A DNA stretch of 64,000 bases from a virus. Lineage: Duplodnaviria > Heunggongvirae > Uroviricota > Caudoviricetes. The translations under genes and the position numbers were made by a program. The notes under the pieces were generated by a model, which was given only the letters and a program-made list of their open reading frames with translations, made no database searches and had not been told where the DNA came from. Below, one piece after another: positions 1-64,000 of the stretch. Numbering within the stretch: the stretch's first letter is position 1; every line of letters starts with the position of its first letter. Where the stretch lies: IMG/VR virus record IMGVR_UViG_3300044712_000123; one strand, 5' to 3'.

Positions 1-2
1 GC

Positions 3-332
3 AATGCTGACGAGGCACGTAAAGCCCGTGAGCTAGATGCCTCATGGAAAGAACTTCAAAAGAAGTGGGACGTTGAAGCCGAAGACAAAAAGCGCAAACG
101 TGCTTTGGCTGCACAACCTTTGACCTACAATCTGTCAACACCAGTCGGTCGCTCGACCTCCAATCACATTCCTTCACGCAATACAGGTGAGGCAGGTACA
201 AGTACGTACAAAGCAAGCCCTCAATACACTGGTACTAAAATCAAAGGTATCGGTACGATGCACAAGTCAAATGCTGTGCCTGTATTCAGTGATGAGGAAG
301 CGCAAGATATCGCAAGGATGCGCCGTGGCTGA
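3..332 (+). CDS. 3' end of a gene that begins upstream of the window; hypothetical protein, Lys/Glu-rich then Ser/Thr-rich
   Basis: Open frame from the window edge to a stop at 332; no start codon inside the window. Confidence 0.4.
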   Translation, partial: NADEARKARELDASWKELQKKWDVEAEDKKRKRALAAQPLTYNLSTPVGRSTSNHIPSRNTGEAGTSTYKASPQYTGTKIKGIGTMHKSNAVPVFSDEEAQDIARMRRG

Positions 333-408
333 TGTTTACTTTGAAATAGCAGATGCCGCTATCTCGAAATTCGGGAGAAAGTATTTTGTTTCACATGAGG
401 TAGATAAT

Positions 409-576
409 ATGCCTTGGCAAACAAGGCGCGTTTCGTACCTACAATATAGTGAACGAGCATGGATGGAACAAGACGATAAAGTTTGGTTTATAAAAAATCG
501 TCATTTACCCAGTCCAACAGTTGACCTGAAAGAATTCATGTGGGTAAAACTTAGTGCGGAGACTGTTCGTGGTTGA
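409..576 (+). CDS. small hypothetical protein with a C-terminal KEFMWVKL motif (paralog A)
   Basis: ATG at 409 preceded by GAGG; the longer frame from 187 overlaps the upstream gene, so the internal start is preferred. It shares the DKVW and FMWVKL motifs with the 554..838 ORF. Confidence 0.3.
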   Translation: MPWQTRRVSYLQYSERAWMEQDDKVWFIKNRHLPSPTVDLKEFMWVKLSAETVRG

Positions 577-838
577 TTATAACTATTATTGTGAAGTCAC
601 ATATGACCGTGCTGATATCAAGCCGGGCATATATAGTTTTAGTTCGCAAAAGAATAGTCGTATAGGATACAATAGATTGATTACCCTTAGCGACAAAGTT
701 TGGCGACAAGGTCCTAAAGGTGGCGTAAAGATTATCAAAGACAGAGGTGCAACATATCACCCTGCTGGATATGTTACTACAGACGAGAAACTAATGAAGA
801 AATTCATGTGGGTCAAACTTCAGGCCCAATCATATTAA
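554..838 (+). CDS. small hypothetical protein with a C-terminal KKFMWVKL motif (paralog B)
   Basis: ORF on the track. It shares a 20-nt near-identical block (aattcatgtgggtNaaactt) with the 3' end of 409..576. Confidence 0.3.
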   Translation: MRRLFVVDYNYYCEVTYDRADIKPGIYSFSSQKNSRIGYNRLITLSDKVWRQGPKGGVKIIKDRGATYHPAGYVTTDEKLMKKFMWVKLQAQSY

Positions 839-1368
839 AGGAGTGTGATATGAACACGCAAGAATGGTTAGACAAAATTACATCAGACAAAGATAAATTG
901 ACTCATTGGCTTGAACGTCAGTTTATCGGTGAGATTACTGCGGCTAAGCGAATTCGCAAACTAGCTGACGAGGCTCCTGAAAAATTTAAACCCGTACTCA
1001 ATCGCATTGCCGATGATGAAGCACTACATGCATTCTGGGTCGGAGAGTTGCTCGTTGCTCGTAATATTCAGATTCCGTTAATCGAACATCCAGAAGATCG
1101 CTACTGGAAGCCTATTCTCAGCGAACTAGATACATTTGAAAAGACTGCGGCAGCAGGCCATCACGCCGAAGGTATGAGACTGGTTCGTATTCGTGCGTTA
1201 GCAGATTCAGACAAAGTGGATAATGATATCCGTGAAGTATTTCGTAAGATTCTACCAGACGAAGAATTCCACGAAGTAGCGTTTGTCAAAATGTCAAACG
1301 AGGAAGCAGTCAAGTATATGCAAGACAAGCATGAAGCTGGTCTTGAAATGCTTGGTCTAGAGATTTAA
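808..1368 (+). CDS. ferritin-like diiron-carboxylate protein
   Basis: Two ExxH motifs about 100 aa apart (DDEALHAF and DEEFHEVAF) plus HHAEG; an AGGAG ribosome-binding site lies before the ATG. Confidence 0.45.
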   Translation: MGQTSGPIILKECDMNTQEWLDKITSDKDKLTHWLERQFIGEITAAKRIRKLADEAPEKFKPVLNRIADDEALHAFWVGELLVARNIQIPLIEHPEDRYWKPILSELDTFEKTAAAGHHAEGMRLVRIRALADSDKVDNDIREVFRKILPDEEFHEVAFVKMSNEEAVKYMQDKHEAGLEMLGLEI

Positions 1369-2120
1369 TGACCAACCACTTCACTAACACTGACGGCTTT
1401 GTTGGATATAGTCCCGAATTCAGAGATGAACTATTCTTTCACGGCAAGGATAGTGAAGTAAACTTCGAAGCCAACAAAAAGAAACTAGGTGATAGTTGGT
1501 ACTATACCAACAACCAAATTACGTACAAAAGAAACAGTCTAGGTCATAGGTCAGGTGAGATACAAGACTTGAACCTAGACAATTATATTATTTGTACCGG
1601 CTGTAGTTTAACCGAAGGCATTGGAGTCGAAGTAGAAAATCGATACAGTAACCTATTACAAAAAGACTTAAACGTAGATGTTTACAACATGGGAGTTGCT
1701 AGTTCGGGAAACGATGTTATCGTTCTTAATCTATTAACTTGGTTAGCAAGAGTAGAAAAGAAACCCAAGTTCATTGTTATCCAATGGACTGATATACATA
1801 GATTCATGACTGATGACGTTCAACTAAAGGGATTGTGGTTGAACACTGAACCAGCAATAGAACAATTTTTTGGATCAGGTGATGAAATCAATTACTTCCT
1901 GAGCAAGTCTAAATACTTGAGAGGTCTATTGAAGACCGTAGTAAATACCCCTATCATTGAAATCCCCTGGTCGTCTAAATTTCCAAACACTGGAAGTCAA
2001 GCAGACACCATCTTACCTAAGACTAATTATTCAGACTACGGAAGAGATTTTATGCATCCGGGGATTGTCACACATCGGCGTTGGGCTGATATGATTGTCG
2101 AAAAAGCAAAACATTTTTAA
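1368..2120 (+). CDS. SGNH/GDSL-family hydrolase, paralog 1
   Basis: Block I TGCSLTEG (GDS-like, Ser retained), block III SGNDV (GxND) and block V DFMH (DxxH). The start overlaps the upstream stop as ATGA. Confidence 0.55.
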
Positions 2121-2139
2121 AAGGAAAAGCAAACCCAAA

Positions 2140-2355
2140 ATGGCTAAAGAAGAAGGTATCAAGATGGATGGTAAGGTAATCGATGTATTACCCAATGCTG
2201 TCTTTAGAGTCACATTAAACGCCGGTCAAACAGTGACTGGTTATATCTCTGGTAAAATGCGCAAGCATGATATCAAGATTCTGTTAGGTGACGTAGTAGA
2301 GATTGAATTCAGTCCATATGACCTGACTAAAGGACGAATCACAAGGCGCAGATAA
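2140..2355 (+). CDS. infA: translation initiation factor IF-1
   Basis: [26 protein letters not shown]...[24 protein letters not shown] is roughly 60% identical by eye to E. coli IF-1. ATG 2140 with an AAGGAAAAG ribosome-binding site is preferred over the TTG at 2095 used on the ORF track. Confidence 0.85.
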
Positions 2356-2978
2356 TGCAGTTTTATGATAAGTTATTAGGCCATGATCCAGACCCTCAAT
2401 TCAATTCAAGAGGGCATCGTTCTAAAGAGATAGAAGAATTGAACCTGCACAATTACATATTATTTGTAGGTGACAATGTAGCTCTTGGGTTAGACAAACC
2501 TGTAGAAGAAACATTCCCTCATATTGTTAGTACAAAAATGAATGTTGACTATTACAACCTGTCTATCTTCAACGGTGGTCTAGACGCAATACGTTACAAT
2601 CTTCTAACTTGGAATCGTATTCAACCAATGAAACCCAGATTGATAATTGTGGCTTCTGAGTTTTTGAATTCATTCATTGTCAGTGACCCAAGTTACTCAT
2701 TTTGGTCAGCATGTGATTGTAATGATAGTAAAGTTATCGAGTTATTTGATGCAGGTAATCATAACGCATTCTTCACAACACGCCAATTATTGGCCGACAA
2801 ATTACTTCGAAACTCAATCAATACACCAATGTACCAAGTTGTGTTGAAAGACAAAATTCCATTGTTTGCAGACTATCCCAACAATATTATACATGATGGT
2901 GATTTAAAAGATCATGCATCGATAGCTGACCAGATAGTCAACAAATTTCAGAAACACACGAGGGCAGCTAGACCATGA
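2355..2978 (+). CDS. SGNH-like hydrolase paralog 2, with degenerate catalytic motifs
   Basis: Homologous to paralogs 1 and 3 (GHRSKEIEELNL.NYI). Block I is VGDNV, with Ser replaced by Asn, and block III is NGGLD. The start overlaps the infA stop. Confidence 0.5.
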   Translation: MQFYDKLLGHDPDPQFNSRGHRSKEIEELNLHNYILFVGDNVALGLDKPVEETFPHIVSTKMNVDYYNLSIFNGGLDAIRYNLLTWNRIQPMKPRLIIVASEFLNSFIVSDPSYSFWSACDCNDSKVIELFDAGNHNAFFTTRQLLADKLLRNSINTPMYQVVLKDKIPLFADYPNNIIHDGDLKDHASIADQIVNKFQKHTRAARP

Positions 2979-3715
2979 AATTCTATGACGACTTTATTGG
3001 TAATGGCGAAGAAAATGTAGTACTACCATTCACAGGCGGTGATTCCGAAAGACAGTTTTTAGAGAACCAAAAGAGAGTCCGCAAAGATTGGTATTACTTT
3101 GACCATCCTATTTCGTATTCCTACAATGAATATGGACATCGTTCTAAGAATATAAAAGACATTGACTTAGACAACTATGTAATTTTTACAGGATGTAGTC
3201 ACACTGTAGGAGTAGGGTTAGAATTAGAAAAAACGTTCCCCTACTTAGTTTCTCAAAAACTAGGGGTCGATTACTATAATATTGCTATGGCAGCAACTGG
3301 TATCGATGTTCTTGAATACAACTTGCTGACTTGGTTTGCAAAAGTAAAGAAGAAGCCTAAGTATGTATTTATCCAGTGGCCAGATCATAGTAGATTTGCA
3401 TCTTATCGAAAAGACTATGACTTGATGCACGAGGTTGGTAGCTGGTCTACTGATGTACATGATCGCAATTTGATGATTAACGGGGAAGACACTGGGTTAT
3501 TCTATGCTCGAAAAGAACTAGCCAGAAGACTGATAACTCAAACAGTAGACGCGCCCATTCACAGCTATGATTACGGTGGTCAACAACCCTACGGCACCTG
3601 GAATCACAAGCTACGTCACATTGATTGGGCTAGAGATTTATCACACACTGGCATAAAATCACATGCAAAATTTACTGATTTGTTGTGTGAGCACATTCAA
3701 TCGATAAATAGCTGA
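2975..3715 (+). CDS. SGNH/GDSL-family hydrolase, paralog 3
   Basis: TGCSHTVG (block I), TGIDV (block III) and DLSH (DxxH). Overlaps paralog 2 by 4 nt. Confidence 0.55.
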   Translation: MKFYDDFIGNGEENVVLPFTGGDSERQFLENQKRVRKDWYYFDHPISYSYNEYGHRSKNIKDIDLDNYVIFTGCSHTVGVGLELEKTFPYLVSQKLGVDYYNIAMAATGIDVLEYNLLTWFAKVKKKPKYVFIQWPDHSRFASYRKDYDLMHEVGSWSTDVHDRNLMINGEDTGLFYARKELARRLITQTVDAPIHSYDYGGQQPYGTWNHKLRHIDWARDLSHTGIKSHAKFTDLLCEHIQSINS

Positions 3716-4041
3716 TGTTAAGTATAACCGAATCAGCAAAAATCAAGATCGCCGATGTGTTGGCAGAAGAGAATAATCCTGCCATGCGCCTGCGAATGTA
3801 CATTCAGGGTGGAGGATGTTCAGGAATGAGTTATGGATTCACCCTTGATGACCAGAATAACGAAGACGATTTCGAAGTTCCTGCAGGTGATACTACTGTA
3901 TTAATCGATAGCATGAGTATGCAATATGTTGAAAATGCTACAATTGACTTTATCGATGACCTGCAGGGTTCTCGATTCAGCATCACTAATCCACAAGCAC
4001 AAACAACATGCGGATGCGGGAGTTCCTTTAGTCCTTATTGA
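3715..4041 (+). CDS. erpA: A-type iron-sulfur cluster carrier / insertion protein
   Basis: Close to E. coli ErpA/IscA along the whole length (YIQGGGCSGMSYGFTLDD...GSRFSITNPQAQTTCGCGSSF); the three conserved Cys are present. Confidence 0.9.
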   Translation: MLSITESAKIKIADVLAEENNPAMRLRMYIQGGGCSGMSYGFTLDDQNNEDDFEVPAGDTTVLIDSMSMQYVENATIDFIDDLQGSRFSITNPQAQTTCGCGSSFSPY

Positions 4042-4047
4042 TAAATA
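4039..4047 (+). promoter_or_regulatory. TGATAAATA motif, candidate late-type promoter element upstream of the tail-fibre gene
   Basis: Exact TGATAAATA, overlapping the erpA stop and 19 nt before the ATG at 4067. The motif recurs at 14518, 14568, 37598 and 51710. Confidence 0.25.
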
Positions 4048-4066
4048 CATCAATAAGGATTAAATT

Positions 4067-5293
4067 ATGGCGATTTCCGGTCAACAGGTCATTTTAGTTG
4101 GACTACAAAACGAGTCAGCTAACAGTGACTCACTATATGCTGCTTTTAACAAGACAGTAACTAACTTTGCAACATTATTTTCCTGTGCTAGCCCGTACAA
4201 TACTTTTGTGGGCAACTCGGGGATAACAGTAAATACTAGCCCAAGTTCTGGTACAGTGTATATTACTAATACTGGGGTAACCAGTCTGACACCAGGTACG
4301 GGTATTTCATTAAGTAGTAGTAATGGTAATGTTACTATCTCTAGTACCGGTGGCGGCGGAGGTGGAGGTGGTACCGTAACTAGCGTAGGTGTGACAACTG
4401 CGTCATCTAGTAGAATTACAGTTTTAGGTGGACCAATTGTTAGCTCTGGTAATATTCAACTAGATTTGGGTACAACTGGCGTGCTCGCAGGCAGCTATAC
4501 ATATCCTACTATGACAGTAGACTCATATGGTAGAGTGACTAGCATTTCTAGTGCGTCATCGACTGGTACAGTCACTAGTGTAGCAGTTAATCCAGGTACA
4601 GGGATTCAAGTTACAGGTAGTCCAATCACTACTTCAGGTACAATCAATATCACAAACACAGGTGTTACTCGTCTAAATGCCGGAACCGGTATCTCATTGA
4701 GTAGCAGTAACGGTAACATCACGGTATCAACAACGACTACCGGCGGAACTGTTACAAGTGTTGGAGTGTCCAGCACAACGTTAACTGTCTCAAATAGTCC
4801 TATTACAACAACTGGTACGATTACGATTGATTTACCTAGTACAATCAGTGTGTCGGGTAATGTCACTGGGGCAAATATTACGACTGCTGGATTAATTACA
4901 GCTACGGGTAACGTAACCGCAGGTAATTTAATATCACGTGGATCTATTACTTCAAATAATACAGGTGGTGTTGGTTATGCAACCGGAGCAGGTGGCACTG
5001 TAACTCAGATAACATCACGTACAACTGGTGTAACGATAAACAAGATATCTGGGGCAATTACTTTAGTATCAGCCGCAGGTACATCATCGTATACTACATT
5101 CACTGTCACAAACAGCACAGTGGCTGCGACTGACGTTATCATTATCAATCAAAAATCAGGTACTGACAAGTACGAGGCGTGGATCAGTAATGTGGCTGCT
5201 GGTAGCTTTAACGTCACATTTGCGGATACATCAGGTACAACAACTGAACAACCAGTATTCAACTTTGCTGTAATTAAAGCAGTAGCTGCATAA
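4067..5293 (+). CDS. tail-fibre-like structural protein (Gly/Ser/Thr-rich, with an internal duplication)
   Basis: Repeated ITNTGVT..GTGISLSSSNGN.T.S and GTVTSVGV units, a run of eight Gly, a low-complexity beta-rich composition, and an AAGGA ribosome-binding site. Confidence 0.55.
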   Translation: MAISGQQVILVGLQNESANSDSLYAAFNKTVTNFATLFSCASPYNTFVGNSGITVNTSPSSGTVYITNTGVTSLTPGTGISLSSSNGNVTISSTGGGGGGGGTVTSVGVTTASSSRITVLGGPIVSSGNIQLDLGTTGVLAGSYTYPTMTVDSYGRVTSISSASSTGTVTSVAVNPGTGIQVTGSPITTSGTINITNTGVTRLNAGTGISLSSSNGNITVSTTTTGGTVTSVGVSSTTLTVSNSPITTTGTITIDLPSTISVSGNVTGANITTAGLITATGNVTAGNLISRGSITSNNTGGVGYATGAGGTVTQITSRTTGVTINKISGAITLVSAAGTSSYTTFTVTNSTVAATDVIIINQKSGTDKYEAWISNVAAGSFNVTFADTSGTTTEQPVFNFAVIKAVAA

Positions 5294-5302
5294 GGAAAAC
5301 AA

Positions 5303-6643
5303 ATGGCAAACGCAACAATAAAAATAACACAACTGCCAAGTATCGGTAATGCTCTTGCAGCAAATACTGTTTTACCAGTAGTAAATACTGCAGGAACAGC
5401 AATCACACAGAAAACAACTGTGGGTAATATCGCAAACTTTGCACTTAGTCAAGCTGGTAATACTTTACCTCCGGCATTCTTGTCTACATTAGCATACACA
5501 GTAGCAAATGCTGCCCAGCCAAACATTACAAGCGTTGGTACATTGAATATTAATACGTTGCATATCTCTGGTGGTACTAACGGTCAATACTTACAAACAG
5601 ACGGGGCTGGTAATCTATCATGGGCTGTAGGTGGTAGCGGAGGCAACGGATCACCTGGTGGTTCAAATACTCAAGTTCAATTCAATACTAATGGTTTATT
5701 TGGCGCGGATGCCAACTTCACCTATGATTCTACTAGATCGATGCTTACTGTTTCATACCTTACCAGTACACCAAACGCTAACTTGTACGTATCTGCTAGC
5801 AACGGTGGTCCTACGTGGATTTTTGGCATAGGCGGAGCACTAGTATGGCCTGGTTCCGGCGACCATGCTATTGAATCAAACATTGATGAAGAATTTGAGA
5901 TTAGAAGTACCAACAATGTTGTAATCTCAACAGATATTGCTAACTCTAATAATCATTTTACATTTGCGAATGATGGTGTTGTTTATGCACCATCAAACGT
6001 TGTATTGGCAGGGTCAACATTGTTTGTGGGCCCGGGTGCCAATGCAATATCGTTAGTAAACCCAACGATGATTGTGACCAATAGTGCGTCTGATTACGTT
6101 CAATCTGCTATTATTAACTCTGGCAGTGGATCTGCTGACTGGATCGCATATGGCAACGCTGGAACAGATGCAGGGGCCTGGGGAGACATGGGTTTCACTA
6201 GCACTGGGTTTGCCGATGCAAACTACACCATTACAAAACCTGGTGATGGATATTTCTTTGTTCAAGGTTATGCTAATGATACAACCGGCGGTAATCTAGT
6301 TATTGCAACAGGTAATCATGGCAACACCAAAGACATTATCTTTGCTACGGGTGGTTTCTTAGCTGCCAATGAGTTTGCTAGAATTAGTGATTCGAACAAT
6401 GCATTAGAATTATATAACGGTGGAAACATCACCGGAGCAACTAAAATACGATCAACATATAGCCAGACTTCAGGGACTACTATTACGTTGCTCGGTAGTG
6501 CAGCCACTGCTGGAGCAGGAACACGTGCGTTTGTTACCGATGCTAACTTGGTAGCTGCTGGAAACTTCGGTGTAGTAGTATCTGGATCAGGTTCCAATGC
6601 AGTACCAGTGTACTCTGACGGTACGAATTGGCGAATCGGATAA
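5303..6643 (+). CDS. tail-fibre-like structural protein 2
   Basis: Gly/Asn/Thr/Ser-rich 446-aa protein directly downstream of 4067..5293 with an AAGGAAAA ribosome-binding site. A terminator follows. Confidence 0.5.
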   Translation: MANATIKITQLPSIGNALAANTVLPVVNTAGTAITQKTTVGNIANFALSQAGNTLPPAFLSTLAYTVANAAQPNITSVGTLNINTLHISGGTNGQYLQTDGAGNLSWAVGGSGGNGSPGGSNTQVQFNTNGLFGADANFTYDSTRSMLTVSYLTSTPNANLYVSASNGGPTWIFGIGGALVWPGSGDHAIESNIDEEFEIRSTNNVVISTDIANSNNHFTFANDGVVYAPSNVVLAGSTLFVGPGANAISLVNPTMIVTNSASDYVQSAIINSGSGSADWIAYGNAGTDAGAWGDMGFTSTGFADANYTITKPGDGYFFVQGYANDTTGGNLVIATGNHGNTKDIIFATGGFLAANEFARISDSNNALELYNGGNITGATKIRSTYSQTSGTTITLLGSAATAGAGTRAFVTDANLVAAGNFGVVVSGSGSNAVPVYSDGTNWRIG

Positions 6644-6654
6644 TCGAATTCATG

Positions 6655-6690
6655 CAACAAAAAGCCCCTCACTTGGGGCTTTTTTGTTTT
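6655..6690. terminator. bidirectional rho-independent terminator
   Basis: aaaAGCCCCtcacttGGGGCTtttttgtttt: a 6-bp GC stem flanked by an A-run and a T-run. It is shared by the convergent + strand fibre operon and the - strand gene 6669..6905. Confidence 0.75.
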
Positions 6691-6905
6691 CTAACAGTGA
6701 CCTTCATTTGTGACAACATATAGTCCGTATACTTGAAGTAGCACATTGCGGGCACTTCGATAAACGGATCTTCTACATAGAAGGGACAACCATTCTTCCA
6801 TTTGCCGTTATCTTTGAAATACTTCAACTCAAGTAAGTCTTCTTTGCTAGAAGGATCAAACTCACGGCGTGGATTAAAAGATCGGCGAAATGTTTTGAGG
6901 TTCAT
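6669..6905 (-). CDS. hypothetical protein
   Basis: ORF on the track; its stop lies in the loop of the terminator hairpin. Confidence 0.4.
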   Translation of the reverse strand: MNLKTFRRSFNPRREFDPSSKEDLLELKYFKDNGKWKNGCPFYVEDPFIEVPAMCYFKYTDYMLSQMKVTVRKQKSPK

Positions 6906-6906
6906 G

Positions 6907-7098
6907 TTATTCTCGTGGAATTACAGTTGCGGCTTCTTTGATAACTGCATAAACATCATCCAATGTTGGACAGACAATTTTTGCAGTCTTCCAGTCGTCA
7001 TCAGAGTCACGACCTGACACTTCAACCATGTACCCATTGTCGTACATATTGATGGTCAAGCTGTCACCGCACTTTGCTAGTTTGTCTGACAGCTTCAT
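6907..7098 (-). CDS. hypothetical protein
   Basis: ORF on the track, tightly packed with its neighbours. Confidence 0.35.
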   Translation of the reverse strand: MKLSDKLAKCGDSLTINMYDNGYMVEVSGRDSDDDWKTAKIVCPTLDDVYAVIKEAATVIPRE

Positions 7099-7100
7099 GA

Positions 7101-7499
7101 TTATGCTGGATCCACGTTGTGCAAGTCAACTGCATCGAGGATCTGTTCTGCGGTGACTTCTTTGTTTTTCTTACCACGTGCTTTGATAGCATCGAGGCTA
7201 GGCTTTTTAGTTGCCTTAACTTTGACAGTGCCCTTGCCTGCTTCTTTCTCCTTGTCTGCAAGAGAATCAGCAATTGTTGCCTGATCTGCGGCAGATTGAA
7301 AATCAGCATGGGATGCCAGATACTTGAGAGCTTCGATCTTTGTCATCTCACTCGGCAATTCAATCAGGTCAATGCGAGTGGCACCACCTTTACTGAATTG
7401 TTTGATACGGCGAACCATGTCATCAGTGAAACGAACCTTAGCATTGCCATTGTGAATAGTGATGCCAGCGACCTTGAAAGTTTGAGAAGTATTAGCCAT
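7101..7499 (-). CDS. hypothetical protein
   Basis: ORF with an AAGGAAACAA ribosome-binding site before the ATG. The C-terminal half is Lys/Ala-rich. Confidence 0.45.
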   Translation of the reverse strand: MANTSQTFKVAGITIHNGNAKVRFTDDMVRRIKQFSKGGATRIDLIELPSEMTKIEALKYLASHADFQSAADQATIADSLADKEKEAGKGTVKVKATKKPSLDAIKARGKKNKEVTAEQILDAVDLHNVDPA

Positions 7500-7555
7500 T
7501 TTGTTTCCTTTAAAGATTAGCTAAGTTGATAAAAATGTCTTGCGACATAGTTATA

Positions 7556-7584
7556 ATGATAACACAGGTGTGCTTTAAAGTCAA
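7556..7584 (-). promoter_or_regulatory. sigma70-like promoter (TTGACT, 17-nt spacer, TATCAT) for 7101..7499
   Basis: Reverse complement reads TTGACTttaaagcacacctgtgtTATCAT. The -35 box sits inside a 9-bp inverted repeat (cacaggtgt/acacctgtg). Confidence 0.4.
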
Positions 7585-7607
7585 CACCTGTGTTGCCCAT
7601 TATTCGT

Positions 7608-7763
7608 TAAACCGGGCAAGCCGATTCCGAGATTAGTAGACGACCGTACATACCTCGAGCCATTTGGATAGCTTGGTAAGGATCATTTGCAGTAATGTAC
7701 ATCCGGTCAAACCCTGCACCCGGTTCGTCTTTGTATTTCACGAGGACCCAATATTGATTCATT
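7608..7763 (-). CDS. small hypothetical protein (51 aa)
   Basis: ATG overlaps the upstream stop as ATGA; it is below the ORF-track length cutoff and was read by eye. Confidence 0.3.
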
Positions 7764-7992
7764 TCAAGTTACCTTTCAAAGTAAAGTTTGCCAACACAGA
7801 ACGAGCGAGGGAAAGATCCTCGGCATCGTCAAAAATTTCTGCCATTTTTACTACAGTTTCCGATCGAGCCTGACGAATGATTTCGATTGCGTATTCAACA
7901 TCATCCTGACTGATTGACGAATACCATTCATCAAATTGCTCGGGAGTGAGTGACATGATGAAGTGCAGGTTATTGCGATCCCAATCATTCAT
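7759..7992 (-). CDS. hypothetical protein
   Basis: ORF on the track. Its start overlaps the stop of the EHFGVEE-family gene, inside the conserved 26-nt coupling block. Confidence 0.4.
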   Translation of the reverse strand: MNDWDRNNLHFIMSLTPEQFDEWYSSISQDDVEYAIEIIRQARSETVVKMAEIFDDAEDLSLARSVLANFTLKGNLK

Positions 7993-8300
7993 TCTTCAAC
8001 TCCGAAATGTTCTTTGATATCTGAATCCACAAGGCCGTTGTTAATCTGAGATAAACGACCCACATACATACATTCCCGAACAATTTGTTCTGCAAACTGT
8101 TCCAGCCAGTGCTCAACTACTTTGCCGTCACTGGTATCAGTAAGCGCCTTTACAATCTCTTTGGGATCAACTTTGGCTTGCTTACGTAATTTAGAAATTA
8201 GTTCCTTGTTCATATTAAGCCTCAACAGTGTAGGGTTTGTTCCAAGTACCGATAGACACGTCCACATACCAGCCCACATCGAAGTAGTCAGTTTGGACAT
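7989..8300 (-). CDS. small protein of the paralogous FAE.IV.EC...KEHFGVEE family (copy 1)
   Basis: C-terminal IKEHFGVEE and internal FAEQIVRECMY are shared with 23549..23827 and 45341..45550, and the last 26 nt are identical in all three. The true start may be the internal MNKELISK. Confidence 0.5.
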   Translation of the reverse strand: MSKLTTSMWAGMWTCLSVLGTNPTLLRLNMNKELISKLRKQAKVDPKEIVKALTDTSDGKVVEHWLEQFAEQIVRECMYVGRLSQINNGLVDSDIKEHFGVEE

Positions 8301-8640
8301 CCGAATTATTGTGATTGCCTTTGTTCATAGCAGCCAGTACTTCGTTCAGGAAAGATACAGCCTTACCTGAGAAGTGTTCTTGATACCAGTAAGTATTCAC
8401 ATCCAGAGAACGTTCCTTGCGAACATACGCAATACGGTCATCAGACATTTTGTTACCGTAGGGCTTGTCTGCATCGGTCTTGATATAGTTTTCGATAAAG
8501 TCAATCGAACCACTCTTGATAGTCAAAACAAAAGACATGCTATTGCGCACAGAAAGAGAACCTTTGACACCGTACTTTTTCAGGATAGCTTTGATAGCTG
8601 GAGCACGTTCTTGTTTGCGGTCTTGATTGAAGTAAGCCAT
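8215..8640 (-). CDS. hypothetical protein
   Basis: ORF with an AAAGGA ribosome-binding site; a consensus promoter lies 34 nt upstream. Confidence 0.45.
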   Translation of the reverse strand: MAYFNQDRKQERAPAIKAILKKYGVKGSLSVRNSMSFVLTIKSGSIDFIENYIKTDADKPYGNKMSDDRIAYVRKERSLDVNTYWYQEHFSGKAVSFLNEVLAAMNKGNHNNSDVQTDYFDVGWYVDVSIGTWNKPYTVEA

Positions 8641-8673
8641 TTTCGAGTCCTTTTCTTTACTGTCTAAGATTCT

Positions 8674-8702
8674 ATTATATGCCCAAAACGATTTATTGTC
8701 AA
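8674..8702 (-). promoter_or_regulatory. consensus sigma70 promoter (TTGACA, 17-nt spacer, TATAAT), cassette copy 1
   Basis: Reverse complement reads TTGACAataaatcgttttgggcaTATAAT. The 34-mer is identical to the one at 25652..25680. Confidence 0.7.
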
Positions 8703-8851
8703 GCCTTATTGTAAACCCGACGATGTGAACGATATGCTTCCTTCGTTTCGCTAACAGACCAGCGGAACGCTTGCTTCATCAATTTGTAAGTATTCTTGGT
8801 CAATACCAGGATGAAAAACACGGGTAACAGTGTCAGTTGAATGTAGTACAT
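8699..8851 (-). CDS. small hydrophobic protein (50 aa, one predicted transmembrane helix)
   Basis: MYYIQLTLLPVFFILVLTKN...; an AAAGGAAC ribosome-binding site; lies between two promoter cassettes. Read by eye. Confidence 0.3.
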   Translation of the reverse strand: MYYIQLTLLPVFFILVLTKNTYKLMKQAFRWSVSETKEAYRSHRRVYNKA

Positions 8852-8881
8852 ATCAGTTCCTTTGTTTCAATCTATGCATAG

Positions 8882-8910
8882 ATTATATGCCCAAACTGAT
8901 TTATTGTCAA
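8882..8910 (-). promoter_or_regulatory. consensus sigma70 promoter, cassette copy 2
   Basis: Reverse complement reads TTGACAataaatcagtttgggcaTATAAT. Confidence 0.7.
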
Positions 8911-9027
8911 CCTTTGGCAAAAACGCTAGAACTGTATCAAGATGCATCCCTGCAAAAAGAATTGGTCCTAGCGTTCCTGTGTCATTAAAATGAATACTTT
9001 TTACTACAAAAAAGTAGTACTAACGTA

Positions 9028-9204
9028 TTAACTATTGACCGTATTAAACGGGTTCAATTCATCAAACTGCGAGTCTTGGATTTCTTCCAACACATCGTAC
9101 ACGAAACTGACAGGGCAGTCCAAGACCGCGCTGATAGTAGAAGGGTGATCGCCCTTCTCCAACATCATTTCGATTTCCAAAGAGAGTTCAGACATTTGGC
9201 TCAT
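9028..9204 (-). CDS. small acidic hypothetical protein (58 aa)
   Basis: ORF read by eye; its start overlaps the stop of 9201..9419. Confidence 0.25.
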   Translation of the reverse strand: MSQMSELSLEIEMMLEKGDHPSTISAVLDCPVSFVYDVLEEIQDSQFDELNPFNTVNS

Positions 9205-9419
9205 TTTGTGGCTTTCGAGATAGTGCTACGAAACAGGATACCAAACAAGAAATTGATACCCCATGCTTGCAACCAAGTGACTTCTTTGACACCTTGAATA
9301 GCATCAACCAAGCATCCATTCCACAGCATATAGACAGGCCAACTCAGTAAGAAACTGATTAGCAGTAGACCTGCAAGACCAATGACAATTGCACCAACAG
9401 CAACAACGAGTTTTTCCAT
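9201..9419 (-). CDS. small membrane protein
   Basis: Two hydrophobic helices (VVAVGAIVIGLAGLLLISFLL and INFLFGILF) and an AAAGGAAAAA ribosome-binding site. Confidence 0.4.
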   Translation of the reverse strand: MEKLVVAVGAIVIGLAGLLLISFLLSWPVYMLWNGCLVDAIQGVKEVTWLQAWGINFLFGILFRSTISKATK

Positions 9420-9440
9420 GATTTTTCCTTTGATTAAAAA

Positions 9441-9725
9441 TTAAGCAGCCGACAACATATTAGCAGGAACACGCCAAGTACCGAACGCCTTGCCGTTCTC
9501 ACGAACAATTATGAACTTTCGATTTACCTTTTCAACAGTACCGAGAACAGTCTGACCATTACGGTTAGATGTAAACTTTACCGCTGAACCTGCTCGGAAT
9601 GTAAACTTGGCTTTAGTAGCAAGCTGATTCCGAGCAAACTTAATTGCCATTTGAATACTATCCAACTGTTCATTAGTAAATACACCACTGACGATAGTAG
9701 TATTAATTTGCTGAATCGTTGACAT
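9441..9725 (-). CDS. hypothetical protein
   Basis: ORF with a CAGGAGAAAAC ribosome-binding site; a promoter lies 35 nt upstream. Confidence 0.45.
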   Translation of the reverse strand: MSTIQQINTTIVSGVFTNEQLDSIQMAIKFARNQLATKAKFTFRAGSAVKFTSNRNGQTVLGTVEKVNRKFIIVRENGKAFGTWRVPANMLSAA

Positions 9726-9757
9726 GTTTTCTCCTGTGTTTCAGTGTCAATACAAGT

Positions 9758-9786
9758 ATTGTATCACCGAAACCATTTATTGTCAA
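9758..9786 (-). promoter_or_regulatory. sigma70 promoter (TTGACA, 17-nt spacer, TACAAT)
   Basis: Reverse complement reads TTGACAataaatggtttcggtgaTACAAT. It shares the 'ATAAAT' spacer start with the cassette. Confidence 0.65.
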
Positions 9787-9787
9787 A

Positions 9788-10378
9788 TTACGGACGCTTT
9801 GTTACGATCTGGTCGATCAATCCGTATTCCAGTGCTTGTTGTGCTGACATGAATGTGTCACGATCCATATCCTTCTCAAACTCTGCGTAGGTCTTGCCCT
9901 TTGAGTTGTGCTCGACATAGATTTCGGTTAGTCGCTTTTTCAAGAATGTGATTTCTTTGTAACTGATTTCGATATCAGATTGCATACCACGTGCGCCACC
10001 TGAGGGCTGGTGAATCATGTGTCGTGCATTGGGCAACATGAAACGCTTACCAGGAGCACCAGCTTGCGCTAGCAGAGAACCCATTGAACATGCTTGACCC
10101 ATAACGATGGTATGCACATTTGGTTTGATGAATTGCATGGTATCATAGATCGCCATACCAGCAGTAACACTACCACCTGGCGAGTTGATATACATTGAAA
10201 TGTCTTTTTCGGGATCCTCAGATTCGAGGAATAGTAGTTGGGCAACAATCAAGTTTGCCATTTGGTCATGAACTTCACCTTCTAGCAGAATGACACGATC
10301 ACGTAGCAAACGTGAATAGATATCATAGCTACGCTCACCTTTAGCGGTGTGTTCAATGACGATTGGGACTAGAGACAT
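9788..10378 (-). CDS. clpP: ATP-dependent Clp protease proteolytic subunit
   Basis: Full-length ClpP with Ser-His-Asp triad context ([16 protein letters not shown]) and an AAGGAAG ribosome-binding site. Confidence 0.95.
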
Positions 10379-10404
10379 AAACTTCCTTAAATAGTTGAAC
10401 TGCT

Positions 10405-10433
10405 AGTATAGCAAAAACTATCTAGCAAGTCAA
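10405..10433 (-). promoter_or_regulatory. sigma70 promoter (TTGACT, 17-nt spacer, TATACT) for clpP
   Basis: Reverse complement reads TTGACTtgctagatagtttttgcTATACT. Confidence 0.6.
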
Positions 10434-10447
10434 CTACTTTCGGTCAT

Positions 10448-12019
10448 TTATTTACGTTTGGCTCGAACGCCCGTTTCTTTAGCTTTACGGGTACTGCTTG
10501 GGTTGATGATATCCTTAGCTGCACCAGCTAGACTACGTGTGCCCATACTGTCAGCACCGTCAAGTGCATCCTGAGCTTCACCGTCATCACCATACATGTC
10601 AATATTATCATCATGTTGGGCAGTGTCTGCTAGTTTGAAACTGAAACCACCTTTTGTTGGGTCAGTAGAACCTGACTTAGATTCCAATGTAACCTTACCG
10701 TCCAACTTAGCTGGCCATTGTGTAGTGAACACGATCTTGCCTGCTTTGTATGTTGCATATTGTTGCATGAAGTTCATGTCCAAGATTTCCAACACGCCAC
10801 CTTGATAGTTAGGGATAGCATCACTGTCGTTAACCATATCAACTACAGCCTTCTTGACAAGATACATCAACTTACCACCGTCACTTGATTCACCTTTGAA
10901 TCCCATGTCAGCCCAAAGTGATGCATACTTTCCTGGTAACTTAGATTCTTCTTTGCGGTTAGCTTTGTACATCATTAAACTTTGATCTGCCATCTTCATT
11001 ACTTTATCAGTCCAAGGCAAGAATTGATTGAACTTCTTAGGGATAGCCTTAGGGTTGTATTTGTGAATGATGTTCATACCTCTGAACGGTTGTTCTTTAG
11101 TAGGAGTAGTCTTAGTCATCTCAATAAATTCAACTAAGGCAGCATATTTCTTGTTCTTTCTGATATGATCTGGAATCTTCAAACCAGTCATACTAGGAGG
11201 CGCACCGCCACCTGTTCCCTTACTAGAGATTTTAACAGTGTGTGATGTTGCAGCATTCTTAACTTCGGCGTAGCTATCAGCTAGCTTCTCATTTTGCTTG
11301 CTCGGGAATCGTAGTACTAGATCACCCAATGAACCACCTAGCCATTCTTCGAATTGCTTTCTCTTGGGGAAGCTAGACTGACCATACAACAATGCAAGAA
11401 CACCCAGGTATTCGCCTGCATTATCAACTAGTGCAGTACGCACGGTTTCGTGGCTTTTGTCTCTATAGTCTTCAGGAAGAATAGCACCTTCACCTGCCAT
11501 AATCTGATAAGCAAGTTGAATAGTAACTTTACCATAATCAGTGCTTTCTAGGACTTGGTTGTGTGTAATCATGTCACCGAAGTCTTCTGCATTAATATCT
11601 TGGTCAGTGATCTTAATCTGAGCAGGATTTAATTTGAAAGCAGCTTTACCTTTAGGTTCTTGTTCGCCCTTTTCACTTGGTTCGCCTGTTGCACTACCGG
11701 CAAGTTGTCCACCAAATTCGCTAGTTTTCAACAGACTACCTAACGGGATTACATCACCATCAGTTGTCTTTAACTCGATAGAACCCTTGAACTGAGTGCC
11801 ACCTGGGCTGTTATGTAGTGCTTGAATTCTTTTAGCTTCTCTAGGATCGATGAAGACTTGAACTCCATCCTTGCTTAGAAAAGGCTTGCTTGTAGCAATG
11901 TGTTGGATGAAACTTTCAAAACGACCTGGTCGTTTTAATAGTACACCGGGGCTTAGGGTCTTAGCAGAAGATTCCGAATCTTCGGCAAGAACAGATAATA
12001 GGTCTAATAAATCACGCAT
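10448..12019 (-). CDS. hypothetical 523-aa protein with N-terminal MRDLLDLLSVLAED; candidate propeptide-tagged virion or injected protein
   Basis: No recognisable catalytic motif. Its N-terminus resembles that of the SOD-like gene at 40007 (MRDLIQLLED). Confidence 0.45.
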   Translation of the reverse strand: MRDLLDLLSVLAEDSESSAKTLSPGVLLKRPGRFESFIQHIATSKPFLSKDGVQVFIDPREAKRIQALHNSPGGTQFKGSIELKTTDGDVIPLGSLLKTSEFGGQLAGSATGEPSEKGEQEPKGKAAFKLNPAQIKITDQDINAEDFGDMITHNQVLESTDYGKVTIQLAYQIMAGEGAILPEDYRDKSHETVRTALVDNAGEYLGVLALLYGQSSFPKRKQFEEWLGGSLGDLVLRFPSKQNEKLADSYAEVKNAATSHTVKISSKGTGGGAPPSMTGLKIPDHIRKNKKYAALVEFIEMTKTTPTKEQPFRGMNIIHKYNPKAIPKKFNQFLPWTDKVMKMADQSLMMYKANRKEESKLPGKYASLWADMGFKGESSDGGKLMYLVKKAVVDMVNDSDAIPNYQGGVLEILDMNFMQQYATYKAGKIVFTTQWPAKLDGKVTLESKSGSTDPTKGGFSFKLADTAQHDDNIDMYGDDGEAQDALDGADSMGTRSLAGAAKDIINPSSTRKAKETGVRAKRK

Positions 12020-12038
12020 AGTCTAGTATTTATGCTTT

Positions 12039-12530
12039 TCAGCATTTAAAGATATTTTGATATCTGAGCCAATGCTTTTGTCTATGTGATGTTTTAAGTG
12101 GGATCCCGTATTCTGCTAGTCTATCTCTGAACAAAAAGAAGCTAGGACCATGACTCATTAGTCTATCCTTTCCATCTTGGATTCGTTGTTCACCGATGAT
12201 ATCCCATTGATACTGATGACACATTTCGTGAGCTAATGTAGTGATAAGCCATTGCTTGCAGTACCACTTGTCCATGAGTCGTATTTTACACAGTGACCTA
12301 CGGTAGTGAATCTTTTCGTGCGCACCGTAACAGATTCCCCAGTATTCTCTGCATCTAGGAACTACTTCGAGTATTGGCATAGTCATTACATTGTCAAATA
12401 CATAGTAATTGATTTGTCGATAAAGATTTGAGACCTCATAGTAGTCAGTCCTGTACATCAGTCTTTTTTGATAACTGATGCTAGGCAATGGTGTATCCAT
12501 CATTTCTTCAAGAGAATAGTACTTGGCCAT
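12039..12530 (-). CDS. SprT-like zinc metallopeptidase
   Basis: HEMCH (HExxH) motif in a SprT-like context (TLAHEMCHQYQWD) and several Cys. Confidence 0.5.
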   Translation of the reverse strand: MAKYYSLEEMMDTPLPSISYQKRLMYRTDYYEVSNLYRQINYYVFDNVMTMPILEVVPRCREYWGICYGAHEKIHYRRSLCKIRLMDKWYCKQWLITTLAHEMCHQYQWDIIGEQRIQDGKDRLMSHGPSFFLFRDRLAEYGIPLKTSHRQKHWLRYQNIFKC

Positions 12531-12630
12531 GATAATGATATTTACAAGTTTAGGCTGTGCGTAAGTATGTGTACATTAGAAAAATATCATTGGTTTGTGC
12601 CCACTCTAAATATATGTTTAGGAGACAGAA

Positions 12631-12954
12631 ATGTTTAATTTTATCAAGAGACTATTTGGATTTGGCGAGACACAACAAGCTGAGCCAGTAGCACCCTACA
12701 AAGTAGAGGTTGCCCCTGTTCTAGCACCCGTAGTCGAAGCAAAGCCAGAAGTCAAACCTGCGCCGGAAGTAAAGCCAGAGCCAGTAGTTGCAGCTACACC
12801 AGCGGCAGCTATGACAGCTAAGCCTAAGGCTGCAAAAGCTAAAGCACCTGCAAAAGCAAAGGCTCCGGCAAAAGCTAAAGCACCTGCAAAGGCCCCAGCT
12901 AAGCCCAAGACTGAAAAGCCAGCAACTAAGAAAAATCTTAGAGTCGTAAAATAA
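12631..12954 (+). CDS. Ala/Lys/Pro-rich histone-H1-like basic repeat protein
   Basis: (KAKAPA)n and PEVKP repeats; an AGGAGACAGAA ribosome-binding site. The opposite-strand ORFs 12696..12908 and 12721..13068 are repeat artefacts. Confidence 0.55.
   Translation: MFNFIKRLFGFGETQQAEPVAPYKVEVAPVLAPVVEAKPEVKPAPEVKPEPVVAATPAAAMTAKPKAAKAKAPAKAKAPAKAKAPAKAPAKPKTEKPATKKNLRVVK
12838..12909 (+). repeat. tandem 18-nt coding repeat, about four units
   Basis: gctaaagcacctgcaaaa / gcaaaggctccggcaaaa / gctaaagcacctgcaaag / gccccagctaagcccaag. Confidence 0.6.
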
Positions 12955-12955
12955 G

Positions 12956-13648
12956 ATGCATATAGGTTTTGATGTAATCAGTGATCTTAATCTGTCTCCT
13001 GAAGACAGCTTCAATTGGGAAGGTAAGGCCACTAGCTTGTATTGTGTCATCGCTGGTAATATCAGCAATGACTTGCGAACTGTTAGACAAACGTTATTAC
13101 ACTTGTCTAAGTTATATCAAGGCATCTTTTATATCATCGGAACGTTAGAGTATGAAACAGCTACTGACATACAACAGCGCTCCGATGAAATTTTCAAACT
13201 ATGCGCTACTATCAAAAACGTAGCAGTACTACATCATCATGTAGTCATTATTGATGGCATTGCAGTCGTTGGTGCAAACGGTTGGTATGATGCAAAGCAT
13301 CAACATGCATCTGATTTAGAACTTGAAGGTCACAGACATGAAGACCTCTCATATTTAAAAAGCACACTTGAACGTCTTCAAAGACACTTGGACGTTAAGA
13401 AGATTTTCGTTGTTTCTCATTCTGTTCCAGGACCCGGTTTATACTTCGGTGAAGCTCCTAGTACAACAGAAACACATCTTTCACTAGACCTACTGCTAGG
13501 AGTCGATACTGAAAAGAAGATCACTCACTGGGCGTACGGCACATATGGAAAAGTAGTTGACACCACTATAAATGGCATCAACTACGTTAATAACTCATAC
13601 TACAAACGTAAGCCTTATTGGGCTAAACGTGTAGAAATCTCGATTTAA
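12956..13648 (+). CDS. hypothetical protein, possibly a calcineurin-like phosphoesterase
   Basis: ORF only; weak D/H/GN motifs. It is convergent with clpS and their stops overlap. Confidence 0.35.
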   Translation: MHIGFDVISDLNLSPEDSFNWEGKATSLYCVIAGNISNDLRTVRQTLLHLSKLYQGIFYIIGTLEYETATDIQQRSDEIFKLCATIKNVAVLHHHVVIIDGIAVVGANGWYDAKHQHASDLELEGHRHEDLSYLKSTLERLQRHLDVKKIFVVSHSVPGPGLYFGEAPSTTETHLSLDLLLGVDTEKKITHWAYGTYGKVVDTTINGINYVNNSYYKRKPYWAKRVEISI

Positions 13649-13950
13649 GCCTCTGCTTCTACTCGCACAAGCAATGGGAAGCCCTGATTACGCGCTTCCA
13701 AAGTGACCTCAGTCCCTTTTTGTTCTGCGATCTCGTAGGGCAATACTGCAACTACAGCAGAACCTTCATTATGGATGCTCTCTGTGATATTCATCGCAGT
13801 GTCAGTGTTGTAATTGAAATAGTCGATCAGGCTTCCTACAACAAACTCCATGCTAGTTACATCATCGTTCATGTAAATAATTTTGTACATAGGAGGCTCT
13901 TTAAGAGCAAGATTTGGTTTGATTTTAATTTTTGTTTCAGTTTTAGACAT
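13645..13950 (-). CDS. clpS: ATP-dependent Clp protease adaptor ClpS
   Basis: KEPPMYKIIYMNDDVTSMEFVV...PLL aligns with E. coli ClpS ([22 protein letters not shown]...PLL) across the core domain. Confidence 0.85.
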   Translation of the reverse strand: MSKTETKIKIKPNLALKEPPMYKIIYMNDDVTSMEFVVGSLIDYFNYNTDTAMNITESIHNEGSAVVAVLPYEIAEQKGTEVTLEARNQGFPLLVRVEAEA

Positions 13951-14014
13951 GCGTGATACCTAATTTAGGGTTATGAAAGTGAGTAGCCTTTCGACTACTC
14001 ACACTGCTATTATA

Positions 14015-14458
14015 TTATTTAGTGTAACTGATAGCAATAGTTTTCGGCTTCTTTTCTTCTGGAACTCTACGTTCCAAATACACAGTTAGAATACCGTCAC
14101 GCTGACTAGCGTTTACAACTTCGACATGTTCGGCAAGTGTGAACTCACGGTCAAAGTCTCGGCTGCTAATACCGCGATGTAGGTACTCATTAGATGCATC
14201 CTCGTCCCGAACAATACGACCCTTGATACTTAATAGACGGTTGTCTAAGTTGATCTCCACTTCACCTTCACGGAAGCCAGCAGTAGCAACTTCAATATAG
14301 AAAGTGTCTTCTGTCTGTTTTACGATATTGTAAGGGGGATAGTTTAGGGATTGTTGAGCATTCATTCGTGCAAGTTCGTCAAACATGTTATCGAAACCGA
14401 TACCAAATTTGTGAATTGACGGAATGTCGAGGGAACGAAGGGTTAAAGTTTTTGTCAT
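14015..14458 (-). CDS. ibpA: small heat-shock protein, alpha-crystallin/Hsp20 family
   Basis: YPPYNI, AGF.E.E..I and LERR.PEEKKP match IbpA/IbpB; an AGGAG ribosome-binding site. Confidence 0.9.
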   Translation of the reverse strand: MTKTLTLRSLDIPSIHKFGIGFDNMFDELARMNAQQSLNYPPYNIVKQTEDTFYIEVATAGFREGEVEINLDNRLLSIKGRIVRDEDASNEYLHRGISSRDFDREFTLAEHVEVVNASQRDGILTVYLERRVPEEKKPKTIAISYTK

Positions 14459-14488
14459 GTTTTTCTCCTATAAGCAAGTAATGACTAT

Positions 14489-14512
14489 GTGAGCCCGACA
14501 GTCGGCACTCAC
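14489..14512 (-). promoter_or_regulatory. imperfect inverted repeat in the ibpA 5' UTR
   Basis: gtgagcccgacagtcggcactcac: GUGAG/CUCAC outer stem with CCGAC/GUCGG inner stem. It lies between the TGATAAATA motif and the ribosome-binding site. Confidence 0.35.
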
Positions 14513-14517
14513 AATGA

Positions 14518-14526
14518 TATTTATCA
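14518..14526 (-). promoter_or_regulatory. TGATAAATA motif, candidate promoter element for ibpA
   Basis: Exact 9-mer, 59 nt upstream of the ibpA ATG. Confidence 0.3.
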
Positions 14527-14567
14527 TATCAAATTACGTAAAATATTTAAATATTTTTCGGTTAAAC

Positions 14568-14576
14568 TGATAAATA
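14568..14576 (+). promoter_or_regulatory. TGATAAATA motif, candidate promoter element for the homing endonuclease
   Basis: Exact 9-mer, 62 nt upstream of the ATG at 14639; divergent from the ibpA copy. Confidence 0.3.
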
Positions 14577-14638
14577 AAAGTGTAGTTCGCGGACTTCGTA
14601 CATCCCAACTACTCTAATGCTTACAAGGAGCAATCAGC

Positions 14639-15130
14639 ATGACTATTTATCTATACGTAAAGACCCACAACAAAACAGGGTTAAAATATCTAGGAAAAAC
14701 TACGGCAAAGGATCCTCATAAGTACAAGGGCTCAGGTACATATTGGATATCACATATCAAAAAGCATGGATATGATGTTAAAACTGAAATTATACAAGAA
14801 TGCCTAAATGTCAATGAAGTTGCTGAGTGGGGGATACATTACAGCAACCTATGGAATATAGTAGATTCATCTGAATGGGCTAATTTAAAACCTGAGTCAG
14901 GCGATGGAGGAAGCCCACCTAGAGATGTTGAAACTAAAATGAAAATTTCTGCTGTGATGAAGGGTAGACCTGCCCACAATAAGGGAAAGAAACAAGTTCA
15001 CAAAAAACACAAAGCTAGAAGTGATCTAAAGGGCAAAGTCAGACCTAAAATAGAATGCCCGCATTGCGGACGACACATAGATGAGGCAAATTATCACCGA
15101 TACCATGGTGATAGATGCAAATCAAAATAG
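14639..15130 (+). CDS. GIY-YIG homing endonuclease (Seg-like) with a C-terminal zinc finger
   Basis: IYLYVKTHNKTGLKYLGKT...YKGSG matches the GIY-YIG motif; C-terminal CPHCGRH...H. It is a lone + strand gene between - strand genes. Confidence 0.6.
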   Translation: MTIYLYVKTHNKTGLKYLGKTTAKDPHKYKGSGTYWISHIKKHGYDVKTEIIQECLNVNEVAEWGIHYSNLWNIVDSSEWANLKPESGDGGSPPRDVETKMKISAVMKGRPAHNKGKKQVHKKHKARSDLKGKVRPKIECPHCGRHIDEANYHRYHGDRCKSK

Positions 15131-15340
15131 CTTCTTAGGAAGACTTTGTTCACGCAAGAATTTCTTCCATCTAGACTTAGCTTTGGATTTCTTTAACTTG
15201 CGTTCAGTGGTAGGCTTAACAAACTGTTGTCTGTCTCTCACTTCTTGGAGAAGATCCATATCGGTTATCTTCTTCTTGAATTTACGTAGGGCTTTCTCTA
15301 CGTTACCATCTGTTACAATTACTCGTCTTCCTTTTTTCAT
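15122..15340 (-). CDS. rpsU: 30S ribosomal protein S21
   Basis: ALRKFKKK...L.EVR.R..F.KPTTERK matches bacterial bS21 (ALRRFKR...LAEVRRREFYEKPTTERK). Its start overlaps the clpX stop as ATGA. Confidence 0.8.
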   Translation of the reverse strand: MKKGRRVIVTDGNVEKALRKFKKKITDMDLLQEVRDRQQFVKPTTERKLKKSKAKSRWKKFLREQSLPKKLF

Positions 15341-16542
15341 ATAAGTTCAATGGGTGTTAAAACTTGCTCCCGACTAATATTTATCTTGGTTACGTTATTT
15401 TCACGATATTTCTTAGTGTTGAACATGTGTGGCATCAATACACGCTCGATTTCAGTGTGTAATCCACGTGCACCGGTCTTCAATTTGATAGTGTTTTCAG
15501 CAAGTTGTTCTAGTGCTTCTTGGTCAAACGTAAGTTCAATCCCGTCTAGACTTAGCAAATACTTATATTGGTCAATATAGTTGTTCTTGACACCGGTCAA
15601 AACTTTAACCAGTTGTTCTTTGGTCAAATTATCAATAGAAACTGAGGTAGTGAATCGGCCAATGAATTCAGGAATCATACCAAATTTAGTCAAGTCATCC
15701 GGTGTGACCAGAGTCAAGTCTCCTTCTCTGTTCTTATCTTTGACTTTGGCACTAAAACCAATACTAGAACCATCTGTACGTTTAGCAATAACGTCTTTCA
15801 ATCCGACGAATGCGCCACCTGCAATGAACAAGATATTCTTGGTGTTAATTTCAATCATGTCTCCTGCAGGATTCTTGCGACCACCTTGGGCAGGGACTCG
15901 ACAGACAGTACCTTCAACCAACTTCAATAACGCTTGTTGAACACCTTCACCTGATACGTCACGTGTGATACTTGTCGATTCTCCTTTACGTGCAATTTTG
16001 TCGATTTCATCAACAAACACAATACCACGTTCTGCAAGTTTGCTATCGCCACCAGCAGCATTCAACAGCATACTAATCATTGATTCAACGTCATCACCCA
16101 CATAACCAGCTTCGGTCAAGCTAGTGGCATCCGTGACTACGAACGGAACATTCAAATACTTTGCTACACTTTTAGCAAGCAATGTCTTACCTGAACCAGT
16201 TGGTCCTATGATTAGCACGTTACCTTTAGAGATTTCTAGGTCTTTGGGAGGATTGTTGATTCGCTTGTAGTGATTAGCAATAGCTACGCTCAATACTTTC
16301 TTTGCGCTATCTTGCCCAATAACATGTAAATCCAGATATTCTTTGATAGATGATGGGTCAAAACGTTCATCATTCTTTTGAACCACTTCCTCTACGGAAG
16401 TTTCGTCAGTGAGCAACTGACCGCATAGTTCGATACAATCGCTACAAATAGCAACATCTTCACCTACGATTAATTTTTTTACCAGATCCTTGTGGTTACC
16501 GCAAAATGAGCAGTGAGTTAGTGTTTTTGATTCAGTGGTCAT
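15337..16542 (-). CDS. clpX: ATP-dependent Clp protease ATP-binding subunit ClpX
   Basis: N-terminal zinc-binding CSFCG...CSDCIELC, Walker A GPTGSGKT, sensor motifs and a 401-aa length. Confidence 0.95.
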   Translation of the reverse strand: MTTESKTLTHCSFCGNHKDLVKKLIVGEDVAICSDCIELCGQLLTDETSVEEVVQKNDERFDPSSIKEYLDLHVIGQDSAKKVLSVAIANHYKRINNPPKDLEISKGNVLIIGPTGSGKTLLAKSVAKYLNVPFVVTDATSLTEAGYVGDDVESMISMLLNAAGGDSKLAERGIVFVDEIDKIARKGESTSITRDVSGEGVQQALLKLVEGTVCRVPAQGGRKNPAGDMIEINTKNILFIAGGAFVGLKDVIAKRTDGSSIGFSAKVKDKNREGDLTLVTPDDLTKFGMIPEFIGRFTTSVSIDNLTKEQLVKVLTGVKNNYIDQYKYLLSLDGIELTFDQEALEQLAENTIKLKTGARGLHTEIERVLMPHMFNTKKYRENNVTKINISREQVLTPIELI

Positions 16543-16577
16543 ATTATACTTATCTTTGTAGCGTTTTTGATTTTATT

Positions 16578-17564
16578 TTAGCATTCCATTTCAGGAACAA
16601 TAGACAATTCTACAGAATTCATGTATTGAAGTATATTACTTCGGTGAGGCTCGATAATGAACATGATACTGTTCTTCTCGGTGTTATTCCCGTGAATCAC
16701 AATCGTGTTTGAACTGCCCACACCATACATAGAACGTTTGCTTCCTGTCAAAAATTCAGGCATCCAGCATGTTCTGCTTACAGGATACCCACCTGTATCT
16801 TTAATAGTCATCATGATTCTGATTGTTCTACCACCAATGAATGCATCATGGATAGTGTTGATACGTGACAGGTCGTTGAAGTAGAATTCTGTTCTAGTTC
16901 CCACGACTAAATCTTGAGGTCGTTTGACCATAGTAATGACGGTGCCTGCACTTTGCTTTAACAGTCCATTACTACCATCTTGTAGGACACCCATAGTCTC
17001 GTTGAATACTTTAATGAACTCATAGTTCCATGATAGTTCAAAAGGAACAGTAAGCAACGCATTTCTTTTATAATCAATTGAAAGTGAGTATGGAAATTGC
17101 TTAATGGTGTATGCTCTTTTTGGATAGTCTTGTAGAAGTCTATTCAGTACCTGATCTCCGGTGCGTTTTTGTTCGAGGTAAGTTTGATATTGCGCACCGA
17201 TTCGGCCACCGTCAACGTACCCAGAGCTTTTGCCAACAGATAGAATCTGATTGGTGAGCTTACTTTCAGATACAAGCACATCTACCGTGACACGATATCT
17301 ACCGTTGTTATTGATGCTACCTACGATTTTGAAATCGTCTACAAAACCTGCACTATGTACAATCACTTGGTCAGTGATAGTCTTGTTATTCAGGTGTTCT
17401 CGTTCGCTTAGAATGATAGTACCAACTTTAATTTGCACAGCCTCAGTGAAAGCATTTTGCTTGGCTTGTTCAAACGAACTACCTTCACCGAAAGTGCGTA
17501 TGTAATTAGAGTCGGCTACCGCATTGATAGCGATAGCCGCTATCAGCAATAACAACCAACGCAT
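16578..17564 (-). CDS. secreted hypothetical protein with an N-terminal signal peptide
   Basis: MRWLLLLIAAIAINAVA signal-like N-terminus. Confidence 0.45.
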   Translation of the reverse strand: MRWLLLLIAAIAINAVADSNYIRTFGEGSSFEQAKQNAFTEAVQIKVGTIILSEREHLNNKTITDQVIVHSAGFVDDFKIVGSINNNGRYRVTVDVLVSESKLTNQILSVGKSSGYVDGGRIGAQYQTYLEQKRTGDQVLNRLLQDYPKRAYTIKQFPYSLSIDYKRNALLTVPFELSWNYEFIKVFNETMGVLQDGSNGLLKQSAGTVITMVKRPQDLVVGTRTEFYFNDLSRINTIHDAFIGGRTIRIMMTIKDTGGYPVSRTCWMPEFLTGSKRSMYGVGSSNTIVIHGNNTEKNSIMFIIEPHRSNILQYMNSVELSIVPEMEC

Positions 17565-17566
17565 GA

Positions 17567-18196
17567 TTAGTTACCGAAACGTTTACGAAGGCTTTCAGCT
17601 TGGCGATCACTACCCAAGTCCCAACGAATAGTGACAGCTACCTCTTGAGGGCCTACGATTTCTTGTTTGACAGTTTTAAAGCCACGCAAGATACCAGTAG
17701 CATTGACACGAATCGTTTCAGTCAATTGGTATGCAGTGTTGTTTGAATTTTCACGTACACTGTGATTAGAGTCTTTTTCTGCATCAGTGTCAGACATTGC
17801 TACCACTTCACCTTCAACAGTTTTTGACTTCAATCGGTCACTAGCACGTTCAACGTTCTTGGCGATTGTGTTGGTAACACGTGAGCTAGTAACTTCTTCA
17901 TTGATAAAGTGACGAACCTGAGCACGGGCACGATCACCTGCACGAATCAACGCAGTACGACGGTTAGATTCAGTGTTGCCGTTAGTTGCGGCTGTGCCAA
18001 TTGATTCAATAGAAACGATATCACATTCATTCTTATTGACAGTGTACCACTTGCAGTCAGTTTCAATCTTGATGCCTTCTGCTACGAATGTGGTTGACAG
18101 TTTCTGATTGCGAATTGGTTCGCTTGAATTAGTCAACGGATTTGAACTACAACCTACGAGGGCAACAGTTGCAAGTGCGATCAATGCGAGTTTCAT
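17567..18196 (-). CDS. putative lipoprotein
   Basis: MKLALIALATVALVGCSS lipobox. Confidence 0.5.
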   Translation of the reverse strand: MKLALIALATVALVGCSSNPLTNSSEPIRNQKLSTTFVAEGIKIETDCKWYTVNKNECDIVSIESIGTAATNGNTESNRRTALIRAGDRARAQVRHFINEEVTSSRVTNTIAKNVERASDRLKSKTVEGEVVAMSDTDAEKDSNHSVRENSNNTAYQLTETIRVNATGILRGFKTVKQEIVGPQEVAVTIRWDLGSDRQAESLRKRFGN

Positions 18197-18249
18197 GTTT
18201 ACTCCAAAAAGTTTAGATGTTCATAGTATAGCACATGTTGATATTAATG

Positions 18250-19815
18250 TCAACCTTTTTGTGCTTTCAAATATTCTTCAATCTCAAGTTTTTCAGTTTC
18301 GGACAACAACTCTACATCATACTGCCCATTCTCGATATTATCTACTAGGTACTTGATGTATTCCTGATTGTGTAGATAAGAATCCGATTGTTCCTTGTTA
18401 ACCTCGATCCATTTGGAACTGTCAAATTTGTATACACGATTTGGTAATGCATCAACACGAACAAACACATCACCCTTTGAAGCATAATCTGGGAACTTAG
18501 TGCCAAAGTTAGTGCTGATATTTCTTACTGAGTCAGCAGTCAATCTAAAGAGTTCAGGATGCAATCCTTGCAATGCATCTTTGTGCATCAACGCACCGTT
18601 GTAAGTGACATACCCACCTTCAACTTCATTGATTGGATCTTCTTTAGTAACGTTCTCGGTTATGATTGGAGCTTCTACTTTTGGTTCTGGTTTGTATACC
18701 ATCGGAGTAGTATCTTTAAAGTGATCGAATCCTGCTAGTAAGTATGGGTGTTGTTCAAAGATAGACTTTTCTTCTTTGACTTCTACCACTGGTTCTTCTA
18801 CTTGAGTTTCGTCATAGTCTAACGGGTGCTCACCTAAGTCCACGAACTTAACGGGCTCTTTGGGTAGTATAACTTCTGGAACTTCTTTTTCAATCTCGTC
18901 AATTAGTTTGTTACCTTCATCAATATCAGGGAACAACTCTGACTTAGTGATTACTTCACCTACAGGTTCTTCTTTGATTACTTCACGTAATTTTTCTAAC
19001 GCTTCTTCGTTAATAGGCCCGTCATCAGGTTCATATGCAGGTTCTTCATCGTCCCAATCTTTACTCTGGTTGGCAGCTAATACAAGTGCAATAGCAAGCG
19101 GATCAAATACAGCAACAAGCAAGATAATAACCCAACGAACAGCGGCTTCTAGCATGTTCTCGTCAGCATTGTCACCGTAAATCAATGCGGCGATATATTT
19201 TATTGGTCCTACTTCTGCCTCGACTTTACGTACCTCTGCGGCCAGGGGCGCTCTCTCCTCAGATAACTGACTAATCGTTTTCTGTTCGGCTTGGATTTCT
19301 GCAATAATACGTGCTCGTTCTTTTTGTTGACTTTTACGGACTGCAACTGCTTTATCAGCACCCGTTTCTGATGTACTTCTGCCCATGATCTGGTCCACAG
19401 ATTCATCCATCTGTTTAAGTACTTTACGGTTCGCATCAATGTTGTCCTTCGCTGTTTTAATTTTTTCGTCAAAAATAGATACTTTCGCTACTGCGTCACC
19501 TGACACTACACCTTGATCCATGTGTGCCTTTGACAAGAAGCCAAAGATACCCATACTTGTTAGCATTGCTAATGCAACTACTGCCGGAACAAGATATAGT
19601 TTAATAAGCCAACCAGCACGATGCCAGTATTTGCGTAGCCAAACTGTTGTAGTGATCTTCCCCACTTCGAGGATTGAACCCATGATAATAACTGGAATAA
19701 CCGCACCGGCAAAGATAGCAGTTAGACCAATGATACTATAGTAGGCTGCTACTGAGCTAAGTGACAGTGCTACTAATAGAGTGAGATTAGAAAAGGATAG
19801 AAATTTTAAGCGCAT
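18250..19815 (-). CDS. membrane protein with N-terminal transmembrane helices, a central coiled-coil, an acidic linker and a C-terminal globular domain
   Basis: Composition only; several hydrophobic helices and a Gln/Glu/Lys-rich heptad region. Confidence 0.45.
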   Translation of the reverse strand: MRLKFLSFSNLTLLVALSLSSVAAYYSIIGLTAIFAGAVIPVIIMGSILEVGKITTTVWLRKYWHRAGWLIKLYLVPAVVALAMLTSMGIFGFLSKAHMDQGVVSGDAVAKVSIFDEKIKTAKDNIDANRKVLKQMDESVDQIMGRSTSETGADKAVAVRKSQQKERARIIAEIQAEQKTISQLSEERAPLAAEVRKVEAEVGPIKYIAALIYGDNADENMLEAAVRWVIILLVAVFDPLAIALVLAANQSKDWDDEEPAYEPDDGPINEEALEKLREVIKEEPVGEVITKSELFPDIDEGNKLIDEIEKEVPEVILPKEPVKFVDLGEHPLDYDETQVEEPVVEVKEEKSIFEQHPYLLAGFDHFKDTTPMVYKPEPKVEAPIITENVTKEDPINEVEGGYVTYNGALMHKDALQGLHPELFRLTADSVRNISTNFGTKFPDYASKGDVFVRVDALPNRVYKFDSSKWIEVNKEQSDSYLHNQEYIKYLVDNIENGQYDVELLSETEKLEIEEYLKAQKG

Positions 19816-19853
19816 TAGAATATTTATGTGTTTTTGTTCTCCGTAGAGTAATA

Positions 19854-20057
19854 CTATTCTTTGAATAAATGACCAAATGTATTGATAAATTCAGTGGCTC
19901 CCATGACCAATTTTCTAGGGATGCCGGGACCTTGTGAGATAAGGTATGTAATTAAATGACCACCTCGGTCTTCATCGGTTCGCTTACACTGAATGACTTC
20001 GATTTTGTTACCGTCTTCGAATGTGTAGCTTTTGCCTACTAATTCTTCTGGTGTCAT
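19854..20057 (-). CDS. hypothetical protein
   Basis: ORF on the track. Confidence 0.35.
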   Translation of the reverse strand: MTPEELVGKSYTFEDGNKIEVIQCKRTDEDRGGHLITYLISQGPGIPRKLVMGATEFINTFGHLFKE

Positions 20058-20578
20058 TCCTCATCCTCTGAAAACATTGCTTCAATTTCAGCAAGTCGTT
20101 TTTTGCTTTCGTTTTCTTTCAAGACACCTGCTTCGGTCAATTCGATAGAAGATTCGCAGTAGGGACAAACATGCTTGGCTTCGTCAAGTTCATTACCTTT
20201 GTCGTCTTCCCATTTCCATTCAGCATCATATGACTGTCCAGTCCACTTGCAGTTGGTACACTTGTGTGTAGGCTCCGGCGGGGTATCAGGTGTCACCCAA
20301 CTAGATTCGTCACCTACTTCAAACGTGACTTCGTAACCACCTTTACGATCAGTCCACCAGTCATCATACTGGCGATCCCATTCAATCTCTACATCATTGT
20401 CGTAGGCATCTTGTAACAGTACTTCCAGATCAACTTCACCATCAGCAATTTGCTGTAGCATAGTTGCAATTTCATCTTCATCCATATCAGGATAAATTTC
20501 GCTGAGTTTATCAGCATCAAGTTCGTATGCGAATTGTGCATCTACTTGATGCCATTCATGTTTTACTAGTGTTACCAT
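20054..20578 (-). CDS. acidic protein with a C-terminal zinc ribbon (CTNCKW...CPYCES)
   Basis: Two CxxC pairs and very high Asp/Glu content. Confidence 0.4.
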   Translation of the reverse strand: MVTLVKHEWHQVDAQFAYELDADKLSEIYPDMDEDEIATMLQQIADGEVDLEVLLQDAYDNDVEIEWDRQYDDWWTDRKGGYEVTFEVGDESSWVTPDTPPEPTHKCTNCKWTGQSYDAEWKWEDDKGNELDEAKHVCPYCESSIELTEAGVLKENESKKRLAEIEAMFSEDEE

Positions 20579-20713
20579 AATATCTTTCCTCTATAGCTTT
20601 CAATTTTTGCTCATATTCACGATTAATCGCTTGGTCACACTTATACCAAATGACAAAAAGAATTGTCATTGGTATAAAAAACAGAACGAAGGCTATGATG
20701 CCTGCGGTCCAAT
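20560..20713 (-). CDS. small single-pass membrane protein (about 51 aa)
   Basis: MNWTAGIIAFVLFFIPMTILFVIWY...; read by eye. Confidence 0.25.
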
Positions 20714-22060
20714 TCATTTGTCATCCCTGAATCGGACAAAGCGAGGGAATCGCAATGAATAAGTTCCGTCTTGATTCTGCGTGATTACATCACACATGAC
20801 CTCAGCAGTGCGACCAATGACCAAATTGCGATTAGCCCAATAGTCATCTCGATCACCATCACTAAAACCACTACCAACGTTGACAGAAATCTCTTTTCCG
20901 TCATCCACACCTGCACAAACAAGTGCTCCCAAGCGTCCGATATTACGTCCAGTACCTTCTTCAACACCGACAACCTCCAAGTCTACAGTGATAGTTGGCT
21001 TCCACTTCATCCAATCAGTACTACGCTTGCATTGATATGGAGCTTCCATTTCTTTAATCATGATGCCTTCGAACCCTGCATTCACATTGTCCTTAGCATA
21101 ACGCATCAACTGATCTTTACCTTCCGCTGTGTTAAGGTCAACCATGATGTGTGGGAGTAGTTCAACGTTAGGCATAGTGTCAACAACAGGACGCATAGCA
21201 TCTAGCAATGCAATACGCTTTTTCAACTGAGCATTCCAATGACCTCGACGGAAGTCATCAAGAGGAACAATGTCAAAGACATTAAACACACTGTCGTCGG
21301 CTTGAACGTCACTCTTACGGCGTGCCTGACGCATGAGTTCTTGGAATGTGTTACCGATCACTTCACCGTCGAGTACGAAACCATTGATAAGACCACGACC
21401 TTGATCTGTGCCAGAACACGATTTAACAATATTGGCGTAGTTGTCACGAATCTGGTCTTCGATATGACCGAAGTTATCAAACTGTTTGCCATTGCGACTG
21501 TAGCAAATAGTAGTTACTTCACCGTCACTAGGGATAACCAGGAACAACGCACGAACACCATCCAACTTAGGCTCAAGTCGTTTAGTGCCCTTCATTTCAG
21601 GACGACCCTCACTGTTAGTTGCTAGTTGGCAACCAAAGATTGGGATTTCGTAGTCTGTCTTTTTACAGATTTTGTTGATAGTGGTTGACGAGATACCGGC
21701 GCGCATGTCTCGGCGCAGTACAGGAGCACAGAAAGTATTCCATTCTTCGCTGTCAAATTGTTCTGCTATGTCTTGAATGGCGTCACGTGCGGCGTGACCA
21801 GTCAGTTGGCGCTGAGAGAGTTGAACGAGTAGTTCATTGAATTCCTGCCAAGGGTTCCCAGCGCCAACTATACCTACAGTGTCAGGGATTTGCTTGACAC
21901 CGAATGTTACGAAAGGGTTGTAACAGGCTTTGAGTAAGCCCAAAAAGATTTGTGAGTTTGTGCTACCAAGCACAGCAGCCTCGAGGGCTTGTTTGAGTAC
22001 ATCTTCCTTGTGAAGACGACCATCAGATTCATTAAGTTTGCGAATCCAAGATGCAGACAT
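20714..22060 (-). CDS. ATP-dependent DNA ligase
   Basis: KLDGVRA adenylation motif (KxDG), a 448-aa T4-gp30-like architecture and a GGAG ribosome-binding site. Confidence 0.85.
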   Translation of the reverse strand: MSASWIRKLNESDGRLHKEDVLKQALEAAVLGSTNSQIFLGLLKACYNPFVTFGVKQIPDTVGIVGAGNPWQEFNELLVQLSQRQLTGHAARDAIQDIAEQFDSEEWNTFCAPVLRRDMRAGISSTTINKICKKTDYEIPIFGCQLATNSEGRPEMKGTKRLEPKLDGVRALFLVIPSDGEVTTICYSRNGKQFDNFGHIEDQIRDNYANIVKSCSGTDQGRGLINGFVLDGEVIGNTFQELMRQARRKSDVQADDSVFNVFDIVPLDDFRRGHWNAQLKKRIALLDAMRPVVDTMPNVELLPHIMVDLNTAEGKDQLMRYAKDNVNAGFEGIMIKEMEAPYQCKRSTDWMKWKPTITVDLEVVGVEEGTGRNIGRLGALVCAGVDDGKEISVNVGSGFSDGDRDDYWANRNLVIGRTAEVMCDVITQNQDGTYSLRFPRFVRFRDDK

Positions 22061-22087
22061 TGATTACTCCGTTCATTTAATAAGACA

Positions 22088-22116
22088 ATTATACATCAGA
22101 TTGTATTTTTTGTCAA
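22088..22116 (-). promoter_or_regulatory. consensus sigma70 promoter (TTGACA, 17-nt spacer, TATAAT) for the ligase
   Basis: Reverse complement reads TTGACAaaaaatacaatctgatgTATAAT. Confidence 0.65.
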
Positions 22117-22347
22117 CTGTCTATACCGAATTAGGCATTCTTCGATAACCTCAGTTGGCACCTGATCGTACTCAGAAAGTGTACTACATTTGTATTCAAT
22201 TACAACTGCGTCCGGATCATCATAACCGTTTTCATCTGAATCGGCTCCAAGCCAAAAGAGTACAACAATAATTGTTAGGATGGTGATGACGATGTTTTTT
22301 AGCATTGCGTATTTACTACAGTTTTTGTTCTTCTGATAAAATGCCAA
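22096..22347 (-). CDS. small membrane protein
   Basis: NIVITILTIIVVLFWL hydrophobic helix. Confidence 0.35.
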   Translation of the reverse strand: MAFYQKNKNCSKYAMLKNIVITILTIIVVLFWLGADSDENGYDDPDAVVIEYKCSTLSEYDQVPTEVIEECLIRYRQLTKNTI

Positions 22348-22627
22348 ATAAGTCTAACTTAGAAATTTCAGTCATAGCGGCATCGATTGTTTTGATGCCA
22401 TCTTCTAATCGGTCTTTTGCATTCTTCAATGTATCTTTGTTCATGCTACGAATATAACGGCTGGTAGCAGCCATCTTAGAAAGATTACATTCAGCACCAA
22501 CGACAGTCAGGTTTTGCATTACACACCCGTCATCGTACTTGCTACGAAAGCCATTCAACAGAGCGATCTCCTCGTCAGACACTTCGCAAATGAATGCAGT
22601 ATTACTTACCTTTGCAATTACTTTCAT
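22316..22627 (-). CDS. hypothetical protein
   Basis: ORF on the track. Confidence 0.35.
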   Translation of the reverse strand: MKVIAKVSNTAFICEVSDEEIALLNGFRSKYDDGCVMQNLTVVGAECNLSKMAATSRYIRSMNKDTLKNAKDRLEDGIKTIDAAMTEISKLDLFGILSEEQKL

Positions 22628-22630
22628 ATG

Positions 22631-23056
22631 TCACCAGCTTGAGTTGTAAAACACTTTGCGACCAAGGAAGCATTCTGCCTTAGCATCAATACAAAACTTG
22701 AGGTCTTGTTCTTTATAGTATTCATCACTTGGATCACCAAAGAAGAAACCAGTAGTACCTAACTTTGACATGTGACCATTCTTGATATCTTGTTCAAGCA
22801 TATCAATATCATCCCAAGTCAATTCAAGTTCTACACCATTGAATTCCTCGTCACCGCCTTTAGCTTCCCACAATTTCTGCATCCAACCATGCAAATTAGG
22901 ATGCTTGCGCCAGTATGCAAGTTCTTGTGGTTCTTGAACGCCACCTTCAGGAACGTTCCAACCACCTGTCACGGGATTAAACTCAAGATTTTCTTGTTCG
23001 TAAAATTCATCACGTTGACCTGGTTGACCAACGTATGCATACATATCGAGACCCAT
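22631..23056 (-). CDS. hypothetical protein
   Basis: ORF on the track with a GGAGG ribosome-binding site upstream. Confidence 0.4.
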   Translation of the reverse strand: MGLDMYAYVGQPGQRDEFYEQENLEFNPVTGGWNVPEGGVQEPQELAYWRKHPNLHGWMQKLWEAKGGDEEFNGVELELTWDDIDMLEQDIKNGHMSKLGTTGFFFGDPSDEYYKEQDLKFCIDAKAECFLGRKVFYNSSW

Positions 23057-23216
23057 GATTTACCTCACTTACAGATTCGGTTGATTTCTTCGGCAGTCTT
23101 ATTTGACTGTACATAAGCAATCTTACACTGACCTTTTTGATATTCACCGATACCGGCAGCAGCCATGCCACCACCAAAGATCACTGCCATTGCAATCATA
23201 GCCCATTTGACTTCCA

Positions 23217-23552
23217 TCATTTTACTCCTAAAAGTTTCTTTTCTTCGGCTGTCAATTTAGACAGTGCTTTTTCTTTAGCTTCAACTTCTGCTAATTGTTT
23301 GCGTAAGTTGTCACTAGTCACTACTGTGACTTCAGTGGTAGTAGTTTTACCTGAGGCTCGCTGGTGTGTAATGACCTCGCTAGAAGAAGGACACTTTGCG
23401 ATAAAGAAATTATAGCCTCGAGGATTGTCAACATACTTGACCAAACATCCGTCGGCTTCAACTTCATACTTGACGAAAGGTACAGACAGCGTATCTCTGG
23501 GGTTACAACCTGCTAACAGTGCAACAACTCCGATCAACAGAATATATTTCAT
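23217..23552 (-). CDS. putative lipoprotein
   Basis: MKYILLIGVVALLAGCNP lipobox; its start sits in the conserved coupling block. Confidence 0.5.
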   Translation of the reverse strand: MKYILLIGVVALLAGCNPRDTLSVPFVKYEVEADGCLVKYVDNPRGYNFFIAKCPSSSEVITHQRASGKTTTTEVTVVTSDNLRKQLAEVEAKEKALSKLTAEEKKLLGVK

Positions 23553-23827
23553 TCTTCAACTCCGAAATGTTCTTTGACTTGTTGTTTGACTGACTCCAGA
23601 CCCCAGAAGAATCCTTCGCTCACTAGGGCATTTTGATTGTCGTTGTATTGTGGCTGTTCATTAAAGGCAAATCCTGCTTTATTCACTCGGTCCATACATT
23701 CCTGCACAATCAACTCGGCGAATTTTTCTAAGTCAACACTTTTACCTTCATGAACTGATCCGTCGTGTGAGGTGTATGTTTCTACCAATGTTGCCTGGCG
23801 GCGTAGTTCTTTAATTCGTTCGTTCAT
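23549..23827 (-). CDS. EHFGVEE-family small protein (copy 2)
   Basis: LEKFAELIVQECMDRV...VKEHFGVEE. Confidence 0.5.
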   Translation of the reverse strand: MNERIKELRRQATLVETYTSHDGSVHEGKSVDLEKFAELIVQECMDRVNKAGFAFNEQPQYNDNQNALVSEGFFWGLESVKQQVKEHFGVEE

Positions 23828-23948
23828 TTTGCAGTCTCCACCGCAATAGCCTTTGTTTTCTCGATTCCATTGTCAAGCATTCGAGCGATGCCCGAGAAGC
23901 CAACCGTAGCGACTACGATACCAAAGATAGTACCAACAATAAAGTTTT

Positions 23949-24137
23949 TCATTTTTCAATCCTTACACACCAGGGTTTACGATAACCACCAACAACAGTG
24001 ATAGACCTTTCATTAGCAGATTGCGTAATGATAGATGCTGCCAATTCACAACTTTCTTTAGTCTTAAACTCAGGACCAGTGTTCACGTTCATTCCATATG
24101 CGAACATAACCATGATCCAAACAGAAGTAGTAATCAT
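23949..24137 (-). CDS. small membrane protein
   Basis: ITTSVWIMVMFAYGM hydrophobic helix. Confidence 0.3.
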   Translation of the reverse strand: MITTSVWIMVMFAYGMNVNTGPEFKTKESCELAASIITQSANERSITVVGGYRKPWCVRIEK

Positions 24138-24886
24138 AGAACCTTCACACGACCAAGTTGAGTAGAAACATCACGTTGACTTTTGACAACACCTTGAACA
24201 GTGAGCATAGTGCCAATATCATACTGAGTACGGTGTGCAAAGAAGACAACCTGATCTTCACCAGTGATACCGGTAATGTACCAAGTGTTAAACTTTTCAC
24301 TCCACAGTTGTTTCAATACTTCGATGTTAAGAGTTACCTTATCACCGATGCTACCCACAAAGCCACCACGTGCAAAATTGATACGGCGATCAACATCATC
24401 ACGTTTTGCAGACTTTTCATAACTAGCGGGAAGACTAACTACAACAGCAAGTTGGTATGTACTAGTGATAATATCATTGCCAGCAATGTCCATTGCATTC
24501 TTAGCAAAGTCACTCAGTTGTTTACCTTCAATAACCTTGAAAGTGAAACCTTTGAAATATTGACGAACACGCTCACCTTGTTGGCGATCATCAAGTGCAA
24601 TTTGTGTAGGATCCTTCAACAGTTCCTCAGCAATTTGCCGATTAGTCTTTTGAGTAGTACCCGGGGCGATTGCCTTGACATACTGACCATTGAGTCGCTG
24701 TGCCGCACATGCTGCCGCGAAAACGTCATCGGTGTTAAGTTCGAGTTTGCGAACACGGGGAGTTGATGCAACCGGCTTTCGATATGCATACGGGTTGCGA
24801 ACGAAGGGTTCATCATAGTCATCAGCGTGACCCATACGGCGAACATCTTCGTAAGTCATACCACTAACGTCAACAAATCCAGGCAT
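24134..24886 (-). CDS. hypothetical protein
   Basis: ORF on the track. Confidence 0.45.
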   Translation of the reverse strand: MPGFVDVSGMTYEDVRRMGHADDYDEPFVRNPYAYRKPVASTPRVRKLELNTDDVFAAACAAQRLNGQYVKAIAPGTTQKTNRQIAEELLKDPTQIALDDRQQGERVRQYFKGFTFKVIEGKQLSDFAKNAMDIAGNDIITSTYQLAVVVSLPASYEKSAKRDDVDRRINFARGGFVGSIGDKVTLNIEVLKQLWSEKFNTWYITGITGEDQVVFFAHRTQYDIGTMLTVQGVVKSQRDVSTQLGRVKVL

Positions 24887-24895
24887 GATTATTCC

Positions 24896-25102
24896 TTAAG
24901 CAACAAAGTCAAACAAAAATCCATACGAACCGTCAGGGCTAATCTGAATTTTTGTATCCAATTCTTTAGACAGTTTTTTTGCAATTCGGTTAGCTTCCGA
25001 TGCAGTGCAAACCACACACAACGTACCGCAGAAAAATGAAGCCAAGTTATCAGACTTGAGAACTTTAGCGACTTTATCCAGAACAACTGTTTCGAAACCC
25101 AT
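24896..25102 (-). CDS. hypothetical protein
   Basis: ORF with an AAGGAG ribosome-binding site; a promoter lies 34 nt upstream. Confidence 0.4.
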   Translation of the reverse strand: MGFETVVLDKVAKVLKSDNLASFFCGTLCVVCTASEANRIAKKLSKELDTKIQISPDGSYGFLFDFVA

Positions 25103-25135
25103 TTTTGACTCCTTGTCTTAACTGTCTATGTATGT

Positions 25136-25164
25136 ATTATATACCCAAACTGATTTATTGTCAA
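25136..25164 (-). promoter_or_regulatory. consensus sigma70 promoter, cassette copy 3
   Basis: Reverse complement reads TTGACAataaatcagtttgggtaTATAAT. Confidence 0.7.
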
Positions 25165-25345
25165 GAGGGATCGACCAACGACAGGGTAATGTGGTCAGCA
25201 TCCATAACCTTTTGGAAACGCTGTGCCAACAGTAGAGCATGACGGGAATCGTCGGCAGTGATATCAACAGTCATGGACGCAGTTTCATCCGTACCCATGA
25301 AGTTGTCCAAATTTGTAAAAAAAAGTGTCAGTTTGTATTTTGTCA

Positions 25346-25621
25346 TTACATGCTCCAGAAAGATTCTGACGCAGGGTTGCAACACCAAGGAGTGTCACGG
25401 TCGATTTGCACATCTTGACCAGTCATCAGATTCTTGACTGTAATCATAGTAGGAAAGTATTCAAAACGATAATCGGGGTTCATTGTTTGACCAACTTGCA
25501 CAACAGCCTTCATTGTCTGCTCATCCATGTTTTTGAGAACTTGAGTATTAACCAGTTTCTCACCGGACTTAGCACGTTTGTCAGCCTTGTATGCGTACAG
25601 TGTGTAATCTTGCTTAGTCAT
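25346..25621 (-). CDS. hypothetical protein
   Basis: Internal ATG with an AAGGAACTGAA ribosome-binding site is preferred; the longer track ORF would run through the promoter at 25652. Confidence 0.4.
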   Translation of the reverse strand: MTKQDYTLYAYKADKRAKSGEKLVNTQVLKNMDEQTMKAVVQVGQTMNPDYRFEYFPTMITVKNLMTGQDVQIDRDTPWCCNPASESFWSM

Positions 25622-25651
25622 TTCAGTTCCTTTTCTCGATTCAATACATGT

Positions 25652-25680
25652 ATTATATGCCCAAAACGATTTATTGTCAA
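25652..25680 (-). promoter_or_regulatory. consensus sigma70 promoter, cassette copy 4 (identical 34-mer to copy 1)
   Basis: tattatatgcccaaaacgatttattgtcaagcc is identical to 8673..8706. Confidence 0.7.
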
Positions 25681-25683
25681 GCC

Positions 25684-25712
25684 ACAAAAAAGCCCCAATT
25701 AAGGGGCTTTGT
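25684..25712 (-). terminator. rho-independent terminator after 25727..26080
   Basis: Reverse complement reads GCCCCttaattGGGGCttttttgtgg. Confidence 0.7.
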
Positions 25713-25726
25713 TAGAACTAAAAGTA

Positions 25727-26080
25727 TTACTTTTTAGTAGCTTGGTTGACGAAGCCGTACATCTTTTCGGCAGCTTCTAAAATCTTATCTAGTCCTGGAA
25801 ACTCGGGCATTGCTACAGTAGTTGTTACTTGTCCAGTACGTTCATCTCTCAATGCAGTGATTTCCCAACCATGCATCTTAACTTGATAGTCTTGCATGAC
25901 GATGTCCTTAGCCATTGCTAGAACGTCTGCACGAATCTCATATCCGTTTTTGTTGAATTTAACTTCTGGTAGTTTTGGTGTTTCGAATTGCGACATGATG
26001 TGTCTCCTGTGTTTATGTGTGTTGATTATAACAGAATTGTTATGTTTGTTAATTATTTCGGCAAGATCGGAGTAGCCCAC
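25727..26080 (-). CDS. hypothetical protein
   Basis: ORF on the track. Confidence 0.4.
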   Translation of the reverse strand: MGYSDLAEIINKHNNSVIINTHKHRRHIMSQFETPKLPEVKFNKNGYEIRADVLAMAKDIVMQDYQVKMHGWEITALRDERTGQVTTTVAMPEFPGLDKILEAAEKMYGFVNQATKK

Positions 26081-26628
26081 AATTTCGTTAAACGATTGCG
26101 TAATTTTCCGAATTCATCGAATATTTCTTTTTGCTCTTTAAAGAGTTGTGCGTTAGCTTCAAAGACTGTTGGATTAGGAACCTCGATTGAGGCTGTGCGT
26201 TCACCGTCACCTCTACTTCTAGTTCTCAATTCATTCTTATTAGCCAAGTGTTGAATGACACGGTTATCTTCTATGCAATGCATATAGACCTCAGTGATAT
26301 GGTGAAACTTAGCCCATGCTAACATTTCAGTAATCAATTGATTGCCAATGCCTTGACGTTGAAAATCTTTCTGTACGGATACAGCAAGTTCCCATGAGCC
26401 ATCCTCGTTCTTTGCCATATGACCCCAACCCACACGTTCACCGTCATCACGTGCATACCACAGTTCGTGGTCTTGTGGATGATAGCACATACGCAAAACT
26501 AGTTGATCGATAGAGTGGTCACTTGCAGGATAACCGAAACGACTGACTTTATCATCAGGTGTCAGTGCCTTCAAGTGACGACTATAATCACTAATCTTGT
26601 ATATGTTAGTGTGATGGACTTGCATCAT
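26053..26628 (-). CDS. GNAT-family N-acetyltransferase
   Basis: Motif A QRQGIGNQLITEML. Confidence 0.55.
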   Translation of the reverse strand: MMQVHHTNIYKISDYSRHLKALTPDDKVSRFGYPASDHSIDQLVLRMCYHPQDHELWYARDDGERVGWGHMAKNEDGSWELAVSVQKDFQRQGIGNQLITEMLAWAKFHHITEVYMHCIEDNRVIQHLANKNELRTRSRGDGERTASIEVPNPTVFEANAQLFKEQKEIFDEFGKLRNRLTKLWATPILPK

Positions 26629-26695
26629 TTTAGTTTGCTTGCTTTGTATTCCTTGATTGATTGGATAGCTTCAAGGATGCTTAGGAAGAACTCTT

Positions 26696-26896
26696 TCATA
26701 GATAACCTTCTTTGGTTTTTCTATCGTATTCATTAGTTAGACGTTCTACGTCAGCGATATCACGTGGATTCTGACTGACAATGTATTCTTCTAACTGTGA
26801 ACCGTATGTTGGTTGTTTCTCAGAGATAAGTGCGAATAAGGGACCAATGATCCCTACTACTGCTAATGCACCTATTGTCAATAGGACACTAATCAT
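26696..26896 (-). CDS. small membrane protein
   Basis: ISVLLTIGALAVVGIIGPLFALI hydrophobic helix. Confidence 0.3.
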   Translation of the reverse strand: MISVLLTIGALAVVGIIGPLFALISEKQPTYGSQLEEYIVSQNPRDIADVERLTNEYDRKTKEGYL

Positions 26897-26897
26897 A

Positions 26898-27179
26898 TTA
26901 CTTAGCCTTCTTAGCTGGCTGTGCGCAGTATGCAGTTGGAAAGTATGCTTGGATCTTCTTTGTCAATTCAACGAACGGCGTACGATCTGTTACGATTGAT
27001 TGTGTTTCGCTGAATGCTTTTGCTCCTGCATCGATTGCAGACTTTGTGTATTCAGCTTGAGCATCAACGAAACCGTTAAGTACTTTAGCGAATTGTTCGT
27101 GTTGAATGAATGTAGAAACGAATTGTTTCTTTGCGTTCTGGATGGCGTCAACGCCTTGATATGCGTAAGTTTTAAACAT
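26898..27179 (-). CDS. hypothetical protein
   Basis: ORF with an ACAGGAGAAAAAC ribosome-binding site. Confidence 0.4.
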   Translation of the reverse strand: MFKTYAYQGVDAIQNAKKQFVSTFIQHEQFAKVLNGFVDAQAEYTKSAIDAGAKAFSETQSIVTDRTPFVELTKKIQAYFPTAYCAQPAKKAK

Positions 27180-27239
27180 GTTTTTCTCCTGTGTGTGTTT
27201 AAGTGTTGAGTTTTTAAGTAGAACTCTAACTACTTTTAT

Positions 27240-27464
27240 TTATGCCTTAGTATAGCACGTTTCACGATATTTTTGTAGAGCTTGGACTCTAATCTCTTCT
27301 AACCTCTTTGTGATACGTTCTGGCAATTCAGTATCATCATCCCAAAGATTTTTTAGTTTGACTAGTTTCGGTCTATCGAAACCACGATGAAGGTCTAACT
27401 CTTCACCGTAGTCATCATCGCTATCGTCTATATTACTTTGCTGGTTTGGCTTCTGGCTTAGCAA
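27240..27464 (-). CDS. hypothetical acidic protein
   Basis: ORF on the track. Confidence 0.3.
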   Translation of the reverse strand: MLSQKPNQQSNIDDSDDDYGEELDLHRGFDRPKLVKLKNLWDDDTELPERITKRLEEIRVQALQKYRETCYTKA

Positions 27465-27699
27465 CTGGTGTTGCAGCCTTTTCGTCCTTGGCAGGGCTTT
27501 TGGTGGCGTCTTTCTTAGCCTTTGCTTCTGCGTCCTTTTCAGACTTCTTCTTAGCTAACTTGATTTCGGTAGCTGGAGCAGATGCTGCCGGTGCAGGTGT
27601 AGCTGCTACAACTGGAGCAACAGTAGTCTTTGCTGGTTCTGCGGCGAATGCAGTAGCGAAGCCAAAAGATGCGATAAGAGCGATTGCGATATTTTTCAT
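27433..27699 (-). CDS. secreted Ala/Lys/Pro-rich protein
   Basis: Signal peptide MKNIAIALIASFGFATAFA followed by an AKP-rich low-complexity region; AAAGGAAAAC ribosome-binding site. Confidence 0.5.
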   Translation of the reverse strand: MKNIAIALIASFGFATAFAAEPAKTTVAPVVAATPAPAASAPATEIKLAKKKSEKDAEAKAKKDATKSPAKDEKAATPVAKPEAKPAK

Positions 27700-27780
27700 T
27701 TTGTTTTCCTTTGAAGTAATGAAAGTGTAGATTATTGTGTCTACTATATAATAACGCCTCAGGATGTGAATCCGTTGACA

Positions 27781-28185
27781 TTACTTTATTTGAATTGAAT
27801 CAAGATATTCGTTTACGTTCCCGTACAGACTTACCATCATAGCGATCTTGCTATCATAGAATCTAATATAGGGTTTGCTTTTCTTGCCGTCTTTGTGTAC
27901 ACCCATAAAGTATGGGCATTTAATTTTCTTATTGAGTTCCATCACCCAAGCATGGTACTGAGTGTCAGGCTTACTTGCGAGGTCATATTGATAGAACTCA
28001 ATTTCAGCCATTCTGAATGCTAGGTCACCATAGTCAGTTAATCGTAGACCTTCTTGTCTACCTGACTGCCACCATTTGAATAACAGTTTGTCTACGGGAG
28101 TGGCTTTCTCTTCGGCAAAAGTATCGGGCAGTTCAGCCATAACTGCCTCAGTGATTATCTCTTTGAGAGATTTTCTCTTATTCAT
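27781..28185 (-). CDS. hypothetical protein
   Basis: ORF on the track. Confidence 0.35.
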   Translation of the reverse strand: MNKRKSLKEIITEAVMAELPDTFAEEKATPVDKLLFKWWQSGRQEGLRLTDYGDLAFRMAEIEFYQYDLASKPDTQYHAWVMELNKKIKCPYFMGVHKDGKKSKPYIRFYDSKIAMMVSLYGNVNEYLDSIQIK

Positions 28186-28471
28186 CTGGGTAGACGCATC
28201 TACCTGAATTCATAAACACGACAGTAAATTTATCTGTCTTAAATTGTGCGTTGAGTTTACGACACAGGTTTCGAGCGTGTCCTGGATTACTAAAGCTGGT
28301 CTTCTTGTATTTGGGTGTAGCTTCGTTGTCTAAGTAGTGTTGGCTTTTTAGGTTGATAGGCTGTCCGTCATAGAAAACTGCCCAAATTCCTGAGGCTTCT
28401 ACGATTTGGTCACATTTGTATGTGAGTTTATCAACTAGCTCAAGTAAGATTTTAGGTTGGGTGCGGCTCAT
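28178..28471 (-). CDS. hypothetical protein
   Basis: ORF overlapping its neighbours by a few nt. Confidence 0.35.
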   Translation of the reverse strand: MSRTQPKILLELVDKLTYKCDQIVEASGIWAVFYDGQPINLKSQHYLDNEATPKYKKTSFSNPGHARNLCRKLNAQFKTDKFTVVFMNSGRCVYPDE

Positions 28472-28668
28472 TAGAATTTGCCCCCAACAATTTGAATCTC
28501 TATAGGTTCTTCTGATTTAGCTTGTTTGCCGTTCTCAACTTGATCGGCTAATAACTTAGCCAACTCGTCACGCAAACCACGTGCCTCAGTGATGGGAATA
28601 ATCACATCTTTGCCTTGTCTACCTTCGACACTGGCAATTTTATCAATGAACCTCTTTATATTAATCAT
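28471..28668 (-). CDS. hypothetical protein
   Basis: ORF on the track. Confidence 0.3.
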   Translation of the reverse strand: MINIKRFIDKIASVEGRQGKDVIIPITEARGLRDELAKLLADQVENGKQAKSEEPIEIQIVGGKF

Positions 28669-29165
28669 CGACTATTTATCACAGCTTTTGCTTCGGCTTC
28701 AGTTTTAAACGGACCTTGATAGTCATATCGCTGGATAAAGATATATTTAGGACAGAATTCTACGGTCGCCTCAGTTCCTTGGTTCATTACATACCACCCT
28801 GCGGCATAGTAACATTTGCTTTTCAATGTCTTTGTGTACAAGTGAATCTTGCGTTTGATATCCAAGATTGAATTGAAGACTTTACTGGTCGTAGGATACT
28901 CGTTGAACGGTGCTTCGTGCTTTGGTTTCTCTTTGGTAAGTGGTTGAAACTCGATATGAGTTTGCTTTTTGATAGCAGTGGTATTTTTAAAATGAGCAAC
29001 GCCACCGTTGAGCTTCACTTCGAATCCAGACCCATCAGCGATAACGTTACCGACTTTTTCGTTTCCGTCCGTTACTATCCAGAACTGATTCTTTACTACG
29101 GGTTTTGCTATTAGTGTTTTTGTCATTTGTTTCCTCTTCGTCAAAAGATTTGAGTCTTTTAACAT
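28665..29165 (-). CDS. hypothetical protein
   Basis: ORF on the track. Confidence 0.4.
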   Translation of the reverse strand: MLKDSNLLTKRKQMTKTLIAKPVVKNQFWIVTDGNEKVGNVIADGSGFEVKLNGGVAHFKNTTAIKKQTHIEFQPLTKEKPKHEAPFNEYPTTSKVFNSILDIKRKIHLYTKTLKSKCYYAAGWYVMNQGTEATVEFCPKYIFIQRYDYQGPFKTEAEAKAVINSR

Positions 29166-29403
29166 CTTTGTGCTTAACGATTATAACGTTATGCCTCTGT
29201 CCTTGATACAATATCGGTAAATCTAACGTTACTGTAAGTCGAGGACCTTCTAGTTCACTAACTACACTATCAGTGCCTATAGTGCCGATGAATGGGATTT
29301 TATTCCATTTACCGAACACTCGGGCACCGAATTCATATTTAGCTTGGTATCTGTTCTGGGCAAAATAATCTGCTAAGTTCATAGCCAACTGTGGCATGAC
29401 CAC
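29047..29403 (-). CDS. hypothetical protein
   Basis: ORF; overlaps 28665..29165 in a different frame, so the start is uncertain. Confidence 0.3.
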   Translation of the reverse strand: MVMPQLAMNLADYFAQNRYQAKYEFGARVFGKWNKIPFIGTIGTDSVVSELEGPRLTVTLDLPILYQGQRHNVIIVKHKDVKRLKSFDEEETNDKNTNSKTRSKESVLDSNGRKRKSR

Positions 29404-29699
29404 TTGTTAAGATATCGCATACTTGCACCTTTAAATGCACCAAAGTGTTTCTTGTGAAAGTTGTTGTACGCTTTCTGCCACTTCTTGGTTACCGGTTCAG
29501 GTGCATGACAAGCAAGATAGTGAAGTTTGCCAAACTGATTAAAGATAGTCTTGTGATTGAGTTTGAATCCTACAGGATACCACTCAATACGACTTTGCCA
29601 ATTGTAATTGTCAGTACGACCATACACACGGCGCATCTTCATAATAGTTCTAGTGTCCACACTAGAACTTGGGCGAAACTTGTTTGGATGCTTTTTCAT
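29379..29699 (-). CDS. hypothetical protein
   Basis: ORF on the track. Confidence 0.35.
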   Translation of the reverse strand: MKKHPNKFRPSSSVDTRTIMKMRRVYGRTDNYNWQSRIEWYPVGFKLNHKTIFNQFGKLHYLACHAPEPVTKKWQKAYNNFHKKHFGAFKGASMRYLNKWSCHSWL

Positions 29700-29859
29700 C
29701 GTCTGTTCAAAGCGTAGTTGAGATACGCAAGACCAAAGTTAATCACTGCACTGCTATAGTTCCCTCGGGACAATGCATCAAGCCCAGTGAAACAACACAT
29801 ACCAATAATGAACCAAGTAATCTCGGTTGCGTTATTCAAATACCATTCACGAAATTTAT

Positions 29860-30255
29860 TCATACAATCATCCTTGCGATAAAGAGATAAGTGATATAGT
29901 GTGCCAATTGATCCAACCCCAGATGATTCCAGAATTGGGGAGTACGGATATCACGATTTCCGTAATTCATTTTAATCCAATCGACATGATAGTGTACAAC
30001 AAAGTCAACCATACCTAGAATCATTGCATAAAACAGAAAGGGTGTTCCAGTAACGATCCAAACACAGATCATGGTTGCAAGACCTTGCTTTGCAGAGTGC
30101 ATGATACCATGAAAGTCTCCATATATACCTTTGCTTGCGACTTCGACATTGCTTTGGTTAACAAAGTCAATATACCAATGCTTAACAAAAAGCAGACCCA
30201 ACAGTAAAATGATTGCGTTAATTTGTTCCATTTTTCTTTCCCTTACGATATCCAA
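29860..30255 (-). CDS. integral membrane protein
   Basis: At least three hydrophobic helices (INAIILLLGLLFV, LATMICVWIVTGTPFLFYAMILGMV). Confidence 0.45.
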   Translation of the reverse strand: MDIVRERKMEQINAIILLLGLLFVKHWYIDFVNQSNVEVASKGIYGDFHGIMHSAKQGLATMICVWIVTGTPFLFYAMILGMVDFVVHYHVDWIKMNYGNRDIRTPQFWNHLGLDQLAHYITYLFIARMIV

Positions 30256-30336
30256 CTTTGTAGCCTACGTAGAAAGCAAATGCAACTACGCAAGCAAGTC
30301 CTGTAAGCATCAAAACATTAAGGACTAGCATTTTGT

Positions 30337-31503
30337 TTAATCCCAGCTTGACGAACTAGAGCTAGAGCTAGAGCTAGAGCTAGAACTGTCACTCCAGCTT
30401 GAGGAGCTGTCAGAGCTAGAACTTGACCAAGAGGAGCTACTCTTGCGTGAACTGTCATCATCCCAAGAACTAGAAGATGAGCTAGTACTAGGAGTGTCAT
30501 CCCAACTAGAACTACGTGAGCTAGAGCTTGTACTTGGAGTGTCGTCCCATGACGAACTGCGACTTGGTGCTTCACGTTCAATCACACGTTCACGCACAAC
30601 TTCACGGGTTGGCTCACTGTGAGAATGATTATGAGAACCACCCAGCATGTTACCAATCAGTACACCTGTGAGCATATCAGTGCCACTATTGTTTGTGTGT
30701 ACCACAGTTTGTGTTGGTTGAGCATTGTAGCTAGAGTTACGTGATGCCGATTCACGGATTCGTGCTGACCGTGCTTCTGCCTCTGCCGCTTCTGCACGGG
30801 CAACAGCTTCACGAATCGCCACCGCATCAGCTTCTGCCTTGAGTTCTGCCTTAGTCTTTTTCTTGGGCAAGGGGAGCAATGTGTCAGGGTTTGTAGGGTC
30901 GAAACGTTCGTGACCATAGTTAGGATGTTGACGCAATGCTTGACGTTCAGCTTCTTCCTGACGTTCACGTTCACGTTGACGAGCCATCTCCGACTCACGA
31001 TCTGCCTTCATTTTTGCCAATTGTGCTTGACGTTCAGCTTCTTCCTCATCCTTTTTACGATTGTAGAGGATGTATGCAGTACCACCGGCAATTACAACCA
31101 GCAAAACAATCAACAGATTACGACCAGTGTGAGATTCCTCAATGGACTCAATCTTTTTGACTTGAGGGGTGATAGCTTCTTTAAGACTTGCCACGCTAGA
31201 TTGTGGGGCAAAGTCAAGTGTGGGGTTCAGACCAGTAGCGATATCAAGAGCCTTCTTTGCTTTTTCTTGATTGCCTAGACCTGCTTGTGCCTGAGACATT
31301 GCATAGAATGCTTTAGCACTTTTGGGGTGATTGCGAATGATTTCCTCAAGACCCTTTTCTGCGGCAGAGTAATTTTGTTGTTGGATCAGCATTTGAATCT
31401 GATCGAATGTTGCCTCAGCATGTGCTGCCAAACTAGCAACGCCGAGAATAAGAGTAGCGAGAAACTTTTTCATAAAGACTCCATGAGTTAATTGATAGAT
31501 CAA
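30337..31503 (-). CDS. signal-peptide and TPR-like protein with a transmembrane segment, an ERQ-rich coiled-coil and a poly-Ser/SSSWDDTPSTSSSS repeat tail
   Basis: Signal peptide MKKFLATLILGVASLAAHA, TPR-like helices, transmembrane LLIVLLVVIAGGTAYILY, then low-complexity sequence. Confidence 0.5.
   Translation of the reverse strand: MIYQLTHGVFMKKFLATLILGVASLAAHAEATFDQIQMLIQQQNYSAAEKGLEEIIRNHPKSAKAFYAMSQAQAGLGNQEKAKKALDIATGLNPTLDFAPQSSVASLKEAITPQVKKIESIEESHTGRNLLIVLLVVIAGGTAYILYNRKKDEEEAERQAQLAKMKADRESEMARQRERERQEEAERQALRQHPNYGHERFDPTNPDTLLPLPKKKTKAELKAEADAVAIREAVARAEAAEAEARSARIRESASRNSSYNAQPTQTVVHTNNSGTDMLTGVLIGNMLGGSHNHSHSEPTREVVRERVIEREAPSRSSSWDDTPSTSSSSRSSSWDDTPSTSSSSSSWDDDSSRKSSSSWSSSSSDSSSSWSDSSSSSSSSSSSSSSWD
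30358..30390 (-). repeat. (TCTAGC)n hexanucleotide microsatellite encoding poly-Ser
   Basis: gctagagctagagctagagctagagctaga on the + strand, about five units, plus longer degenerate 60-nt repeats upstream encoding SSSWDDTPSTSSSS twice. Confidence 0.55.
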
Positions 31504-31531
31504 TTGTACAGGAAAAGCGATTATTTGTCAA
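31503..31531 (-). promoter_or_regulatory. sigma70 promoter (TTGACA, 17-nt spacer, TACAAT)
   Basis: Reverse complement reads TTGACAaataatcgcttttcctgTACAAT. Confidence 0.65.
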
Positions 31532-31552
31532 CCGCTTTTCACTGTATACTTT

Positions 31553-32401
31553 TTACTTACCGATGTTCATCAGTGTTTTAGTGTCGCCACCAAGCATTGT
31601 ACTTGGGAGAGCACCATTCCACTTTTCAATCCATTGCAATGCCACGTAGTTTGCACCACCATTTGACTGAATAGCTGCCGCTTGAATCGCAATAGCTTTA
31701 GCTTCACCATCAGCCTGAGCGATACGACTTGCAGCCTCAACCTTGATACGTTCCAAGTCTTGTTGTGCCTTAGCAGTTTGTTGAACTGAAATCACCTTAG
31801 CTTCAATCGCTTTCTGATACTCAGGACTAAAGCCGAAGTTAACCAAGCTAATGTTACTGACTGTGATGTTAAACGGAGCCATCTTAGAAACCAAATGAGT
31901 CAGAATTTCTTGACTAACCAAATCACGCTTAGTAACCAATTCTTCACTTGTATAGTGACCAGTCACACTCTTAAACGCTTCGTTAATGCCAGGGCCAAGA
32001 ACTTTTTCATCAACGTTCAAGCCATACTCTTTATAGATGTGTGGGACTTTTGCAGGATCAAGACGAAAGTTAACAACAATGTCAGTATGCACAACCTGCA
32101 AGTCTTTAGTACCTGCGTTAGCACCCTTCAACTCTGCCTTCTGCAATCGCACATCAACATCCTTGACCTGACTAATCGGGTTCACCATGTGAACACCTTC
32201 AGTCAACGGCTGAGGATTAACCTCACCTAGTGTTACTTGAACACCAGTATGTCCTGCTGAAATAACCGTGAATGACTCGAAAATAAAGACCAGTGCAAAC
32301 AACAGAGCACCGCCCAAAATACCCAACTTACTCTTGGTGAGTACAAAAACAGCAACTGCAATCGCAATGCCTACGATGGCAGCAAGAAACAATGTAAACA
32401 T
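31553..32401 (-). CDS. SPFH/band-7 (prohibitin/HflC-like) membrane protein
   Basis: N-terminal transmembrane segment, then an SPFH core (GHTGVQVTLGEV...VDV..Q......T.D...V.....R) and a C-terminal Ala/Gln coiled-coil. Confidence 0.75.
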   Translation of the reverse strand: MFTLFLAAIVGIAIAVAVFVLTKSKLGILGGALLFALVFIFESFTVISAGHTGVQVTLGEVNPQPLTEGVHMVNPISQVKDVDVRLQKAELKGANAGTKDLQVVHTDIVVNFRLDPAKVPHIYKEYGLNVDEKVLGPGINEAFKSVTGHYTSEELVTKRDLVSQEILTHLVSKMAPFNITVSNISLVNFGFSPEYQKAIEAKVISVQQTAKAQQDLERIKVEAASRIAQADGEAKAIAIQAAAIQSNGGANYVALQWIEKWNGALPSTMLGGDTKTLMNIGK

Positions 32402-32437
32402 AAAAACTCCTTTAAGGATTAATGAAAGTGAACACGT

Positions 32438-32466
32438 AGTATAGCACTACGTGGATTAATTGTCAA
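32438..32466 (-). promoter_or_regulatory. sigma70 promoter (TTGACA, 17-nt spacer, TATACT) for the SPFH gene
   Basis: Reverse complement reads TTGACAattaatccacgtagtgcTATACT. Confidence 0.6.
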
Positions 32467-32938
32467 CCTTTTCTTCTCTAGTCAACTCAGCAACTAAGAG
32501 AAAATGGTCATACGCTTTTTTGACTGCTGGATTTGTAAGCAATTTGTTTGCTTCCTCTTGCATAGCTTTGATTCCTGCTTCTGCACAATCACGGATACAC
32601 AACCCATTGAGAGTAGCAAGTTCATCACCTAGTTCTTTTGCTAAATGTTCCCAAGCCTTCTTCTGACCTTCCGTGAGTAAGGTACGTTGTGGTCTGAGTT
32701 CACTAGCCTTACTGATGGCAGTGCAAATTGCATCCTCTGCTACACGTGCCGCGGCGATCATTGGGGCATACGCAGGGTCAATATTGTAACGCCGACTCGT
32801 GCCACCGGGATAACTCATAACAAGGTGATTTCCTTTAGTGAAGCTATCCAAGAAGTCATTGTCATATTCTGCTACCGGAACGTACTTACGTCCCTTCTTT
32901 TCGTAGTAAATCTTCTTCATGATTCGAGTACTTCCCAA
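32456..32938 (-). CDS. hypothetical protein
   Basis: ORF on the track. Confidence 0.4.
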   Translation of the reverse strand: MGSTRIMKKIYYEKKGRKYVPVAEYDNDFLDSFTKGNHLVMSYPGGTSRRYNIDPAYAPMIAAARVAEDAICTAISKASELRPQRTLLTEGQKKAWEHLAKELGDELATLNGLCIRDCAEAGIKAMQEEANKLLTNPAVKKAYDHFLLVAELTREEKVDN

Positions 32939-33162
32939 AATAGTTCTTTAGTCTTGATATATGCAACTGGCTTGACCCAGCCTCTATCAATGCAGTCAGC
33001 TAGGATCAATTGATATTCACGAGGACATTGTCTTGAAATTTCTAGACCTGCACGTGGTACCAACTTGATACCATCAGTCATGTAAAAGTGTGCATCGTCC
33101 CGGTTAATCTCTTTGAAACGATTTTCTGGAGTAGTGAATGTCATTTTTTCAAATCTTCCCAC
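32917..33162 (-). CDS. hypothetical protein
   Basis: ORF on the track. Confidence 0.3.
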   Translation of the reverse strand: MGRFEKMTFTTPENRFKEINRDDAHFYMTDGIKLVPRAGLEISRQCPREYQLILADCIDRGWVKPVAYIKTKELFWEVLES

Positions 33163-33461
33163 ATTAGTTCTTTGGCACGTTTGTCAAGTTTCTCACGTTC
33201 GTTTTTCAGAATCAGTGGTGCCATTGTTTCGATGTACAATAACAATGCTTCTTTGCCACCATCTTGAAAGTGATTATAAGCACCTTTACCACCGATTTGA
33301 GATTCGTAATATAACTTCTGATCCTTGAGTACCGCAACAATACCCAAGTACAATTGCTTCTCAATTAAATCATTCATTAAGGTTCCCTTGATACGGTGCA
33401 TTAAGCCACTTAGAATAAGTTTCAGCTTGCTCAGAGATTTTCGTAAGATCATATTTGCCAC
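33141..33461 (-). CDS. hypothetical protein
   Basis: ORF on the track. Confidence 0.3.
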   Translation of the reverse strand: MANMILRKSLSKLKLILSGLMHRIKGTLMNDLIEKQLYLGIVAVLKDQKLYYESQIGGKGAYNHFQDGGKEALLLYIETMAPLILKNEREKLDKRAKELMWEDLKK

Positions 33462-34368
33462 AGAATTTCATAAAGTGAATGCCCACCTGTCCAACTTGTT
33501 TAGTTGCTACAGATTCTTTGATAGAAGTATCACATGCCTCTTTGATATTATCGGGCTGTGCCTTCAAATCAATTAGCATTTTATTGCGTTCATAGCAATC
33601 ACGCACCCGTTGTTCAACACCATTATGGTCAGTCCAGCGTTGGAGCATAAAATTGTTATAATTGAAACCTTGTTTGTGACGGTCTTCAAATGCTTCACGA
33701 ATACCCACACGATTCTTGCTACCTTTTTCGGGAGCACGGGGATATGCAGTGAACACGTTGTCACCTGCGTCACCTCTGACACACTTCAGGAAAAGCAGAT
33801 ACTCAGGATCCTCAAGCAGCTTGGGTTTCTTTTCCTTGTCTAGTACGGGCTTACCTGATTCTTTAAAGTAACCGTCGAGGGTGACAAGTTCATTGCCCAC
33901 GCCATTGTATCTGAACACTTTGTCAGTGATAAGTTGATCGTAATCAGTATCAGTGGAAATAATATAGTGCGTGTCATCTGGGTGCAAGTGAATAAATCGA
34001 GCAATCATGTCATCAGCCTCTGCCTGAGGATGACGCAATACACTTACGTTGGTCTTCTCTTTGATGTAGGTTGTGAAGGCTTCGTATGTTTCCCAGAACA
34101 TTTCCGATTCTTCTTTTTCAGCCTCAGTGACGGACATGGCGTCAACGATACGATTTTTCTTATACGGCTCGTAAACGTCTTTGCGCCAGCTACGGCCTTC
34201 GAGACAGAATACGACATGATCGATTCCATAACGACGGACAGCTTGATTGACCGATGCAAAAGTAAGATGCAGTGCCATCCCCACCTTCTCCCAAGCATCA
34301 CTGTTACGTGATGCTACGTGACGGGCACGGAAGAATGTGTTAGCTGTGTCAATTAGTGCGTATTTCAT
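33370..34368 (-). CDS. rnh: 5'-3' exonuclease / RNase H (FEN family, T4 rnh-like)
   Basis: T4 RNase H-like acidic clusters (VVFCLEG..WRKDVYEPYKKNR, AEADDMIA, STDTDYDQL); 332 aa. Confidence 0.75.
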   Translation of the reverse strand: MKYALIDTANTFFRARHVASRNSDAWEKVGMALHLTFASVNQAVRRYGIDHVVFCLEGRSWRKDVYEPYKKNRIVDAMSVTEAEKEESEMFWETYEAFTTYIKEKTNVSVLRHPQAEADDMIARFIHLHPDDTHYIISTDTDYDQLITDKVFRYNGVGNELVTLDGYFKESGKPVLDKEKKPKLLEDPEYLLFLKCVRGDAGDNVFTAYPRAPEKGSKNRVGIREAFEDRHKQGFNYNNFMLQRWTDHNGVEQRVRDCYERNKMLIDLKAQPDNIKEACDTSIKESVATKQVGQVGIHFMKFCGKYDLTKISEQAETYSKWLNAPYQGNLNE

Positions 34369-34391
34369 GTGTGTCCTTAAGTAGTCGTATA

Positions 34392-34420
34392 ATTATACGA
34401 CTACTTGGGTTTATTGTCAA
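34392..34420 (-). promoter_or_regulatory. consensus sigma70 promoter (TTGACA, 17-nt spacer, TATAAT)
   Basis: Reverse complement reads TTGACAataaacccaagtagtcgTATAAT. Confidence 0.7.
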
Positions 34421-34842
34421 GCGATATCTTCTAGATACTTATCCGGAAAATTCTTAATACCGTCTACAACCGTTTTCATGTTGTATCGAGTAATGGGCAA
34501 GAACACCTGCTTAACTCGTTTCATTTTCAGTGGGTGACATTTGATCCGATCTTCAACCAAGTCACGCACATAGTCCGCGGTGACATTAGTGTGTTTTGGA
34601 TCAACATACTCACTTGGTTTGTGATTACCTTGAGGATTTTCCAAGAAGGGAAACAATTCCCTCATTACATAACTCTCGCAGTTTTTCACGTGTTCATCAT
34701 ACCCATCCACTGCTACATATAAGTGATGAACCGTAGGGTTGTTGTTTCCCTTATCATATGAAATGATGCGAGACTTAGCTTTCTTGGTGATACCAGGTTT
34801 AATCTTGCCGTACACCTCGGCAACATAAAGCATCATGCTCAT
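34417..34842 (-). CDS. hypothetical protein
   Basis: ORF on the track. Confidence 0.35.
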   Translation of the reverse strand: MSMMLYVAEVYGKIKPGITKKAKSRIISYDKGNNNPTVHHLYVAVDGYDEHVKNCESYVMRELFPFLENPQGNHKPSEYVDPKHTNVTADYVRDLVEDRIKCHPLKMKRVKQVFLPITRYNMKTVVDGIKNFPDKYLEDIA

Positions 34843-36044
34843 TTGAATTTGTCCTTCTGTGCAGGGCTAAGTTTCTTGAACATGTTAGTATTGTTTTCGC
34901 AGTAGCGAGTGTACAAACTCTTTGGTACATACTGATATGTGCCACCGGCTTTGATATACAATTGCATCAGCAATACAAGTGAAGCATCTTTAGGGCAGCC
35001 TGCAGGCTTATCACCGAATGCATCTTCGTAGTATGCTGGGTACAGTGCTTGTGTCAAATTCTTGAACTCAGGCCATCCACCTGCAACTTCCTTGACCAAA
35101 GCGTTGATATCACGCATGAATTCTTTGAATTCAGGTGCAGTGAAGTCTGCTCCTTCTTTTGCAAGTTTCTTACGCAATTCTTGGAAGGGAAGCATTTCGA
35201 TAGCATCGAGCGGTTCCTGTGGCCAGTAAGTAGCGTGATTCTCTCCGAAGAAACGAACATCAGCGACTTCCAACTTTGTCAGCAAGTTGCTATGAACTAC
35301 TGCACCTGCTTTGAAACGCTCAGGACTATCAGGATGAACAGGGAACAAGTTCCAAGCTTCCAATTCAGTTTGGATGCGGTTTGCAATTTCGTATTTTTCT
35401 TGTGTATCTTTATTCGGTGAATCCAGACGTTTACCGAATACATGAATCTTGTGTGTTTCGAACGGGATGATTGGTTTCTTGTCTTCCCCGTTGATACCCA
35501 AGAAGTGTTCACGTGCAAAACTGAAATCGCTAGTTTCAACGACTTGACAGTTTACTTGCAAGTCCAGCCAATCTGCGGGATCCACATCAGGGAACAATCC
35601 CAACTTTGCTCGGAGAGCAATTGCCAATACAGTGTGCTGTCCGTCAGTGATGTAGCAAACATCGCTCTTGGGCATTTTGATTACGTTAATCGTTGCTGGG
35701 CGACGGGAGTCCCAAGTAGTGATGATTCGAATGAGGTGATCGAAATCAATTTTTCGTTGTACTGCAAGTGCAGACAACAGGTGACGAATTTTAATTCGTT
35801 TCAATTTAGGCATTTGGTTGTATCGCTGAGGCTTGCCCTTGCGGCTAGTCTTGTAATCAGCAGATTCCAAAATCTGTTGGAGTTGTGTATACTCTGGGCT
35901 ACCGATAAAGAGTTTAGCTAGTGCATCAATGCCGTTAGCGTCAACGTAGCCGGGTTTCTGATCCAGTTCATTTGTTGGGCGATCTGTCGGGGTGACTTGT
36001 TTTGAGTTAGGAACCCAAGTGAACTTATAAGTAGGTGTTGCCAT
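34839..36044 (-). CDS. ParB/Srx-fold protein with a DGQHT (DGQHR-like) motif
   Basis: CYITDGQHTVLAIAL resembles the DGQHR motif of the DndB/DpdB family; otherwise no motif was recognised. Confidence 0.4.
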   Translation of the reverse strand: MATPTYKFTWVPNSKQVTPTDRPTNELDQKPGYVDANGIDALAKLFIGSPEYTQLQQILESADYKTSRKGKPQRYNQMPKLKRIKIRHLLSALAVQRKIDFDHLIRIITTWDSRRPATINVIKMPKSDVCYITDGQHTVLAIALRAKLGLFPDVDPADWLDLQVNCQVVETSDFSFAREHFLGINGEDKKPIIPFETHKIHVFGKRLDSPNKDTQEKYEIANRIQTELEAWNLFPVHPDSPERFKAGAVVHSNLLTKLEVADVRFFGENHATYWPQEPLDAIEMLPFQELRKKLAKEGADFTAPEFKEFMRDINALVKEVAGGWPEFKNLTQALYPAYYEDAFGDKPAGCPKDASLVLLMQLYIKAGGTYQYVPKSLYTRYCENNTNMFKKLSPAQKDKFK

Positions 36045-36106
36045 AATTTTTCCTTTCTGTAATAAAATTTAGGCTGTGCAAAGAATATTATTCAATGCAC
36101 AACCTT

Positions 36107-36135
36107 ATTATACGACAGAAACGATTAATTGTCAA
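36107..36135 (-). promoter_or_regulatory. consensus sigma70 promoter (TTGACA, 17-nt spacer, TATAAT)
   Basis: Reverse complement reads TTGACAattaatcgtttctgtcgTATAAT. Confidence 0.7.
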
Positions 36136-36566
36136 CTAATCTCTGTTCTTCCGTCACCCAAATCTTTTGTTCTAACCATACGCATATCTCGATTAGTTGG
36201 ATCAGCTTGTTGTTGTTCATAAACTTCGAGTGCTACATTGCGACAAATTGTTTGGAACCAGCGATCCACAATGACTGAATCAGCTTCGTCATCCTTCATT
36301 TTGTAACCAGCACGAATCAAATTAAGAATGAACTTGTCATTCCAATCTAGTTCGAATGCACCTGAGTTAATATCGTTAGGATCGATATCCATACCCAATA
36401 TATTCACGTAGGGATCTCCTGCGGCAGTTGCTTTCTCTTTAGCAGTTAACTCAGGTGTAACCTTCTTTTCCTTAGGCTTGCGTGGTTTCTTTACCTTAGG
36501 CATTACAGGAGCTGGCGCTGGTTCTGGAGTCTCTTTCTTTCCAAATAGTTTATCAAATAGTCCCAT
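36132..36566 (-). CDS. hypothetical protein with a Pro/Lys-rich N-terminus
   Basis: ORF on the track. Confidence 0.35.
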   Translation of the reverse strand: MGLFDKLFGKKETPEPAPAPVMPKVKKPRKPKEKKVTPELTAKEKATAAGDPYVNILGMDIDPNDINSGAFELDWNDKFILNLIRAGYKMKDDEADSVIVDRWFQTICRNVALEVYEQQQADPTNRDMRMVRTKDLGDGRTEIS

Positions 36567-37585
36567 TATTTTACTTTCTCATATAGTTTAAAGCTGGCCA
36601 AGTTCTTACCTTTAGCCTCGCACATCATATCGAATTTATCATAGAATGACAGTGCCCAATCATTTACTGCATCATTCCAGTAATAGTCTGAGTGTGCGCG
36701 AAGTTTCTGTTTGCTATGACCTGCGGCAATCAACGCACCATGATCGGGTAAGATGTGTCCGGGATGTTGAGTAAGTACATCTTCCCGAGAAACACTGTAA
36801 TGGAGAGTAGGACGAATGCCCCTCCAACTATCAATAACCTTTTTAACAAGATCATCATTGCAGTCAAGATAGGTTCCCTCACGAATCCAATTATGGTGAA
36901 TGTCCAAGACCGTAGGGACGAGGTCAGATAATGATAAGCAGTCAGATAGTCCATGTGTGTATTCCTCATTTTCGAGTGTTAGTGTGTTTCGTGCCTCAGG
37001 TGACAACTTGCCAAAAACATCCCTGATACCCTGAGGGCCTCTGCGACCAGAAATGTGTACGTTGATTTTGATATCTTGAAACTGTTTACCATAGCCCATC
37101 ATACGAGCCATGTCAACGTGATATTCAAATTCTTCGATACTCTTATTTACTACCTCGTCACGGTCGCTTGCAAGAACCACAAACTGATCGGGGTGAAACG
37201 AAAGACGAACGTTGTTTTGTCGTGCAGTCTCACCTAGAGGTGCGAACCAACGAGCAAGTGAATCCTGAGTGTTTTGACTTTGCCAGAAGTCTGTGTAATC
37301 TTCATGCGTATAGAACGACAACATGTCCGATGTGATACGCAACATACGCAGGGGTTCGGGAAGTGTTGCAACTTTCTTAATCAGTGCATGAGTGTTGACA
37401 ATATTGGTCTTAGCAACATCGATGATTTTTTGTTCGACTGCAGGACGATTGTTACGCTTTGCCCAAGCAAGTGTAGTACCACCTGTGTTCAAGCCTTCGA
37501 CACTGGAAATCTCGCCTTTCTTGTTAATTTCAGCGAATTTACAAGCAAAACCGATACGTTTAGTGTTAAGGTCAAAAGAGTGCAT
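36566..37585 (-). CDS. uvdE: UV-damage endonuclease
   Basis: Conserved UvdE blocks RIGFAC, LRITSDMLSF, NVRLSFHPDQFVVL, EEFEYHVDMARMMG, INVHISG, LTLENEEYTH and DIHHNW. Confidence 0.85.
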   Translation of the reverse strand: MHSFDLNTKRIGFACKFAEINKKGEISSVEGLNTGGTTLAWAKRNNRPAVEQKIIDVAKTNIVNTHALIKKVATLPEPLRMLRITSDMLSFYTHEDYTDFWQSQNTQDSLARWFAPLGETARQNNVRLSFHPDQFVVLASDRDEVVNKSIEEFEYHVDMARMMGYGKQFQDIKINVHISGRRGPQGIRDVFGKLSPEARNTLTLENEEYTHGLSDCLSLSDLVPTVLDIHHNWIREGTYLDCNDDLVKKVIDSWRGIRPTLHYSVSREDVLTQHPGHILPDHGALIAAGHSKQKLRAHSDYYWNDAVNDWALSFYDKFDMMCEAKGKNLASFKLYEKVK

Positions 37586-37597
37586 AAGAGTCCAAAG

Positions 37598-37606
37598 TGA
37601 TAAATA
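37598..37606 (+). promoter_or_regulatory. TGATAAATA motif, candidate promoter element for the + strand island
   Basis: Exact 9-mer, 54 nt upstream of ATG 37661. Confidence 0.3.
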
Positions 37607-37660
37607 ATATAATACTATAACACATCTGTGTTTTTATGTCAACTATTTACGGATACAACT

Positions 37661-38227
37661 ATGAGAATCAATGAATTTATCAATGAGGGCAAAAAACCCG
37701 GTTTATGGGCAAACATTCACGCTAAACAAAACCGCATTAAAAACGGTTCCGGTGAGAAGATGCGTAAGCCAGGAAGTAAGGGCGCGCCTTCTGCACAAGA
37801 TTTCAAAGATGCAGCAAATGAAGCAGCCAATCCAGCACAACAAGCTGCCATTGCTATTAGCAAAAAAGAGCAAGATGTCTCAGAAGACTGGCAAAAGGTC
37901 AACAAAAAGGACAAAACTGACGGTATGAGCAAGAAGGCTGTCAAAGCCTATCGCCGTGAGAATCCAGGTTCTAAACTAAAGACCGCTGTCACAACTAAGC
38001 CTTCAAAATTAAAGAAGGGCTCTAAGAGTGCAAAACGCCGTAAGAGTTTCTGCGCACGTATGAGTGGAATGAAAAAGGCTCATGCAAGTGCTAAGACTAA
38101 ACGAGATCCGGATAGCCCAATCAACAAAGCATTGCGCCGTTGGAACTGCGAATCAGTAGAACAACTACAAGAATTGGTAATGATCGCCGAACAATATATA
38201 GCAACAAAAAAGAAAGAATTGAAATGA
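37661..38227 (+). CDS. basic Lys-rich protein with N-terminal MRINEFINE; candidate propeptide-tagged virion protein
   Basis: Start reassigned to the internal ATG 37661. The MRxNEF(I/L)xE N-terminus is shared with 40557, 41414 and 62914. Confidence 0.45.
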   Translation: MRINEFINEGKKPGLWANIHAKQNRIKNGSGEKMRKPGSKGAPSAQDFKDAANEAANPAQQAAIAISKKEQDVSEDWQKVNKKDKTDGMSKKAVKAYRRENPGSKLKTAVTTKPSKLKKGSKSAKRRKSFCARMSGMKKAHASAKTKRDPDSPINKALRRWNCESVEQLQELVMIAEQYIATKKKELK

Positions 38228-40005
38228 ACTTCAAAGAACTATACGAAGGCGCAACGCCAAAACTACCCGGAGCGTTTAATGGCGTTCAAGTAATGACACC
38301 TCAGCAATTTGTTGCTAAAGCAGGTGATATGGCAGGTGAAGAAGTTGATGAAGGGTATCCCAAACATCAAGACTTGAGTGGTGTCAGTACTGACAAACTC
38401 AAAGCATATCTTGCTAAACAAAGTCAGCAATCAGTGCCGGGTGAAGGTAGTCAGGTCAAGCGTGTACAAGCTGAATTACAGCGTAGAAGTCAAGGTGTGG
38501 AGGAAGGCATCGGCGATACTATTAAGCGCGGAGTCAAGAGCGTCAAGCGTGGTATGCAGGGTTGGGGGCAGTTAAATGATGTGCCGGACGATGACCCAAG
38601 ATTGTTACCTGGGGCTAAAGATACACCAAGACAATTAGTGGCACGTAACAAAGGCTATGATGACAAAACTGTAAAGCAATTAGCTCGTCCTGTTAAATCA
38701 AGTTTCCCGTTCGGTGGTGATGATACTACAAGTCCGCATAGCCCAAGAGGATTGCAAAAGCGTGTATTAGATCGTGAAATGAAAAAACGCGGACTGGATG
38801 AGCAAGGTGTATCTGAAGGTGAAGAACACCTAGCAAGAATTCGTAAACTATCTGGCTTAGAAGAAGCAACTAAACTGCCAGCACAAAGTCGTGACTTAGG
38901 TGGCCAAGAGTTTCAAGACTACATGAAACGTATTCAAGGTACTCCTGACGTAGACAAAGCTGGTAACGTTAAAGTAGACAAGAAGGGCAACGAGAAGTAT
39001 GTCACTGGTAAAACAAAGACAGACAAGTACAAGATGCCCTATATCCATCGTTCAAGTGTTATCACATACTTGAGTCCTGATGGCAAGACTTACAGTGAAG
39101 ATGCTATTAAAAAGACGCTAGCAATTCGTCCTAAAGCATTGTTAAAGCAGAACGAAAAGATGAAGCATTCTAACGGAGAGTTTGAACAATTCTTCAACGT
39201 TGGTTTCGCAGCATTGACGGGAATTGCATTAGACGAACAAACTAACAACCTAATCATTGTAAACACATGCCCAGGCGCTGGTTCATGTAAAGTTGATTGC
39301 TTCGCTATGAAGGGCGGTAAGGTTCAGTTTAAGAATGCTTGGCAAAGTGATGGCCGTATCTTAACATATCTATTGAATGATCCAGATGGCTTCTTCAATC
39401 AACTAAGTGCAGAGATTACAAAAGAATCTGAAGCAGGTAAAAAGGGTGATAAGAAGTTCCCTGGTGGTTGGAATGTAACAGTTCGCTGGCATGATGCTGG
39501 TGATTTCTTTAGTCCAGAATATCTAGACTTAGCATTGAAGATGGCTGCAAAGCATCCTGATGTTAAGTTCTATGCTTACACAAAGATGGCTGGTGCTGCA
39601 TTAGCTAAGAAGCCAGACAACTTTATCATCAACTGGTCAGAAGGCGCAAGCTCAAGTCAAGAGAAACAAGTTAAAGCACAAGATCCTAACTTAGAACAAA
39701 CTAAGAATAGTCGTATCGTTCCTGAGAAGTTATTCTATGACTTGTTAGCTAAAGACGAGAAGGGTAACTTAGCTAAAGGACCTGCTGGTCAATGGCAACC
39801 TGCTAGCCCAGAAGCATTGAAGCAAATGAAACAGCGTATTGCACAAGCATACAACATCAGCCCATCAAGTATCTTGTCATATGACGAATATACAAGCAAG
39901 CCTAAAGTCGCTGGTATGAAGTACAACGTTATTGTAGCTCCAGGTGAAGGTGATATCAGTGCTAACGATCCTAACGTACTAAGCACATTGTTGTTGAGAC
40001 ACTAA
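38224..40005 (+). CDS. hypothetical 594-aa protein with N-terminal MNFKELYEG
   Basis: ATG overlaps the upstream stop as ATGA. No catalytic motif recognised beyond a CPGAGSCKVDC Cys cluster. Confidence 0.45.
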   Translation: MNFKELYEGATPKLPGAFNGVQVMTPQQFVAKAGDMAGEEVDEGYPKHQDLSGVSTDKLKAYLAKQSQQSVPGEGSQVKRVQAELQRRSQGVEEGIGDTIKRGVKSVKRGMQGWGQLNDVPDDDPRLLPGAKDTPRQLVARNKGYDDKTVKQLARPVKSSFPFGGDDTTSPHSPRGLQKRVLDREMKKRGLDEQGVSEGEEHLARIRKLSGLEEATKLPAQSRDLGGQEFQDYMKRIQGTPDVDKAGNVKVDKKGNEKYVTGKTKTDKYKMPYIHRSSVITYLSPDGKTYSEDAIKKTLAIRPKALLKQNEKMKHSNGEFEQFFNVGFAALTGIALDEQTNNLIIVNTCPGAGSCKVDCFAMKGGKVQFKNAWQSDGRILTYLLNDPDGFFNQLSAEITKESEAGKKGDKKFPGGWNVTVRWHDAGDFFSPEYLDLALKMAAKHPDVKFYAYTKMAGAALAKKPDNFIINWSEGASSSQEKQVKAQDPNLEQTKNSRIVPEKLFYDLLAKDEKGNLAKGPAGQWQPASPEALKQMKQRIAQAYNISPSSILSYDEYTSKPKVAGMKYNVIVAPGEGDISANDPNVLSTLLLRH

Positions 40006-40006
40006 G

Positions 40007-40570
40007 ATGCGTGATCTGATTCAGCTACTTGAGGATAAGTCAAAGCCTCAAGATATAGAAATCATCGCTCTTAACTTTGAGCCAAAAGATGTAAGTCCTG
40101 TGTTGTCGAAAGACACACTAGACTTGCACTATGGCAAGTTAGCGCATGGCTATGCTGAACGATACAACAAGAAAGAGGGCGATAGAGAGTTTAACTACGC
40201 AGGCGCGTTCTTACACAATCTATTGTTTACTCAGTTTCGTGAAGTCAGAAACAATAACAAACCAAATGGTCCCGTTGAAAAACTAATCAACTCTCGTTAC
40301 AAATCATGGGACAACTTCAAAGACAAGTTTCTAGAAGAAGCAATGAAGATTGAAGGCAGTGGCTGGGTATACTTAGCTACTGATGGTAGCATCAAGACTA
40401 TCAAGAACCACGATGTTCGTGATGACATTCTATTGTTAGTAGACTGGTGGGAACATGCATGGTTGCTTGACTACGAATCGAACAAAACTAAATACTTAAA
40501 AGAGCAGTGGAAGATCATCAATTGGAATGTAATCAACACTCGCTGGGGCAAGAATTATGAGAGCAAATGA
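40007..40570 (+). CDS. Fe/Mn superoxide dismutase-like protein
   Basis: C-terminal VDWWEHAWLLDY...WKIINWNVINTRW matches the SOD DVWEHAYYLDY..W..VNW..V signature. GSGWVYL and the N-terminal His ligands (LHYGKLAH) are present, although the HH pair reads HY. N-terminus MRDLIQLLED. Confidence 0.65.
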   Translation: MRDLIQLLEDKSKPQDIEIIALNFEPKDVSPVLSKDTLDLHYGKLAHGYAERYNKKEGDREFNYAGAFLHNLLFTQFREVRNNNKPNGPVEKLINSRYKSWDNFKDKFLEEAMKIEGSGWVYLATDGSIKTIKNHDVRDDILLLVDWWEHAWLLDYESNKTKYLKEQWKIINWNVINTRWGKNYESK

Positions 40571-41414
40571 ATTTCTAAATGAGACACAAGAACTAGACGA
40601 AATCGAAAGATTACGTCCAAATGACTATGCAGGCGGCAAAGAAAGTCTATACGATAAGCAAGTTGGCAAGCAGGTAAAGAAACTACCAGGTGGTAGTGGA
40701 TTTCTTTATTCTACTAGTGAGGGTCGTTGGGGTGGTACTGATATCAAACTTTGGGATCCAAACGGTAAAGATTTTATTGCTCAAAAAGAAAGAGGTGTTC
40801 AACCTAAACCAGTGCGTGGCCAAAGAGAGTCGAGCTTCAGTTACGACCGTAGACTTTGGGATTGGCAAAGAGCACAACGTGATTTGAATACACCAGGTCA
40901 ATTGATCGGCAAGTTGTCAGTTAGCAATGCTAATGATTTCCCATTAAAAGGTGCAGTACAAGTTGACACTATCACTGTAGATGAAGATTACCGTGGTGTA
41001 GGTCTTGCTAAAGCATTGTATGGTATCGTGTTAACTATCATGAAGCGTCCATTAGTCGCAGGATCAAGTCAAACGCCCGGTGGTCGTAGAAACTGGGTCA
41101 GTCTTGCTGGCATCCCCGGAGTAGAAATGAAGGGTTATATCAAGTTCGAAGAAGACGAGTTAGATGCTGATCCAAGAATAAATGATATGAGGTCCACTAA
41201 ACAAGCGAACCAAATAATCGATACTGTCATGGGTCAATTAGGTGGACAATATATTGGTCGTGGAAAATATGATGAAGAATTCTTTGCGTTTGACGTTAAG
41301 CCAAATACAACAGGTACAGAATTAGAAGCATACGTTAAAACCAAATTGAATCCTGTATACGGTAACTTCAACTCATCTACTGGCTTATACGCTATCTGGA
41401 CTGGACCAGCATAA
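40557..41414 (+). CDS. protein with N-terminal MRANEFLNE and a GNAT-like motif A (YRGVGLAKALY)
   Basis: Overlaps the SOD-like stop. Confidence 0.45.
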   Translation: MRANEFLNETQELDEIERLRPNDYAGGKESLYDKQVGKQVKKLPGGSGFLYSTSEGRWGGTDIKLWDPNGKDFIAQKERGVQPKPVRGQRESSFSYDRRLWDWQRAQRDLNTPGQLIGKLSVSNANDFPLKGAVQVDTITVDEDYRGVGLAKALYGIVLTIMKRPLVAGSSQTPGGRRNWVSLAGIPGVEMKGYIKFEEDELDADPRINDMRSTKQANQIIDTVMGQLGGQYIGRGKYDEEFFAFDVKPNTTGTELEAYVKTKLNPVYGNFNSSTGLYAIWTGPA

Positions 41415-42991
41415 TGAGAGCTACTGAATTCATCACCGAAGAAGCTAAAAACGCTAAGTACAATGGATTGACGTTGAAGTACGCATTCAATGACCGTGCA
41501 TTGATTATGAAGGCGTTCGAGCCTATTACTAAAAATCCACTAGCTTATGTTAAGTTCGTAAAAGAAAACGAAGAACTATATCCACAGGATCTTTGGGTCA
41601 ACGATGAATATCGCAACAAGGGCATTGCCAAGTCGATGTATGACTATCTAAAAAGTGAAGGCTATGTCATCAATAGAAGTCACGACCAGACTAAAGCCGG
41701 AGCCGGCTTCTGGGATAAGCATCGTGGTGAGGATGCATACGTTTGGGAAGACGAAAAGTTAGACGAACTATTTCAACCCGGTAAAAACTGGGAATGGACG
41801 TTTCGAGGTAGCGAAGAAGCTGTTGCCGTCTTTGACATTGGAGATGTTGAATATGTGTTTCATGCATATGGACCAGATCCGATATGGGAAGTTGGATTTA
41901 GACAACGTGAACAAGCAGAATGGGACAAAGCATTTGGACTAACTGGCACTGGTAATTCAGCAGAAGTCATGAGTACTGTAGTTGATATCATGCGATCATT
42001 TTTAGCCCAGTACAAAGACAAAATAGGAACATTGGTATTCAGTGCAAAGGAAGATTCGCGCCAAGGGTTATATGCTAGAATGGTTAAACGACTACTACCC
42101 GACTGGACTATGAAACAAGAAGGTCAAAGTTTTATACTCACCGCTCCTAAACAAGTAGATGAAGAAATTACAGATGAAATGGCTCTTAAACAGTTTACCC
42201 CAATAGGTGACTTTGAGAAGCCAGGACCATTTAAAGCAGTTGATAAGCGTCTAGTTCAACACCAGACTAATCAATTAAAGGCTGAAAAATTCTTTGAACA
42301 AACGCCATATGATTTCAGATTGTTTTTCAGCAACATTCCAGGTACTGGCAAATATGCTGAAACTGGTCCAGTCAATGCGCAACAATTACAACAAATGTTT
42401 GGCCCTGAATATGCCAAGCAAATTCTAGCTGACAGTGAAGATGCTATTACCGTTGTATTCGTAGGTAACAGTGGTGCAGACAAAGTAATGATTACTCCAT
42501 GGATCATGGCACATAGATTTGGTCATGCGATTCAAGCAGGTGCAAGGCGTAACCAAGGATGGAGTACATGGAAAGAAGCTGAAAAGCATTTCTTTACCAC
42601 AGTCAATACTTTGTTGGCAGACTACTATCGCAAACAGTCACGCTCTAGTGGTAGACAGCATGACATGCAAGGTGATCTAACACAAGAATACAACGCACTA
42701 TTCAACGCACTTGGTACCCAACGTAGCAGTCGCACCGGACAGATCAAACGTCCGTACGAATTCTTGTATGAGATATTTGCACAATATCTAAAGACTGGTG
42801 AAGTTACCTTTAACCCATTACCGCAGCGTATAGATTATGGTAGAAAAGCATGGGGTACTAGCACCAAGGGTATGTCTGCACAACCAGGAGCAGAAGACTT
42901 ACGAGACATGGCAGAAATTCTTGCAAGAGATATGCAATACATGTTTGATGATGTATTGTCTAGCTCAGTAGGTCAAGTCTTTGTAATGTAA
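41414..42991 (+). CDS. 525-aa protein with N-terminal MRATEFITEE and a GNAT-like motif A (YRNKGIAKSMY)
   Basis: ATG overlaps the upstream stop as ATGA; last gene of the + strand island. Confidence 0.45.
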   Translation: MRATEFITEEAKNAKYNGLTLKYAFNDRALIMKAFEPITKNPLAYVKFVKENEELYPQDLWVNDEYRNKGIAKSMYDYLKSEGYVINRSHDQTKAGAGFWDKHRGEDAYVWEDEKLDELFQPGKNWEWTFRGSEEAVAVFDIGDVEYVFHAYGPDPIWEVGFRQREQAEWDKAFGLTGTGNSAEVMSTVVDIMRSFLAQYKDKIGTLVFSAKEDSRQGLYARMVKRLLPDWTMKQEGQSFILTAPKQVDEEITDEMALKQFTPIGDFEKPGPFKAVDKRLVQHQTNQLKAEKFFEQTPYDFRLFFSNIPGTGKYAETGPVNAQQLQQMFGPEYAKQILADSEDAITVVFVGNSGADKVMITPWIMAHRFGHAIQAGARRNQGWSTWKEAEKHFFTTVNTLLADYYRKQSRSSGRQHDMQGDLTQEYNALFNALGTQRSSRTGQIKRPYEFLYEIFAQYLKTGEVTFNPLPQRIDYGRKAWGTSTKGMSAQPGAEDLRDMAEILARDMQYMFDDVLSSSVGQVFVM

Positions 42992-43819
42992 TTAAGGTAA
43001 CTTTAATAGTTCTTCAATACTATACAAGTTCTTCATATAGGGTGACACATCTTCTAGCACTGAGCTAGGTAAGTCACCCTTTCTTCTTGGGCCGTACACC
43101 ACATCAAAGTCAATATCGTTGACTTTCTGAAATACATTAACGATCTCTCGTACTGTGTGTCCCACACCATGCCCTAAACATTCAATTTTATTAGCTGGTT
43201 TCTCAATTGCCAATTTGAGTGCTTCACATACTTCGTTAACGTGAACATAGTCACGTACACAAGTACCATCAGGTGATACATCATAATCATTCCCGTATAT
43301 AGTGAACTGGTTTGTATCAGTTGCCTCAAACAATTTGTACATCAACCCATCAGGATTAGTAGGAGCGAATCCATCGCAACCAATCACATTGTAGAATCGA
43401 AAGATTGAATAGTCTTGTTTGTTCCTAAGAGTGCAGTACTCACGTATAACATCTTCTGCCGCGCGCTTACTAGTACCGTAAACGCTCTGACAATACTCAG
43501 CAGTACCGGTGCTAGCAAAAATGAAATTCTTCGTTTTGACACGATTTAGAATGTTCATCGTACCATTCAGATTAGTGATGTAATATTGAATAGGCATATG
43601 CTCACTCTCACCTACACGAACGAGAGCCGCTAAATGAATCACTGCATCATACTCGCTTTCAGGTTCAAACAGTCGATTGATATCTTGCTTGTAGAACCTA
43701 TCAACAGGTGCTTTAGGCATGTTTACATCAAGCCCGTGAATCTCATATTGGCCTTCTAACATCTTGCACAAATGACTGCCGATGTAACCTGAACTACCTG
43801 TGATTAGTATTTTCTTCAT
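42992..43819 (-). CDS. NAD-dependent sugar-nucleotide epimerase/dehydratase (extended SDR)
   Basis: Rossmann motif TGSSGYIGSHL and catalytic YGTSK (YxxxK). Confidence 0.7.
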   Translation of the reverse strand: MKKILITGSSGYIGSHLCKMLEGQYEIHGLDVNMPKAPVDRFYKQDINRLFEPESEYDAVIHLAALVRVGESEHMPIQYYITNLNGTMNILNRVKTKNFIFASTGTAEYCQSVYGTSKRAAEDVIREYCTLRNKQDYSIFRFYNVIGCDGFAPTNPDGLMYKLFEATDTNQFTIYGNDYDVSPDGTCVRDYVHVNEVCEALKLAIEKPANKIECLGHGVGHTVREIVNVFQKVNDIDFDVVYGPRRKGDLPSSVLEDVSPYMKNLYSIEELLKLP

Positions 43820-45162
43820 GCGAATGTAAACAGGTCTGAGCCCGTTGCTTCCTCTAATGGTTCAAATGATGGATCTTTTGACAAGTATGTGTCGTTGTCT
43901 GTATAGATAACTCTGTACTTATGTTTATTAGTAAGTGCAGACCTTGCGTCATCAATGCAAATTAGTTTACGACCTAGACCCTCAATATACTCACTGTACT
44001 TAACCGTAGTGTTCTCTAAAATCTTAGCAGTGTTACTATTAGATTGCTTGGGAACAAACTCAGTGAAACAATCATTCCACTTGCCGAATACACGCTTTTC
44101 CATAAAGTTAGCATGTTCTAATGAACCTAAGTTATACCAAGTTTCTGCTTTCTCAAACGACCCATAGAGTTCCTGTGCCCTTTGAGCCATGTTCTTTTTA
44201 TTACAATAGTAAAAGAATTCATCATTGAAGTTTTTAGTCCAACGTTGGTTCTCTAACACAAGAGTAGGTAATTGAATATGCTGTTCATAGAAAGCCATAC
44301 CATATGATTCAACGATACTCGGATTGAAGGCGATACGTGCCGAGGTCATGAATTCTACTTTCTCTTTTCCTATGATACCAACCTTAATTTCATAAGGTAC
44401 ACCTATCTTTTTTAATCGTTCTTCAAACTTCTTAGCACCGTTTGCACTAGTCATCACTTTCGCAGGGAATCGTGTTTGCTCGATTAAGTCTAAGAACAGT
44501 TCTGGATTCTTTCCTTCTTCCCAACGACCTACGAACAACACACCTTCACGAGGTTTATGATGTTCTTGTAAAAGATCAGGTTCACTGATAGGGATAGGAA
44601 GATGCCATGCACCTTTGTCTTCTAGTTCTAGCGAGTTAAACTTACTCTGTGTACCCAGCCATAGACCATCACACTCAAGTTGTCTACGCATCATATCATT
44701 AGTTGTATTCAAGAACGGGTTCTTAGTATCTTTGAAAATCTGACTTTCCAAATGAGTGTACGCAATTACTTGAATACAGTCTTCAAGACCCATAGTACTA
44801 GCGACCTGAACAGTTTCGTATGTGTTGCAAATAAGTGCATCATACAAGTTATGTTCCAGTGCTTCTACGATTGCATTTCTAAAGTTAGCCATACGCTCAT
44901 AGCAGAATGTATCACCGTACATAAAGATGCCACTATGTGTAGTGTACGGTAAAGACTCTTTAGGACTGATAATGTTAGCCTTTAAGGACTTAACAAAGTC
45001 GTTGTCTTTAGGTTCTTTATCAGTGATGATATCGACTTTGATATTATGACTATCCATCAGTTCACAAAAACTCTTAGCAAACTGACCAATACCACCATGA
45101 GGGATAAGAGTTTGGTAGCTTACTAAGAAGCCGATGCGTTTGTCGTATATTCTCATTACCAA
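43816..45162 (-). CDS. GT-B (GT4-like) glycosyltransferase
   Basis: C-terminal ESYGMAFYEQ (E-x7-E) and a FVGRWEEGKNPELFLDLIE donor-binding region. Confidence 0.55.
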   Translation of the reverse strand: MVMRIYDKRIGFLVSYQTLIPHGGIGQFAKSFCELMDSHNIKVDIITDKEPKDNDFVKSLKANIISPKESLPYTTHSGIFMYGDTFCYERMANFRNAIVEALEHNLYDALICNTYETVQVASTMGLEDCIQVIAYTHLESQIFKDTKNPFLNTTNDMMRRQLECDGLWLGTQSKFNSLELEDKGAWHLPIPISEPDLLQEHHKPREGVLFVGRWEEGKNPELFLDLIEQTRFPAKVMTSANGAKKFEERLKKIGVPYEIKVGIIGKEKVEFMTSARIAFNPSIVESYGMAFYEQHIQLPTLVLENQRWTKNFNDEFFYYCNKKNMAQRAQELYGSFEKAETWYNLGSLEHANFMEKRVFGKWNDCFTEFVPKQSNSNTAKILENTTVKYSEYIEGLGRKLICIDDARSALTNKHKYRVIYTDNDTYLSKDPSFEPLEEATGSDLFTFA

Positions 45163-45344
45163 CTTTCAACGTCAGTGATGTCCATCTTGATAGATTGCTT
45201 TGGATCGAACTCAATAGTAGTGACTGCACCAATACCCCCACCCTTGCTTGAATCTTCTGTAATGATTACCCGATCTAAATCATACATCTCAAATACTTCT
45301 TTTAGTTTCTCAAACTGCTTTCTTGTTATTACAACTTGTCTCAT
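45156..45344 (-). CDS. hypothetical protein
   Basis: ORF; its start sits in the conserved coupling block. Confidence 0.3.
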   Translation of the reverse strand: MRQVVITRKQFEKLKEVFEMYDLDRVIITEDSSKGGGIGAVTTIEFDPKQSIKMDITDVESW

Positions 45345-45550
45345 TCTTCAACTCCGAAATGTTCTTTAATTCTTCTACTGACAAATGCATTAGGGTCATT
45401 AAACCCTGCAACATCAGCGCATTCTTTTACGATCAACTCAGCAAACTTTTCTAAGCTGAATACATGGGTATGTAATCCAGTTTGTCCCGGCATATGAACC
45501 ATCGACTGTTCTGCGATGTTTTCAAATACTTCACGCATCATGTTCCCCAT
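45341..45550 (-). CDS. EHFGVEE-family small protein (copy 3)
   Basis: LEKFAELIVKECADVA...IKEHFGVEE. Confidence 0.5.
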   Translation of the reverse strand: MGNMMREVFENIAEQSMVHMPGQTGLHTHVFSLEKFAELIVKECADVAGFNDPNAFVSRRIKEHFGVEE

Positions 45551-46380
45551 TCGTTTTTGAACAAAGGCACTTGCAATCTATCTGAATATCGCCAGCCACG
45601 TTTACATGCTTCGTCTGCTACTCTACGTGCGTTCATAGTGTAGATTGATTCAACACCACCGCAAGGCATCAAGTAAACAGGACCTCTGAATCCATGCGCT
45701 CTGTATGCCGCTACTGCTTTGTCTGCTTCTAATGCATCTTCTTCTGTGGCAACAACAAACTTCAAGTAAACAAAGCCCACTTCTTGATATTGATTGATTA
45801 CTGGTGGACAGATTGCTTCTTCCCACTTCTCACCACTGATTGACAACTTAGGACTAACTGAGAACGTGATTGCATTCTTCTCACGATTCATCTTCCACTG
45901 ATGCAAATATGTCTTTAGATCAATAGACAACATCTGTGTACCATTAGTTTCGAACGTCAACTCCTTCAGTTGTTTCATTCTTTCGTGCGAAAGTAAGTCA
46001 GGATACGCTCTTTGCCATCCGAGCAACGGTTCACCGCCCGTGATAACCAAGTGCTCATCCATCCAACGCTTGTGAGGAAGTAAATCACACATACTGTCAG
46101 CAAGAGAATCGGTACTGAGCACAGGACTAAGATGTTTGAAACGAGGGTCCCAAGATGCATAACTATCACAGCCCGTGCTGACAAGCGGTAAGGATTTATA
46201 CTCTGTAAAACTCTCTGCATCAATTTTGTCTCTCTCAACACTCAATTCTCCCTTAGGCATACCGAAGCCGCCGCATGTAAAGTTGCACCCATATGTTCTG
46301 AGAAAGATACTAGGGACTCCCATGTATCTACCCTCACCTTGAATGCTATAAAATAACTCTGAAATTTTTAGTTGACTCAT
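45538..46380 (-). CDS. queE: 7-carboxy-7-deazaguanine synthase (radical SAM)
   Basis: LFYSIQGEGRYMGVPSIFLRTYGCNFTCGG matches the QueE N-terminus; VITGGEP and ETNGT are present. Confidence 0.8.
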   Translation of the reverse strand: MSQLKISELFYSIQGEGRYMGVPSIFLRTYGCNFTCGGFGMPKGELSVERDKIDAESFTEYKSLPLVSTGCDSYASWDPRFKHLSPVLSTDSLADSMCDLLPHKRWMDEHLVITGGEPLLGWQRAYPDLLSHERMKQLKELTFETNGTQMLSIDLKTYLHQWKMNREKNAITFSVSPKLSISGEKWEEAICPPVINQYQEVGFVYLKFVVATEEDALEADKAVAAYRAHGFRGPVYLMPCGGVESIYTMNARRVADEACKRGWRYSDRLQVPLFKNEWGT

Positions 46381-47555
46381 ATTAAATCTGCTACCGTTTT
46401 AGAAGTGAATGGACTCAATGTCCAGCCAAGATGTCCGTGTCCTGTATTATAGTATACTTTAGGATTCTTGTCACTCTGTTTGGTAATAGGCATCATGTCA
46501 GGTGTCATTGGACGCAAACATGCCCATTGTGAGTAGTCGCTTGTATTGATATTGGGAAAGTTTGTATGTACCCATTTTAGTAGAGGTTCAATTCTGTCTC
46601 TAGTGATATCATAGTTCTCACCTGTCAACTCAGCAGTACCGGCAACACGGAATCTATTACCCAATGAACTAGTAACTATCTTAGCCTGATCGTCAAGCAA
46701 ACTGACCTTAGGCAAGTACTTAGGATCAACGTTGTTGATAGTGATTGAATATCCTTTGACTGGATATACATCAATAGTGTCACCAACTTGCTTTGCTAGT
46801 TCTGCGCTACCAACTCCAGCAGCAACTACAACTGCATCAAACAGTTCAGTCAATGCGTTCATGCCATACTTTTCAGTGACAGTTGACTCGTACTTGAACT
46901 CTACATTATACTTATTAGCCAATACTAATGATAGTTGCTGGCAGAATTTGTGAATGTCACCGGTGCTATCACTTGGGGTGAATGTTCCACCGATCACTCC
47001 ATTGATATCTTGCAATGCAGGATCTAGAAATTTAACTTGCATTGGTGTCAACAAGTCCCACTCACACCCGTTTTCGTTGTAAATCTCTTTGACTTGTTTA
47101 GCATTATCCCAATACTGTTCATCTTTGTAAAAGTGAACAATGCCTGCCTTCAAGTGGTCGTAGCAAATGCCTTCTTCTTCGACAAGTTGGTCATACAACT
47201 TACGTGCTTCAACTCCTGCACGAATTGTCCATGCTGTATTTCGCTTATATGCACCTGTCGCAGTGTGATACAAGAACTTTAGAATCCACTTCCACTGTTT
47301 GTAATCTAACCTGGGACGAATGAGTAGTGGCGCGTCTTTAGTAAAAAGCCACTTAGTAGCTTTCTTGACGTTACTCCATGTAGTCCATACTTCGCTGTTG
47401 CTTACTGATACTTGTCCGCCATTAGCAAAGCTAGTCTTCATTGCTGAGTAGCGTTCTTGTTCGTAGACAACTACTTTATAACCTTTTTTTGCGAGGTAGT
47501 ATGCAGTTGTTAGTCCTGCGATACCTGCCCCGATTACTGCTACTGTTTTTGACAT
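46377..47555 (-). CDS. FAD-dependent amine oxidase/dehydrogenase (DadA/DAO family)
   Basis: Dinucleotide fold VAVIGAGIAGLTTAYYL; ETSFANGGQV, LRPMTPD and NTGHGHLGWT match DadA. Confidence 0.75.
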   Translation of the reverse strand: MSKTVAVIGAGIAGLTTAYYLAKKGYKVVVYEQERYSAMKTSFANGGQVSVSNSEVWTTWSNVKKATKWLFTKDAPLLIRPRLDYKQWKWILKFLYHTATGAYKRNTAWTIRAGVEARKLYDQLVEEEGICYDHLKAGIVHFYKDEQYWDNAKQVKEIYNENGCEWDLLTPMQVKFLDPALQDINGVIGGTFTPSDSTGDIHKFCQQLSLVLANKYNVEFKYESTVTEKYGMNALTELFDAVVVAAGVGSAELAKQVGDTIDVYPVKGYSITINNVDPKYLPKVSLLDDQAKIVTSSLGNRFRVAGTAELTGENYDITRDRIEPLLKWVHTNFPNINTSDYSQWACLRPMTPDMMPITKQSDKNPKVYYNTGHGHLGWTLSPFTSKTVADLI

Positions 47556-47770
47556 TAATATCCTAATCGTTCTTTTCTTTGTTCTTCTGTTTCGTCACGT
47601 TGTAAGTGAATGAAGATGCATCCTTCCACACCGCAACCGCAAACAATGTGATATTCTCTAACGATACGCTCTGCGGCTTTAACTTCGCCGCGCTTGAGCA
47701 AACTGTTGACAATCTCACGTTCATGCTTGGCAGCACTTAGGTCTTTAGGTGAAAGGAAGCGACCGCTCAT
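47555..47770 (-). CDS. hypothetical small Cys-rich protein
   Basis: ORF with a CGCGVEGC cluster. Confidence 0.3.
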   Translation of the reverse strand: MSGRFLSPKDLSAAKHEREIVNSLLKRGEVKAAERIVREYHIVCGCGVEGCIFIHLQRDETEEQRKERLGY

Positions 47771-48270
47771 GCAAGTAAATCCTCATTCCATTCACGATGA
47801 CCTTCACGGAAAGCCATGTTGCTCTGTGTCTCACGTACTTCAACACGATAGCACCACAATCTTTTTGCTTCACCTTCGCCCCACATGTCAGGGATGTAAA
47901 CACCATTAACATATTTGTAAAGCATATCTGCAAGACTTTCACACCCTAAGCGTGGAAGAATTGTTAGTTTAGCCATCTTCTTTTCTTGCAATAATTTGAA
48001 TGTTTCAAGTTCAGGGTCATCTTCTGCGACTAACAATGTGTGGTCGAATTGATCTTCAAGAATCTTCTTCAATTCTTTTAAGCCACCGTAGTCTGCTGCC
48101 CAATTGCGAACATCTAAGTCATCAGTACCAAAATAGAACTTCATACTGAAACTATATCCGTGAATTGTATTGCAGTGACTATCCGCGCGCCATTGACGAT
48201 AAGCGCAAGGGAATGAATCGTGGTACTCTTTAGTACTTGTGTATTTGTAACTTACTAGTTGATTTGCCAT
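47767..48270 (-). CDS. queD: 6-carboxytetrahydropterin synthase-like protein (QueD/PTPS family, variant zinc motif)
   Basis: CNTIHGYSF aligns to the QueD CxxxHGH motif with the last His replaced by Tyr; T-fold length. Confidence 0.55.
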   Translation of the reverse strand: MANQLVSYKYTSTKEYHDSFPCAYRQWRADSHCNTIHGYSFSMKFYFGTDDLDVRNWAADYGGLKELKKILEDQFDHTLLVAEDDPELETFKLLQEKKMAKLTILPRLGCESLADMLYKYVNGVYIPDMWGEGEAKRLWCYRVEVRETQSNMAFREGHREWNEDLLA

Positions 48271-48346
48271 TGTTTTCTCCTATGTTAATTATAGCATAGG
48301 CAGCAGAGTTTGTATAGCGGGATGACGCCGAGACCGCTATCTTTAT

Positions 48347-48553
48347 TTACCTTTTTATACCCCATGCAATTTTATTCCAAATTCGCTCATGAATAAAATA
48401 TAGAATGGTGTTAAAAGTTAACTGAATTAGTGCGATTGTTCCGGAAACAGACACATTTCCTAATATCATATATGATATCAAGAACGTAGCAAGACTGCCA
48501 GTTATTCTCCAACTGACAGTCTTTACTAAGCTACGCTTAGTTGTTTCACTCAA
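48347..48553 (-). CDS. small membrane protein
   Basis: Two hydrophobic helices. Confidence 0.3.
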   Translation of the reverse strand: MSETTKRSLVKTVSWRITGSLATFLISYMILGNVSVSGTIALIQLTFNTILYFIHERIWNKIAWGIKR

Positions 48554-49337
48554 GCCCTAACCCTCTTCGGATTTTTGTAGCACTGATACTATGGGTAGCA
48601 TCATCAAATGTTTCTTGTTCGATTTTGTATCCTACATCACGTCCATATGTAATGTTCACGATGTTTGGTACAATCTGAATCTCGTATTGACCTTGATAAA
48701 GCATATCCAAATCACGCTTGATAAAGTTCTTTACTTGTTCAATGGCAAATGGATTTGAACCATTCCAGCCCTGACAGTCACGAATCTGGATAACAACTTG
48801 ACCAGTCTTAGCAACTGCACGTTCAAACAATTTACGATGACCTTCATGCCAAGGTTGCCAACGACCTAACATTTGTACTGTTTCTTTTTTCCAATCGAAT
48901 TCTGGGCGTCTGCGATCATCCAAGATATGTGCAGCAATAAACTCTCCCCATTTTTCACCATGTTGCTCAGTGATTCTAAAATCATAAACATCAGGTGCGA
49001 TGAATGCTTTGTTGGTATCTTCGTATCGACCCTTGTCAATAGTATCAACCCAAACAGTCCAATCTGCTTTAAAGTTGTTACGCATTTCTACTAGAGGTGC
49101 AACAAAGTCACAGATAACATAGTCCATGCCTGTCATACTATCTGCTAGTTCACGCATACGCAAACTTTGACGGATACGGCCTTCTTTACTGAAATCCCAA
49201 TCGTTATATTTCTTACGCACATCATCAGCGTTAAGCCAACCAACTTTCTTCTTTTCAGCTTGCAAGTGACCGAGTATATGTTGTGCTAGATATGTTTTGC
49301 CTGAGCCCGGAAGACCCATAATTAAAATTCGTTTCAT
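48546..49337 (-). CDS. bifunctional APS-kinase-like P-loop kinase / HxGH nucleotidyltransferase
   Basis: N-terminal GLPGSGKT plus LNADDVRKK...GRIRQSLRMRELA (APS-kinase-like); C-terminal WHEGH and ISATKIR (nucleotidyltransferase HxGH / ISSTxIR motifs). Confidence 0.55.
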   Translation of the reverse strand: MKRILIMGLPGSGKTYLAQHILGHLQAEKKKVGWLNADDVRKKYNDWDFSKEGRIRQSLRMRELADSMTGMDYVICDFVAPLVEMRNNFKADWTVWVDTIDKGRYEDTNKAFIAPDVYDFRITEQHGEKWGEFIAAHILDDRRRPEFDWKKETVQMLGRWQPWHEGHRKLFERAVAKTGQVVIQIRDCQGWNGSNPFAIEQVKNFIKRDLDMLYQGQYEIQIVPNIVNITYGRDVGYKIEQETFDDATHSISATKIRRGLGLE

Positions 49338-49639
49338 TTGTATAACTCCAATAACATTTTGTATTTACTATATGCTTCTGCAACTGCCGGGTGTGTTCTA
49401 CGTAGATATGCCTCTTCGCGCTGGTCTTGCCATTCCTTTTCACTTGCGTTGTCCATCTTGACCAAATCTTCAAACCCACTACGTGTGAGTTCCATTTCAA
49501 TTAATTCTTCGCGGTCAGCGTAATAACTAGCAGTTTGGTTATAACTACCGTAGTTGATAGTTGCATAATTTCGATCACGACTTACTTGTACATGTTTGAC
49601 ACGGTATTTACTAATGAATGAATCGTAAAAATTACTCAT
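49334..49639 (-). CDS. hypothetical protein
   Basis: ORF on the track. Confidence 0.35.
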   Translation of the reverse strand: MSNFYDSFISKYRVKHVQVSRDRNYATINYGSYNQTASYYADREELIEMELTRSGFEDLVKMDNASEKEWQDQREEAYLRRTHPAVAEAYSKYKMLLELYK

Positions 49640-50109
49640 TGTTGTCCCCTTTTGTTGGACTCACTATCATAGACACGTTTACGTAGGCTACTGGAGCTAA
49701 AGGAGTGATCTCTACCGTTAAAGACAATTGCGATGGATCGGAGCTCGCATTCACTTTTACCCGTGAACTCTTTATCTGCGTATTCGATGCCAAGAATTCT
49801 GACATCCACTGGGAGTATGAGTAAGAGGTCAACGAGGTCTTGTTCTGTGCTGTACACAACCACTTCGTCAACGTAACGGCACGCCGCCAATTGGATTTGA
49901 CGTTCCACGATGCTTTGAACAGGCTTGTTCTTAGTGTCAGGACGATCAATTGTAGGATCACTTTGAAGACCGCAGATAAGGTAGTCGCAATGGTTTCTTG
50001 CTTCACTGAGCATTGCGATGTGTCCTGCATGGAGCATGTCGAAGGTTGAGAACGTGATTCCAATTCGTTTGCCTTCTTGTTTAAGTTTTTTAACATGATT
50101 AAAGATCAT
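49636..50109 (-). CDS. cytidylyltransferase of the TagD / HldE-domain-II family
   Basis: FSTFDMLHAGHIAML (HxGH) and RYVDEV match glycerol-3-phosphate cytidylyltransferase-type enzymes. Confidence 0.65.
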   Translation of the reverse strand: MIFNHVKKLKQEGKRIGITFSTFDMLHAGHIAMLSEARNHCDYLICGLQSDPTIDRPDTKNKPVQSIVERQIQLAACRYVDEVVVYSTEQDLVDLLLILPVDVRILGIEYADKEFTGKSECELRSIAIVFNGRDHSFSSSSLRKRVYDSESNKRGQQ

Positions 50110-50389
50110 CTGGTAATATCTCTGCTAATTCATCCCAACCATCACCCAATGTAAGATGATAAGTCTTGCCTGCATGTTCATACACACTTGTCCAAGAACG
50201 TTGGTTGTTACTTTCTTCAGTCGGTTCAGTGAGCCTGAATACTGTTAATAAGTGTTCTTTCTCTTGGCCTTCAATGATTCGTTGATTGGGGCCCATTACT
50301 CTGCGCATAAACTCTTTGAGTTTGATAGGATCGCTCATGATCCTATCAGCAGCTTCTTGTATCCAATCAAGATTTGTTTTTGCAGTCAC
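50099..50389 (-). CDS. hypothetical protein
   Basis: ORF on the track. Confidence 0.3.
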   Translation of the reverse strand: MTAKTNLDWIQEAADRIMSDPIKLKEFMRRVMGPNQRIIEGQEKEHLLTVFRLTEPTEESNNQRSWTSVYEHAGKTYHLTLGDGWDELAEILPDDL

Positions 50390-50488
50390 AGTTACGTCCT
50401 TGGTTACAGTTGCCAGTGCAATCGCTTTTTGGTAATCTACGAACGATTGATACAGCTACTGCGATTACGATTAGAATGATTAATAAGT

Positions 50489-50797
50489 TCATATGTCGTT
50501 CCTAACAACAAGTCCACCTGAAATAACAGCATATGCATCACAAGTATTATCCGTAAAAATACCACGCACAAGATAGCTTTCTAATTGCGTTCCTATAATC
50601 GTTTTGGTTTCAAAAGTTATCGGATCTAATGCAGTACCTTCAACATTCTCCGCAACAAGTCTATTATAGTATGTTTTCCTAGTGACCACATTCTCGGTTA
50701 TAGGCGCACCGTAGTTACCCCAGGTTACTATTTCATAGTGTTGTGCAATTTCATCTAACACTCCTTGAGGTATATCCTCACGCTTTATTATAGTCAT
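50489..50797 (-). CDS. hypothetical protein
   Basis: ORF on the track. Confidence 0.3.
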   Translation of the reverse strand: MTIIKREDIPQGVLDEIAQHYEIVTWGNYGAPITENVVTRKTYYNRLVAENVEGTALDPITFETKTIIGTQLESYLVRGIFTDNTCDAYAVISGGLVVRNDI

Positions 50798-50969
50798 TCT
50801 TTTGACCTCAACATTTCAAACAACTCTTTTCCAAGTTTATTTTGAAATTCTTCCTCAGTCATCGTGACAAGGGTATCCATTGCTAGTTCCATCGGCATTC
50901 TCAATACAATTTCCATTTCTGGAGCAAAGGTATCGGGGTTCATTTTTATGTGTCTGCTGATTAGTCTCA

Positions 50970-51650
50970 TTATTTGCTACCTTTGTTTGCGATTTGCAAG
51001 AACTCTGCACGTGCCGCTGGATCAGTTTTGAAACCGCCACCTAAGCGACAAGTAACTGTACTTGAACCTGTATCTTCTACACCACGTGATTTTACGCAAT
51101 AGTGTTGTGCGTCAATCATAACTGCAACGTCTTCTGTATCAAGGATGAACTGTAGTGTGTGAAAGATTTGTTCAGTCAATCGTTCTTGAATCTGTGGTCT
51201 CTTAGAGAAGTATTCCACAATTCGATTAATCTTGGACAATCCGAGAACCTTCTGCTTAGGAACATATGCCACAGTAGCGAGGCCGTCAATAACGACAAAG
51301 TGATGTTCACAGTTACTCTGGACGTTAACGTTACGTTCCACGACCATTTCATTATACTGCATCTTATTGTCAACGGTGGTACATTTTGGAAACGCTTCAT
51401 AATCTAGACCCCAAAAGATTTCATTGACATACATCTTAGCAACACGCTTTGGTGTTTCGATAAGACTGTCATCGAATAGATCAAGTCCCATTGTTTCCAT
51501 GATCTTTTGAAAATGACTTTCAATGATATCAATCTTTTCTTTGCGGTCTAGAGTGTTTGCTTTTGTGGGTGTCTCGACTCCCATCTTAACTAGATGTTCG
51601 TGAACTTGTTGACCCAATGCTGGATCTGTTTTTGTTTTATTGTAACTCAT
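50970..51650 (-). CDS. folE: GTP cyclohydrolase I
   Basis: ETPKRVAKMYVNEIF, CEHHFV, LGLSKINRIV, RPQIQERLT and HYCVKSRG are identical or near-identical to E. coli FolE blocks. Confidence 0.95.
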   Translation of the reverse strand: MSYNKTKTDPALGQQVHEHLVKMGVETPTKANTLDRKEKIDIIESHFQKIMETMGLDLFDDSLIETPKRVAKMYVNEIFWGLDYEAFPKCTTVDNKMQYNEMVVERNVNVQSNCEHHFVVIDGLATVAYVPKQKVLGLSKINRIVEYFSKRPQIQERLTEQIFHTLQFILDTEDVAVMIDAQHYCVKSRGVEDTGSSTVTCRLGGGFKTDPAARAEFLQIANKGSK

Positions 51651-51709
51651 GATAACCTTCCTTTGTGATGGTTTTATTTTGACATTGTGCTACCGTTGTG
51701 TAGCACAAG

Positions 51710-51718
51710 TATTTATCA
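51710..51718 (-). promoter_or_regulatory. TGATAAATA motif, candidate promoter element for folE
   Basis: Exact 9-mer, 59 nt upstream of the folE ATG; it overlaps the groES stop. Confidence 0.3.
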
Positions 51719-52009
51719 TTCTTCGTCAACGATACAAAGAATATCTTCTTCTTTCATCACGATGAAATCTTGATTACCTACGGTAATCTTCTGAGGACCT
51801 GATTGAGTGTAGATAACTACATCACCCTCTTTTACTTCAGGTGTAGCGAAAGTACCATCGTCTAATCTGCGACCTTTGCCTACCTTGAATACTGTACCAC
51901 GTGGCAATTTCTCTTGAGCCGAATCAGGGATGTAAAACCCTGATTCTGTTCTAGTCTTTGCTTCCTGCGGTTTGACCAAGATGCGGTCATTTGCTGGAGT
52001 CAATGCCAT
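51716..52009 (-). CDS. groES: co-chaperonin GroES
   Basis: 97 aa; L.P..DR.LVK......T.SG.......Q.K...G.V..VG.G........P.VK.GD.V......G...I.......V..E.DIL.IV matches GroES throughout. Confidence 0.85.
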   Translation of the reverse strand: MALTPANDRILVKPQEAKTRTESGFYIPDSAQEKLPRGTVFKVGKGRRLDDGTFATPEVKEGDVVIYTQSGPQKITVGNQDFIVMKEEDILCIVDEE

Positions 52010-52011
52010 GA

Positions 52012-52206
52012 TTAAGCCTTAGCTTTTGCTTCTGCACGTGCGTTCTTAGTCTCGGTAATTTCATTACGGCGAGCCTTAACTGCTTTAGCAAGTTCTGCAA
52101 GTGCTTTACGGGCACGGGTGCCTGCGGCTGCATTGCCTGCTTCAAACTTTGCAGATTCAGCTTGGTATGCTGCCATTTGTGTTTCGATATCTTGATGTGC
52201 GCTCAT
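52012..52206 (-). CDS. small Ala-rich helical protein
   Basis: ORF on the track. Confidence 0.3.
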   Translation of the reverse strand: MSAHQDIETQMAAYQAESAKFEAGNAAAGTRARKALAELAKAVKARRNEITETKNARAEAKAKA

Positions 52207-52472
52207 TTTTTCTCCTTTGATTTACGCTTTGGTTTCATCGTAGCAACCATAGATTCTATTGTTGCATCGGATAGTTTGCGTTTTGCCTTTGCCGGGGTGA
52301 TTTCCTCAGCACTAGCAATCGCTAGTCTTACTTCATTCAGTAATGCTTCGTCATCCCATTGTAACACTGTTCGACCATCTTCGAAAGTCGTTACGGTCAA
52401 ATGAGTTCCTTGTTGTATCTTAGGCCATCCACCTGAAGGGACGTTCTCTAATTTTTGTTTACGTGTTGCCAT
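52203..52472 (-). CDS. hypothetical protein
   Basis: ORF on the track. Confidence 0.3.
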   Translation of the reverse strand: MATRKQKLENVPSGGWPKIQQGTHLTVTTFEDGRTVLQWDDEALLNEVRLAIASAEEITPAKAKRKLSDATIESMVATMKPKRKSKEKK

Positions 52473-52968
52473 TATTTTCTCCTTCTACTGGTCTATCAAA
52501 AGGCCACTTGGCAGGTGTTTCTAAAATTGTTTTAGCATCAGATTCAGATACAGCTTCCTCCTCTGGTTCACCTGTACGAATGATTTGTTCTTCATCGCCG
52601 TCAACTCGTTCGATGATTAGATCACAATCAATAATCATTTCACAGTCACCTTGAATCCAACCATGTTCTTCTAAGTCAAGCCAAGAATTTTCTTCTAAAA
52701 ATTCTTCTAGCCATTCTTCTAGTTCTTCGTCATCGATAGTAACTTCTTCCCAGCAACCGTCGAATGTTTCAACAAGTTCTGTTTCGTAGTCACAATCATA
52801 CATGTCTACACCTGCTTCAATGTCAGGAGGATTGTCATCATCGGTATAAACAGTAAACTCACCACCACGCCAGCCTGTTTCAGCTACAATCGTTTTACCG
52901 TCTTTGTAAAGATAGTTGCGTTCGATGATTGATTTCTTCCACGCGGGTGTTACTTTCCACTCAGCCAT
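52459..52968 (-). CDS. highly acidic hypothetical protein
   Basis: ORF; Asp/Glu-rich. Confidence 0.35.
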   Translation of the reverse strand: MAEWKVTPAWKKSIIERNYLYKDGKTIVAETGWRGGEFTVYTDDDNPPDIEAGVDMYDCDYETELVETFDGCWEEVTIDDEELEEWLEEFLEENSWLDLEEHGWIQGDCEMIIDCDLIIERVDGDEEQIIRTGEPEEEAVSESDAKTILETPAKWPFDRPVEGENNGNT

Positions 52969-52969
52969 A

Positions 52970-54157
52970 TTAGTATTTCCCTTCTCTAGTATATTTTCGG
53001 TAATCAGTAGTCATACGAGACCATTGTTCACCTTTGCCTTCTAAGATATCAACGATACGGTCAATAGTACCATTGTTCCAATCACTGATCTGACCTATCT
53101 TAGGGTTTGGATCTGATAAGCTACAATACAATTTTTCCATTGCGTCATGTATTGACCAAGGGATGTATAGTCGTTCAGAATCATTGCTAAATGTTTCAGG
53201 GAAACTACGATAAGCAGGATAAAGCACATTACAGCCAAGCGCATCTGCCTCCGAGACAGTGTTTGAGACCCAGTCTTGTAAAGCGCAGTTGAACACCACG
53301 CGAGAGTTATTAACAATATTATAGTAATCATTCTTTTCTAAGTCCTCATATACTGTTAGTAGACCACGTGCTTGCAAGTCACGAGTGCGTTGCATGTAGC
53401 TGTCGTTATTTGATTTTAGTTTTCCACCTGAGCAGACACAGAACTCTACGCCATTGTCAGGAAGTTCTTCGTGCCAACGTTCGATAAGGTCCATGTAGAA
53501 GTCAGGTTGCTTCTCTTGATCCCAACGAGCACTGAAGACAACACGAGGCTTACGTTCATAGAACGGAATGATTTCACCTACTCGACTTTGAACTTCGCTC
53601 TTACCGAATGCTAGACCACTGATATTGTAGATTGGGGCTTCCCAACCTGCAATCTTCATGTGCATGACCATTTCTTCATTAGTCGCAAGGATCGCACCGC
53701 CACTGTCACGTACAGCCTCACACACCATTTTCTCGTAACTGCCCATCCACTTCGACATTCCCCAGACATGGACAAAATCGTCAGGATCGATAGACTGCGC
53801 GAGACACCTAACAAATATCTTTGGGCGATGTGTTTCACTAACTTGATTAAGAATATAAGGCAGACTCTCAAAGCCCGGTTGAAACATGTCTTCAAAATAG
53901 ATAACATCTTCACTAGTAACTTCTCCTGCCTTCATCATCTTAACTAGATTCATCAATTGACTCATACCAAAGTATGAACGACCGTGTGCATCTAATACTT
54001 GACCAGTTACAATAGCTTGGTCATTACTCAATGTCTCACCGGGCACGATTACATAATCAATGCCACGTTGCTTAAACACGGCTTCATTCCAGTCTTGTAA
54101 CTGCAATGTGTATCGTGCTTTGTAGGGTTCGAGACCCATGTAATATAGTTTTCTCAT
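52970..54157 (-). CDS. GT-B glycosyltransferase (T4 a-gt/b-gt-like architecture)
   Basis: C-terminal Rossmann half KPRVVFSARWDQEKQPDFYMDLIERW resembles the donor-binding region of GT-B enzymes; about 395 aa, like the T4 DNA glucosyltransferases. Confidence 0.45.
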   Translation of the reverse strand: MRKLYYMGLEPYKARYTLQLQDWNEAVFKQRGIDYVIVPGETLSNDQAIVTGQVLDAHGRSYFGMSQLMNLVKMMKAGEVTSEDVIYFEDMFQPGFESLPYILNQVSETHRPKIFVRCLAQSIDPDDFVHVWGMSKWMGSYEKMVCEAVRDSGGAILATNEEMVMHMKIAGWEAPIYNISGLAFGKSEVQSRVGEIIPFYERKPRVVFSARWDQEKQPDFYMDLIERWHEELPDNGVEFCVCSGGKLKSNNDSYMQRTRDLQARGLLTVYEDLEKNDYYNIVNNSRVVFNCALQDWVSNTVSEADALGCNVLYPAYRSFPETFSNDSERLYIPWSIHDAMEKLYCSLSDPNPKIGQISDWNNGTIDRIVDILEGKGEQWSRMTTDYRKYTREGKY

Positions 54158-54889
54158 TTATTCTCCGTATGTTTCGTTGATTAACCTAAGTGCAATATCA
54201 TATTCAGTTTGAGTAATCGCTTCATTAGATGATATTCTCCAATAACTTTTTACTGCTTCTACGTCAGTTCCTAATGTTAGCATAGCTTTTTCGTTGTGTT
54301 TCTGTAGATCAAACCATTTATTATGAATGAGATTTGCAGACTCATACTGGTTACTGATATCAAAGAAATCAACTATGGTGCTATAGATGTCTATATCTAA
54401 CTCTCTATTAGTATACAATTTATCAATGTTCAACGTAAGTATATCATTTGATATGGCGCTTTGCAACTTGTTACGGTCATTGTCGTTGGATATGGCTATC
54501 CTATATGATCTTTTTATGTCGTCTAATGTTATTGTTTGGTCTAATGTAGCTTGCTTCACTAAGCCATTCAATGCAGGGTTAAATTTCAAATAGTGCTTAT
54601 AACTGAGGTCTGGATTGGGTACTAGTACTAAAACTTTCTTAGGAGTTCCAATTGTCATACATGCATCTATTGAGTGATTTACGGTCACTAACTTTTGTAT
54701 GTGAGGTAATTCTCGAAACAAATACTCGTGTGATAACCAGACAAACGATGATCTGCGTTCAGGGTAAACAATGTTTGAAATGAAATGCATTTTTTCAGAG
54801 ATACCCCACTTAAACTCAGGAGATAGTAATATTAACCATCTAACATGATTCATCAGGCCTCCGCAAGGAGCGCATATCACCCTATTCAT
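54158..54889 (-). CDS. hypothetical protein
   Basis: ORF on the track. Confidence 0.35.
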   Translation of the reverse strand: MNRVICAPCGGLMNHVRWLILLSPEFKWGISEKMHFISNIVYPERRSSFVWLSHEYLFRELPHIQKLVTVNHSIDACMTIGTPKKVLVLVPNPDLSYKHYLKFNPALNGLVKQATLDQTITLDDIKRSYRIAISNDNDRNKLQSAISNDILTLNIDKLYTNRELDIDIYSTIVDFFDISNQYESANLIHNKWFDLQKHNEKAMLTLGTDVEAVKSYWRISSNEAITQTEYDIALRLINETYGE

Positions 54890-55638
54890 TTTCGTTCGAT
54901 ATCTTCCTCAACACACAATTCACCATACTGAATCTCTACTATTCTACATGGTTCGTTGTATGGATTACTTAGCTGATGCCAATCACCTACAGGAATTTTA
55001 TATGAGTTATGTGCTGTCAATGTTTGAGTTGGTAGTTGATATCCGTTTTCCATCATAGATAGAACATCACACTTGCCTTCACTAACTAACCAATATTCAT
55101 TGCGTTTAAAATGCTTTTGCATACTTAGTGTCTTTCCAGGTTCTACTGTTAGTTCTTTGACCTTGCATCCAGGTACATCATGTAGAATACGATAGTAGCC
55201 CCATTGACGTTCAGTTTTAGGGTTCTTCCATTCACGTAGAATCCAAGAACTACTATTCATCTTGTTCTCGCCACCGACACCAAATACAAACTGTACATCA
55301 TCAAAGACCATTTCAGGAATGTTCTCTGCTGTTCTATCTCCACCGTTAGCAAAGATAATCTCTGCATCTGGGAATATAGTTTTTACTTTTTGAATGGCAT
55401 CTTTGCTTGAATTGTCATCATCTTTGAATTCAATGGTACTGTCTACCACTGCTAAATGGCCAACAATAGCTCTGCGTTCTTCAAGAGGCATGAAAGGCTG
55501 ACCTTTCTTACGGGTCAGCCATGCGTCACTGTTCAACCCAACGATTAGTTTATCGCCGAGTTGTTTAGCAGCCTTGAAGTATTCAATGTGACCACTGTGT
55601 AGAGGGTCGAAACCTCCAGTGACTAGTACAATCTTCAT
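54886..55638 (-). CDS. sugar-phosphate nucleotidyltransferase (HldE domain II / TagD family) fused to a C-terminal cupin (phosphomannose-isomerase-like)
   Basis: VTGGFDPLHSGHIEYFKAAKQLGDKLIVGLNSD matches RfaE/HldE domain II; the C-terminal about 120 aa have a cupin pattern (QKHFKRNEYWLVSEGKCDV...HQLSNP). Start set at the internal MKIVLV, which overlaps the upstream stop. Confidence 0.6.
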   Translation of the reverse strand: MKIVLVTGGFDPLHSGHIEYFKAAKQLGDKLIVGLNSDAWLTRKKGQPFMPLEERRAIVGHLAVVDSTIEFKDDDNSSKDAIQKVKTIFPDAEIIFANGGDRTAENIPEMVFDDVQFVFGVGGENKMNSSSWILREWKNPKTERQWGYYRILHDVPGCKVKELTVEPGKTLSMQKHFKRNEYWLVSEGKCDVLSMMENGYQLPTQTLTAHNSYKIPVGDWHQLSNPYNEPCRIVEIQYGELCVEEDIERK

Positions 55639-55841
55639 CGAACGATTGCTTCCGCCCAGCCATCTTTTGCCCACTTACCGGCGAGTTGTTTCTGATGTTG
55701 ACGATACACAAAATTGCGCATGTCATACAATGTAGACTCATCGAACTTATATCCGAAGTCTACACAGAATTCACGATACTTGTCCAAGTCATCGAAAATT
55801 TGACGGACACGTGGGTTAGGTTGGAAGTTATGTTTTGCCAT
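55635..55841 (-). CDS. hypothetical protein
   Basis: ORF on the track. Confidence 0.3.
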   Translation of the reverse strand: MAKHNFQPNPRVRQIFDDLDKYREFCVDFGYKFDESTLYDMRNFVYRQHQKQLAGKWAKDGWAEAIVR

Positions 55842-55853
55842 TTTAATATTTCC

Positions 55854-56309
55854 TTAAATAGCGAGTTGTTGTAAAGGTTGAGTTGTGTTGTAGTGAATCG
55901 TAGCACCATTCTCGTTGTCTTCTGAGACAGTGATAATGATGTTACGATCTGGATATCGAGTTGCAATGACTTCATAGAGGTCATCACTAATCATTTCACA
56001 ACTCTTGTAATCCAATGCAAGAATGCCTTGAGAATATTGATTCTCTAACCATCGCTTGAATTGAATAAACTCGATATCACGGTCGTTGTGAAACACTTCA
56101 ATCGTCACTTCAAAGTGAAAGATGTGACGATGTGGAGTTGCTAGAAAGCTAACATCATATTCATCACCTGTTGCGAGTGCTGGATCTGTTGCTGCCGCTG
56201 GGTATTTATGAATACCTTCTTTTTGAAAACGCACAAAAATTGTACGAATTGCTTTATCTTTGATGCGCTGACGCTTTTCGGTCATTGCTTGTTCTCGTTG
56301 TTCAATCAT
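55854..56309 (-). CDS. hypothetical protein
   Basis: ORF on the track. Confidence 0.35.
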   Translation of the reverse strand: MIEQREQAMTEKRQRIKDKAIRTIFVRFQKEGIHKYPAAATDPALATGDEYDVSFLATPHRHIFHFEVTIEVFHNDRDIEFIQFKRWLENQYSQGILALDYKSCEMISDDLYEVIATRYPDRNIIITVSEDNENGATIHYNTTQPLQQLAI

Positions 56310-56518
56310 CGGTCGTCATCCAAATCTACTGTTTCATGGTCATGATCCCATTGTGCTCGAATCATGTGTTTAAGTTCAGTATTGTATTTTACACTAGCTT
56401 CACGTAGTTTAGCAAGAGCCTTCGGGTCTGCATTACCCGATTTTTCTAATTTAAAGATTTGATCCTCTACTAATCTATATGATTCTTGTAGTATATTAAT
56501 TCTATTTTTATAGGGCAT
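56306..56518 (-). CDS. hypothetical protein
   Basis: ORF on the track. Confidence 0.3.
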   Translation of the reverse strand: MPYKNRINILQESYRLVEDQIFKLEKSGNADPKALAKLREASVKYNTELKHMIRAQWDHDHETVDLDDDR

Positions 56519-56519
56519 T

Positions 56520-58076
56520 TCAATCTCCTAGTACTTCGTTCATTGCATCATCACTGTCTTCGATAATTTCATCAACTTCGGGTTCAGATTCAGCAACATC
56601 AAATAGCTTGTCAAACATGGTCAATGAATTCATTGTCTTCTTACCACTAAAACCTTGACTACCTGATGAGAACTGCATCCAAAGTCTAGAGTTAGCATCA
56701 ATCAAGTCGATAGCTTCCTGTTTAGTTTTCTTACTGAATACTTCATCGATAATGTCTTTAAACAGTATACGCTCAAAGGTCTCATTCATCAACATCTTCG
56801 GGATAACACCTTGGTCATATTTACGATTGGCTTCTTGAACTGCGTTCATGTGCATCCAAACATTATGACTTTGAACCAAAGTATAGCTTAAAGTATCCCA
56901 ACTTGTCTTTGTTTCTTTACCATGTTGTCCGATAAAGCCTTGACCGCGGTAGCAAAGGTCCTTGACAGTCATGATATCAGTTACTGGGCTATCTGTCCAA
57001 ACTTTGTGAACTTTATCCTGTAACACTGCGTCACTATACTTTCGGTTATCACTTGCGTAGGATTTCTTCTCCGCAGTCTTTTCCATTTGATATGACCATT
57101 TACCATTATGCTCAATAGTCGTATTGTAGTAAGCCAAACCCTTAGCAGCACTAAAGAATGGGCTAGCACAATCGAATGTGATTTGCAGTTTTGGATTGTG
57201 ATACTTGCGAATAGCACGTTGGATATCGCTAAACAACACAGCATACTCTAAGATACTTGTACCCAAACAGTGAATCAAGTCATGCTTACCTTCTTGCAAC
57301 AACCCATCATAGATGATATCAATCATACGGGTTAGCATCAAGTGAACGTCAATCTTGTTTTGACCCCCGAATGCCCAACCGTTAAAGTGATTATCTGGAT
57401 AGACGTTTGGATCGCAATACTTTTTCATCTCAGCGTACCAATCAGCAGATTGATCGTGGTTACGACCTTGAAGTACGTTTAAGAACTTACACTTGCCGTT
57501 ACGATGTTTGATGAAATACTCATTGTTAATATGAGTAGCACTGATAGCTTCTTCGATGGTACTGATACCGTGAGCACTTGTGCCTGTCTTCGGGTCTTTG
57601 ATATGAAAAGTAGTCAATGATTGTGATGGGATATCAAGACACATACCATAGTCCATGTATGTATCCATCCAAGTCAAAACTTGTTGACGCTTTTTCATAG
57701 CACGTGGACAGTTAGGATCTTTCCAGTCAGCAGGCCATTGTGCCTTTAAAATCTGAAAACCACCTGAGTCACCCAACATGAAAGTACCTTCTTCACGTTT
57801 GCGAATGATACTTTCTTTATGGTCGTCAACTGTAGTATCCAAGTTAGCGTGACCAGCAGAGTACAGGCCCCACTTATAAGTATAGATACCTTCTTTACTA
57901 TTTAGGAAGTTTAGTTTCTCAACATCGCCATTGAAACTAGGAGGAATACGTTGAGGCTCAAAGTATACTTCACCCTCACGTTGTTTCCCCAAGCCAGCAA
58001 TGTAGAATGAACTCACTGCTGGTAAGAACAATGCCCAGTCTGGTTGTTGCTTTGCTGATAAATTATCTTGTTGCAT
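56520..58076 (-). CDS. dpdA: DpdA-like 7-deazaguanine DNA transglycosylase (TGT superfamily)
   Basis: FMLGDSGGFQILKAQW matches the TGT/DpdA DSGGFQ active-site motif; the TIM-barrel-sized N-terminal part is followed by about 200 extra C-terminal residues. Confidence 0.55.
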   Translation of the reverse strand: MQQDNLSAKQQPDWALFLPAVSSFYIAGLGKQREGEVYFEPQRIPPSFNGDVEKLNFLNSKEGIYTYKWGLYSAGHANLDTTVDDHKESIIRKREEGTFMLGDSGGFQILKAQWPADWKDPNCPRAMKKRQQVLTWMDTYMDYGMCLDIPSQSLTTFHIKDPKTGTSAHGISTIEEAISATHINNEYFIKHRNGKCKFLNVLQGRNHDQSADWYAEMKKYCDPNVYPDNHFNGWAFGGQNKIDVHLMLTRMIDIIYDGLLQEGKHDLIHCLGTSILEYAVLFSDIQRAIRKYHNPKLQITFDCASPFFSAAKGLAYYNTTIEHNGKWSYQMEKTAEKKSYASDNRKYSDAVLQDKVHKVWTDSPVTDIMTVKDLCYRGQGFIGQHGKETKTSWDTLSYTLVQSHNVWMHMNAVQEANRKYDQGVIPKMLMNETFERILFKDIIDEVFSKKTKQEAIDLIDANSRLWMQFSSGSQGFSGKKTMNSLTMFDKLFDVAESEPEVDEIIEDSDDAMNEVLGD

Positions 58077-58456
58077 TAAACTTTTACTTCTTCTTGTATT
58101 AGTGCTTTAACCATTTCAATCTTGTTGATATAGTTATCCATTGTAGTTCGCATCTCAACTACGATATCGTTGATAGTAGGATGCTTTTCGCACAAGGCTT
58201 TTAATTCTTGTTCTTCAAACATCTTATTTTCAGCCCACTTGAGTATAGCAATAGCGTTTGGTGTTAGATTGACAGTAGCACTGCCACCTCCAATAGTCAT
58301 CCAACTATTACCATCAAAGACTTTCATCTGTTGACTACCTGGATCGTAACTCATTGCGCCTGTCATGGGTAGACCAGTGGTCTTATTGATATAAGGCTGA
58401 GCACCTTTGTTACTAGTAACATTTAGGTACTCGCCACCTACTACGTAGTCGATCAT
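58076..58456 (-). CDS. hypothetical protein
   Basis: ORF on the track. Confidence 0.35.
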   Translation of the reverse strand: MIDYVVGGEYLNVTSNKGAQPYINKTTGLPMTGAMSYDPGSQQMKVFDGNSWMTIGGGSATVNLTPNAIAILKWAENKMFEEQELKALCEKHPTINDIVVEMRTTMDNYINKIEMVKALIQEEVKV

Positions 58457-59184
58457 TTTGTCTTAGCTGGGATCAAGTAGCGATATGTTGCGATACCGCT
58501 GTCAACTACAACTTCAGTTGCACCTGCATCACTGATACGAACAGTCTTATCACCGACTAAGTCCATGATACTGATAAACTGCTTGACTGGCCACATCCAT
58601 TGCTTGTTCAATGTTCCACCGACAGTAGGTTGAAACACGAAGTTACCACTGTGAGTTGATGGGTCACCGAAGTAAATCTTCAAGTCGCCATTGTCTGTTT
58701 TAGTCGTGAAGTTTTCTTCTTCACTGTTAGCAGAAGCCTGCTTCTTTAGTCGCTGAATACCTGCGATTGTAGGCTCAAACTCAACACCCCAAGCTGCACC
58801 TTTGAATGCAACACTCTTGACTTTTTCTTCAACGATGTTCTTGCCCATCAATCGATAGTCGTTAATGAAACTCTTGTCAGCGTTTTCAAAGTGAATGTAT
58901 TCTGGAACATCAACCCCATCACGACTCACACGTGTAACATAGATGTTAGAGGTTGCATCGTATTCATCGAATCCAATGATGGTCTTCAACTTGCTCAAGT
59001 TAGGCATACCGAATGTGCCGATAAAATCACTGATCGGAGCCTTGAATGTACCTGATACGATAACAGTCTTGTCTTCTGCGATTGCATTAATCTGTGTTTC
59101 TTTGTCAGTACCGGTGATCTTAATCAGTTCGATAACGCCTAGACCAAATGTATGGTCGATCAAGTCTTTTAAATTGTCTTTCAT
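58453..59184 (-). CDS. hypothetical protein (the position near the polymerase allows a replication accessory role, but no motif supports it)
   Basis: ORF on the track. Confidence 0.35.
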   Translation of the reverse strand: MKDNLKDLIDHTFGLGVIELIKITGTDKETQINAIAEDKTVIVSGTFKAPISDFIGTFGMPNLSKLKTIIGFDEYDATSNIYVTRVSRDGVDVPEYIHFENADKSFINDYRLMGKNIVEEKVKSVAFKGAAWGVEFEPTIAGIQRLKKQASANSEEENFTTKTDNGDLKIYFGDPSTHSGNFVFQPTVGGTLNKQWMWPVKQFISIMDLVGDKTVRISDAGATEVVVDSGIATYRYLIPAKTK

Positions 59185-59242
59185 GTTTTTCCTTTATATG
59201 TTGAATTGTATACGGTATTGTTCGTATAAACAATTAGTCTGG

Positions 59243-59809
59243 TCATTTCCAATATGGGCCCCATGCCCAACAATTCAGTGACCAGCGTTCACCGGATATG
59301 ATTGGTTTTACTTCGTGTAGATAGAACGAGGGTAAGATTGTTAGAGAACCAATAGTTTTACTTACAGTATTACGGATTACGTGCAAGTCACCTCCGGTGT
59401 AATCTGATTCGTCACTCAATTGAATAAGCATTGTTAATTTACGTTCAGTTCCTGCTGTACCGTAAAACTGGTCAACATGTTCTGTGACGTAATCACCTTC
59501 ACTATATTTTTTTATCTCGTATTGCTCTACGTGTGTTACATCCATGCCATAATATTGAATTGCTTCTTCCCATAATGGTGATAGCAATTCATGTAACTTG
59601 CCTTCATTCCAATGCAGTGGGATTCTGCAAGTATGACATTCGATATCCCAATGCTTAGGTGCACGATTGATCGAGCGATGCCATCCTGAATGCTCACTTC
59701 TAGTGAACTCCTTAATAGATTCGCACATTTCAACACTTAACACATTTTGCCTACTGAAAAGTTTAAGCGGGAAAATGTTGTTTCTCGTAAATTCTAATTG
59801 GGATATCAT
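59243..59809 (-). CDS. 2OG-Fe(II) oxygenase superfamily protein
   Basis: HVD (HxD)...H...R pattern: TEHVDQ, YLHEV, RWSLN. Confidence 0.5.
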   Translation of the reverse strand: MISQLEFTRNNIFPLKLFSRQNVLSVEMCESIKEFTRSEHSGWHRSINRAPKHWDIECHTCRIPLHWNEGKLHELLSPLWEEAIQYYGMDVTHVEQYEIKKYSEGDYVTEHVDQFYGTAGTERKLTMLIQLSDESDYTGGDLHVIRNTVSKTIGSLTILPSFYLHEVKPIISGERWSLNCWAWGPYWK

Positions 59810-59837
59810 AATATTATTTAGGAACTTATATAGTTAT

Positions 59838-59866
59838 ATAATAGTGGATTTTTTTGCGTAAGTCAA
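59838..59866 (-). promoter_or_regulatory. sigma70-like promoter (TTGACT, 17-nt spacer, TATTAT)
   Basis: Reverse complement reads TTGACTtacgcaaaaaaatccacTATTAT. Confidence 0.45.
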
Positions 59867-59873
59867 CACCGGT

Positions 59874-62582
59874 TTAACCGAATGTGAACAAATCGTCAAA
59901 TGTTGACTTGACATCGATGTTACTCTTAATGTCCCAATCAAGAACACCAAGCAAGTTATCGACCTTTTCATCAACCAATGTAGATTCCATTGCTTCGTTG
60001 TCGAATGGCAATTCTTTGAACCATTGAGGTAAGCGAAGTTCATCAACTGGGTACGCAATACTAGTGAAGTCTAACGGGTTAGGCTTTAGCTTGCAAACGA
60101 TAATCTTCATACCGTCAGTGATTGACATTGAATAGTTATCGCCGTGTAGTCTGCGCAAATAGTTCCAGTTGATAGCGGCTCTAGCATGACCAACGCCACA
60201 CTTACCAGTCTTCTCAAAAGCAATCGTGTGTTTAGTCAAGTTGTTCACTGACTTAGGACTACCTTTAGTCCAGGGATCCTGAGCAACCATAACACGCTTG
60301 AACTCTTTCACCCGTTCAATGATATCATCACGCAGTTTACCACGTTGTAGAACCATTTCAAGAACGTCCATCAAGAACTCTTGCACGTATTTAGGAGTAT
60401 CAGCACGTTTCAAGTCAAGACCCATAGCTTTGATATCACCCAAAGCTCCGTCTTTGTCTTTACGCTTGCCCTCTTTATCAAAGATGTTGATAGCATAACG
60501 CTTCTTAGTGATAAAGATACTACGATCACCAATCAATTCACGACCAGCTTTGATAATCTCACCATTCTTACGAGGTGCATGAAATGCACGTTCCATGAAT
60601 GCAGGGAAACTATCGTTTGCTTGTTCAGCAATACCATCATACAACCCGATACACAGGTCTTTGTTCCACTCTAGTTCACCACTATCAACCTGAGGCTTCA
60701 ATGTTGGGAACGCAGTGAAGTAACATGAGTCAGTATCACCATAAACAATAGCGTTACCTTCGTGTGTGTACTTGCCTTCAACTACTTCGTTGATTTGGCT
60801 CATCATGTGTTTAACAATCTGACGACCACTCAGTGTAACTGATTGACCAATACGCTTGTCATAGAAACGGCAATGCTCGTTCAACAGTGCGCCGTATGCA
60901 GAGTTAAGCAAAATCTTACGAACAAGCTGACGCTTATCGTAGTATTCATACATATCAGTGCCATACGCAGCCTTCGCTTGCTTCTGTAAGTCTTTACGTT
61001 CTGAGTACCAACGAGTTAGTAGACCGGGAATTACACCCTCTTTCTCATAAGTAAAGATTGTACCATTCGCACTTAGAATCCAAGGCTTGTGACTGTCAAA
61101 GATCATCTTCCAGATTTCAGCCGCTGACATTTCTTCACTGCGACCATCTTCAAAGTCAACGGTGAGAATAGTGCCACGTTCTTGGTTCATGATTGCCGTA
61201 TACTCTAAAGCACCAAACAAACCTTCCCATAGAATTGCACCAGTCACATCATCGTCACCGTCTTTGTAGTACTTCTTTTCTCGGGCTAACTTTGCGCCCT
61301 TCTCTTTCATGTACTGATCGGTGAGCGTTTGTCTGACTTGGGCAACGATTGTTTCTGGTGCCATGTTGAGGGCGCGAATAGCCGAGGGATAGAGCGAGTT
61401 AATGTCAACTGCTCCGACCCATTCGTGCAAACCTCGTTTCGGCGTAGCAACATAGGCACCTGCTGCTTGTTGGACTTCATCATCATTGATACTCTTTCGT
61501 TTTTTATCGGGAACAACCAAACCTCTTTCATGCGCTTCGTTGTAGATTGCCATTTCAATCATCGCAACAGAGCCCATAACAGTAGGCAGCAAAACTGTAT
61601 TCTCATGTGCTAGCGCATTCGCTAGTTCTAAGAATTTGAGTTTGTTGTGGATCTTAACCAACAACATCGTATCCTGTCTGTTGTATTCAATAAACTTTTT
61701 AAAGTCTTTGTTATACAACTGATCGAGAGTACCTTCGTAAACGGTCTTATTCTCTCCTACTTCCATCTCACCAATAGCATCCAACTTGTACGAGTGACGA
61801 GACTCATAGTTGTATTTCTTGTAGAGTTGCAAATAGTCAAGGTGAATGCGACCGATCAAGTCGTAAGTCATTTCTTTCTTACCGAATCGTTCATACTCAC
61901 GTGGCTTGGGCAATTGACCCAACAGACAGAACTTACGTGTATCATCTTTCGACATAACACGTGTAACACGATTGACCATGTATGGAATATCATAGCCTTC
62001 TGAGTTCCAACCAGTCAATACATCTGCGTCTTCAATTAACTGAAAGAAAACATCGAACATGTCCTTCTCATTCGTGAACAACATTGTGTTCTCAAACTCT
62101 GCTACAATTTCAGCCGCTGTTTCAGGCGTCATATGCTTTGGTGCAATGACAAGAGTGATACACTGATCTAGCCAATCTAAGTAGCAACTGATAGCTGTTA
62201 CTGGATTGAAAGGATCAGAGGTAGGACTGAAACCTTTGACAGGATCAAAGTCTACTTCAATGTCGAAGAAGCACGTGTGTAGTTTAGGAGGTTCAACCCC
62301 TAAGTAGTTATCAGCTAGACAACGAAACACAACAGGTACATCTGATTCAAACAATTTCTTGCCTGAGTGAATTCTTTTTTCTTTTTCGAATTCTGTACGC
62401 TTGCGTGTGCTGAAACGACTTACTGGTTCGTTGAAGATACTACGTTGCTTACCTCTAGCATCTGGGTAGTATAGAACGTAGTTTGCAGGATACTCTTTGT
62501 ATTCACGCTTACCCTCAGGTGAACGTTCTACTACGTAGATCCGATCTTCATCCCTGCTGTGAATAGCATCAACGTATGACAT
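59874..62582 (-). CDS. family B DNA polymerase (T4 gp43-like)
   Basis: 902 aa with Exo I FFDIEVD, Pol A DINSLYPSAI and Pol C YGDTDSCYF. Confidence 0.95.
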   Translation of the reverse strand: MSYVDAIHSRDEDRIYVVERSPEGKREYKEYPANYVLYYPDARGKQRSIFNEPVSRFSTRKRTEFEKEKRIHSGKKLFESDVPVVFRCLADNYLGVEPPKLHTCFFDIEVDFDPVKGFSPTSDPFNPVTAISCYLDWLDQCITLVIAPKHMTPETAAEIVAEFENTMLFTNEKDMFDVFFQLIEDADVLTGWNSEGYDIPYMVNRVTRVMSKDDTRKFCLLGQLPKPREYERFGKKEMTYDLIGRIHLDYLQLYKKYNYESRHSYKLDAIGEMEVGENKTVYEGTLDQLYNKDFKKFIEYNRQDTMLLVKIHNKLKFLELANALAHENTVLLPTVMGSVAMIEMAIYNEAHERGLVVPDKKRKSINDDEVQQAAGAYVATPKRGLHEWVGAVDINSLYPSAIRALNMAPETIVAQVRQTLTDQYMKEKGAKLAREKKYYKDGDDDVTGAILWEGLFGALEYTAIMNQERGTILTVDFEDGRSEEMSAAEIWKMIFDSHKPWILSANGTIFTYEKEGVIPGLLTRWYSERKDLQKQAKAAYGTDMYEYYDKRQLVRKILLNSAYGALLNEHCRFYDKRIGQSVTLSGRQIVKHMMSQINEVVEGKYTHEGNAIVYGDTDSCYFTAFPTLKPQVDSGELEWNKDLCIGLYDGIAEQANDSFPAFMERAFHAPRKNGEIIKAGRELIGDRSIFITKKRYAINIFDKEGKRKDKDGALGDIKAMGLDLKRADTPKYVQEFLMDVLEMVLQRGKLRDDIIERVKEFKRVMVAQDPWTKGSPKSVNNLTKHTIAFEKTGKCGVGHARAAINWNYLRRLHGDNYSMSITDGMKIIVCKLKPNPLDFTSIAYPVDELRLPQWFKELPFDNEAMESTLVDEKVDNLLGVLDWDIKSNIDVKSTFDDLFTFG

Positions 62583-62842
62583 TAAAGAGTCTTACCTACA
62601 GTTTCCAAGATAGTATTGAGTTCTTCATTTTCGGCGTTAGTCTGTCCTAGACTTGCCTTGTGGGCAACACGAATTGCCTTTTTGAGAACAGAAGGTTTGA
62701 CTTCCAATTCTTCTGCGATAGCCTTGATCGTATCAGTCAAACCACCATTCAATGTATCAATCTCATGCATGACACCCATGCCTTCGTTGATAAGTTGTGT
62801 TAGTTTAATCTTTTGATCGCCGCTGAAAATCTTTGCTGACAT
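62582..62842 (-). CDS. hypothetical protein
   Basis: ORF with an AAGGAGAAAC ribosome-binding site; it overlaps the polymerase start. Confidence 0.4.
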   Translation of the reverse strand: MSAKIFSGDQKIKLTQLINEGMGVMHEIDTLNGGLTDTIKAIAEELEVKPSVLKKAIRVAHKASLGQTNAENEELNTILETVGKTL

Positions 62843-62869
62843 AGTTTCTCCTTAAGTATAGATAAGTAG

Positions 62870-62898
62870 TTATTCTACTTGATCTGCGTAAGGAAGTC
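62870..62898 (-). promoter_or_regulatory. sigma70-like promoter (TTGACT, 17-nt spacer, TAGAAT)
   Basis: Reverse complement reads TTGACTtccttacgcagatcaagTAGAAT. Confidence 0.4.
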
Positions 62899-62913
62899 AA
62901 CTACTTTGCGCTA

Positions 62914-63594
62914 TTATTGGAAGATTTGAGGATGAGCTTTACCGAATATTTTGATGTACTTACCTGCCATCATATCGGCTTCTGCTTCGATTGGGCTACC
63001 TGGGTAGCTGTCGCCGGGTTGAATCATATTAAGTTCGCTTTGGCGACAGTGAACTAATTCGTGAAATACGGTGCGCATGATATCAACCATATTGCGATTC
63101 TTTGCGTATACCCAAACTTCATTTGAGCCTTCAACGTGACGACCAGTATGATGACCTTCTTGAGCTTCTTCTGTGTCGTAACTGAATTCTACTTTTGGAG
63201 TTGTTTGTAGATTTAGTTTCTTAGTTGTCCATGCAATGAACTTACGCATGGTAGGGTCGTTGTTTAGATCAGGTTCGCTATCTTCTGATAACTCATCTTG
63301 ATTGGGAACATGTCTTGGAGTTAGCTTACGTAGGCCAGATACTTCACCTCGACCAACACCAACATTTTCTTCGTTAGTAGTGAGTTCGTCTAGTTTACCC
63401 TTAATCCAGTTGTCAGGAGTTCTACCAAACTTCTTAACAAATAAGTCATGTAATGCTTTACCATTGATGCCATTCTTCTTTGCGACATTTTGCATCAATT
63501 TGTCGATGGTATTATAGTCGTGCTTGGCTAGACTAGGAAGTCTTTTGGCTAATTCAGTAGCAGGGGATTCGGATATAAACTCTTTGTAACGCAT
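62914..63594 (-). CDS. HExxH zinc-metallopeptidase-like protein with N-terminal MRYKEFISE
   Basis: FHELVHCRQ (HExxH) near the C-terminus; the N-terminus matches the MRxxEF(I/L)xE family. Confidence 0.5.
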   Translation of the reverse strand: MRYKEFISESPATELAKRLPSLAKHDYNTIDKLMQNVAKKNGINGKALHDLFVKKFGRTPDNWIKGKLDELTTNEENVGVGRGEVSGLRKLTPRHVPNQDELSEDSEPDLNNDPTMRKFIAWTTKKLNLQTTPKVEFSYDTEEAQEGHHTGRHVEGSNEVWVYAKNRNMVDIMRTVFHELVHCRQSELNMIQPGDSYPGSPIEAEADMMAGKYIKIFGKAHPQIFQ

Positions 63595-63708
63595 ATAGTA
63601 TTTATCTCCCGGTTACTTTATCCGGGGCACACTACGCGGTGCAGTTCAATTGCGCGGACGCCTGAGCTTACGCTCTACCGTTACATCAACGGGCCCTAAG
63701 GTGGGTTC

Positions 63709-63969
63709 TTACCAGAAACTCGATGGCTCATCTAATTGATAAGTATCGAACCTCTTTAATCTATTTATGAATTCTAAAGTTTTTGGTGTAATTACACCAG
63801 TCAATTGAAACGTGACACGTGGATTATGCCCTGCATTTGCTGTGCAATGTGGTAAGTTTTGCCAATCAAATGTAGTCACATCACCTGCACGCCATTGACT
63901 GTGTGTATAGTTTCCATACGACCAGAAATGACCTTGCTCCCAATCATTCAAAGCAATCATGATACGCAT
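63709..63969 (-). CDS. hypothetical protein; the start may lie at or beyond 63969
   Basis: ORF on the track near the window edge. Confidence 0.3.
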   Translation of the reverse strand: MRIMIALNDWEQGHFWSYGNYTHSQWRAGDVTTFDWQNLPHCTANAGHNPRVTFQLTGVITPKTLEFINRLKRFDTYQLDEPSSFW

Positions 63970-64000
63970 TACTTTCCATGGTTCTTCAGGATTCCACTTG

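Follow-up and report, generated by a model that had tools for sequence, protein, structure and literature searches.

A stretch of 64,000 nucleotides of viral DNA (IMG/VR record IMGVR_UViG_3300044712_000123; hereafter the window, meaning the whole stretch) encodes a translation initiation factor IF-1 that has probably long been resident in a lineage of jumbo phages. From its conserved contact residues and strong constraint we infer that it acts as a normal IF-1 on the ribosomes of the host, a reading that we hold to be somewhat better than an even bet.

An infA-type IF-1

The sequence-only reading had described a 71-residue open reading frame (ORF) about 60% identical to bacterial IF-1. Both figures hold, with 71 codons plus TAA and 58.6% identity to the Escherichia coli protein:

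2140–2355, + strand: IF-1 (infA) coding sequence, ATG start, 71 codons plus TAA

The infA equivalog model TIGR00008 (NCBIfam) matches this ORF with 104.9 bits (cutoff 61.15; E 1.5e-30), aligning residues 3–70 to model positions 1–68 of 69, and PF01176 (eIF-1a/IF-1; Pfam) matches with 78.9 bits (cutoff 30.2; E 2e-22). The identity to E. coli IF1 extends over 70 residues (tblastn, E 1e-24), and that to Thermus IF1 is 54%. All 12 PDB sequence matches are IF-1, the best being that of P. aeruginosa (2N78; E 8.6e-23). Assignment to a generic cold-shock or S1-domain protein, which had been named as the outcome that would overturn the identification, can be set aside: the two IF-1 models score above their cutoffs, the PDB matches are all IF-1, no CSD or S1 family in Pfam or NCBIfam matched at E ≤ 0.01, and the sole other family match, RsgA_N, lies below its own cutoff. 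The eIF1A/aIF1A model TIGR00523 reaches only 17.5 bits (cutoff 102.9; identity 20–30%), which places the protein with the bacterial type. In PHROGs it is matched by an unannotated family, phrog_30201, at 103 bits.

The AlphaFold (AF2) model (pLDDT 89.6) predicts an OB fold with the order β1–β2–β3–helix–β4–β5 (strands 7–17, 21–26, 31–36, 52–58 and 61–70; helix 38–42). Its best fold match is 30S-bound E. coli IF1 (9fco_I; TM 0.95, r.m.s.d. 0.8 Å), and ranks 1–13 of the fold search are all bacterial IF-1. By family models and predicted fold, the ORF is thus a true infA-type IF-1.

A gene of an uncultivated jumbo-phage lineage

A T4-type family-B DNA polymerase encoded in the window (phrog_262, 646 bits) is closest to those of Sinorhizobium phage Phosso (49%) and Agrobacterium phage Atu_ph07 (46%), followed by XaC1 and RaK2-like phages. 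The window also encodes an ATP-dependent ligase, UvdE and a 5′–3′ exonuclease, alongside many ORFs without a family match; a tRNA/tmRNA scan of the window found none. Megablast of positions 1–20,000 against GenBank phages returned no match, indicating that the GenBank phage collection holds no sequenced close relative. The identical IF-1 protein occurs in public collections, where the longest contig that carries it is 360,240 bp and IMG names the exact protein 'translation initiation factor IF-1', and over 200 stretches of IMG/VR, some of them contigs of 352–359 kb, hold orthologues with 68–94% identity. Judged by these relatives, the window is a jumbo phage from an uncultivated lineage with genomes of roughly 350–360 kb. 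One longer record, IMGVR_UViG_3300027749_002876 (524,565 bp), carries two IF-1 copies (90% and 86% identical to that of the window; loci L097 and L133) about 358 kb apart; rather than being a single 524-kb genome, it probably joins two related genomes, each of about 358 kb, as a chimera or concatemer.

The description of the gene as phage-encoded is borne out by the T4-type polymerase, by orthologues on viral contigs of up to about 360 kb and by its surroundings. Among 80 bacterial infA loci, rpmJ was adjacent in 76, and map was present in 67 and adk in 65. The cellular locus adk–map–infA–rpmJ–rpsM is absent around the phage gene, the neighbours of which are instead SGNH-like, ErpA-like and fibre-like genes, and the window holds no homologue of L36, Map, Adk or S13.

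Of the window genes, 46% have an SD-like motif ahead of their start, compared with a background of 5%. A Bacteroidota host, as in the bS21 phages of Chen 2022, was considered and found unlikely on the basis of these motifs, an ErpA of the proteobacterial equivalog type and nearest cultured relatives that infect Proteobacteria. Given the SD use and the hosts of these relatives, the host is probably not a member of the Bacteroidota.

IF-1 and ErpA form the fixed backbone of the locus

The genes that surround IF-1 are as follows:

1368–2120, + strand: SGNH-like paralog 1, 37% identical to paralog 3 (E 4e-52)
2355–3715, + strand: SGNH-like paralogs 2 (2355–2978) and 3 (2975–3715), cargo between IF-1 and ErpA
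3715–4041, + strand: ErpA-type A-type Fe–S carrier (NF010147 ErpA, 145.9 bits, cutoff 117), conserved syntenic partner of IF-1

Mapping of the window proteins on 88 related viral loci revealed a fixed order: a 94-residue ORF, IF-1, variable cargo of up to about 5.6 kb, the ErpA-like gene and a fibre-like gene. The ErpA-like gene follows IF-1 directly in nine loci and lies 0.23–5.9 kb downstream in most of the related loci; conversely, IF-1 was found upstream in all nine same-clade loci that were anchored on ErpA. The linkage holds even on more distant viral contigs (including contigs of 320 and 337 kb), where an IF-1 of only 50–68% identity lies within a few kb of ErpA. The number of SGNH-like copies varies from zero to three across the related loci. 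These genes lie downstream of IF-1 in all subclades but that of the window (loci L001–L006), and only there is a paralog found upstream, namely paralog 1 together with a rubrerythrin-like gene (808–1368 in the window). In one relative (L007), an Fe-SOD gene takes the place of the SGNH-like cargo. The proposal that IF-1 was inserted among the SGNH paralogs therefore has to be turned around: as IF-1 and the ErpA-like gene are fixed and the SGNH-like genes variable, the paralogs accumulated around IF-1.

That the three flanking ORFs (1368–2120, 2355–2978 and 2975–3715) are true paralogs is upheld by pairwise identities of 37% (E 4e-52) and 29% (E 8e-29); their SGNH label is tentative. Hydrolases of the SGNH/GDSL type are recognised by blocks I, II, III and V, with catalytic Ser, Gly, Asn and His (the last in D-x-x-H), and by a flavodoxin-like fold. 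Pfam gave no SGNH family and only DUF6473, below its cutoff. A profile search against PDB returned one marginal lysophospholipase match (E 0.002) among mostly spurious matches to antibody light chains, and the top fold matches of a low-confidence AF2 model (pLDDT 58) were TesA/GDSL proteins (E 2e-4, TM 0.33–0.47). Copies 1 and 3 have the serine in a G-C-S motif and a D-x-x-H motif, both of which are missing from copy 2. The latter is part of a shorter subfamily, kept in several of the related phages, that lacks about 37 N-terminal residues, has GDN in place of GCS and has lost D-x-x-H; with the putative nucleophile serine and D-x-x-H gone, it is probably catalytically inactive.

Beyond ErpA, two fibre-like Gly/Thr/Ser-rich repeat proteins (4067–5293 and 5303–6643, + strand; repeats such as GTGISLSSSNGNVTIS and GTVTSVGV) end the plus-strand block ahead of a terminator-like hairpin described below. 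Their sole family match is phrog_18251, a family of unknown function.

Strong constraint on a probably old phage gene

IF-1 is the most conserved member of its neighbourhood, with 68–94% identity among orthologues compared with 53–78% for ErpA and 45–72% for the fibre-like gene. Across 56 distinct orthologous coding sequences (1,540 pairs), dN/dS had a median of 0.066 and a 95th percentile of 0.14, with synonymous sites saturated in 849 of the 1,540 pairs. IF-1 is under strong purifying selection, and 26 of its 71 residues are invariant in the phage clade.

We built a neighbour-joining (NJ) tree of the phage clade with 83 bacterial and four other phage IF-1 sequences, the bacterial sample coming from a pattern-seeded scan and hence being biased. 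The phage sequences were monophyletic with a bootstrap of 89/200, a weak value that we attribute to a protein of only 71 residues. The best identity between the clade and a bacterium in this sample was 64.8%, and identity within the clade goes down to 56%. The sisters of the clade are a Patescibacteria MAG, the infA loci of which have a genuine bacterial context, and then Proteobacteria together with Phosso, with too little support for a donor to be named; the Phosso IF-1 and the distant viral IF-1s linked to ErpA adjoin the clade, and the phage proteins are slightly closer to proteobacterial IF-1. The pattern fits an old acquisition, apparently followed by vertical descent within a broad group of jumbo phages. 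The clade shows that a gene of this kind can belong to the ancient core of a phage lineage instead of having been acquired recently from a host.

These data also bear on whether the gene has any function in a phage. Its roughly 60% identity to cellular IF-1 could be taken as a sign of mis-assembled bacterial DNA or of a recently captured, decaying passenger, and some 'phage' records with infA are indeed bacterial: tblastn of IF-1 found 35 GenBank 'phage' records, some of this sort among them, and the top match, 'Acinetobacter phage MD-2021a' (CAKLQH020000005.1, L173), was rejected as a bacterial chromosome in which infA lies among ansA, truA and leuBCD. However, the same gene with the same synteny is present on more than 200 viral contigs, several of them of 350–360 kb; the adk–map–infA–rpmJ context is missing, although rpmJ adjoins 76 of 80 bacterial infA genes; the bacterial sample contains nothing above 65% identity; and dN/dS is 0.07 with dS saturated. 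Synteny and selection together refute this explanation, to which we give practically no credence.

The 30S contact surface is retained

In the Thermus 30S–IF1 structure, K39 and M42 touch the 530 loop and R41 and R46 contact the flipped A1492 and A1493; the β1–β2 loop of IF1 inserts in the groove of helix 44, and H35, Y60, R64 and R66 lie on the S12 side, with R70 critical (PMC10913371). Tested against a list of these contacts (K39, R41, R46, Y60, R/K64, R66, R70 and the β1–β2 loop; PMC10913371, after PDB 1HR0), the phage protein has all of them, as K39, R41, K46, Y60, K64, R66, R70 and L17-P18-N19, K46 being a conservative change. Neither the phage nor the bacterial set shows any variation at R41, Y60, R66 and R70 or in the motifs SG(K/R)MR, GD.V and SPYDL..GRI.

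At four positions the phage clade differs systematically. Position 35 is tyrosine in the clade and in Thermus, compared with histidine in 78% of the bacterial sample; position 44, in the ribosome-contact loop, is aspartate compared with Y/F/M in bacteria; position 46 is lysine compared with mostly arginine in bacteria (lysine in 22% of the sample); and position 69 is arginine compared with Y/F (tyrosine in 83%). Given these differences, the phage protein may not be a simple equivalent of bacterial IF-1.

Purifying selection together with the retained A-site contacts points most likely to a working IF-1 on host ribosomes. During infection, such a factor would bind the A site of the host 30S subunit (helix 44, the 530 loop and the S12 side), would cooperate, like any normal IF-1, with the IF2 and IF3 of the host, and could thereby maintain or raise the supply of IF-1 for phage protein synthesis while host gene expression falls. 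In the literature searched we found no experiments (expression, binding or complementation) on any phage IF-1.

Two other uses of the protein have to be weighed against this surface. For E. coli IF1, complementation of csp mutants has been described, as have activities in RNA chaperoning and antitermination (PMC3017892), and the window contains further stress and proteostasis genes (Hsp20, ClpXP, ClpS and Cpn10), so that the phage might use IF-1 mainly as a CspA-like RNA chaperone or antiterminator, for example in cold waters, and not in initiation. We think this improbable, as conservation is focused on the ribosome contacts (R41, Y60, R66, R70; ISGKMR, SPYDL) just as in cellular IF-1, the top matches are IF-1 and not Csp families, and the chaperone and initiation roles can in any case coexist. 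Even less credible is a dominant-negative IF-1 that holds the A site of the host 30S subunit without cooperating with IF2 and IF3 and so blocks host initiation. The non-conservative, clade-specific changes Y44D, near the contact loop, and Y/F69R, at the C terminus, would suit such a role, yet the phage itself needs these ribosomes and has genes with ordinary SD motifs, purifying selection keeps the canonical IF-1 surface complete, and the literature searched offered no precedent. We rate both uses as less likely than a normal, functioning IF-1.

A conserved, displaced SD motif in the IF-1 leader

IF-1 had been reported to overlap its neighbours by 4 nt on both sides. The junctions prove to be different: the stop codon of the upstream gene (2118–2120) is separated from the IF-1 ATG at 2140 by a 19-nt spacer, and the IF-1 TAA (2353–2355) overlaps the next ATG (2355–2357) by one base, as TAATG. 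The sole 4-nt ATGA overlap nearby is that between paralogs 2 and 3 (2975–2978).

2121–2139, + strand: IF-1 leader, with SD-like AAGGA at 2121–2125 immediately behind the upstream stop codon and separated from the ATG by 14 A-rich nucleotides

The position of this SD motif is unusual. Its first G of GGA lies at −17 in the window, and 38 of 39 distinct orthologous leaders have it between −15 and −21 (median −18 or −19). AAGGA(G) and ATG are 14–16 nt apart across the orthologues, about 9 nt beyond the distance in other genes of the phage. Of 39 other window genes, 33 have the corresponding G between −8 and −12 (Mann–Whitney p = 5e-9), and all 35 orthologues of the fibre-like gene (fib1) at the same loci have it between −9 and −12. 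The displaced motif is kept clade-wide, regardless of the identity of the upstream gene (L007, L089–L168).

In T4 genes 38 and 25, a hairpin bridges a distant SD and the ATG. A bridging hairpin of this kind at the IF-1 leader was rejected, the folding energy being only −1 to −5 kcal/mol per 60 nt in nine orthologues. Rfam gave no match to the whole window at gathering thresholds, nor to positions 1900–2500 at E ≤ 1, which indicates that the leader holds no known cis-regulatory RNA. The leader may be a deliberately weak start site, either termination-coupled or self-limiting; a conserved sub-optimal SD distance argues against simple high-level over-production of IF-1.

A scan of positions 1–7,200 for sigma-70 promoters and terminators gave counts that were not above those in shuffled sequence (18 versus 19.4 and 5 versus 4.3, respectively). 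The only convincing terminator in this region ends a co-directional plus-strand block, about 187–6643, that includes IF-1:

6659–6684, + strand: terminator-like GC hairpin and T tract, 10-bp stem with 5 GC pairs, then TTTTTTGTTTT

IF-1 is paired with bS21, and the window carries proteostasis genes

S21 had also been noted in the window, and its presence is confirmed both there, by a PF01165 match well above the cutoff, and on related contigs that carry IF-1. The gene adjoins clpX and lies close to further proteostasis genes; an SOD-like gene is found elsewhere in the window:

9788–10378, − strand: ClpP (272 bits)
13645–13950, − strand: ClpS
14015–14458, − strand: Hsp20
15122–15340, − strand: ribosomal protein bS21 homologue, 72 residues (PF01165, 51.2 bits, cutoff 27)
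15337–16542, − strand: ClpX-like gene (zinc finger and AAA domain), adjoins bS21
40007–40570: Fe/Mn SOD-like gene

The bS21 homologue, which gives the window a second gene for translation initiation, is 44% identical to E. coli S21 over 57 residues. Its start shares 4 nt with the end of the clpX-like gene, including the stop codon of the latter (ATGA, 15337–15340), and bS21 lies directly downstream of clpX in all 75 related loci with enough flank (L174–L253). ClpP, ClpS, Hsp20 and ClpX lie within about 7 kb around bS21 and, counting a Cpn10/GroES-family protein that is also encoded in the window, make up a full proteostasis set. A 523-residue ORF beside clpP gave no tblastn match to phages. 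With ClpP, ClpX, ClpS, Hsp20, Cpn10, the SOD-like protein and the ErpA-like protein, the phage brings a broad set of housekeeping helpers, and phage IF-1 would act beside phage bS21 and phage ClpXP, ClpS, Hsp20 and GroES.

Other genes of the window include a GTP cyclohydrolase I (50970–51650, − strand; 54.9% identical to E. coli FolE) and an ORF of the 6-pyruvoyl-tetrahydropterin synthase (PTPS, QueD-like) family, which together suggest a pathway for 7-deazaguanine (queuosine- or archaeosine-type) modification. A Pfam sweep of the window also revealed an Hc1 histone-like protein and sugar-nucleotide enzymes.

IF-1 and bS21 occur on one contig, 13–27 kb apart, in at least 20 IMG/VR contigs of the clade. 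This pairing, the clade-specific D44, K46, Y35 and R69 in or beside the ribosome-contact loop, and the selective translation proposed for phage bS21 (PMC9723584; PMC7162821) would be in keeping with a specialised module in which IF-1 and bS21 together make the 30S subunit favour phage over host mRNAs, going beyond a mere increase of the IF-1 pool. We regard such a module as unlikely, though worth keeping in mind. Phage mRNA leaders have no distinguishing feature, the window genes having an ordinary SD at −8 to −12; it is established that IF-1 occupies the A site and reads no mRNA leaders (PMC10913371); and the two genes, separated by 13–27 kb and on opposite strands in the window, are not co-transcribed.

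A more elaborate combination of these features is a long shot. The phage-adapted IF-1 (Y35, D44, K46, R69) and bS21 might constitute a phage-specific module in which IF-1 synthesis limits itself, through a deliberately mis-spaced SD that, at high levels of the factor, would be rejected in proofreading by IF1/IF3. The autoregulation of infC follows a logic resembling that of the proposed self-limiting leader.

Comparison with known phage and cellular factors

The phage IF-1 described here is real but not new in kind, because IF1 genes of huge phages have been published (Al-Shayeb 2020) and IMG annotates the exact protein. The former work lists 'initiation factors IF1 and IF3, as well as ribosomal proteins S4, S1, S21 and L7/L12' (PMC7162821), and further IF1 genes were reported in a preprint on Lak megaphages (10.1101/356790) and in huge phages from glacier-foreland soil (PMC11748809); that such phages act directly on translation initiation, as the sequence-only reading proposed from IF-1 and S21, is a reasonable idea that has likewise been put forward for huge phages (PMC7162821; 10.1101/356790). 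What is added here lies mainly in the corrected synteny, the conservation across the clade and the unusual leader. Phage-borne initiation machinery blurs the line between virus and cell, and suggests that large phages tune host ribosomes. With hundreds of contigs, a deep phage-only IF-1 lineage, strong constraint and the pairing with bS21, the clade provides a clean and abundant natural data set in which function can be tested.

In kind of gene and of genome, the IF1 genes of huge phages correspond to that of the window, and they too are often accompanied by bS21; the window belongs to a different and much larger uncultivated clade. Its IF-1 is 46–59% identical to those of Lak, LR756511 and Phosso, the last of which (PV764938) has an annotated IF-1 with 58.6% identity. 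In Phosso the order is Clp-family ATPase, MutT-like protein and IF-1, whereas in the window clade IF-1 is followed by ErpA; the polymerase relatives Atu_ph07, RaK2 and XaC1 gave no IF-1 match. Phage bS21 (Mizuno 2019, PMC6375957; Chen 2022, PMC9723584) is likewise a small host-derived 30S initiation component of aquatic or large phages, but a ribosomal protein and not a factor. In the Bacteroidetes phages of Chen 2022 (PMC9723584), in which IF1 is not mentioned, bS21 lies among structural genes, whereas here it forms an operon-like pair with clpX and SD motifs are used.

Among cellular proteins, eIF1A and aIF1A share with IF-1 the OB fold and the A-site position on the small subunit, and occupy ranks 14–40 of the fold search. 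Bacterial IF-1 (PDB 1AH9, 1HR0 and 9FCO; identity 52–58%) has the same length of 71 residues and the same S1-like OB fold as the phage protein, with the 30S-contact residues and the motifs LPN, ISGKMR and GD.V.VE.SPYDL.KGRI..R in common. Unlike bacterial IF-1, the phage protein has Y35, D44, K46, R69 and a C-terminal ITRRR, and its gene is set apart from the bacterial one by an SD motif conserved at a displaced position.

Follow-up and report, generated by a model that had tools for sequence, protein, structure and literature searches.

Our analysis indicates that positions 9,788 to 16,542 of the DNA examined here (64 kb in all, referred to below as the window) most probably represent a conserved proteostasis neighbourhood of an uncultured jumbo-phage lineage, whose genes, homologous to those of bacterial quality control, would be functional and inherited vertically. 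We assign this reading, which is drawn from sequence comparisons, a probability of about 60%. We also describe 2 features that are new here: a putative ROSE-like RNA thermometer in the leader of the small heat-shock gene, and a probable translational coupling of clpX to a gene for ribosomal protein bS21.

Phage origin of the region

The window is genuine phage DNA, and the clade to which it belongs is one of large, uncultured jumbo phage, represented by about 400 IMG/VR stretches with contigs of up to 350–520 kb. The cultured phages nearest to the clade are Phosso, Atu_ph07 and RaK2-like phages. The window DNA polymerase is 43–49% identical to those of Phosso, Atu_ph07 and RaK2-type phages (46–49% for Atu_ph07 and Phosso, which are Rak2-like, "group 2.2" jumbo phages of the same lineage), and ligase, exonuclease and queuosine-pathway genes supply further phage context. 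The window covers about 18% of a likely genome of ~350 kb.

The original prediction had allowed that the region might prove to be host DNA, and every module gene does have close bacterial counterparts; also, one relative, L202, was deposited within a Haliscomenobacter MAG. However, the reading of the region as a chimeric assembly, or as a moron lately acquired from a host and lacking any phage-specific role, is effectively refuted, and we give it next to no weight. GC content and composition are even along the window, the identical module occurs on 2 independent Logan assemblies, and the module order is shared by the ~400 viral stretches, including viral IMG/VR contigs of up to 350 kb. The window is collinear with two relatives (L303 and L323) over the clpP junction, and collinearity extends to both flanks. 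Bacteria place clpP directly upstream of clpX, an order that differs from that of the phage. ClpX is 74–82% identical inside the clade and only 49–54% identical to the best bacterial ClpX, which argues against recent capture from a host. As for L202, its genes include a phage ligase, an endonuclease and others of the clade, so that it is a mis-binned phage contig; its placement weakly hints that the host could be a member of the Bacteroidota.

Gene order and selection

The genes considered here are as follows.

9788–10378, minus strand: clpP, serine peptidase subunit without propeptide, 196 aa (PF00574, E=3.5e-81)
10448–12019, minus strand: conserved phage protein with no assigned function, 523 aa
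12039–12530, minus strand: SprT-like zinc metallopeptidase, 163 aa (PF10263, a marginal 28.5 bits against a cutoff of 25.6)
12956–13648, plus strand: metallophosphoesterase-like ORF, 230 aa, convergent with clpS (phrog_1649, E=1.2e-7)
13645–13950, minus strand: clpS, N-degron adaptor, 101 aa (PF02617, E=3.6e-25)
14015–14458, minus strand: hsp20, IbpA-like small heat-shock protein, 147 aa (PF00011, E=4e-17; phrog_432, E=3e-39)
14639–15130, plus strand: homing endonuclease-like ORF, 163 aa (phrog_314, E=1.4e-11)
15122–15340, minus strand: ribosomal protein bS21 homologue, 72 aa (PF01165, E=1e-13; TIGR00030, 52.8 bits, cutoff 28.95)
15337–16542, minus strand: clpX, AAA+ unfoldase, 401 aa (NF003745, 517 bits against a cutoff of 359; TIGR00382, 493 bits)
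51716–52009, minus strand: groES (Cpn10) co-chaperonin, 97 aa (PF00166, E=3.2e-26)

All of the genes named in the original prediction are uninterrupted minus-strand ORFs with family support, and the profile searches that it proposed (CLP_protease, ClpS, AAA_2/zf-C4_ClpX, HSP20) gave family matches for ClpP, ClpS, ClpX and Hsp20. Its gene list for the interval missed bS21, the homing endonuclease, the metallophosphoesterase and the 523-aa protein. The order clpX-S21-hsp20-clpS-phosphoesterase-(sprT)-(523-aa ORF)-clpP is clade-wide, being kept in 55–77 of 84 loci; the metallophosphoesterase-like ORF is conserved in position (76/84 loci), and the SprT-like gene, found in 55/84, has an HExxH motif that is invariant in 40 clade sequences. 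The homing endonuclease-like ORF is a mobile insertion that plays no functional part in the module: its occurrence is sporadic, with tblastn matches in only 3 of 80 related clade loci besides the exact copies in L003 and L004. The groES gene lies 35 kb away from the Clp module.

We observed no internal stops in 40–64 distinct clade sequences per gene, among which functional residues are kept and catalytic residues are invariant, and dN/dS was ~0.03–0.2 across the module genes, with dS saturated. These values show strong purifying selection at the sequence level, and the possibility that the genes are pseudogenised by frameshifts, raised earlier, can be set aside.

ClpX and ClpP

Residue-level alignments of ClpX, ClpP and ClpS were made with solved structures from E. 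coli, Listeria and Pseudomonas. ClpX, with zf-C4_ClpX, AAA_2 and ClpB_D2-small domains, was aligned to the E. coli and Listeria structures and showed the C4 zinc finger, Walker A (GPTGSGKT), the GYVG pore-1 loop, Walker B (DEID), the IGF loop, the Arg finger and the sensor-II Arg, motifs that are invariant or nearly so across 64 clade sequences. The RKH loop, present as such in 61 of the 64, reads RKN in the window. All 50 clade sequences of ClpP compared have Ser98, His123 and Asp174 (dN/dS 0.03–0.07), and the best PDB match of the protein is 7m1m (E=9e-78). By these alignments, no motif that an active ClpXP protease requires is missing from ClpX and ClpP: the zinc-finger N-domain, the ATPase motifs, GYVG, the ClpP-docking IGF loop and the Ser-His-Asp triad are all in place.

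ClpP-fold prohead proteases are common among phages, and the best PHROG matches of the clpP ORF are labelled "head maturation protease" (phrog_94, E=1e-52), as would be expected if the protein were a prohead protease and the module served virion assembly instead of regulated proteolysis. We consider this very improbable. The protein is a full-length, canonical ClpP that passes the cutoff of the cellular subfamily (NCBIfam NF001368, 314 bits versus 249) and fails the ClpP-related head-maturation model (NF045542, 105 bits, under its cutoff of 120); its alignment with bacterial ClpP structures covers the full length (E=1e-77), and its gene has clpX and clpS as neighbours, not capsid or portal genes.

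The bS21 start codon overlaps the clpX stop codon (ATGA), as read directly from the sequence, and bS21 is the next gene after clpX in 74 of 84 loci (dN/dS ~0.08). This arrangement suggests that clpX is translationally coupled to bS21.

ClpS and its partner unfoldase

Although it scores under every NCBIfam equivalog cutoff, the phage ClpS can be aligned with E. coli ClpS and retains residues N34, D35, T38, M40 and H66. Among 54 clade sequences, no variation was seen in the tandem-proline junction (EPP) or in the LPYEIAEQ helix, where the equivalents of E79 and K84 lie (dN/dS of clpS ~0.055). In ClpS, this helix is the contact site for the ClpA N-domain. Thus, at the level of sequence, the N-degron pocket, the proline junction and the ClpA-contact helix are all retained. 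ClpS docks on the ClpA N-domain and not on ClpX (PMC9663308). The original prediction that ClpS implies N-degron targeting is reasonable, given the conserved pocket, but targeting would proceed through a ClpA-type unfoldase and not through phage ClpXP.

We found no ClpA or ClpC within the 64-kb window. In 80 related loci, the DNA up to 10 kb from the module likewise showed no ClpA, nor did the surroundings of IF-1 in 80 further clade loci (160 loci in total), although IF-1 adjoins ClpA in sister lineages. Three IMG/VR scans for ClpA yielded >190 loci; among the matches listed, none lay on eight clade contigs of 230–524 kb. Since none was found nearby in the phage DNA, the unfoldase used by phage ClpS is most likely a ClpA/ClpC-type protein of the host. 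The alternative is a fully phage-autonomous system, in which ClpA, and perhaps ClpB and DnaJ, are encoded elsewhere in the ~350-kb genome, and the phage ClpP is shared by a phage ClpAP, which ClpS serves. Such a ClpAP is suggested by what Atu_ph07 and Phosso encode, the window DNA polymerase groups with the Rak2-like phages, most of which conserve ClpA (PMC6102473), and only the above-mentioned fraction of the genome lies in the window. Also, the cultured phage genomes with a ClpS match (Phosso, Atu_ph07, the PA5oct group and Vibrio 2.275.O) all encode ClpA at a distance from clpS, as reported for Atu_ph07 (PMC6102473). Against the negative searches just described, we regard autonomy as possible but on the unlikely side.

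The hsp20 leader

The Hsp20 protein keeps the alpha-crystallin domain and a C-terminal I-x-I motif that is invariant in the clade; its label as IbpA is only approximate, because it scores 110 bits against a cutoff of 212 for the NCBIfam IbpA equivalog. Three elements were located next to its gene.

13979–14014, minus strand: TATAAT box followed by a GC-rich hairpin, ahead of clpS and directly after the hsp20 stop
14453–14514, minus strand: candidate ROSE-like RNA thermometer in the hsp20 5' UTR (Rfam ROSE_3, RF02523)
14523–14551, minus strand: sigma-70-like promoter candidate for hsp20 (TTTAAA-17-TATGAT with extended TG, from a consensus scan)

The last of these may be the hsp20 promoter, and a clade box, TA(T/G)AATAAATA, is conserved just 5' of hairpin 1 of the leader; consensus scans for promoters and terminators showed no overall enrichment of such sites. 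The ROSE_3 match spans the full model and ends at the AUG, with 24.1 bits (E=0.13, cutoff 43). At the same position in two relatives (L014 and L057) it reaches 27.7 bits each, and the score was under the Rfam gathering cutoff in every locus tested. The element was found in 75 of 77 clade hsp20 loci, and the leader has a fold z-score of -3.1. Hairpin 1, which has a bulged G, is 99.7% paired, and 7 of its 9 pairs have changed in a compensatory manner. In hairpin 2, CUUGCU pairs with the Shine-Dalgarno AGGAG, with the start codon enclosed by a GUCAU/AUGAC helix. Hairpin 2, the would-be temperature sensor, is invariant, so that covariation cannot support it. We infer that the leader is a ROSE-like RNA thermometer; no literature report of a bacterial-type RNA thermometer was found for any phage. 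If the host belongs to the Bacteroidota, regulation that depends on the Shine-Dalgarno sequence would be unexpected, which counts against this part of our explanation.

Possibly, the leader is a generic 5' stem-loop that acts in mRNA stability or processing, its likeness to ROSE being coincidental or a fossil of capture. The sub-threshold ROSE_3 scores are compatible with this, as is a nearest-neighbour temperature series that predicted no melting transition. Also, clpS is preceded by a similar box-then-hairpin layout, conserved in nearly all of 53 distinct sequences, with a hairpin that covaries (TTGCTA-17-TATAAT in the consensus scan); this element may be either a promoter with a 5' stem-loop or a terminator. 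However, ROSE melting relies on non-canonical pairs, which nearest-neighbour models miss, and the hairpin 1 core, GAUGCCGA..UCGGGUC with its bulged G, follows the ROSE_3 consensus at nearly every base. Over 50 distinct sequences the flanking bases vary, but there is essentially no change in the anti-SD CUUGCU or the SD AGGAG, which is unexpected for a fossil. The architecture, moreover, equals that of the experimentally validated 61-nt P. aeruginosa ibpA thermometer described in PMC13104619. As summarised there (ROSE_3, RF02523; Krajewski et al. 2013, via PMC13104619), the Pseudomonas element resembles the present one: both are ~61–62 nt long, precede an ibpA-type sHSP gene as part of its 5' UTR and form 2 hairpins, the second of which occludes the SD by a U(U/C)GCU anti-SD with a central unpaired G. 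The element described here differs in being phage-encoded, in its score (24–28 bits against the cutoff of 43), in a shorter hairpin 2 loop and in being predicted from sequence. On balance, the generic stem-loop seems unlikely to us, and a ROSE-like thermometer is preferred.

Relation to known systems

The gene content was originally called unusual, which is an overstatement: Clp and chaperone genes are already known from giant phages, including the closest cultured relatives (PMC6102473, PMC7824862, PMC9723584). Atu_ph07 has seven Clp-family proteins, Hsp20 and DnaJ, with ClpX, ClpA, ClpB, ClpP and ClpS named (PMC6102473); a survey of 224 jumbo phages placed ClpP, ClpS, SprT-like, Hsp10, Hsp20, ClpA and ClpX in the same phage group (PMC7824862); and Hsp20 (n=127) and Clp protease families (n=50 and 47) occur within ten genes of phage bS21 (PMC9723584). 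Like the window, Atu_ph07 and Phosso have ClpX (52–53% identity), ClpP, Hsp20 and S21, and ClpS is shared with Phosso (a match in our search) and Atu_ph07 (reported in PMC6102473). In all of them a translation gene directly follows clpX, IF-3 in Atu_ph07 and Phosso and S21 in the window. In Phosso, sHSP, TK and ClpS are adjacent, and its sHSP leader gave no ROSE match. The Atu_ph07 genes are scattered (gp2, gp292, gp492, gp676, gp708; PMC6102473), whereas those of the window occupy 6.8 kb in conserved order. ClpA is encoded by both Atu_ph07 and Phosso, ClpB and DnaJ by Atu_ph07, and the window yielded none of the three. The freshwater Bacteroidetes phages of Chen et al. (2022, PMC9723584) are also large and carry bS21 with chaperones and Clp protease; in their five clades, however, bS21 lies amid terminase, capsid and prohead protease genes, and in the window it lies in the proteostasis cluster, apparently coupled to clpX.

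Compared with the E. coli paradigm of ClpXP and ClpS-ClpAP, ClpX, ClpP and ClpS have lost none of their motifs for catalysis and interaction. The differences are that no ClpA was seen, ClpP lacks a propeptide, RKN replaces RKH, ClpS falls below the NCBIfam equivalogs, and the gene order is neither that of the clpP-clpX operon nor that of the clpS-clpA pair. Like T4 gp31, the product of the window's groES is a phage-encoded Cpn10 homologue and presumably has host GroEL as its partner; the window protein is a canonical Cpn10 by sequence, and gp31 a divergent analogue.

Proposed working of the module

The description of the module as a self-contained toolkit holds for ClpX plus ClpP only. ClpS needs ClpA or ClpC, found neither in the window nor in related loci; GroES requires GroEL; and an sHSP holdase requires DnaK/ClpB-type partners for the refolding of its clients. 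Phage ClpX and ClpP may assemble as a phage ClpXP, possibly mixed with host subunits, that would degrade specific phage or host proteins during infection. ClpS, unable to use ClpX, would dock on a ClpA/ClpC-type unfoldase, most likely that of the host, and switch it towards N-degron substrates and off its normal clients. The sHSP could be a holdase that takes up the aggregation-prone proteins produced in large amounts late in infection, with its own translation gated by a ROSE-type thermometer that would mask the SD and start codon at low temperature, and phage GroES may recruit host GroEL, as T4 gp31 does. Coupling of clpX to bS21 would tie the module to phage remodelling of host ribosomes.

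Gene content of the module and intactness of its genes

Searches with family HMMs placed ClpP, ClpS, a small heat-shock protein (sHSP), ClpX, an SprT-like peptidase and GroES where the original prediction had put them. The minus-strand ORFs of the interval 9788-16542 (the module) were uninterrupted, and the CLP_protease, ClpS, ClpX zinc-finger, AAA_2 and HSP20 family models were all above their Pfam cutoffs.

Features of the module and of other parts of the window
808-1368, + strand: rubrerythrin-like ORF
1368-2120, 2355-2978 and 2975-3715, + strand: three apparently paralogous ORFs with weak DUF6473 matches, flanking the IF-1 gene
2095-2355, + strand: IF-1 homologue (PF01176, E=3.8e-22)
9788-10378, - strand: ClpP (PF00574, E=3.5e-81, 271.9 bits, cutoff 20.2; NF001368, 314.4 bits, cutoff 249)
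10448-12019: unknown 523-aa protein
12039-12530, - strand: SprT-like peptidase (PF10263, marginal at 28.5 bits, cutoff 25.6)
12631-12954, + strand: Ala/Pro/Lys-rich low-complexity ORF of 107 aa, with KPAPEVKP and AKAPAKAKAP repeats
12956-13648, + strand: metallophosphoesterase
13645-13950, - strand: ClpS (PF02617, E=3.6e-25, 88 bits, cutoff 23)
14015-14458, - strand: Hsp20-family protein (PF00011, E=4e-17, 62.6 bits, cutoff 20.8)
14453-14514, - strand: ROSE-like two-hairpin element in the hsp20 5' UTR (Rfam ROSE_3, RF02523, below the gathering cutoff)
14639-15130, + strand: homing-endonuclease-like ORF, on the opposite strand between the S21 gene and hsp20
15122-15340: bS21 ribosomal protein gene
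15337-16542, - strand: ClpX (NF003745, 517.5 bits, cutoff 359; TIGR00382, 493 bits, cutoff 370.75)
45538-46380 and 50970-51650, both - strand: QueE-like radical SAM and GTP cyclohydrolase I genes
51716-52009: GroES (PF00166, E=3.2e-26)

The bS21 gene, the homing-endonuclease-like ORF, the metallophosphoesterase, the low-complexity ORF and the 523-aa ORF had been overlooked in the original prediction. The sHSP, which it had named IbpA, is a member of the Hsp20 family and is IbpA-like, but it scored 110 bits against a cutoff of 212 with the IbpA equivalog model NF008013. Elsewhere in the window, the QueE-like and GTP cyclohydrolase I genes suggest a 7-deazaguanine (queuosine/archaeosine-type) modification of DNA or tRNA; a tRNA scan of the window found none.

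ClpX contained all 3 expected domains, PF06689 (zinc finger), PF07724 (AAA_2) and PF10431 (D2-small). Alignment with the E. coli ClpX structure 8e91 identified the CxxC...CxxC zinc finger, the Walker A (GPTGSGKT) and Walker B (DEID) motifs, the GYVG pore-1 loop, the ClpP-docking IGF loop, the Arg finger (E. coli R307) and the sensor-II Arg (E. coli R370), and these motifs were invariant or nearly so among 64 sequences from the clade, that is, the uncultured jumbo-phage lineage to which the window belongs (IGF in 60, MGF in 4). Residues 222-224 (window 15868-15876) read RKN, as they do in Sinorhizobium phage Phosso, where the canonical RKH pore loop stands in 61 of the 64 clade sequences; in E. 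coli ClpX the RKH loop affects degron selectivity. ClpP scored slightly under the cutoff of the strict equivalog model TIGR00493 (298.2 against 308.6 bits). Its catalytic triad, S98, H123 and D174 by alignment to bacterial ClpP structures, was invariant in 50 clade sequences, and the same structure alignment indicated that the protein begins at the mature N-terminus, without a propeptide. Assignment of this ORF as a prohead protease was rejected on the NCBIfam cutoffs and the gene context. On paper, ClpX and ClpP make up a complete protease. The sHSP has an alpha-crystallin domain (PF00011), and its C-terminal I-x-I motif (I141-x-I143) was invariant in the clade, as was the HExxH motif of the SprT-like peptidase (H101, E102, H105; 40 sequences).

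The original prediction had allowed that the genes might prove to be pseudogenes. The data speak against this: key residues are kept, we observed no internal stop in 40-64 distinct clade sequences per gene, and Nei-Gojobori dN/dS ratios against the nearest relatives, calculated with synonymous sites saturated, were 0.03-0.07 for ClpP, 0.04-0.06 for ClpX, 0.055 for ClpS, 0.08 for S21 and 0.1-0.2 for Hsp20 and SprT.

Phage origin of the module and conservation of its gene order

At the nucleotide level the module had no match among 50,697 deposited phage records, and since no close cultured relative could be found in this way, we used searches at the protein level. PHROG-matched phage genes in the window included those for a family-B DNA polymerase, an ATP-dependent ligase, an exonuclease, an endonuclease and the queuosine pathway. 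The DNA polymerase was 49% identical to that of Phosso (469 kb), 46% to that of Agrobacterium phage Atu_ph07 (490 kb), and 43-44% to those of XaC1, RaK2/K64-1 and CBB. The exact ClpX protein, with an identical module, occurred on 2 independent Logan assemblies, and ClpX at 74-82% identity was found on about 400 IMG/VR stretches, in contigs of up to 350-524 kb.

Gene conservation was scored by tblastn of window proteins against 84 loci, a match being required to cover >60% of the query. ClpX was matched in all 84, ClpS and Hsp20 each in 77, the phosphoesterase in 76, S21 in 74, ClpP in 64, the SprT-like protein in 55 and the 523-aa ORF in 26, many of the absences being contig ends. The homing endonuclease ORF was matched in 5 loci; beyond the exact copies on the 2 Logan contigs it was detected in only 3 of 80 related loci, and for this reason it looks like a recent mobile insertion. 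The Ala/Pro/Lys-rich ORF was matched in 3 loci, which are the 2 exact module copies and one related locus (L075).

Both Logan contigs stop ~50 bp past clpP (window around 9740), and other clade contigs differ by kilobases in how far the next conserved gene lies from clpP. The spot downstream of clpP may therefore be hypervariable or strain-heterogeneous, as these observations suggest. Two further contigs, L303 and L323, keep the window order across it (IF-1, the window and clade genes w8215 and g9441, ClpP, SprT or the 523-aa ORF, phosphoesterase, ClpS), which argues that the window is not chimeric where the Logan contigs end. We also noted that one record of 524,565 bp, IMGVR_UViG_3300027749_002876 (loci L050, L067, L294 and L325), carries the ClpX module and the IF-1 region twice each, in diverged copies ~400 kb apart; it is probably 2 related genomes concatenated and not one 524-kb phage.

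The best genuine bacterial ClpX was only 49-54% identical to that of the window. A lone match at 59% lay in a 70-kb contig assigned to a Haliscomenobacter sp. MAG (NZ_JBBAKG010000031.1; L202). Because this contig carries clade genes in phage order (ligase, the clade gene g521, ClpX, Hsp20 with a ROSE-like leader, ClpS, phosphoesterase, endonuclease), we read it as a jumbo-phage contig mis-binned into a bacterial MAG; at most it hints, weakly, at a Bacteroidota (Saprospiraceae) species as the host. Shine-Dalgarno use, as a further clue to the host, was intermediate (28 of 63 genes). With the best bacterial proteins so distant and the 59% match of phage origin, capture of ClpX from a host was rejected. 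Nor does the region as a whole prove to be host DNA, as the original prediction had considered: in addition to the distance of bacterial ClpX, the GC content of the window is uniform (0.38-0.44), the module recurs in independent assemblies, and L303 and L323 are collinear with it.

A ROSE-like leader upstream of hsp20

The hsp20 leader aligned with the full ROSE_3 model and ended at the AUG, with a score of 24.1 bits (E=0.13) against a gathering cutoff of 43. Two other clade loci, L014 and L057, gave independent matches of 27.7 bits each at the identical position. The cutoff was passed by none of 5 clade loci nor by Phosso, whose sHSP leader had no ROSE match even at E up to 1. The core of hairpin 1, GAUGCCGA..UCGGGUC with a bulged G, is nearly identical to the ROSE_3 consensus. 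In hairpin 2, CUUGCU pairs with the AGGAG Shine-Dalgarno sequence and leaves a central G unpaired, at the bulge position of the model alignment, and in the predicted fold the start codon is enclosed by a GUCAU/AUGAC helix.

Comparative data also point to a conserved RNA structure. In 75 of 77 clade loci (50 distinct sequences), including the distant L202, CUUGCU...AGGAG directly precedes the AUG of hsp20. In an alignment of 32 sequences, hairpin 1 was 99.7% paired, with compensatory double changes in 7 of 9 pairs (75 cells), and slid registers were 14-48% paired; its covariation score was 0.705 against 0.27 for shuffled alignments, and none of 500 shuffles reached 0.705. Hairpin 2 was invariant, which fits constraint and yields no covariation. 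Predicted accessibility of the Shine-Dalgarno sequence was flat in a ViennaRNA series from 10 to 50 C; as non-canonical pairs underlie the melting of ROSE elements, we took this result to be uninformative.

The validated ibpA thermometer of P. aeruginosa, closed at 25 C and open at 42 C, is an element of 61 nt with two loops, a U(U/C)GCU anti-Shine-Dalgarno sequence and an unpaired central G (PMC13104619). In its sequence and predicted fold, the phage leader shares this architecture. Within the searchable literature, here one library, we met with no account of a ROSE element carried by a phage; this is not proof of novelty.

ClpS and its unfoldase partner

ClpS passed PF02617, and 9 NCBIfam equivalog models were all under cutoff (best 77 against 149). 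Pocket residues could be aligned to N34, D35, T38, M40 and H66 of E. coli ClpS: the N, D, T and H were invariant, as was the tandem-proline (EPP) junction that follows the N-terminal extension, the gatekeeper Met was present in 48 of 54 sequences, and the equivalent of D36 varied. The helix LPYEIAEQ was invariant, with K as the next residue in 47 sequences and R in 7. Zeth et al. reportedly found in 2002 that E79 and K84 of E. coli ClpS contact the ClpA N-domain, and we take the LPYEIAEQ(K/R) helix to hold the equivalents of these 2 residues. Since the EPP junction and this helix are invariant, selection, as judged from the alignments, maintains a ClpA/ClpC-type interaction of the phage ClpS. 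Bacterial ClpS docks on the ClpA N-domain and its N-terminal extension enters the ClpA pore; it promotes the degradation of N-degron substrates and inhibits that of ssrA-tagged ones (PMC9663308). ClpS does not serve ClpX as an adaptor.

We found no ClpA in the window, where an Atu_ph07 ClpA query matched only the AAA+ domain of ClpX at 22% identity. We likewise found no ClpA or ClpC closer than 10 kb to the module (80 loci) or to IF-1 (80 further clade loci); the IF-1 neighbourhood was examined because IF-1 lies ~1.2 kb upstream of ClpA in sister jumbo-phage lineages (for example L090, L104, L127 and L172). Three IMG/VR scans, with >190 ClpA loci among the matches listed, placed none on 8 clade contigs of 230-524 kb, and one such scan, which is alignment-based, omits known ClpA matches and cannot prove absence. 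We estimate at roughly 60% the probability that the partner of the phage ClpS is a host ClpA or ClpC.

A phage ClpA encoded elsewhere in the genome, which would make an autonomous ClpAPS system, is the lesser but still substantial possibility. Most of the genome lies outside the window, and the cultured phage genomes with a ClpS match (Phosso, the PA5oct group and Vibrio 2.275.O) all encode ClpA, distant from clpS, as does Atu_ph07 (PMC6102473); yet no such gene appeared in the window or in 160 clade loci, and none of the >190 listed ClpA loci lay on the 8 clade contigs.

These dependencies bear on the description of the module, in the original prediction, as a self-contained toolkit. GroES requires GroEL, and an sHSP holdase requires ATP-dependent partners for client release. 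As ClpS, for which no ClpA or ClpC was found in the loci searched, and GroES and the sHSP all depend on partners, the description holds for ClpXP alone. Overall, we confirm the original observation and support its interpretation in part.

Probable coupling of clpX to the S21 gene and other putative regulatory elements

The clpX stop codon overlaps the S21 start codon (ATGA, window 15337-15340), and in 74 of 84 loci S21 is the gene after clpX; the overlap implies translational coupling. In Phosso and Atu_ph07, IF-3 comes directly after clpX; by gene order, clpX is consistently tied in this lineage to translation-takeover genes. The hsp20 stop codon is followed by a conserved TATAAT box and then by a covarying GC-rich hairpin before clpS (window 13979-14014, - strand), and the region upstream of hsp20 shows the same layout, with a promoter-like box up to 14551. 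These observations suggest gene-by-gene promoters with 5' stem-loops in the clade; alternatively, the element between hsp20 and clpS may be a terminator. A consensus scan of the module for promoters and terminators gave counts equal to shuffled expectation and was used solely as weak support for the 2 TATAAT boxes.

Comparison with known phages

Atu_ph07 encodes ClpX (gp2), ClpA (gp292), ClpB (gp492), ClpP (gp676), ClpS (gp708) and DnaJ, and most Rak2-like phages have a conserved ClpA (PMC6102473). Iyer et al. described jumbo-phage groups with ClpP, ClpS, SprT-like, Hsp10, Hsp20, ClpA and ClpX proteins and predicted that ClpS feeds host ClpAP (PMC7824862). Within 10 genes of phage bS21, Chen et al. 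found Hsp20 (n=127) and 2 Clp protease families (n=50 and n=47); they also reported that freshwater phages with bS21 have chaperones and Clp protease (PMC9723584). Given these lists, the gene content of the module is of a known kind, in a new, large, uncultured clade, and the claim that it is unusual is overstated. Full-length ClpX was still uncommon among deposited phages: 59 of 50,697 records had a match spanning 80% or more of the query. ClpS was rare (17 records). What sets the module apart from known phages is that its arrangement is compact (6.8 kb) and conserved, that clpX is coupled to S21, that ClpA is apparently lacking, and that hsp20 has a ROSE-like leader.

Proposed mechanism and implications

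As the most likely mechanism, we propose that phage ClpX and ClpP would form a phage ClpXP, while ClpS would act via a ClpA/ClpC-type unfoldase, probably the host's. Host ClpAP, commandeered by ClpS without a phage ClpA, would be turned to N-degron substrates and off its normal clients. The sHSP would serve as a holdase whose translation is gated by the thermometer, the phage GroES would use host GroEL, and the module as a whole would support, and possibly steer, proteostasis while a very large virion is made. The full combination, in which a ROSE thermometer gates the sHSP, the phage's own ClpXP is co-translated with a ribosomal protein, and ClpS commandeers host ClpAP, is a tentative proposal that we consider unlikely to hold in every part.

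In gene content, these results extend the set of jumbo phages known to carry Clp proteases and chaperones by an uncultured clade that is large and abundant in the environment, which is incremental by itself; the ROSE-like leader and the question of a ClpS without ClpA lift the interest modestly above this. ClpS without an apparent phage ClpA would offer a concrete example in which an adaptor from a phage redirects a AAA+ protease of the host, and the clpX-bS21 coupling, mirrored by clpX-IF3 adjacency in cultured relatives, links proteolysis to the ribosome-takeover genes of huge phages. The ClpX and ClpS questions could be taken up in Phosso and Atu_ph07, relatives that can be cultivated. If the proposal is true, a virus would sense temperature directly at translation by means of a conserved thermometer on its heat-shock gene, and a physical temperature input into a lytic phage programme would be joined to an adaptor-based hijack of a host protease, neither of which we found reported for phages in the searchable literature.

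Follow-up and report, generated by a model that had tools for sequence, protein, structure and literature searches.

The window analysed here, the whole 64-kb stretch of DNA, encodes a family B DNA polymerase of the T4 type that is 43–49% identical to the polymerases of Sinorhizobium phage Phosso, Agrobacterium phage Atu_ph07, Klebsiella phage RaK2 and Pectobacterium phage CBB, all of which are T4-superfamily jumbo myoviruses. Judging from its sequence, the window is part of a distant T4-superfamily jumbo phage. A megablast search with 10 kb of the window against GenBank phages returned no match. IMG/VR holds at least 600 contigs with a related polymerase (tblastn E ≤ 1e-3); the best 80 of these at least 600 relatives are 83–92% identical, some of them on contigs of 350–364 kb, and an identical (100%) polymerase is found on a 360,240-bp JGI contig. 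The relatives used for comparison throughout are freshwater IMG/VR sequences, hundreds in all. One of the contigs, IMGVR_UViG_3300027749_002876 (loci L208 and L225; 524 kb), carries two diverged ClpX genes about 400 kb apart in opposite orientation, and probably represents two related genomes joined in assembly, not one genome.

Gene content was assigned from PHROG and Pfam scans of all predicted proteins in the window. These include, besides the T4-type family B DNA polymerase, DNA ligase, ClpP, ClpX, ClpS, Hsp20, GroES, IF1 and S21, and further FolE, QueD, QueE and a TGT/DpdA-like protein, with few other recognisable genes and no capsid or tail core genes in the window. The set formed by IF1 (2140–2355), ClpP (9788–10378), ClpS (13645–13950), S21 (15122–15340), ClpX (15337–16542) and GroES (51716–52009) is unusually rich in translation and proteostasis genes. 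On the (−) strand, QueE-like (45538–46380), QueD-like (47767–48270) and FolE (50970–51650) genes, together with that of a 518-aa protein (56520–58076), resemble a 7-deazaguanine DNA-modification gene set; the 518-aa protein is presumed to be TGT/DpdA-like from a reading of its sequence, not from a database match. A (+) strand island at 37661–42991 encodes proteins that begin MRINEFINE, MRANEFLNE and MRATEFITE, and the product of 62914–63594 (−) begins MRYKEFISE. These MRxxEFIxE N-termini resemble that of T4 internal protein I (MKTFKEF) and, in the light of the T4 capsid-targeting sequences, suggest that the island and 62914–63594 proteins are packaged in the virion and expressed late. The first island gene differs among relatives and always begins M-[KR]-x-x-[EQ]-[FILV]; with promoter and leader conserved ahead of it, this variation points to an exchangeable cassette of proteins targeted to the capsid. 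At 52012–52206 (−) lies the gene of a small, histone-like protein rich in Ala and Lys, and its homologues (~65% identical) lie directly downstream of gp46 in gp55-bearing freshwater contigs.

Six exact copies of the 9-mer TGATAAATA occur in the window, against 1.21 expected from dinucleotide-preserving shuffles, and only one of 100 shuffles reached six. The expectation agrees with the original prediction, which had reckoned with about one chance copy and had proposed shuffling as a check on enrichment. That prediction had also listed five of the copies correctly, at 4039(+), 14518(−), 14568(+), 37598(+) and 51710(−); its total was one short, as a sixth copy at 28673(−) had been missed. The box that it described is real, but its extent as a 9-mer does not hold: the box proper is seven bases long, ATAAATA, and is preferably preceded by G or C. 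ATAAATA occurs 16 times in the window and the preceding base is G or C in 16/16, which suggests selection against A or T just before the core in this genome; the hsp20 sites of relatives do carry A at this position, unlike the 16 copies of the window. The T4 box TATAAATA has no copy in the window against 3.2 expected, and AATAAATA has no copy anywhere in it. Placement, statistically stronger evidence than the mere number of copies, was judged against a null in which 5.6% of oriented positions fall no more than 65 nt upstream of a same-strand start. All six copies of TGATAAATA lie within 65 nt 5′ of a same-strand start (P = 3e-8; the farthest at 62 nt), as do 12 of the 16 copies of ATAAATA (P = 1.5e-12). 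Enrichment, placement and orientation are directly observed.

Four of the exact copies stand 54–62 nt before a gene, at the distances originally given: the box at 14518..14526 (−) is 59 nt 5′ of the hsp20 (ibpA-like) start at 14458, that at 14568..14576 (+) is 62 nt 5′ of a GIY-YIG endonuclease gene (14639–15130), that at 37598..37606 (+) is 54 nt 5′ of the first gene of the (+) strand island, and that at 51710..51718 (−) is 59 nt 5′ of folE. The copy at 4039..4047 (+) precedes by 19 nt, again as predicted, the gene at 4067–5293, whose product is a repeat-rich, tail-fibre-like protein. Two copies overlap the TGA stop of the upstream gene, as had been noticed: the 4039 box that of the IscA-like gene (stop at 4039–4041) and the folE box that of groES (stop at 51716–51718). 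A scan for relatives of the 2975–3715 gene, intended to check the conservation of the 4039 box, found no match. The sixth copy, at 28673..28681 (−), falls within the final codons of the gene upstream, and 4 nt separate its core from the ATG (28668) of a 65-aa gene. The box GCATAAATA at 27235..27243 (−) lies 57 nt 5′ of the 26898–27179 gene and is followed by a hairpin (AAGTAG...CTACTT); because this site keeps the same layout, the leading TG of the 9-mer is not required. Other copies of ATAAATA lie very close to start codons, at 63599..63605 (−), 4 nt before the ATG of 62914–63594; at 19821..19827 (−), 5 nt before that of 18250–19815; at 12027..12033 (−), 7 nt before that of 10448–12019; and at 3704..3710 (+), 4 nt before that of the IscA-like gene (3715–4041). 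The copy at 15378..15384 (−), within the end of clpX, is 37 nt before the S21-like gene (15122–15340).

The box is one of at least three promoter-like classes in the intergenic regions of the window, the other two being a sigma-70-like TTGAC...TATAAT arrangement (9726, 10379, 31474, 59810 and 62843) and CAATAAATC-N11-TATAAT. The latter is found upstream of four genes, at 8641–8698, 25103–25160, 34369–34416 and 36045–36131, all on the (−) strand, and possibly represents a middle-type promoter whose upstream box is specific to the phage.

Orthologous sites in relatives separate the box from its surroundings. At folE, similarity between the window and some 20 relatives sets in precisely at the box and continues into folE, and on the 5′ side these relatives have at least five different, unrelated genes; ATAAATA is invariant, and the two bases ahead of it are TG, TA, AG or GC. 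Some 60 relatives carry (T/A/C)GATAAATA ahead of the divergent (+) strand island, and relatives without the divergent gene or island have no box. A TATAAT at 37608 was considered as the true island promoter and rejected, since it is not conserved in relatives whereas ATAAATA is. At hsp20, ATAAATA is invariant in 36 distinct upstream sequences (35 relatives and the window), and the bases before the core are mostly TA, AA or GA in relatives, not TG; in relatives where hsp20 directly follows a co-directional gene, the downstream hairpin is kept and the box is absent. The GIY-YIG cassette is homologous to unrelated phage contigs from position 14568 onwards, precisely where the box has its first base. 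The GIY-YIG gene (14568–15130, +) is an antisense insertion between S21 and hsp20 that most relatives do not have. At the 28668 gene, more than 25 distinct relatives preserve both the core and its distance of 4 nt, with neighbouring codons varying, and orthologues of 62914–63594 retain the core at 4–5 nt from the ATG. The invariance of the box beside unrelated upstream DNA is a direct observation, and the comparisons at folE, the island, hsp20 and the GIY-YIG gene show the box as the apparent 5′ boundary of independently mobile expression units, with selection seemingly acting on the DNA 7-mer ATAAATA itself.

The same picture holds across 2.0 Mb of related loci, which contain 358 distinct ATAAATA contexts. 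Intergenic enrichment, another check that had been proposed, is clear: 164 of the 358 contexts are intergenic, and intergenic DNA makes up 8% of the sequence. Among start-proximal copies, the core is preceded by G in 52%, C in 28% and T in 9%. The roughly five bases after the box are AT-rich and nearly C-free in these copies (positions +2 to +6: C 1–13%, G low), compared with 18–21% C in other copies. Position weights upstream of the box are nearly flat, with no conserved −35 element.

Downstream of the box, covarying stem-loops begin 2–7 nt 3′ of it, and this leader structure too is observed directly. The folE leader contains a nine-pair stem-loop (51685..51708, −) that starts 2 nt after the box, and in relatives it sets in 2–4 nt 3′ of the box. 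Paired cells make up 96%, both sides have changed in five of the nine pairs, and the covariation score was reached by 0/500 shuffles, with slid controls collapsing. The hsp20 5′ leader (14453..14514, −) starts 4 nt after the box and consists of a covarying stem-loop followed by CTTGCTT...AGGAG; its two-tier hairpin begins 4–7 nt after the box and has 11 pairs, eight of them with compensatory changes. At gathering thresholds Rfam recognises no family in the window. Below them, the full length of the hsp20 leader can be aligned with the whole ROSE_3 model (RF02523; E = 0.0054, 24.1 bits, below the gathering score of 43), matching both its hairpin I (GAUGCCGA...UCGGGUC) and its UUGCU...AGGAG Shine–Dalgarno hairpin. 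This likeness concerns the hsp20 leader, not the box, and at 24 bits stays below the gathering score of 43; going by sequence and predicted pairing, the leader is ROSE-like and thermometer-like, and would be a phage-borne heat-shock thermometer. Reading the hairpins as terminators of the upstream genes was rejected, as there is no U-tract on the sense strand and, in the folE comparison, the hairpin travels with the downstream gene. A stem-loop that begins 2–7 nt downstream, ROSE-like at hsp20, places the motif at the 5′ edge of a transcription unit.

The distance from box to ATG falls into three classes in related loci, 4–8, 15–24 and 50–65 nt. The spacing of 54–62 nt that had first drawn attention to the motif was measured correctly and is just one of the three; it is a trait of long structured leaders and not a property of the promoter. 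In the shortest class an ATG follows the core at exactly 4 nt in 67 of 354 contexts (51 by a next-ATG distance count), and GTG and TTG stand at this offset in one context each of the 354. This class spans more than 15 unrelated gene families, including internal-protein-like genes and the 28668 gene; its members are the copies at 3704, 12027, 19821, 28673 and 63599 in the window, and those of relatives among loci L003–L162. No Shine–Dalgarno sequence was found in the class of ATAAATA 4–8 nt before ATG, and copies at 4–8 nt from ATG are absent from CBB, from the 50-kb late region of T4 and from the gp55-linked sister loci.

In T4, late transcription depends on the sigma factor gp55, the co-activator gp33 and the sliding clamp gp45, and homologues of these had been suggested as a check. 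The search found none of the three in the window, and it is by inference that we link the box to gp55 in this genome. Queried with T4 gp55 and CBB_244, tblastn detected no gp55 in the 64-kb window, nor within 10 kb of polymerase, endonuclease and ClpX in ~240 related loci. All the cultured relatives checked have a gp55-like sigma, and the gp55-like family has more than 3000 representatives in metagenomes by profile search (at least 8000 proteins). IMG/VR scans returned hundreds of freshwater gp55 loci, many from the same samples as the clade, and none on a contig known to carry the clade's polymerase, ClpX or endonuclease. The freshwater gp55 contigs have a CBB-like order, with baseplate genes and then, divergently, gp55-gp47-gp46; the baseplate gene has ATAAATA ~21 nt ahead of it, and gp55 is preceded by a sigma-70-like promoter. 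A 1220-aa protein and a conserved stretch of 480 nt were considered as synteny links of gp55 loci with polymerase loci and were both rejected, as the regions are mosaic and not syntenic. The stretch of ~480 nt (L065 2827–3351; 69–79% identical in L345, L352, L382 and L390) is shared by the region upstream of polymerase and the region downstream of gp55, and in L063 and L065 it falls in the N-terminal part of the mosaic 1220-aa protein.

Neither gp45 nor gp33 was identified in the window. A 243-aa protein of the CBB_265 family, encoded downstream of polymerase with a 2OG-Fe oxygenase gene in between, was considered as a clamp candidate; it gave no PDB or Pfam match, its hhalign probability to T4 gp45 is 6%, and its single-sequence AlphaFold model is of low confidence (pLDDT 35). 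Next to the polymerase, an 86-aa protein (62582..62842, −), the one related match in the window, is weakly T4 DsbA-like: it matches phrog_639, 'transcriptional regulator', with E = 2.4e-8, and Pfam Phage_DsbA with E = 8e-4 and 20 bits, below the cut-off of 25. DsbA of T4 is an accessory DNA-binding protein of late transcription.

We consider it probable that ATAAATA is the −10-like box of late promoters, most likely read with a gp55-type sigma and without a −35 element. In the mechanism that we propose, host RNA polymerase carrying a phage gp55-type sigma, which would be encoded elsewhere in the roughly 360-kb genome, reads the box and would start transcription ~5–6 nt downstream of it, with no need for a −35 element. 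The conserved leader hairpins, which set in 2–7 nt 3′ of the box, indirectly favour such a start. Boxes at 50–65 nt from the ATG would then give an mRNA that begins at a stable 5′ stem-loop, at hsp20 a ROSE-like thermometer; boxes at 15–24 nt would give short, T4-like Shine–Dalgarno leaders; and boxes at 4–8 nt would possibly give leaderless mRNAs. The promoter role of the box, the factor that reads it, its late timing and its start site are what we infer from the sequence evidence. A late role fits the presence of the box ahead of internal-protein-like genes and the tail-fibre-like gene and, in gp55-linked relatives, a baseplate-like gene. Against it, the downstream genes folE, hsp20, IscA-like and GIY-YIG are not classic late genes. 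Against a T4-type reading, T is disfavoured (9%) at the equivalent of T4 position −13, and TATAAATA is absent from the window. The dominant 4-nt spacing also counts against the late-promoter reading, as it would need a start one base nearer the box than T4 numbering gives. If gp55-type late promoters are indeed placed for a start on the A of the ATG (ATAAATA-N4-ATG), late mRNAs may be leaderless on a wide scale, a tentative proposal towards which we lean slightly less than against.

The main competing explanation on the DNA level is that the box is a host sigma-70 element, an extended −10 (TGn + TAAATA, or GATAAA) used early or throughout infection, and we regard it as improbable. TG-A-TAAATA does have the TGn format of an extended −10, two weak matches (9/12) overlap the hsp20 copy, and the hsp20 box of many relatives lies within TATAATAAATA, which holds a perfect TATAAT. 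However, the TG is unconserved, with TA, AA, AG, GC and GA occurring in relatives, and TAAATA is without the key −7 T. No sigma-70 site is found at folE and the 9/12 matches at hsp20 are at the level of shuffles; the DNA that would hold the −35 is unrelated between relatives at folE; and clear TTGAC...TATAAT promoters form a separate class in the window. Where a TATAAT does stand beside a box in the window, at the island, it is unconserved and ATAAATA is conserved. The motif could instead act on the RNA, either as an RNase E-type AU-rich processing site before a protective stem-loop or, in the 4-nt class, as a signal for Shine–Dalgarno-independent initiation or coupling. It is always sense-oriented with stem-loops after it, its tight 4-nt spacing to ATG (67/354) ties it to the start codon, and primer-extension 5′ ends cannot tell initiation from processing, as a review of T4 transcription points out (PMC2988020). 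The hsp20 hairpins that occur without the motif after a co-directional gene likewise suit an action on the RNA. But the copies at 14568(+) and 37598(+) have no upstream same-strand gene to supply a precursor RNA, and since same-strand transcription is lacking upstream of them, these divergent units need a promoter of their own. The motif is also lost where the divergent gene is missing (at the island, in relatives), and the same core stands before structural genes of CBB and T4, where it is a DNA promoter. Overall an RNA-level role is unlikely; it fails for these two divergent units and is less improbable for co-directional contexts and for the 4-nt class.

Least credible are the readings that the copies arose by chance, in AT-rich intergenic DNA or from TGA stops and TAA-rich spacers, or that the reverse complement TATTTAT serves as the T-tract of an antisense terminator; we hold these to be highly improbable. 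One shuffle in 100 did produce six copies and two copies overlap TGA stops, and at folE the opposite strand of hairpin and motif scores as terminator-like. Against this stand the placement statistics (P = 1e-8 to 1e-12) and a core that hundreds of relatives keep base for base next to varying neighbours; the divergent flanks speak against very recent common ancestry at every site. For an antisense terminator there are no opposite-strand genes to end at folE, and no T-run follows the hairpins on the sense strand. As a probable late-type promoter, ATAAATA extends to a new and abundant clade a promoter type that is predicted for related jumbo phages, and it provides a usable model, S-ATAAATA without −35, for very abundant uncultured freshwater phages of ~350 kb. 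The model allows transcription units to be drawn and cassette borders to be recognised (internal-protein island, GIY-YIG, folE and hsp20), and it indicates that host-like genes, namely hsp20 with its thermometer-like leader and folE of the 7-deazaguanine pathway, bear the phage's own late-type signal. The box is otherwise an ordinary finding, and nothing but the 4–8 nt class might surprise a specialist. The copies 4 nt before ATG yield a concrete prediction that can be put to the test, namely leaderless late mRNAs in a phage of the T4 superfamily; if true, T4-type late transcription would be coupled to Shine–Dalgarno-independent translation, in which the phage's own IF1 and S21 may take part.

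The likeness to the T4 late promoter that the original prediction proposed, and with it a phage-specific promoter class, is supported by the invariant core beside unrelated upstream flanks. The further points of likeness are the lack of a conserved −35, the AT-rich and C-poor DNA downstream, the leader structures that begin 2–7 nt 3′ of the box, and membership of a T4-superfamily jumbo lineage in which ATAAATA and a gp55-like sigma had already been predicted. The T4 late promoter has TATAAATA between −13 and −6, no −35, and AT-rich DNA on the 3′ side (PMC2988020); seven of the eight bases of TATAAATA are common to the box described here, which likewise has no −35 and AT-rich DNA downstream. 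In T4, too, the box stands ahead of virion and homing-endonuclease genes; for segB and segE it lies 22 and 28 nt upstream. T4 differs in having T (or A) at −13, with A at 9 of its 50 sites, and Aeh1 shows variants at −13 and −12 (PMC2988020); the equivalent base here is G or C and rarely T. In the 50-kb late region of T4, the distance from box to ATG is mostly 12–35 nt and never below 12; compared with T4, the present clade adds the 50–65 nt class with 5′ stem-loops and the 4–8 nt class.

The closest cultured lineage is that of the RaK2-like jumbo phages CBB and GAP32 (polymerase ~43% identical), in which the identical 7-mer, ATAAATA, was predicted in silico as a late promoter at 35 sites before structural genes (PMC5259590, Buttimer et al. 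2017). The gp55-like sigma of CBB is CBB_244, and gp33 and gp45 were undetected there (PMC5259590). On re-examination of CBB, we found ATAAATA 25–49 nt before 11 genes of the structural module, including that of the major capsid protein. CBB differs in showing no G/C preference before the core, in always having a Shine–Dalgarno sequence and in having no 4–8 nt class, and the present clade is an uncultured freshwater group, unlike the cultured CBB and GAP32. The sigma-70 extended −10 (TGnTATAAT) resembles the box through the TGn prefix of the six exact 9-mers and an AT-rich hexamer; it differs in that the TG is unconserved in relatives, the hexamer is without the −7 T and a separate sigma-70-like class exists in the window. 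In T4-like cyanophages (S-PM2, Syn9) the late promoter is NATAAATA (PMC2984593), which has the same variable first base and invariant ATAAATA and lies upstream of homologues of T4 late genes, although these phages differ from the present one in lineage and hosts. Overlapping early and late promoters have been proposed to replace the middle mode in cyanophages (PMC2984593), and by analogy a similar overlap of early and late promoters could explain the box before folE-type genes.
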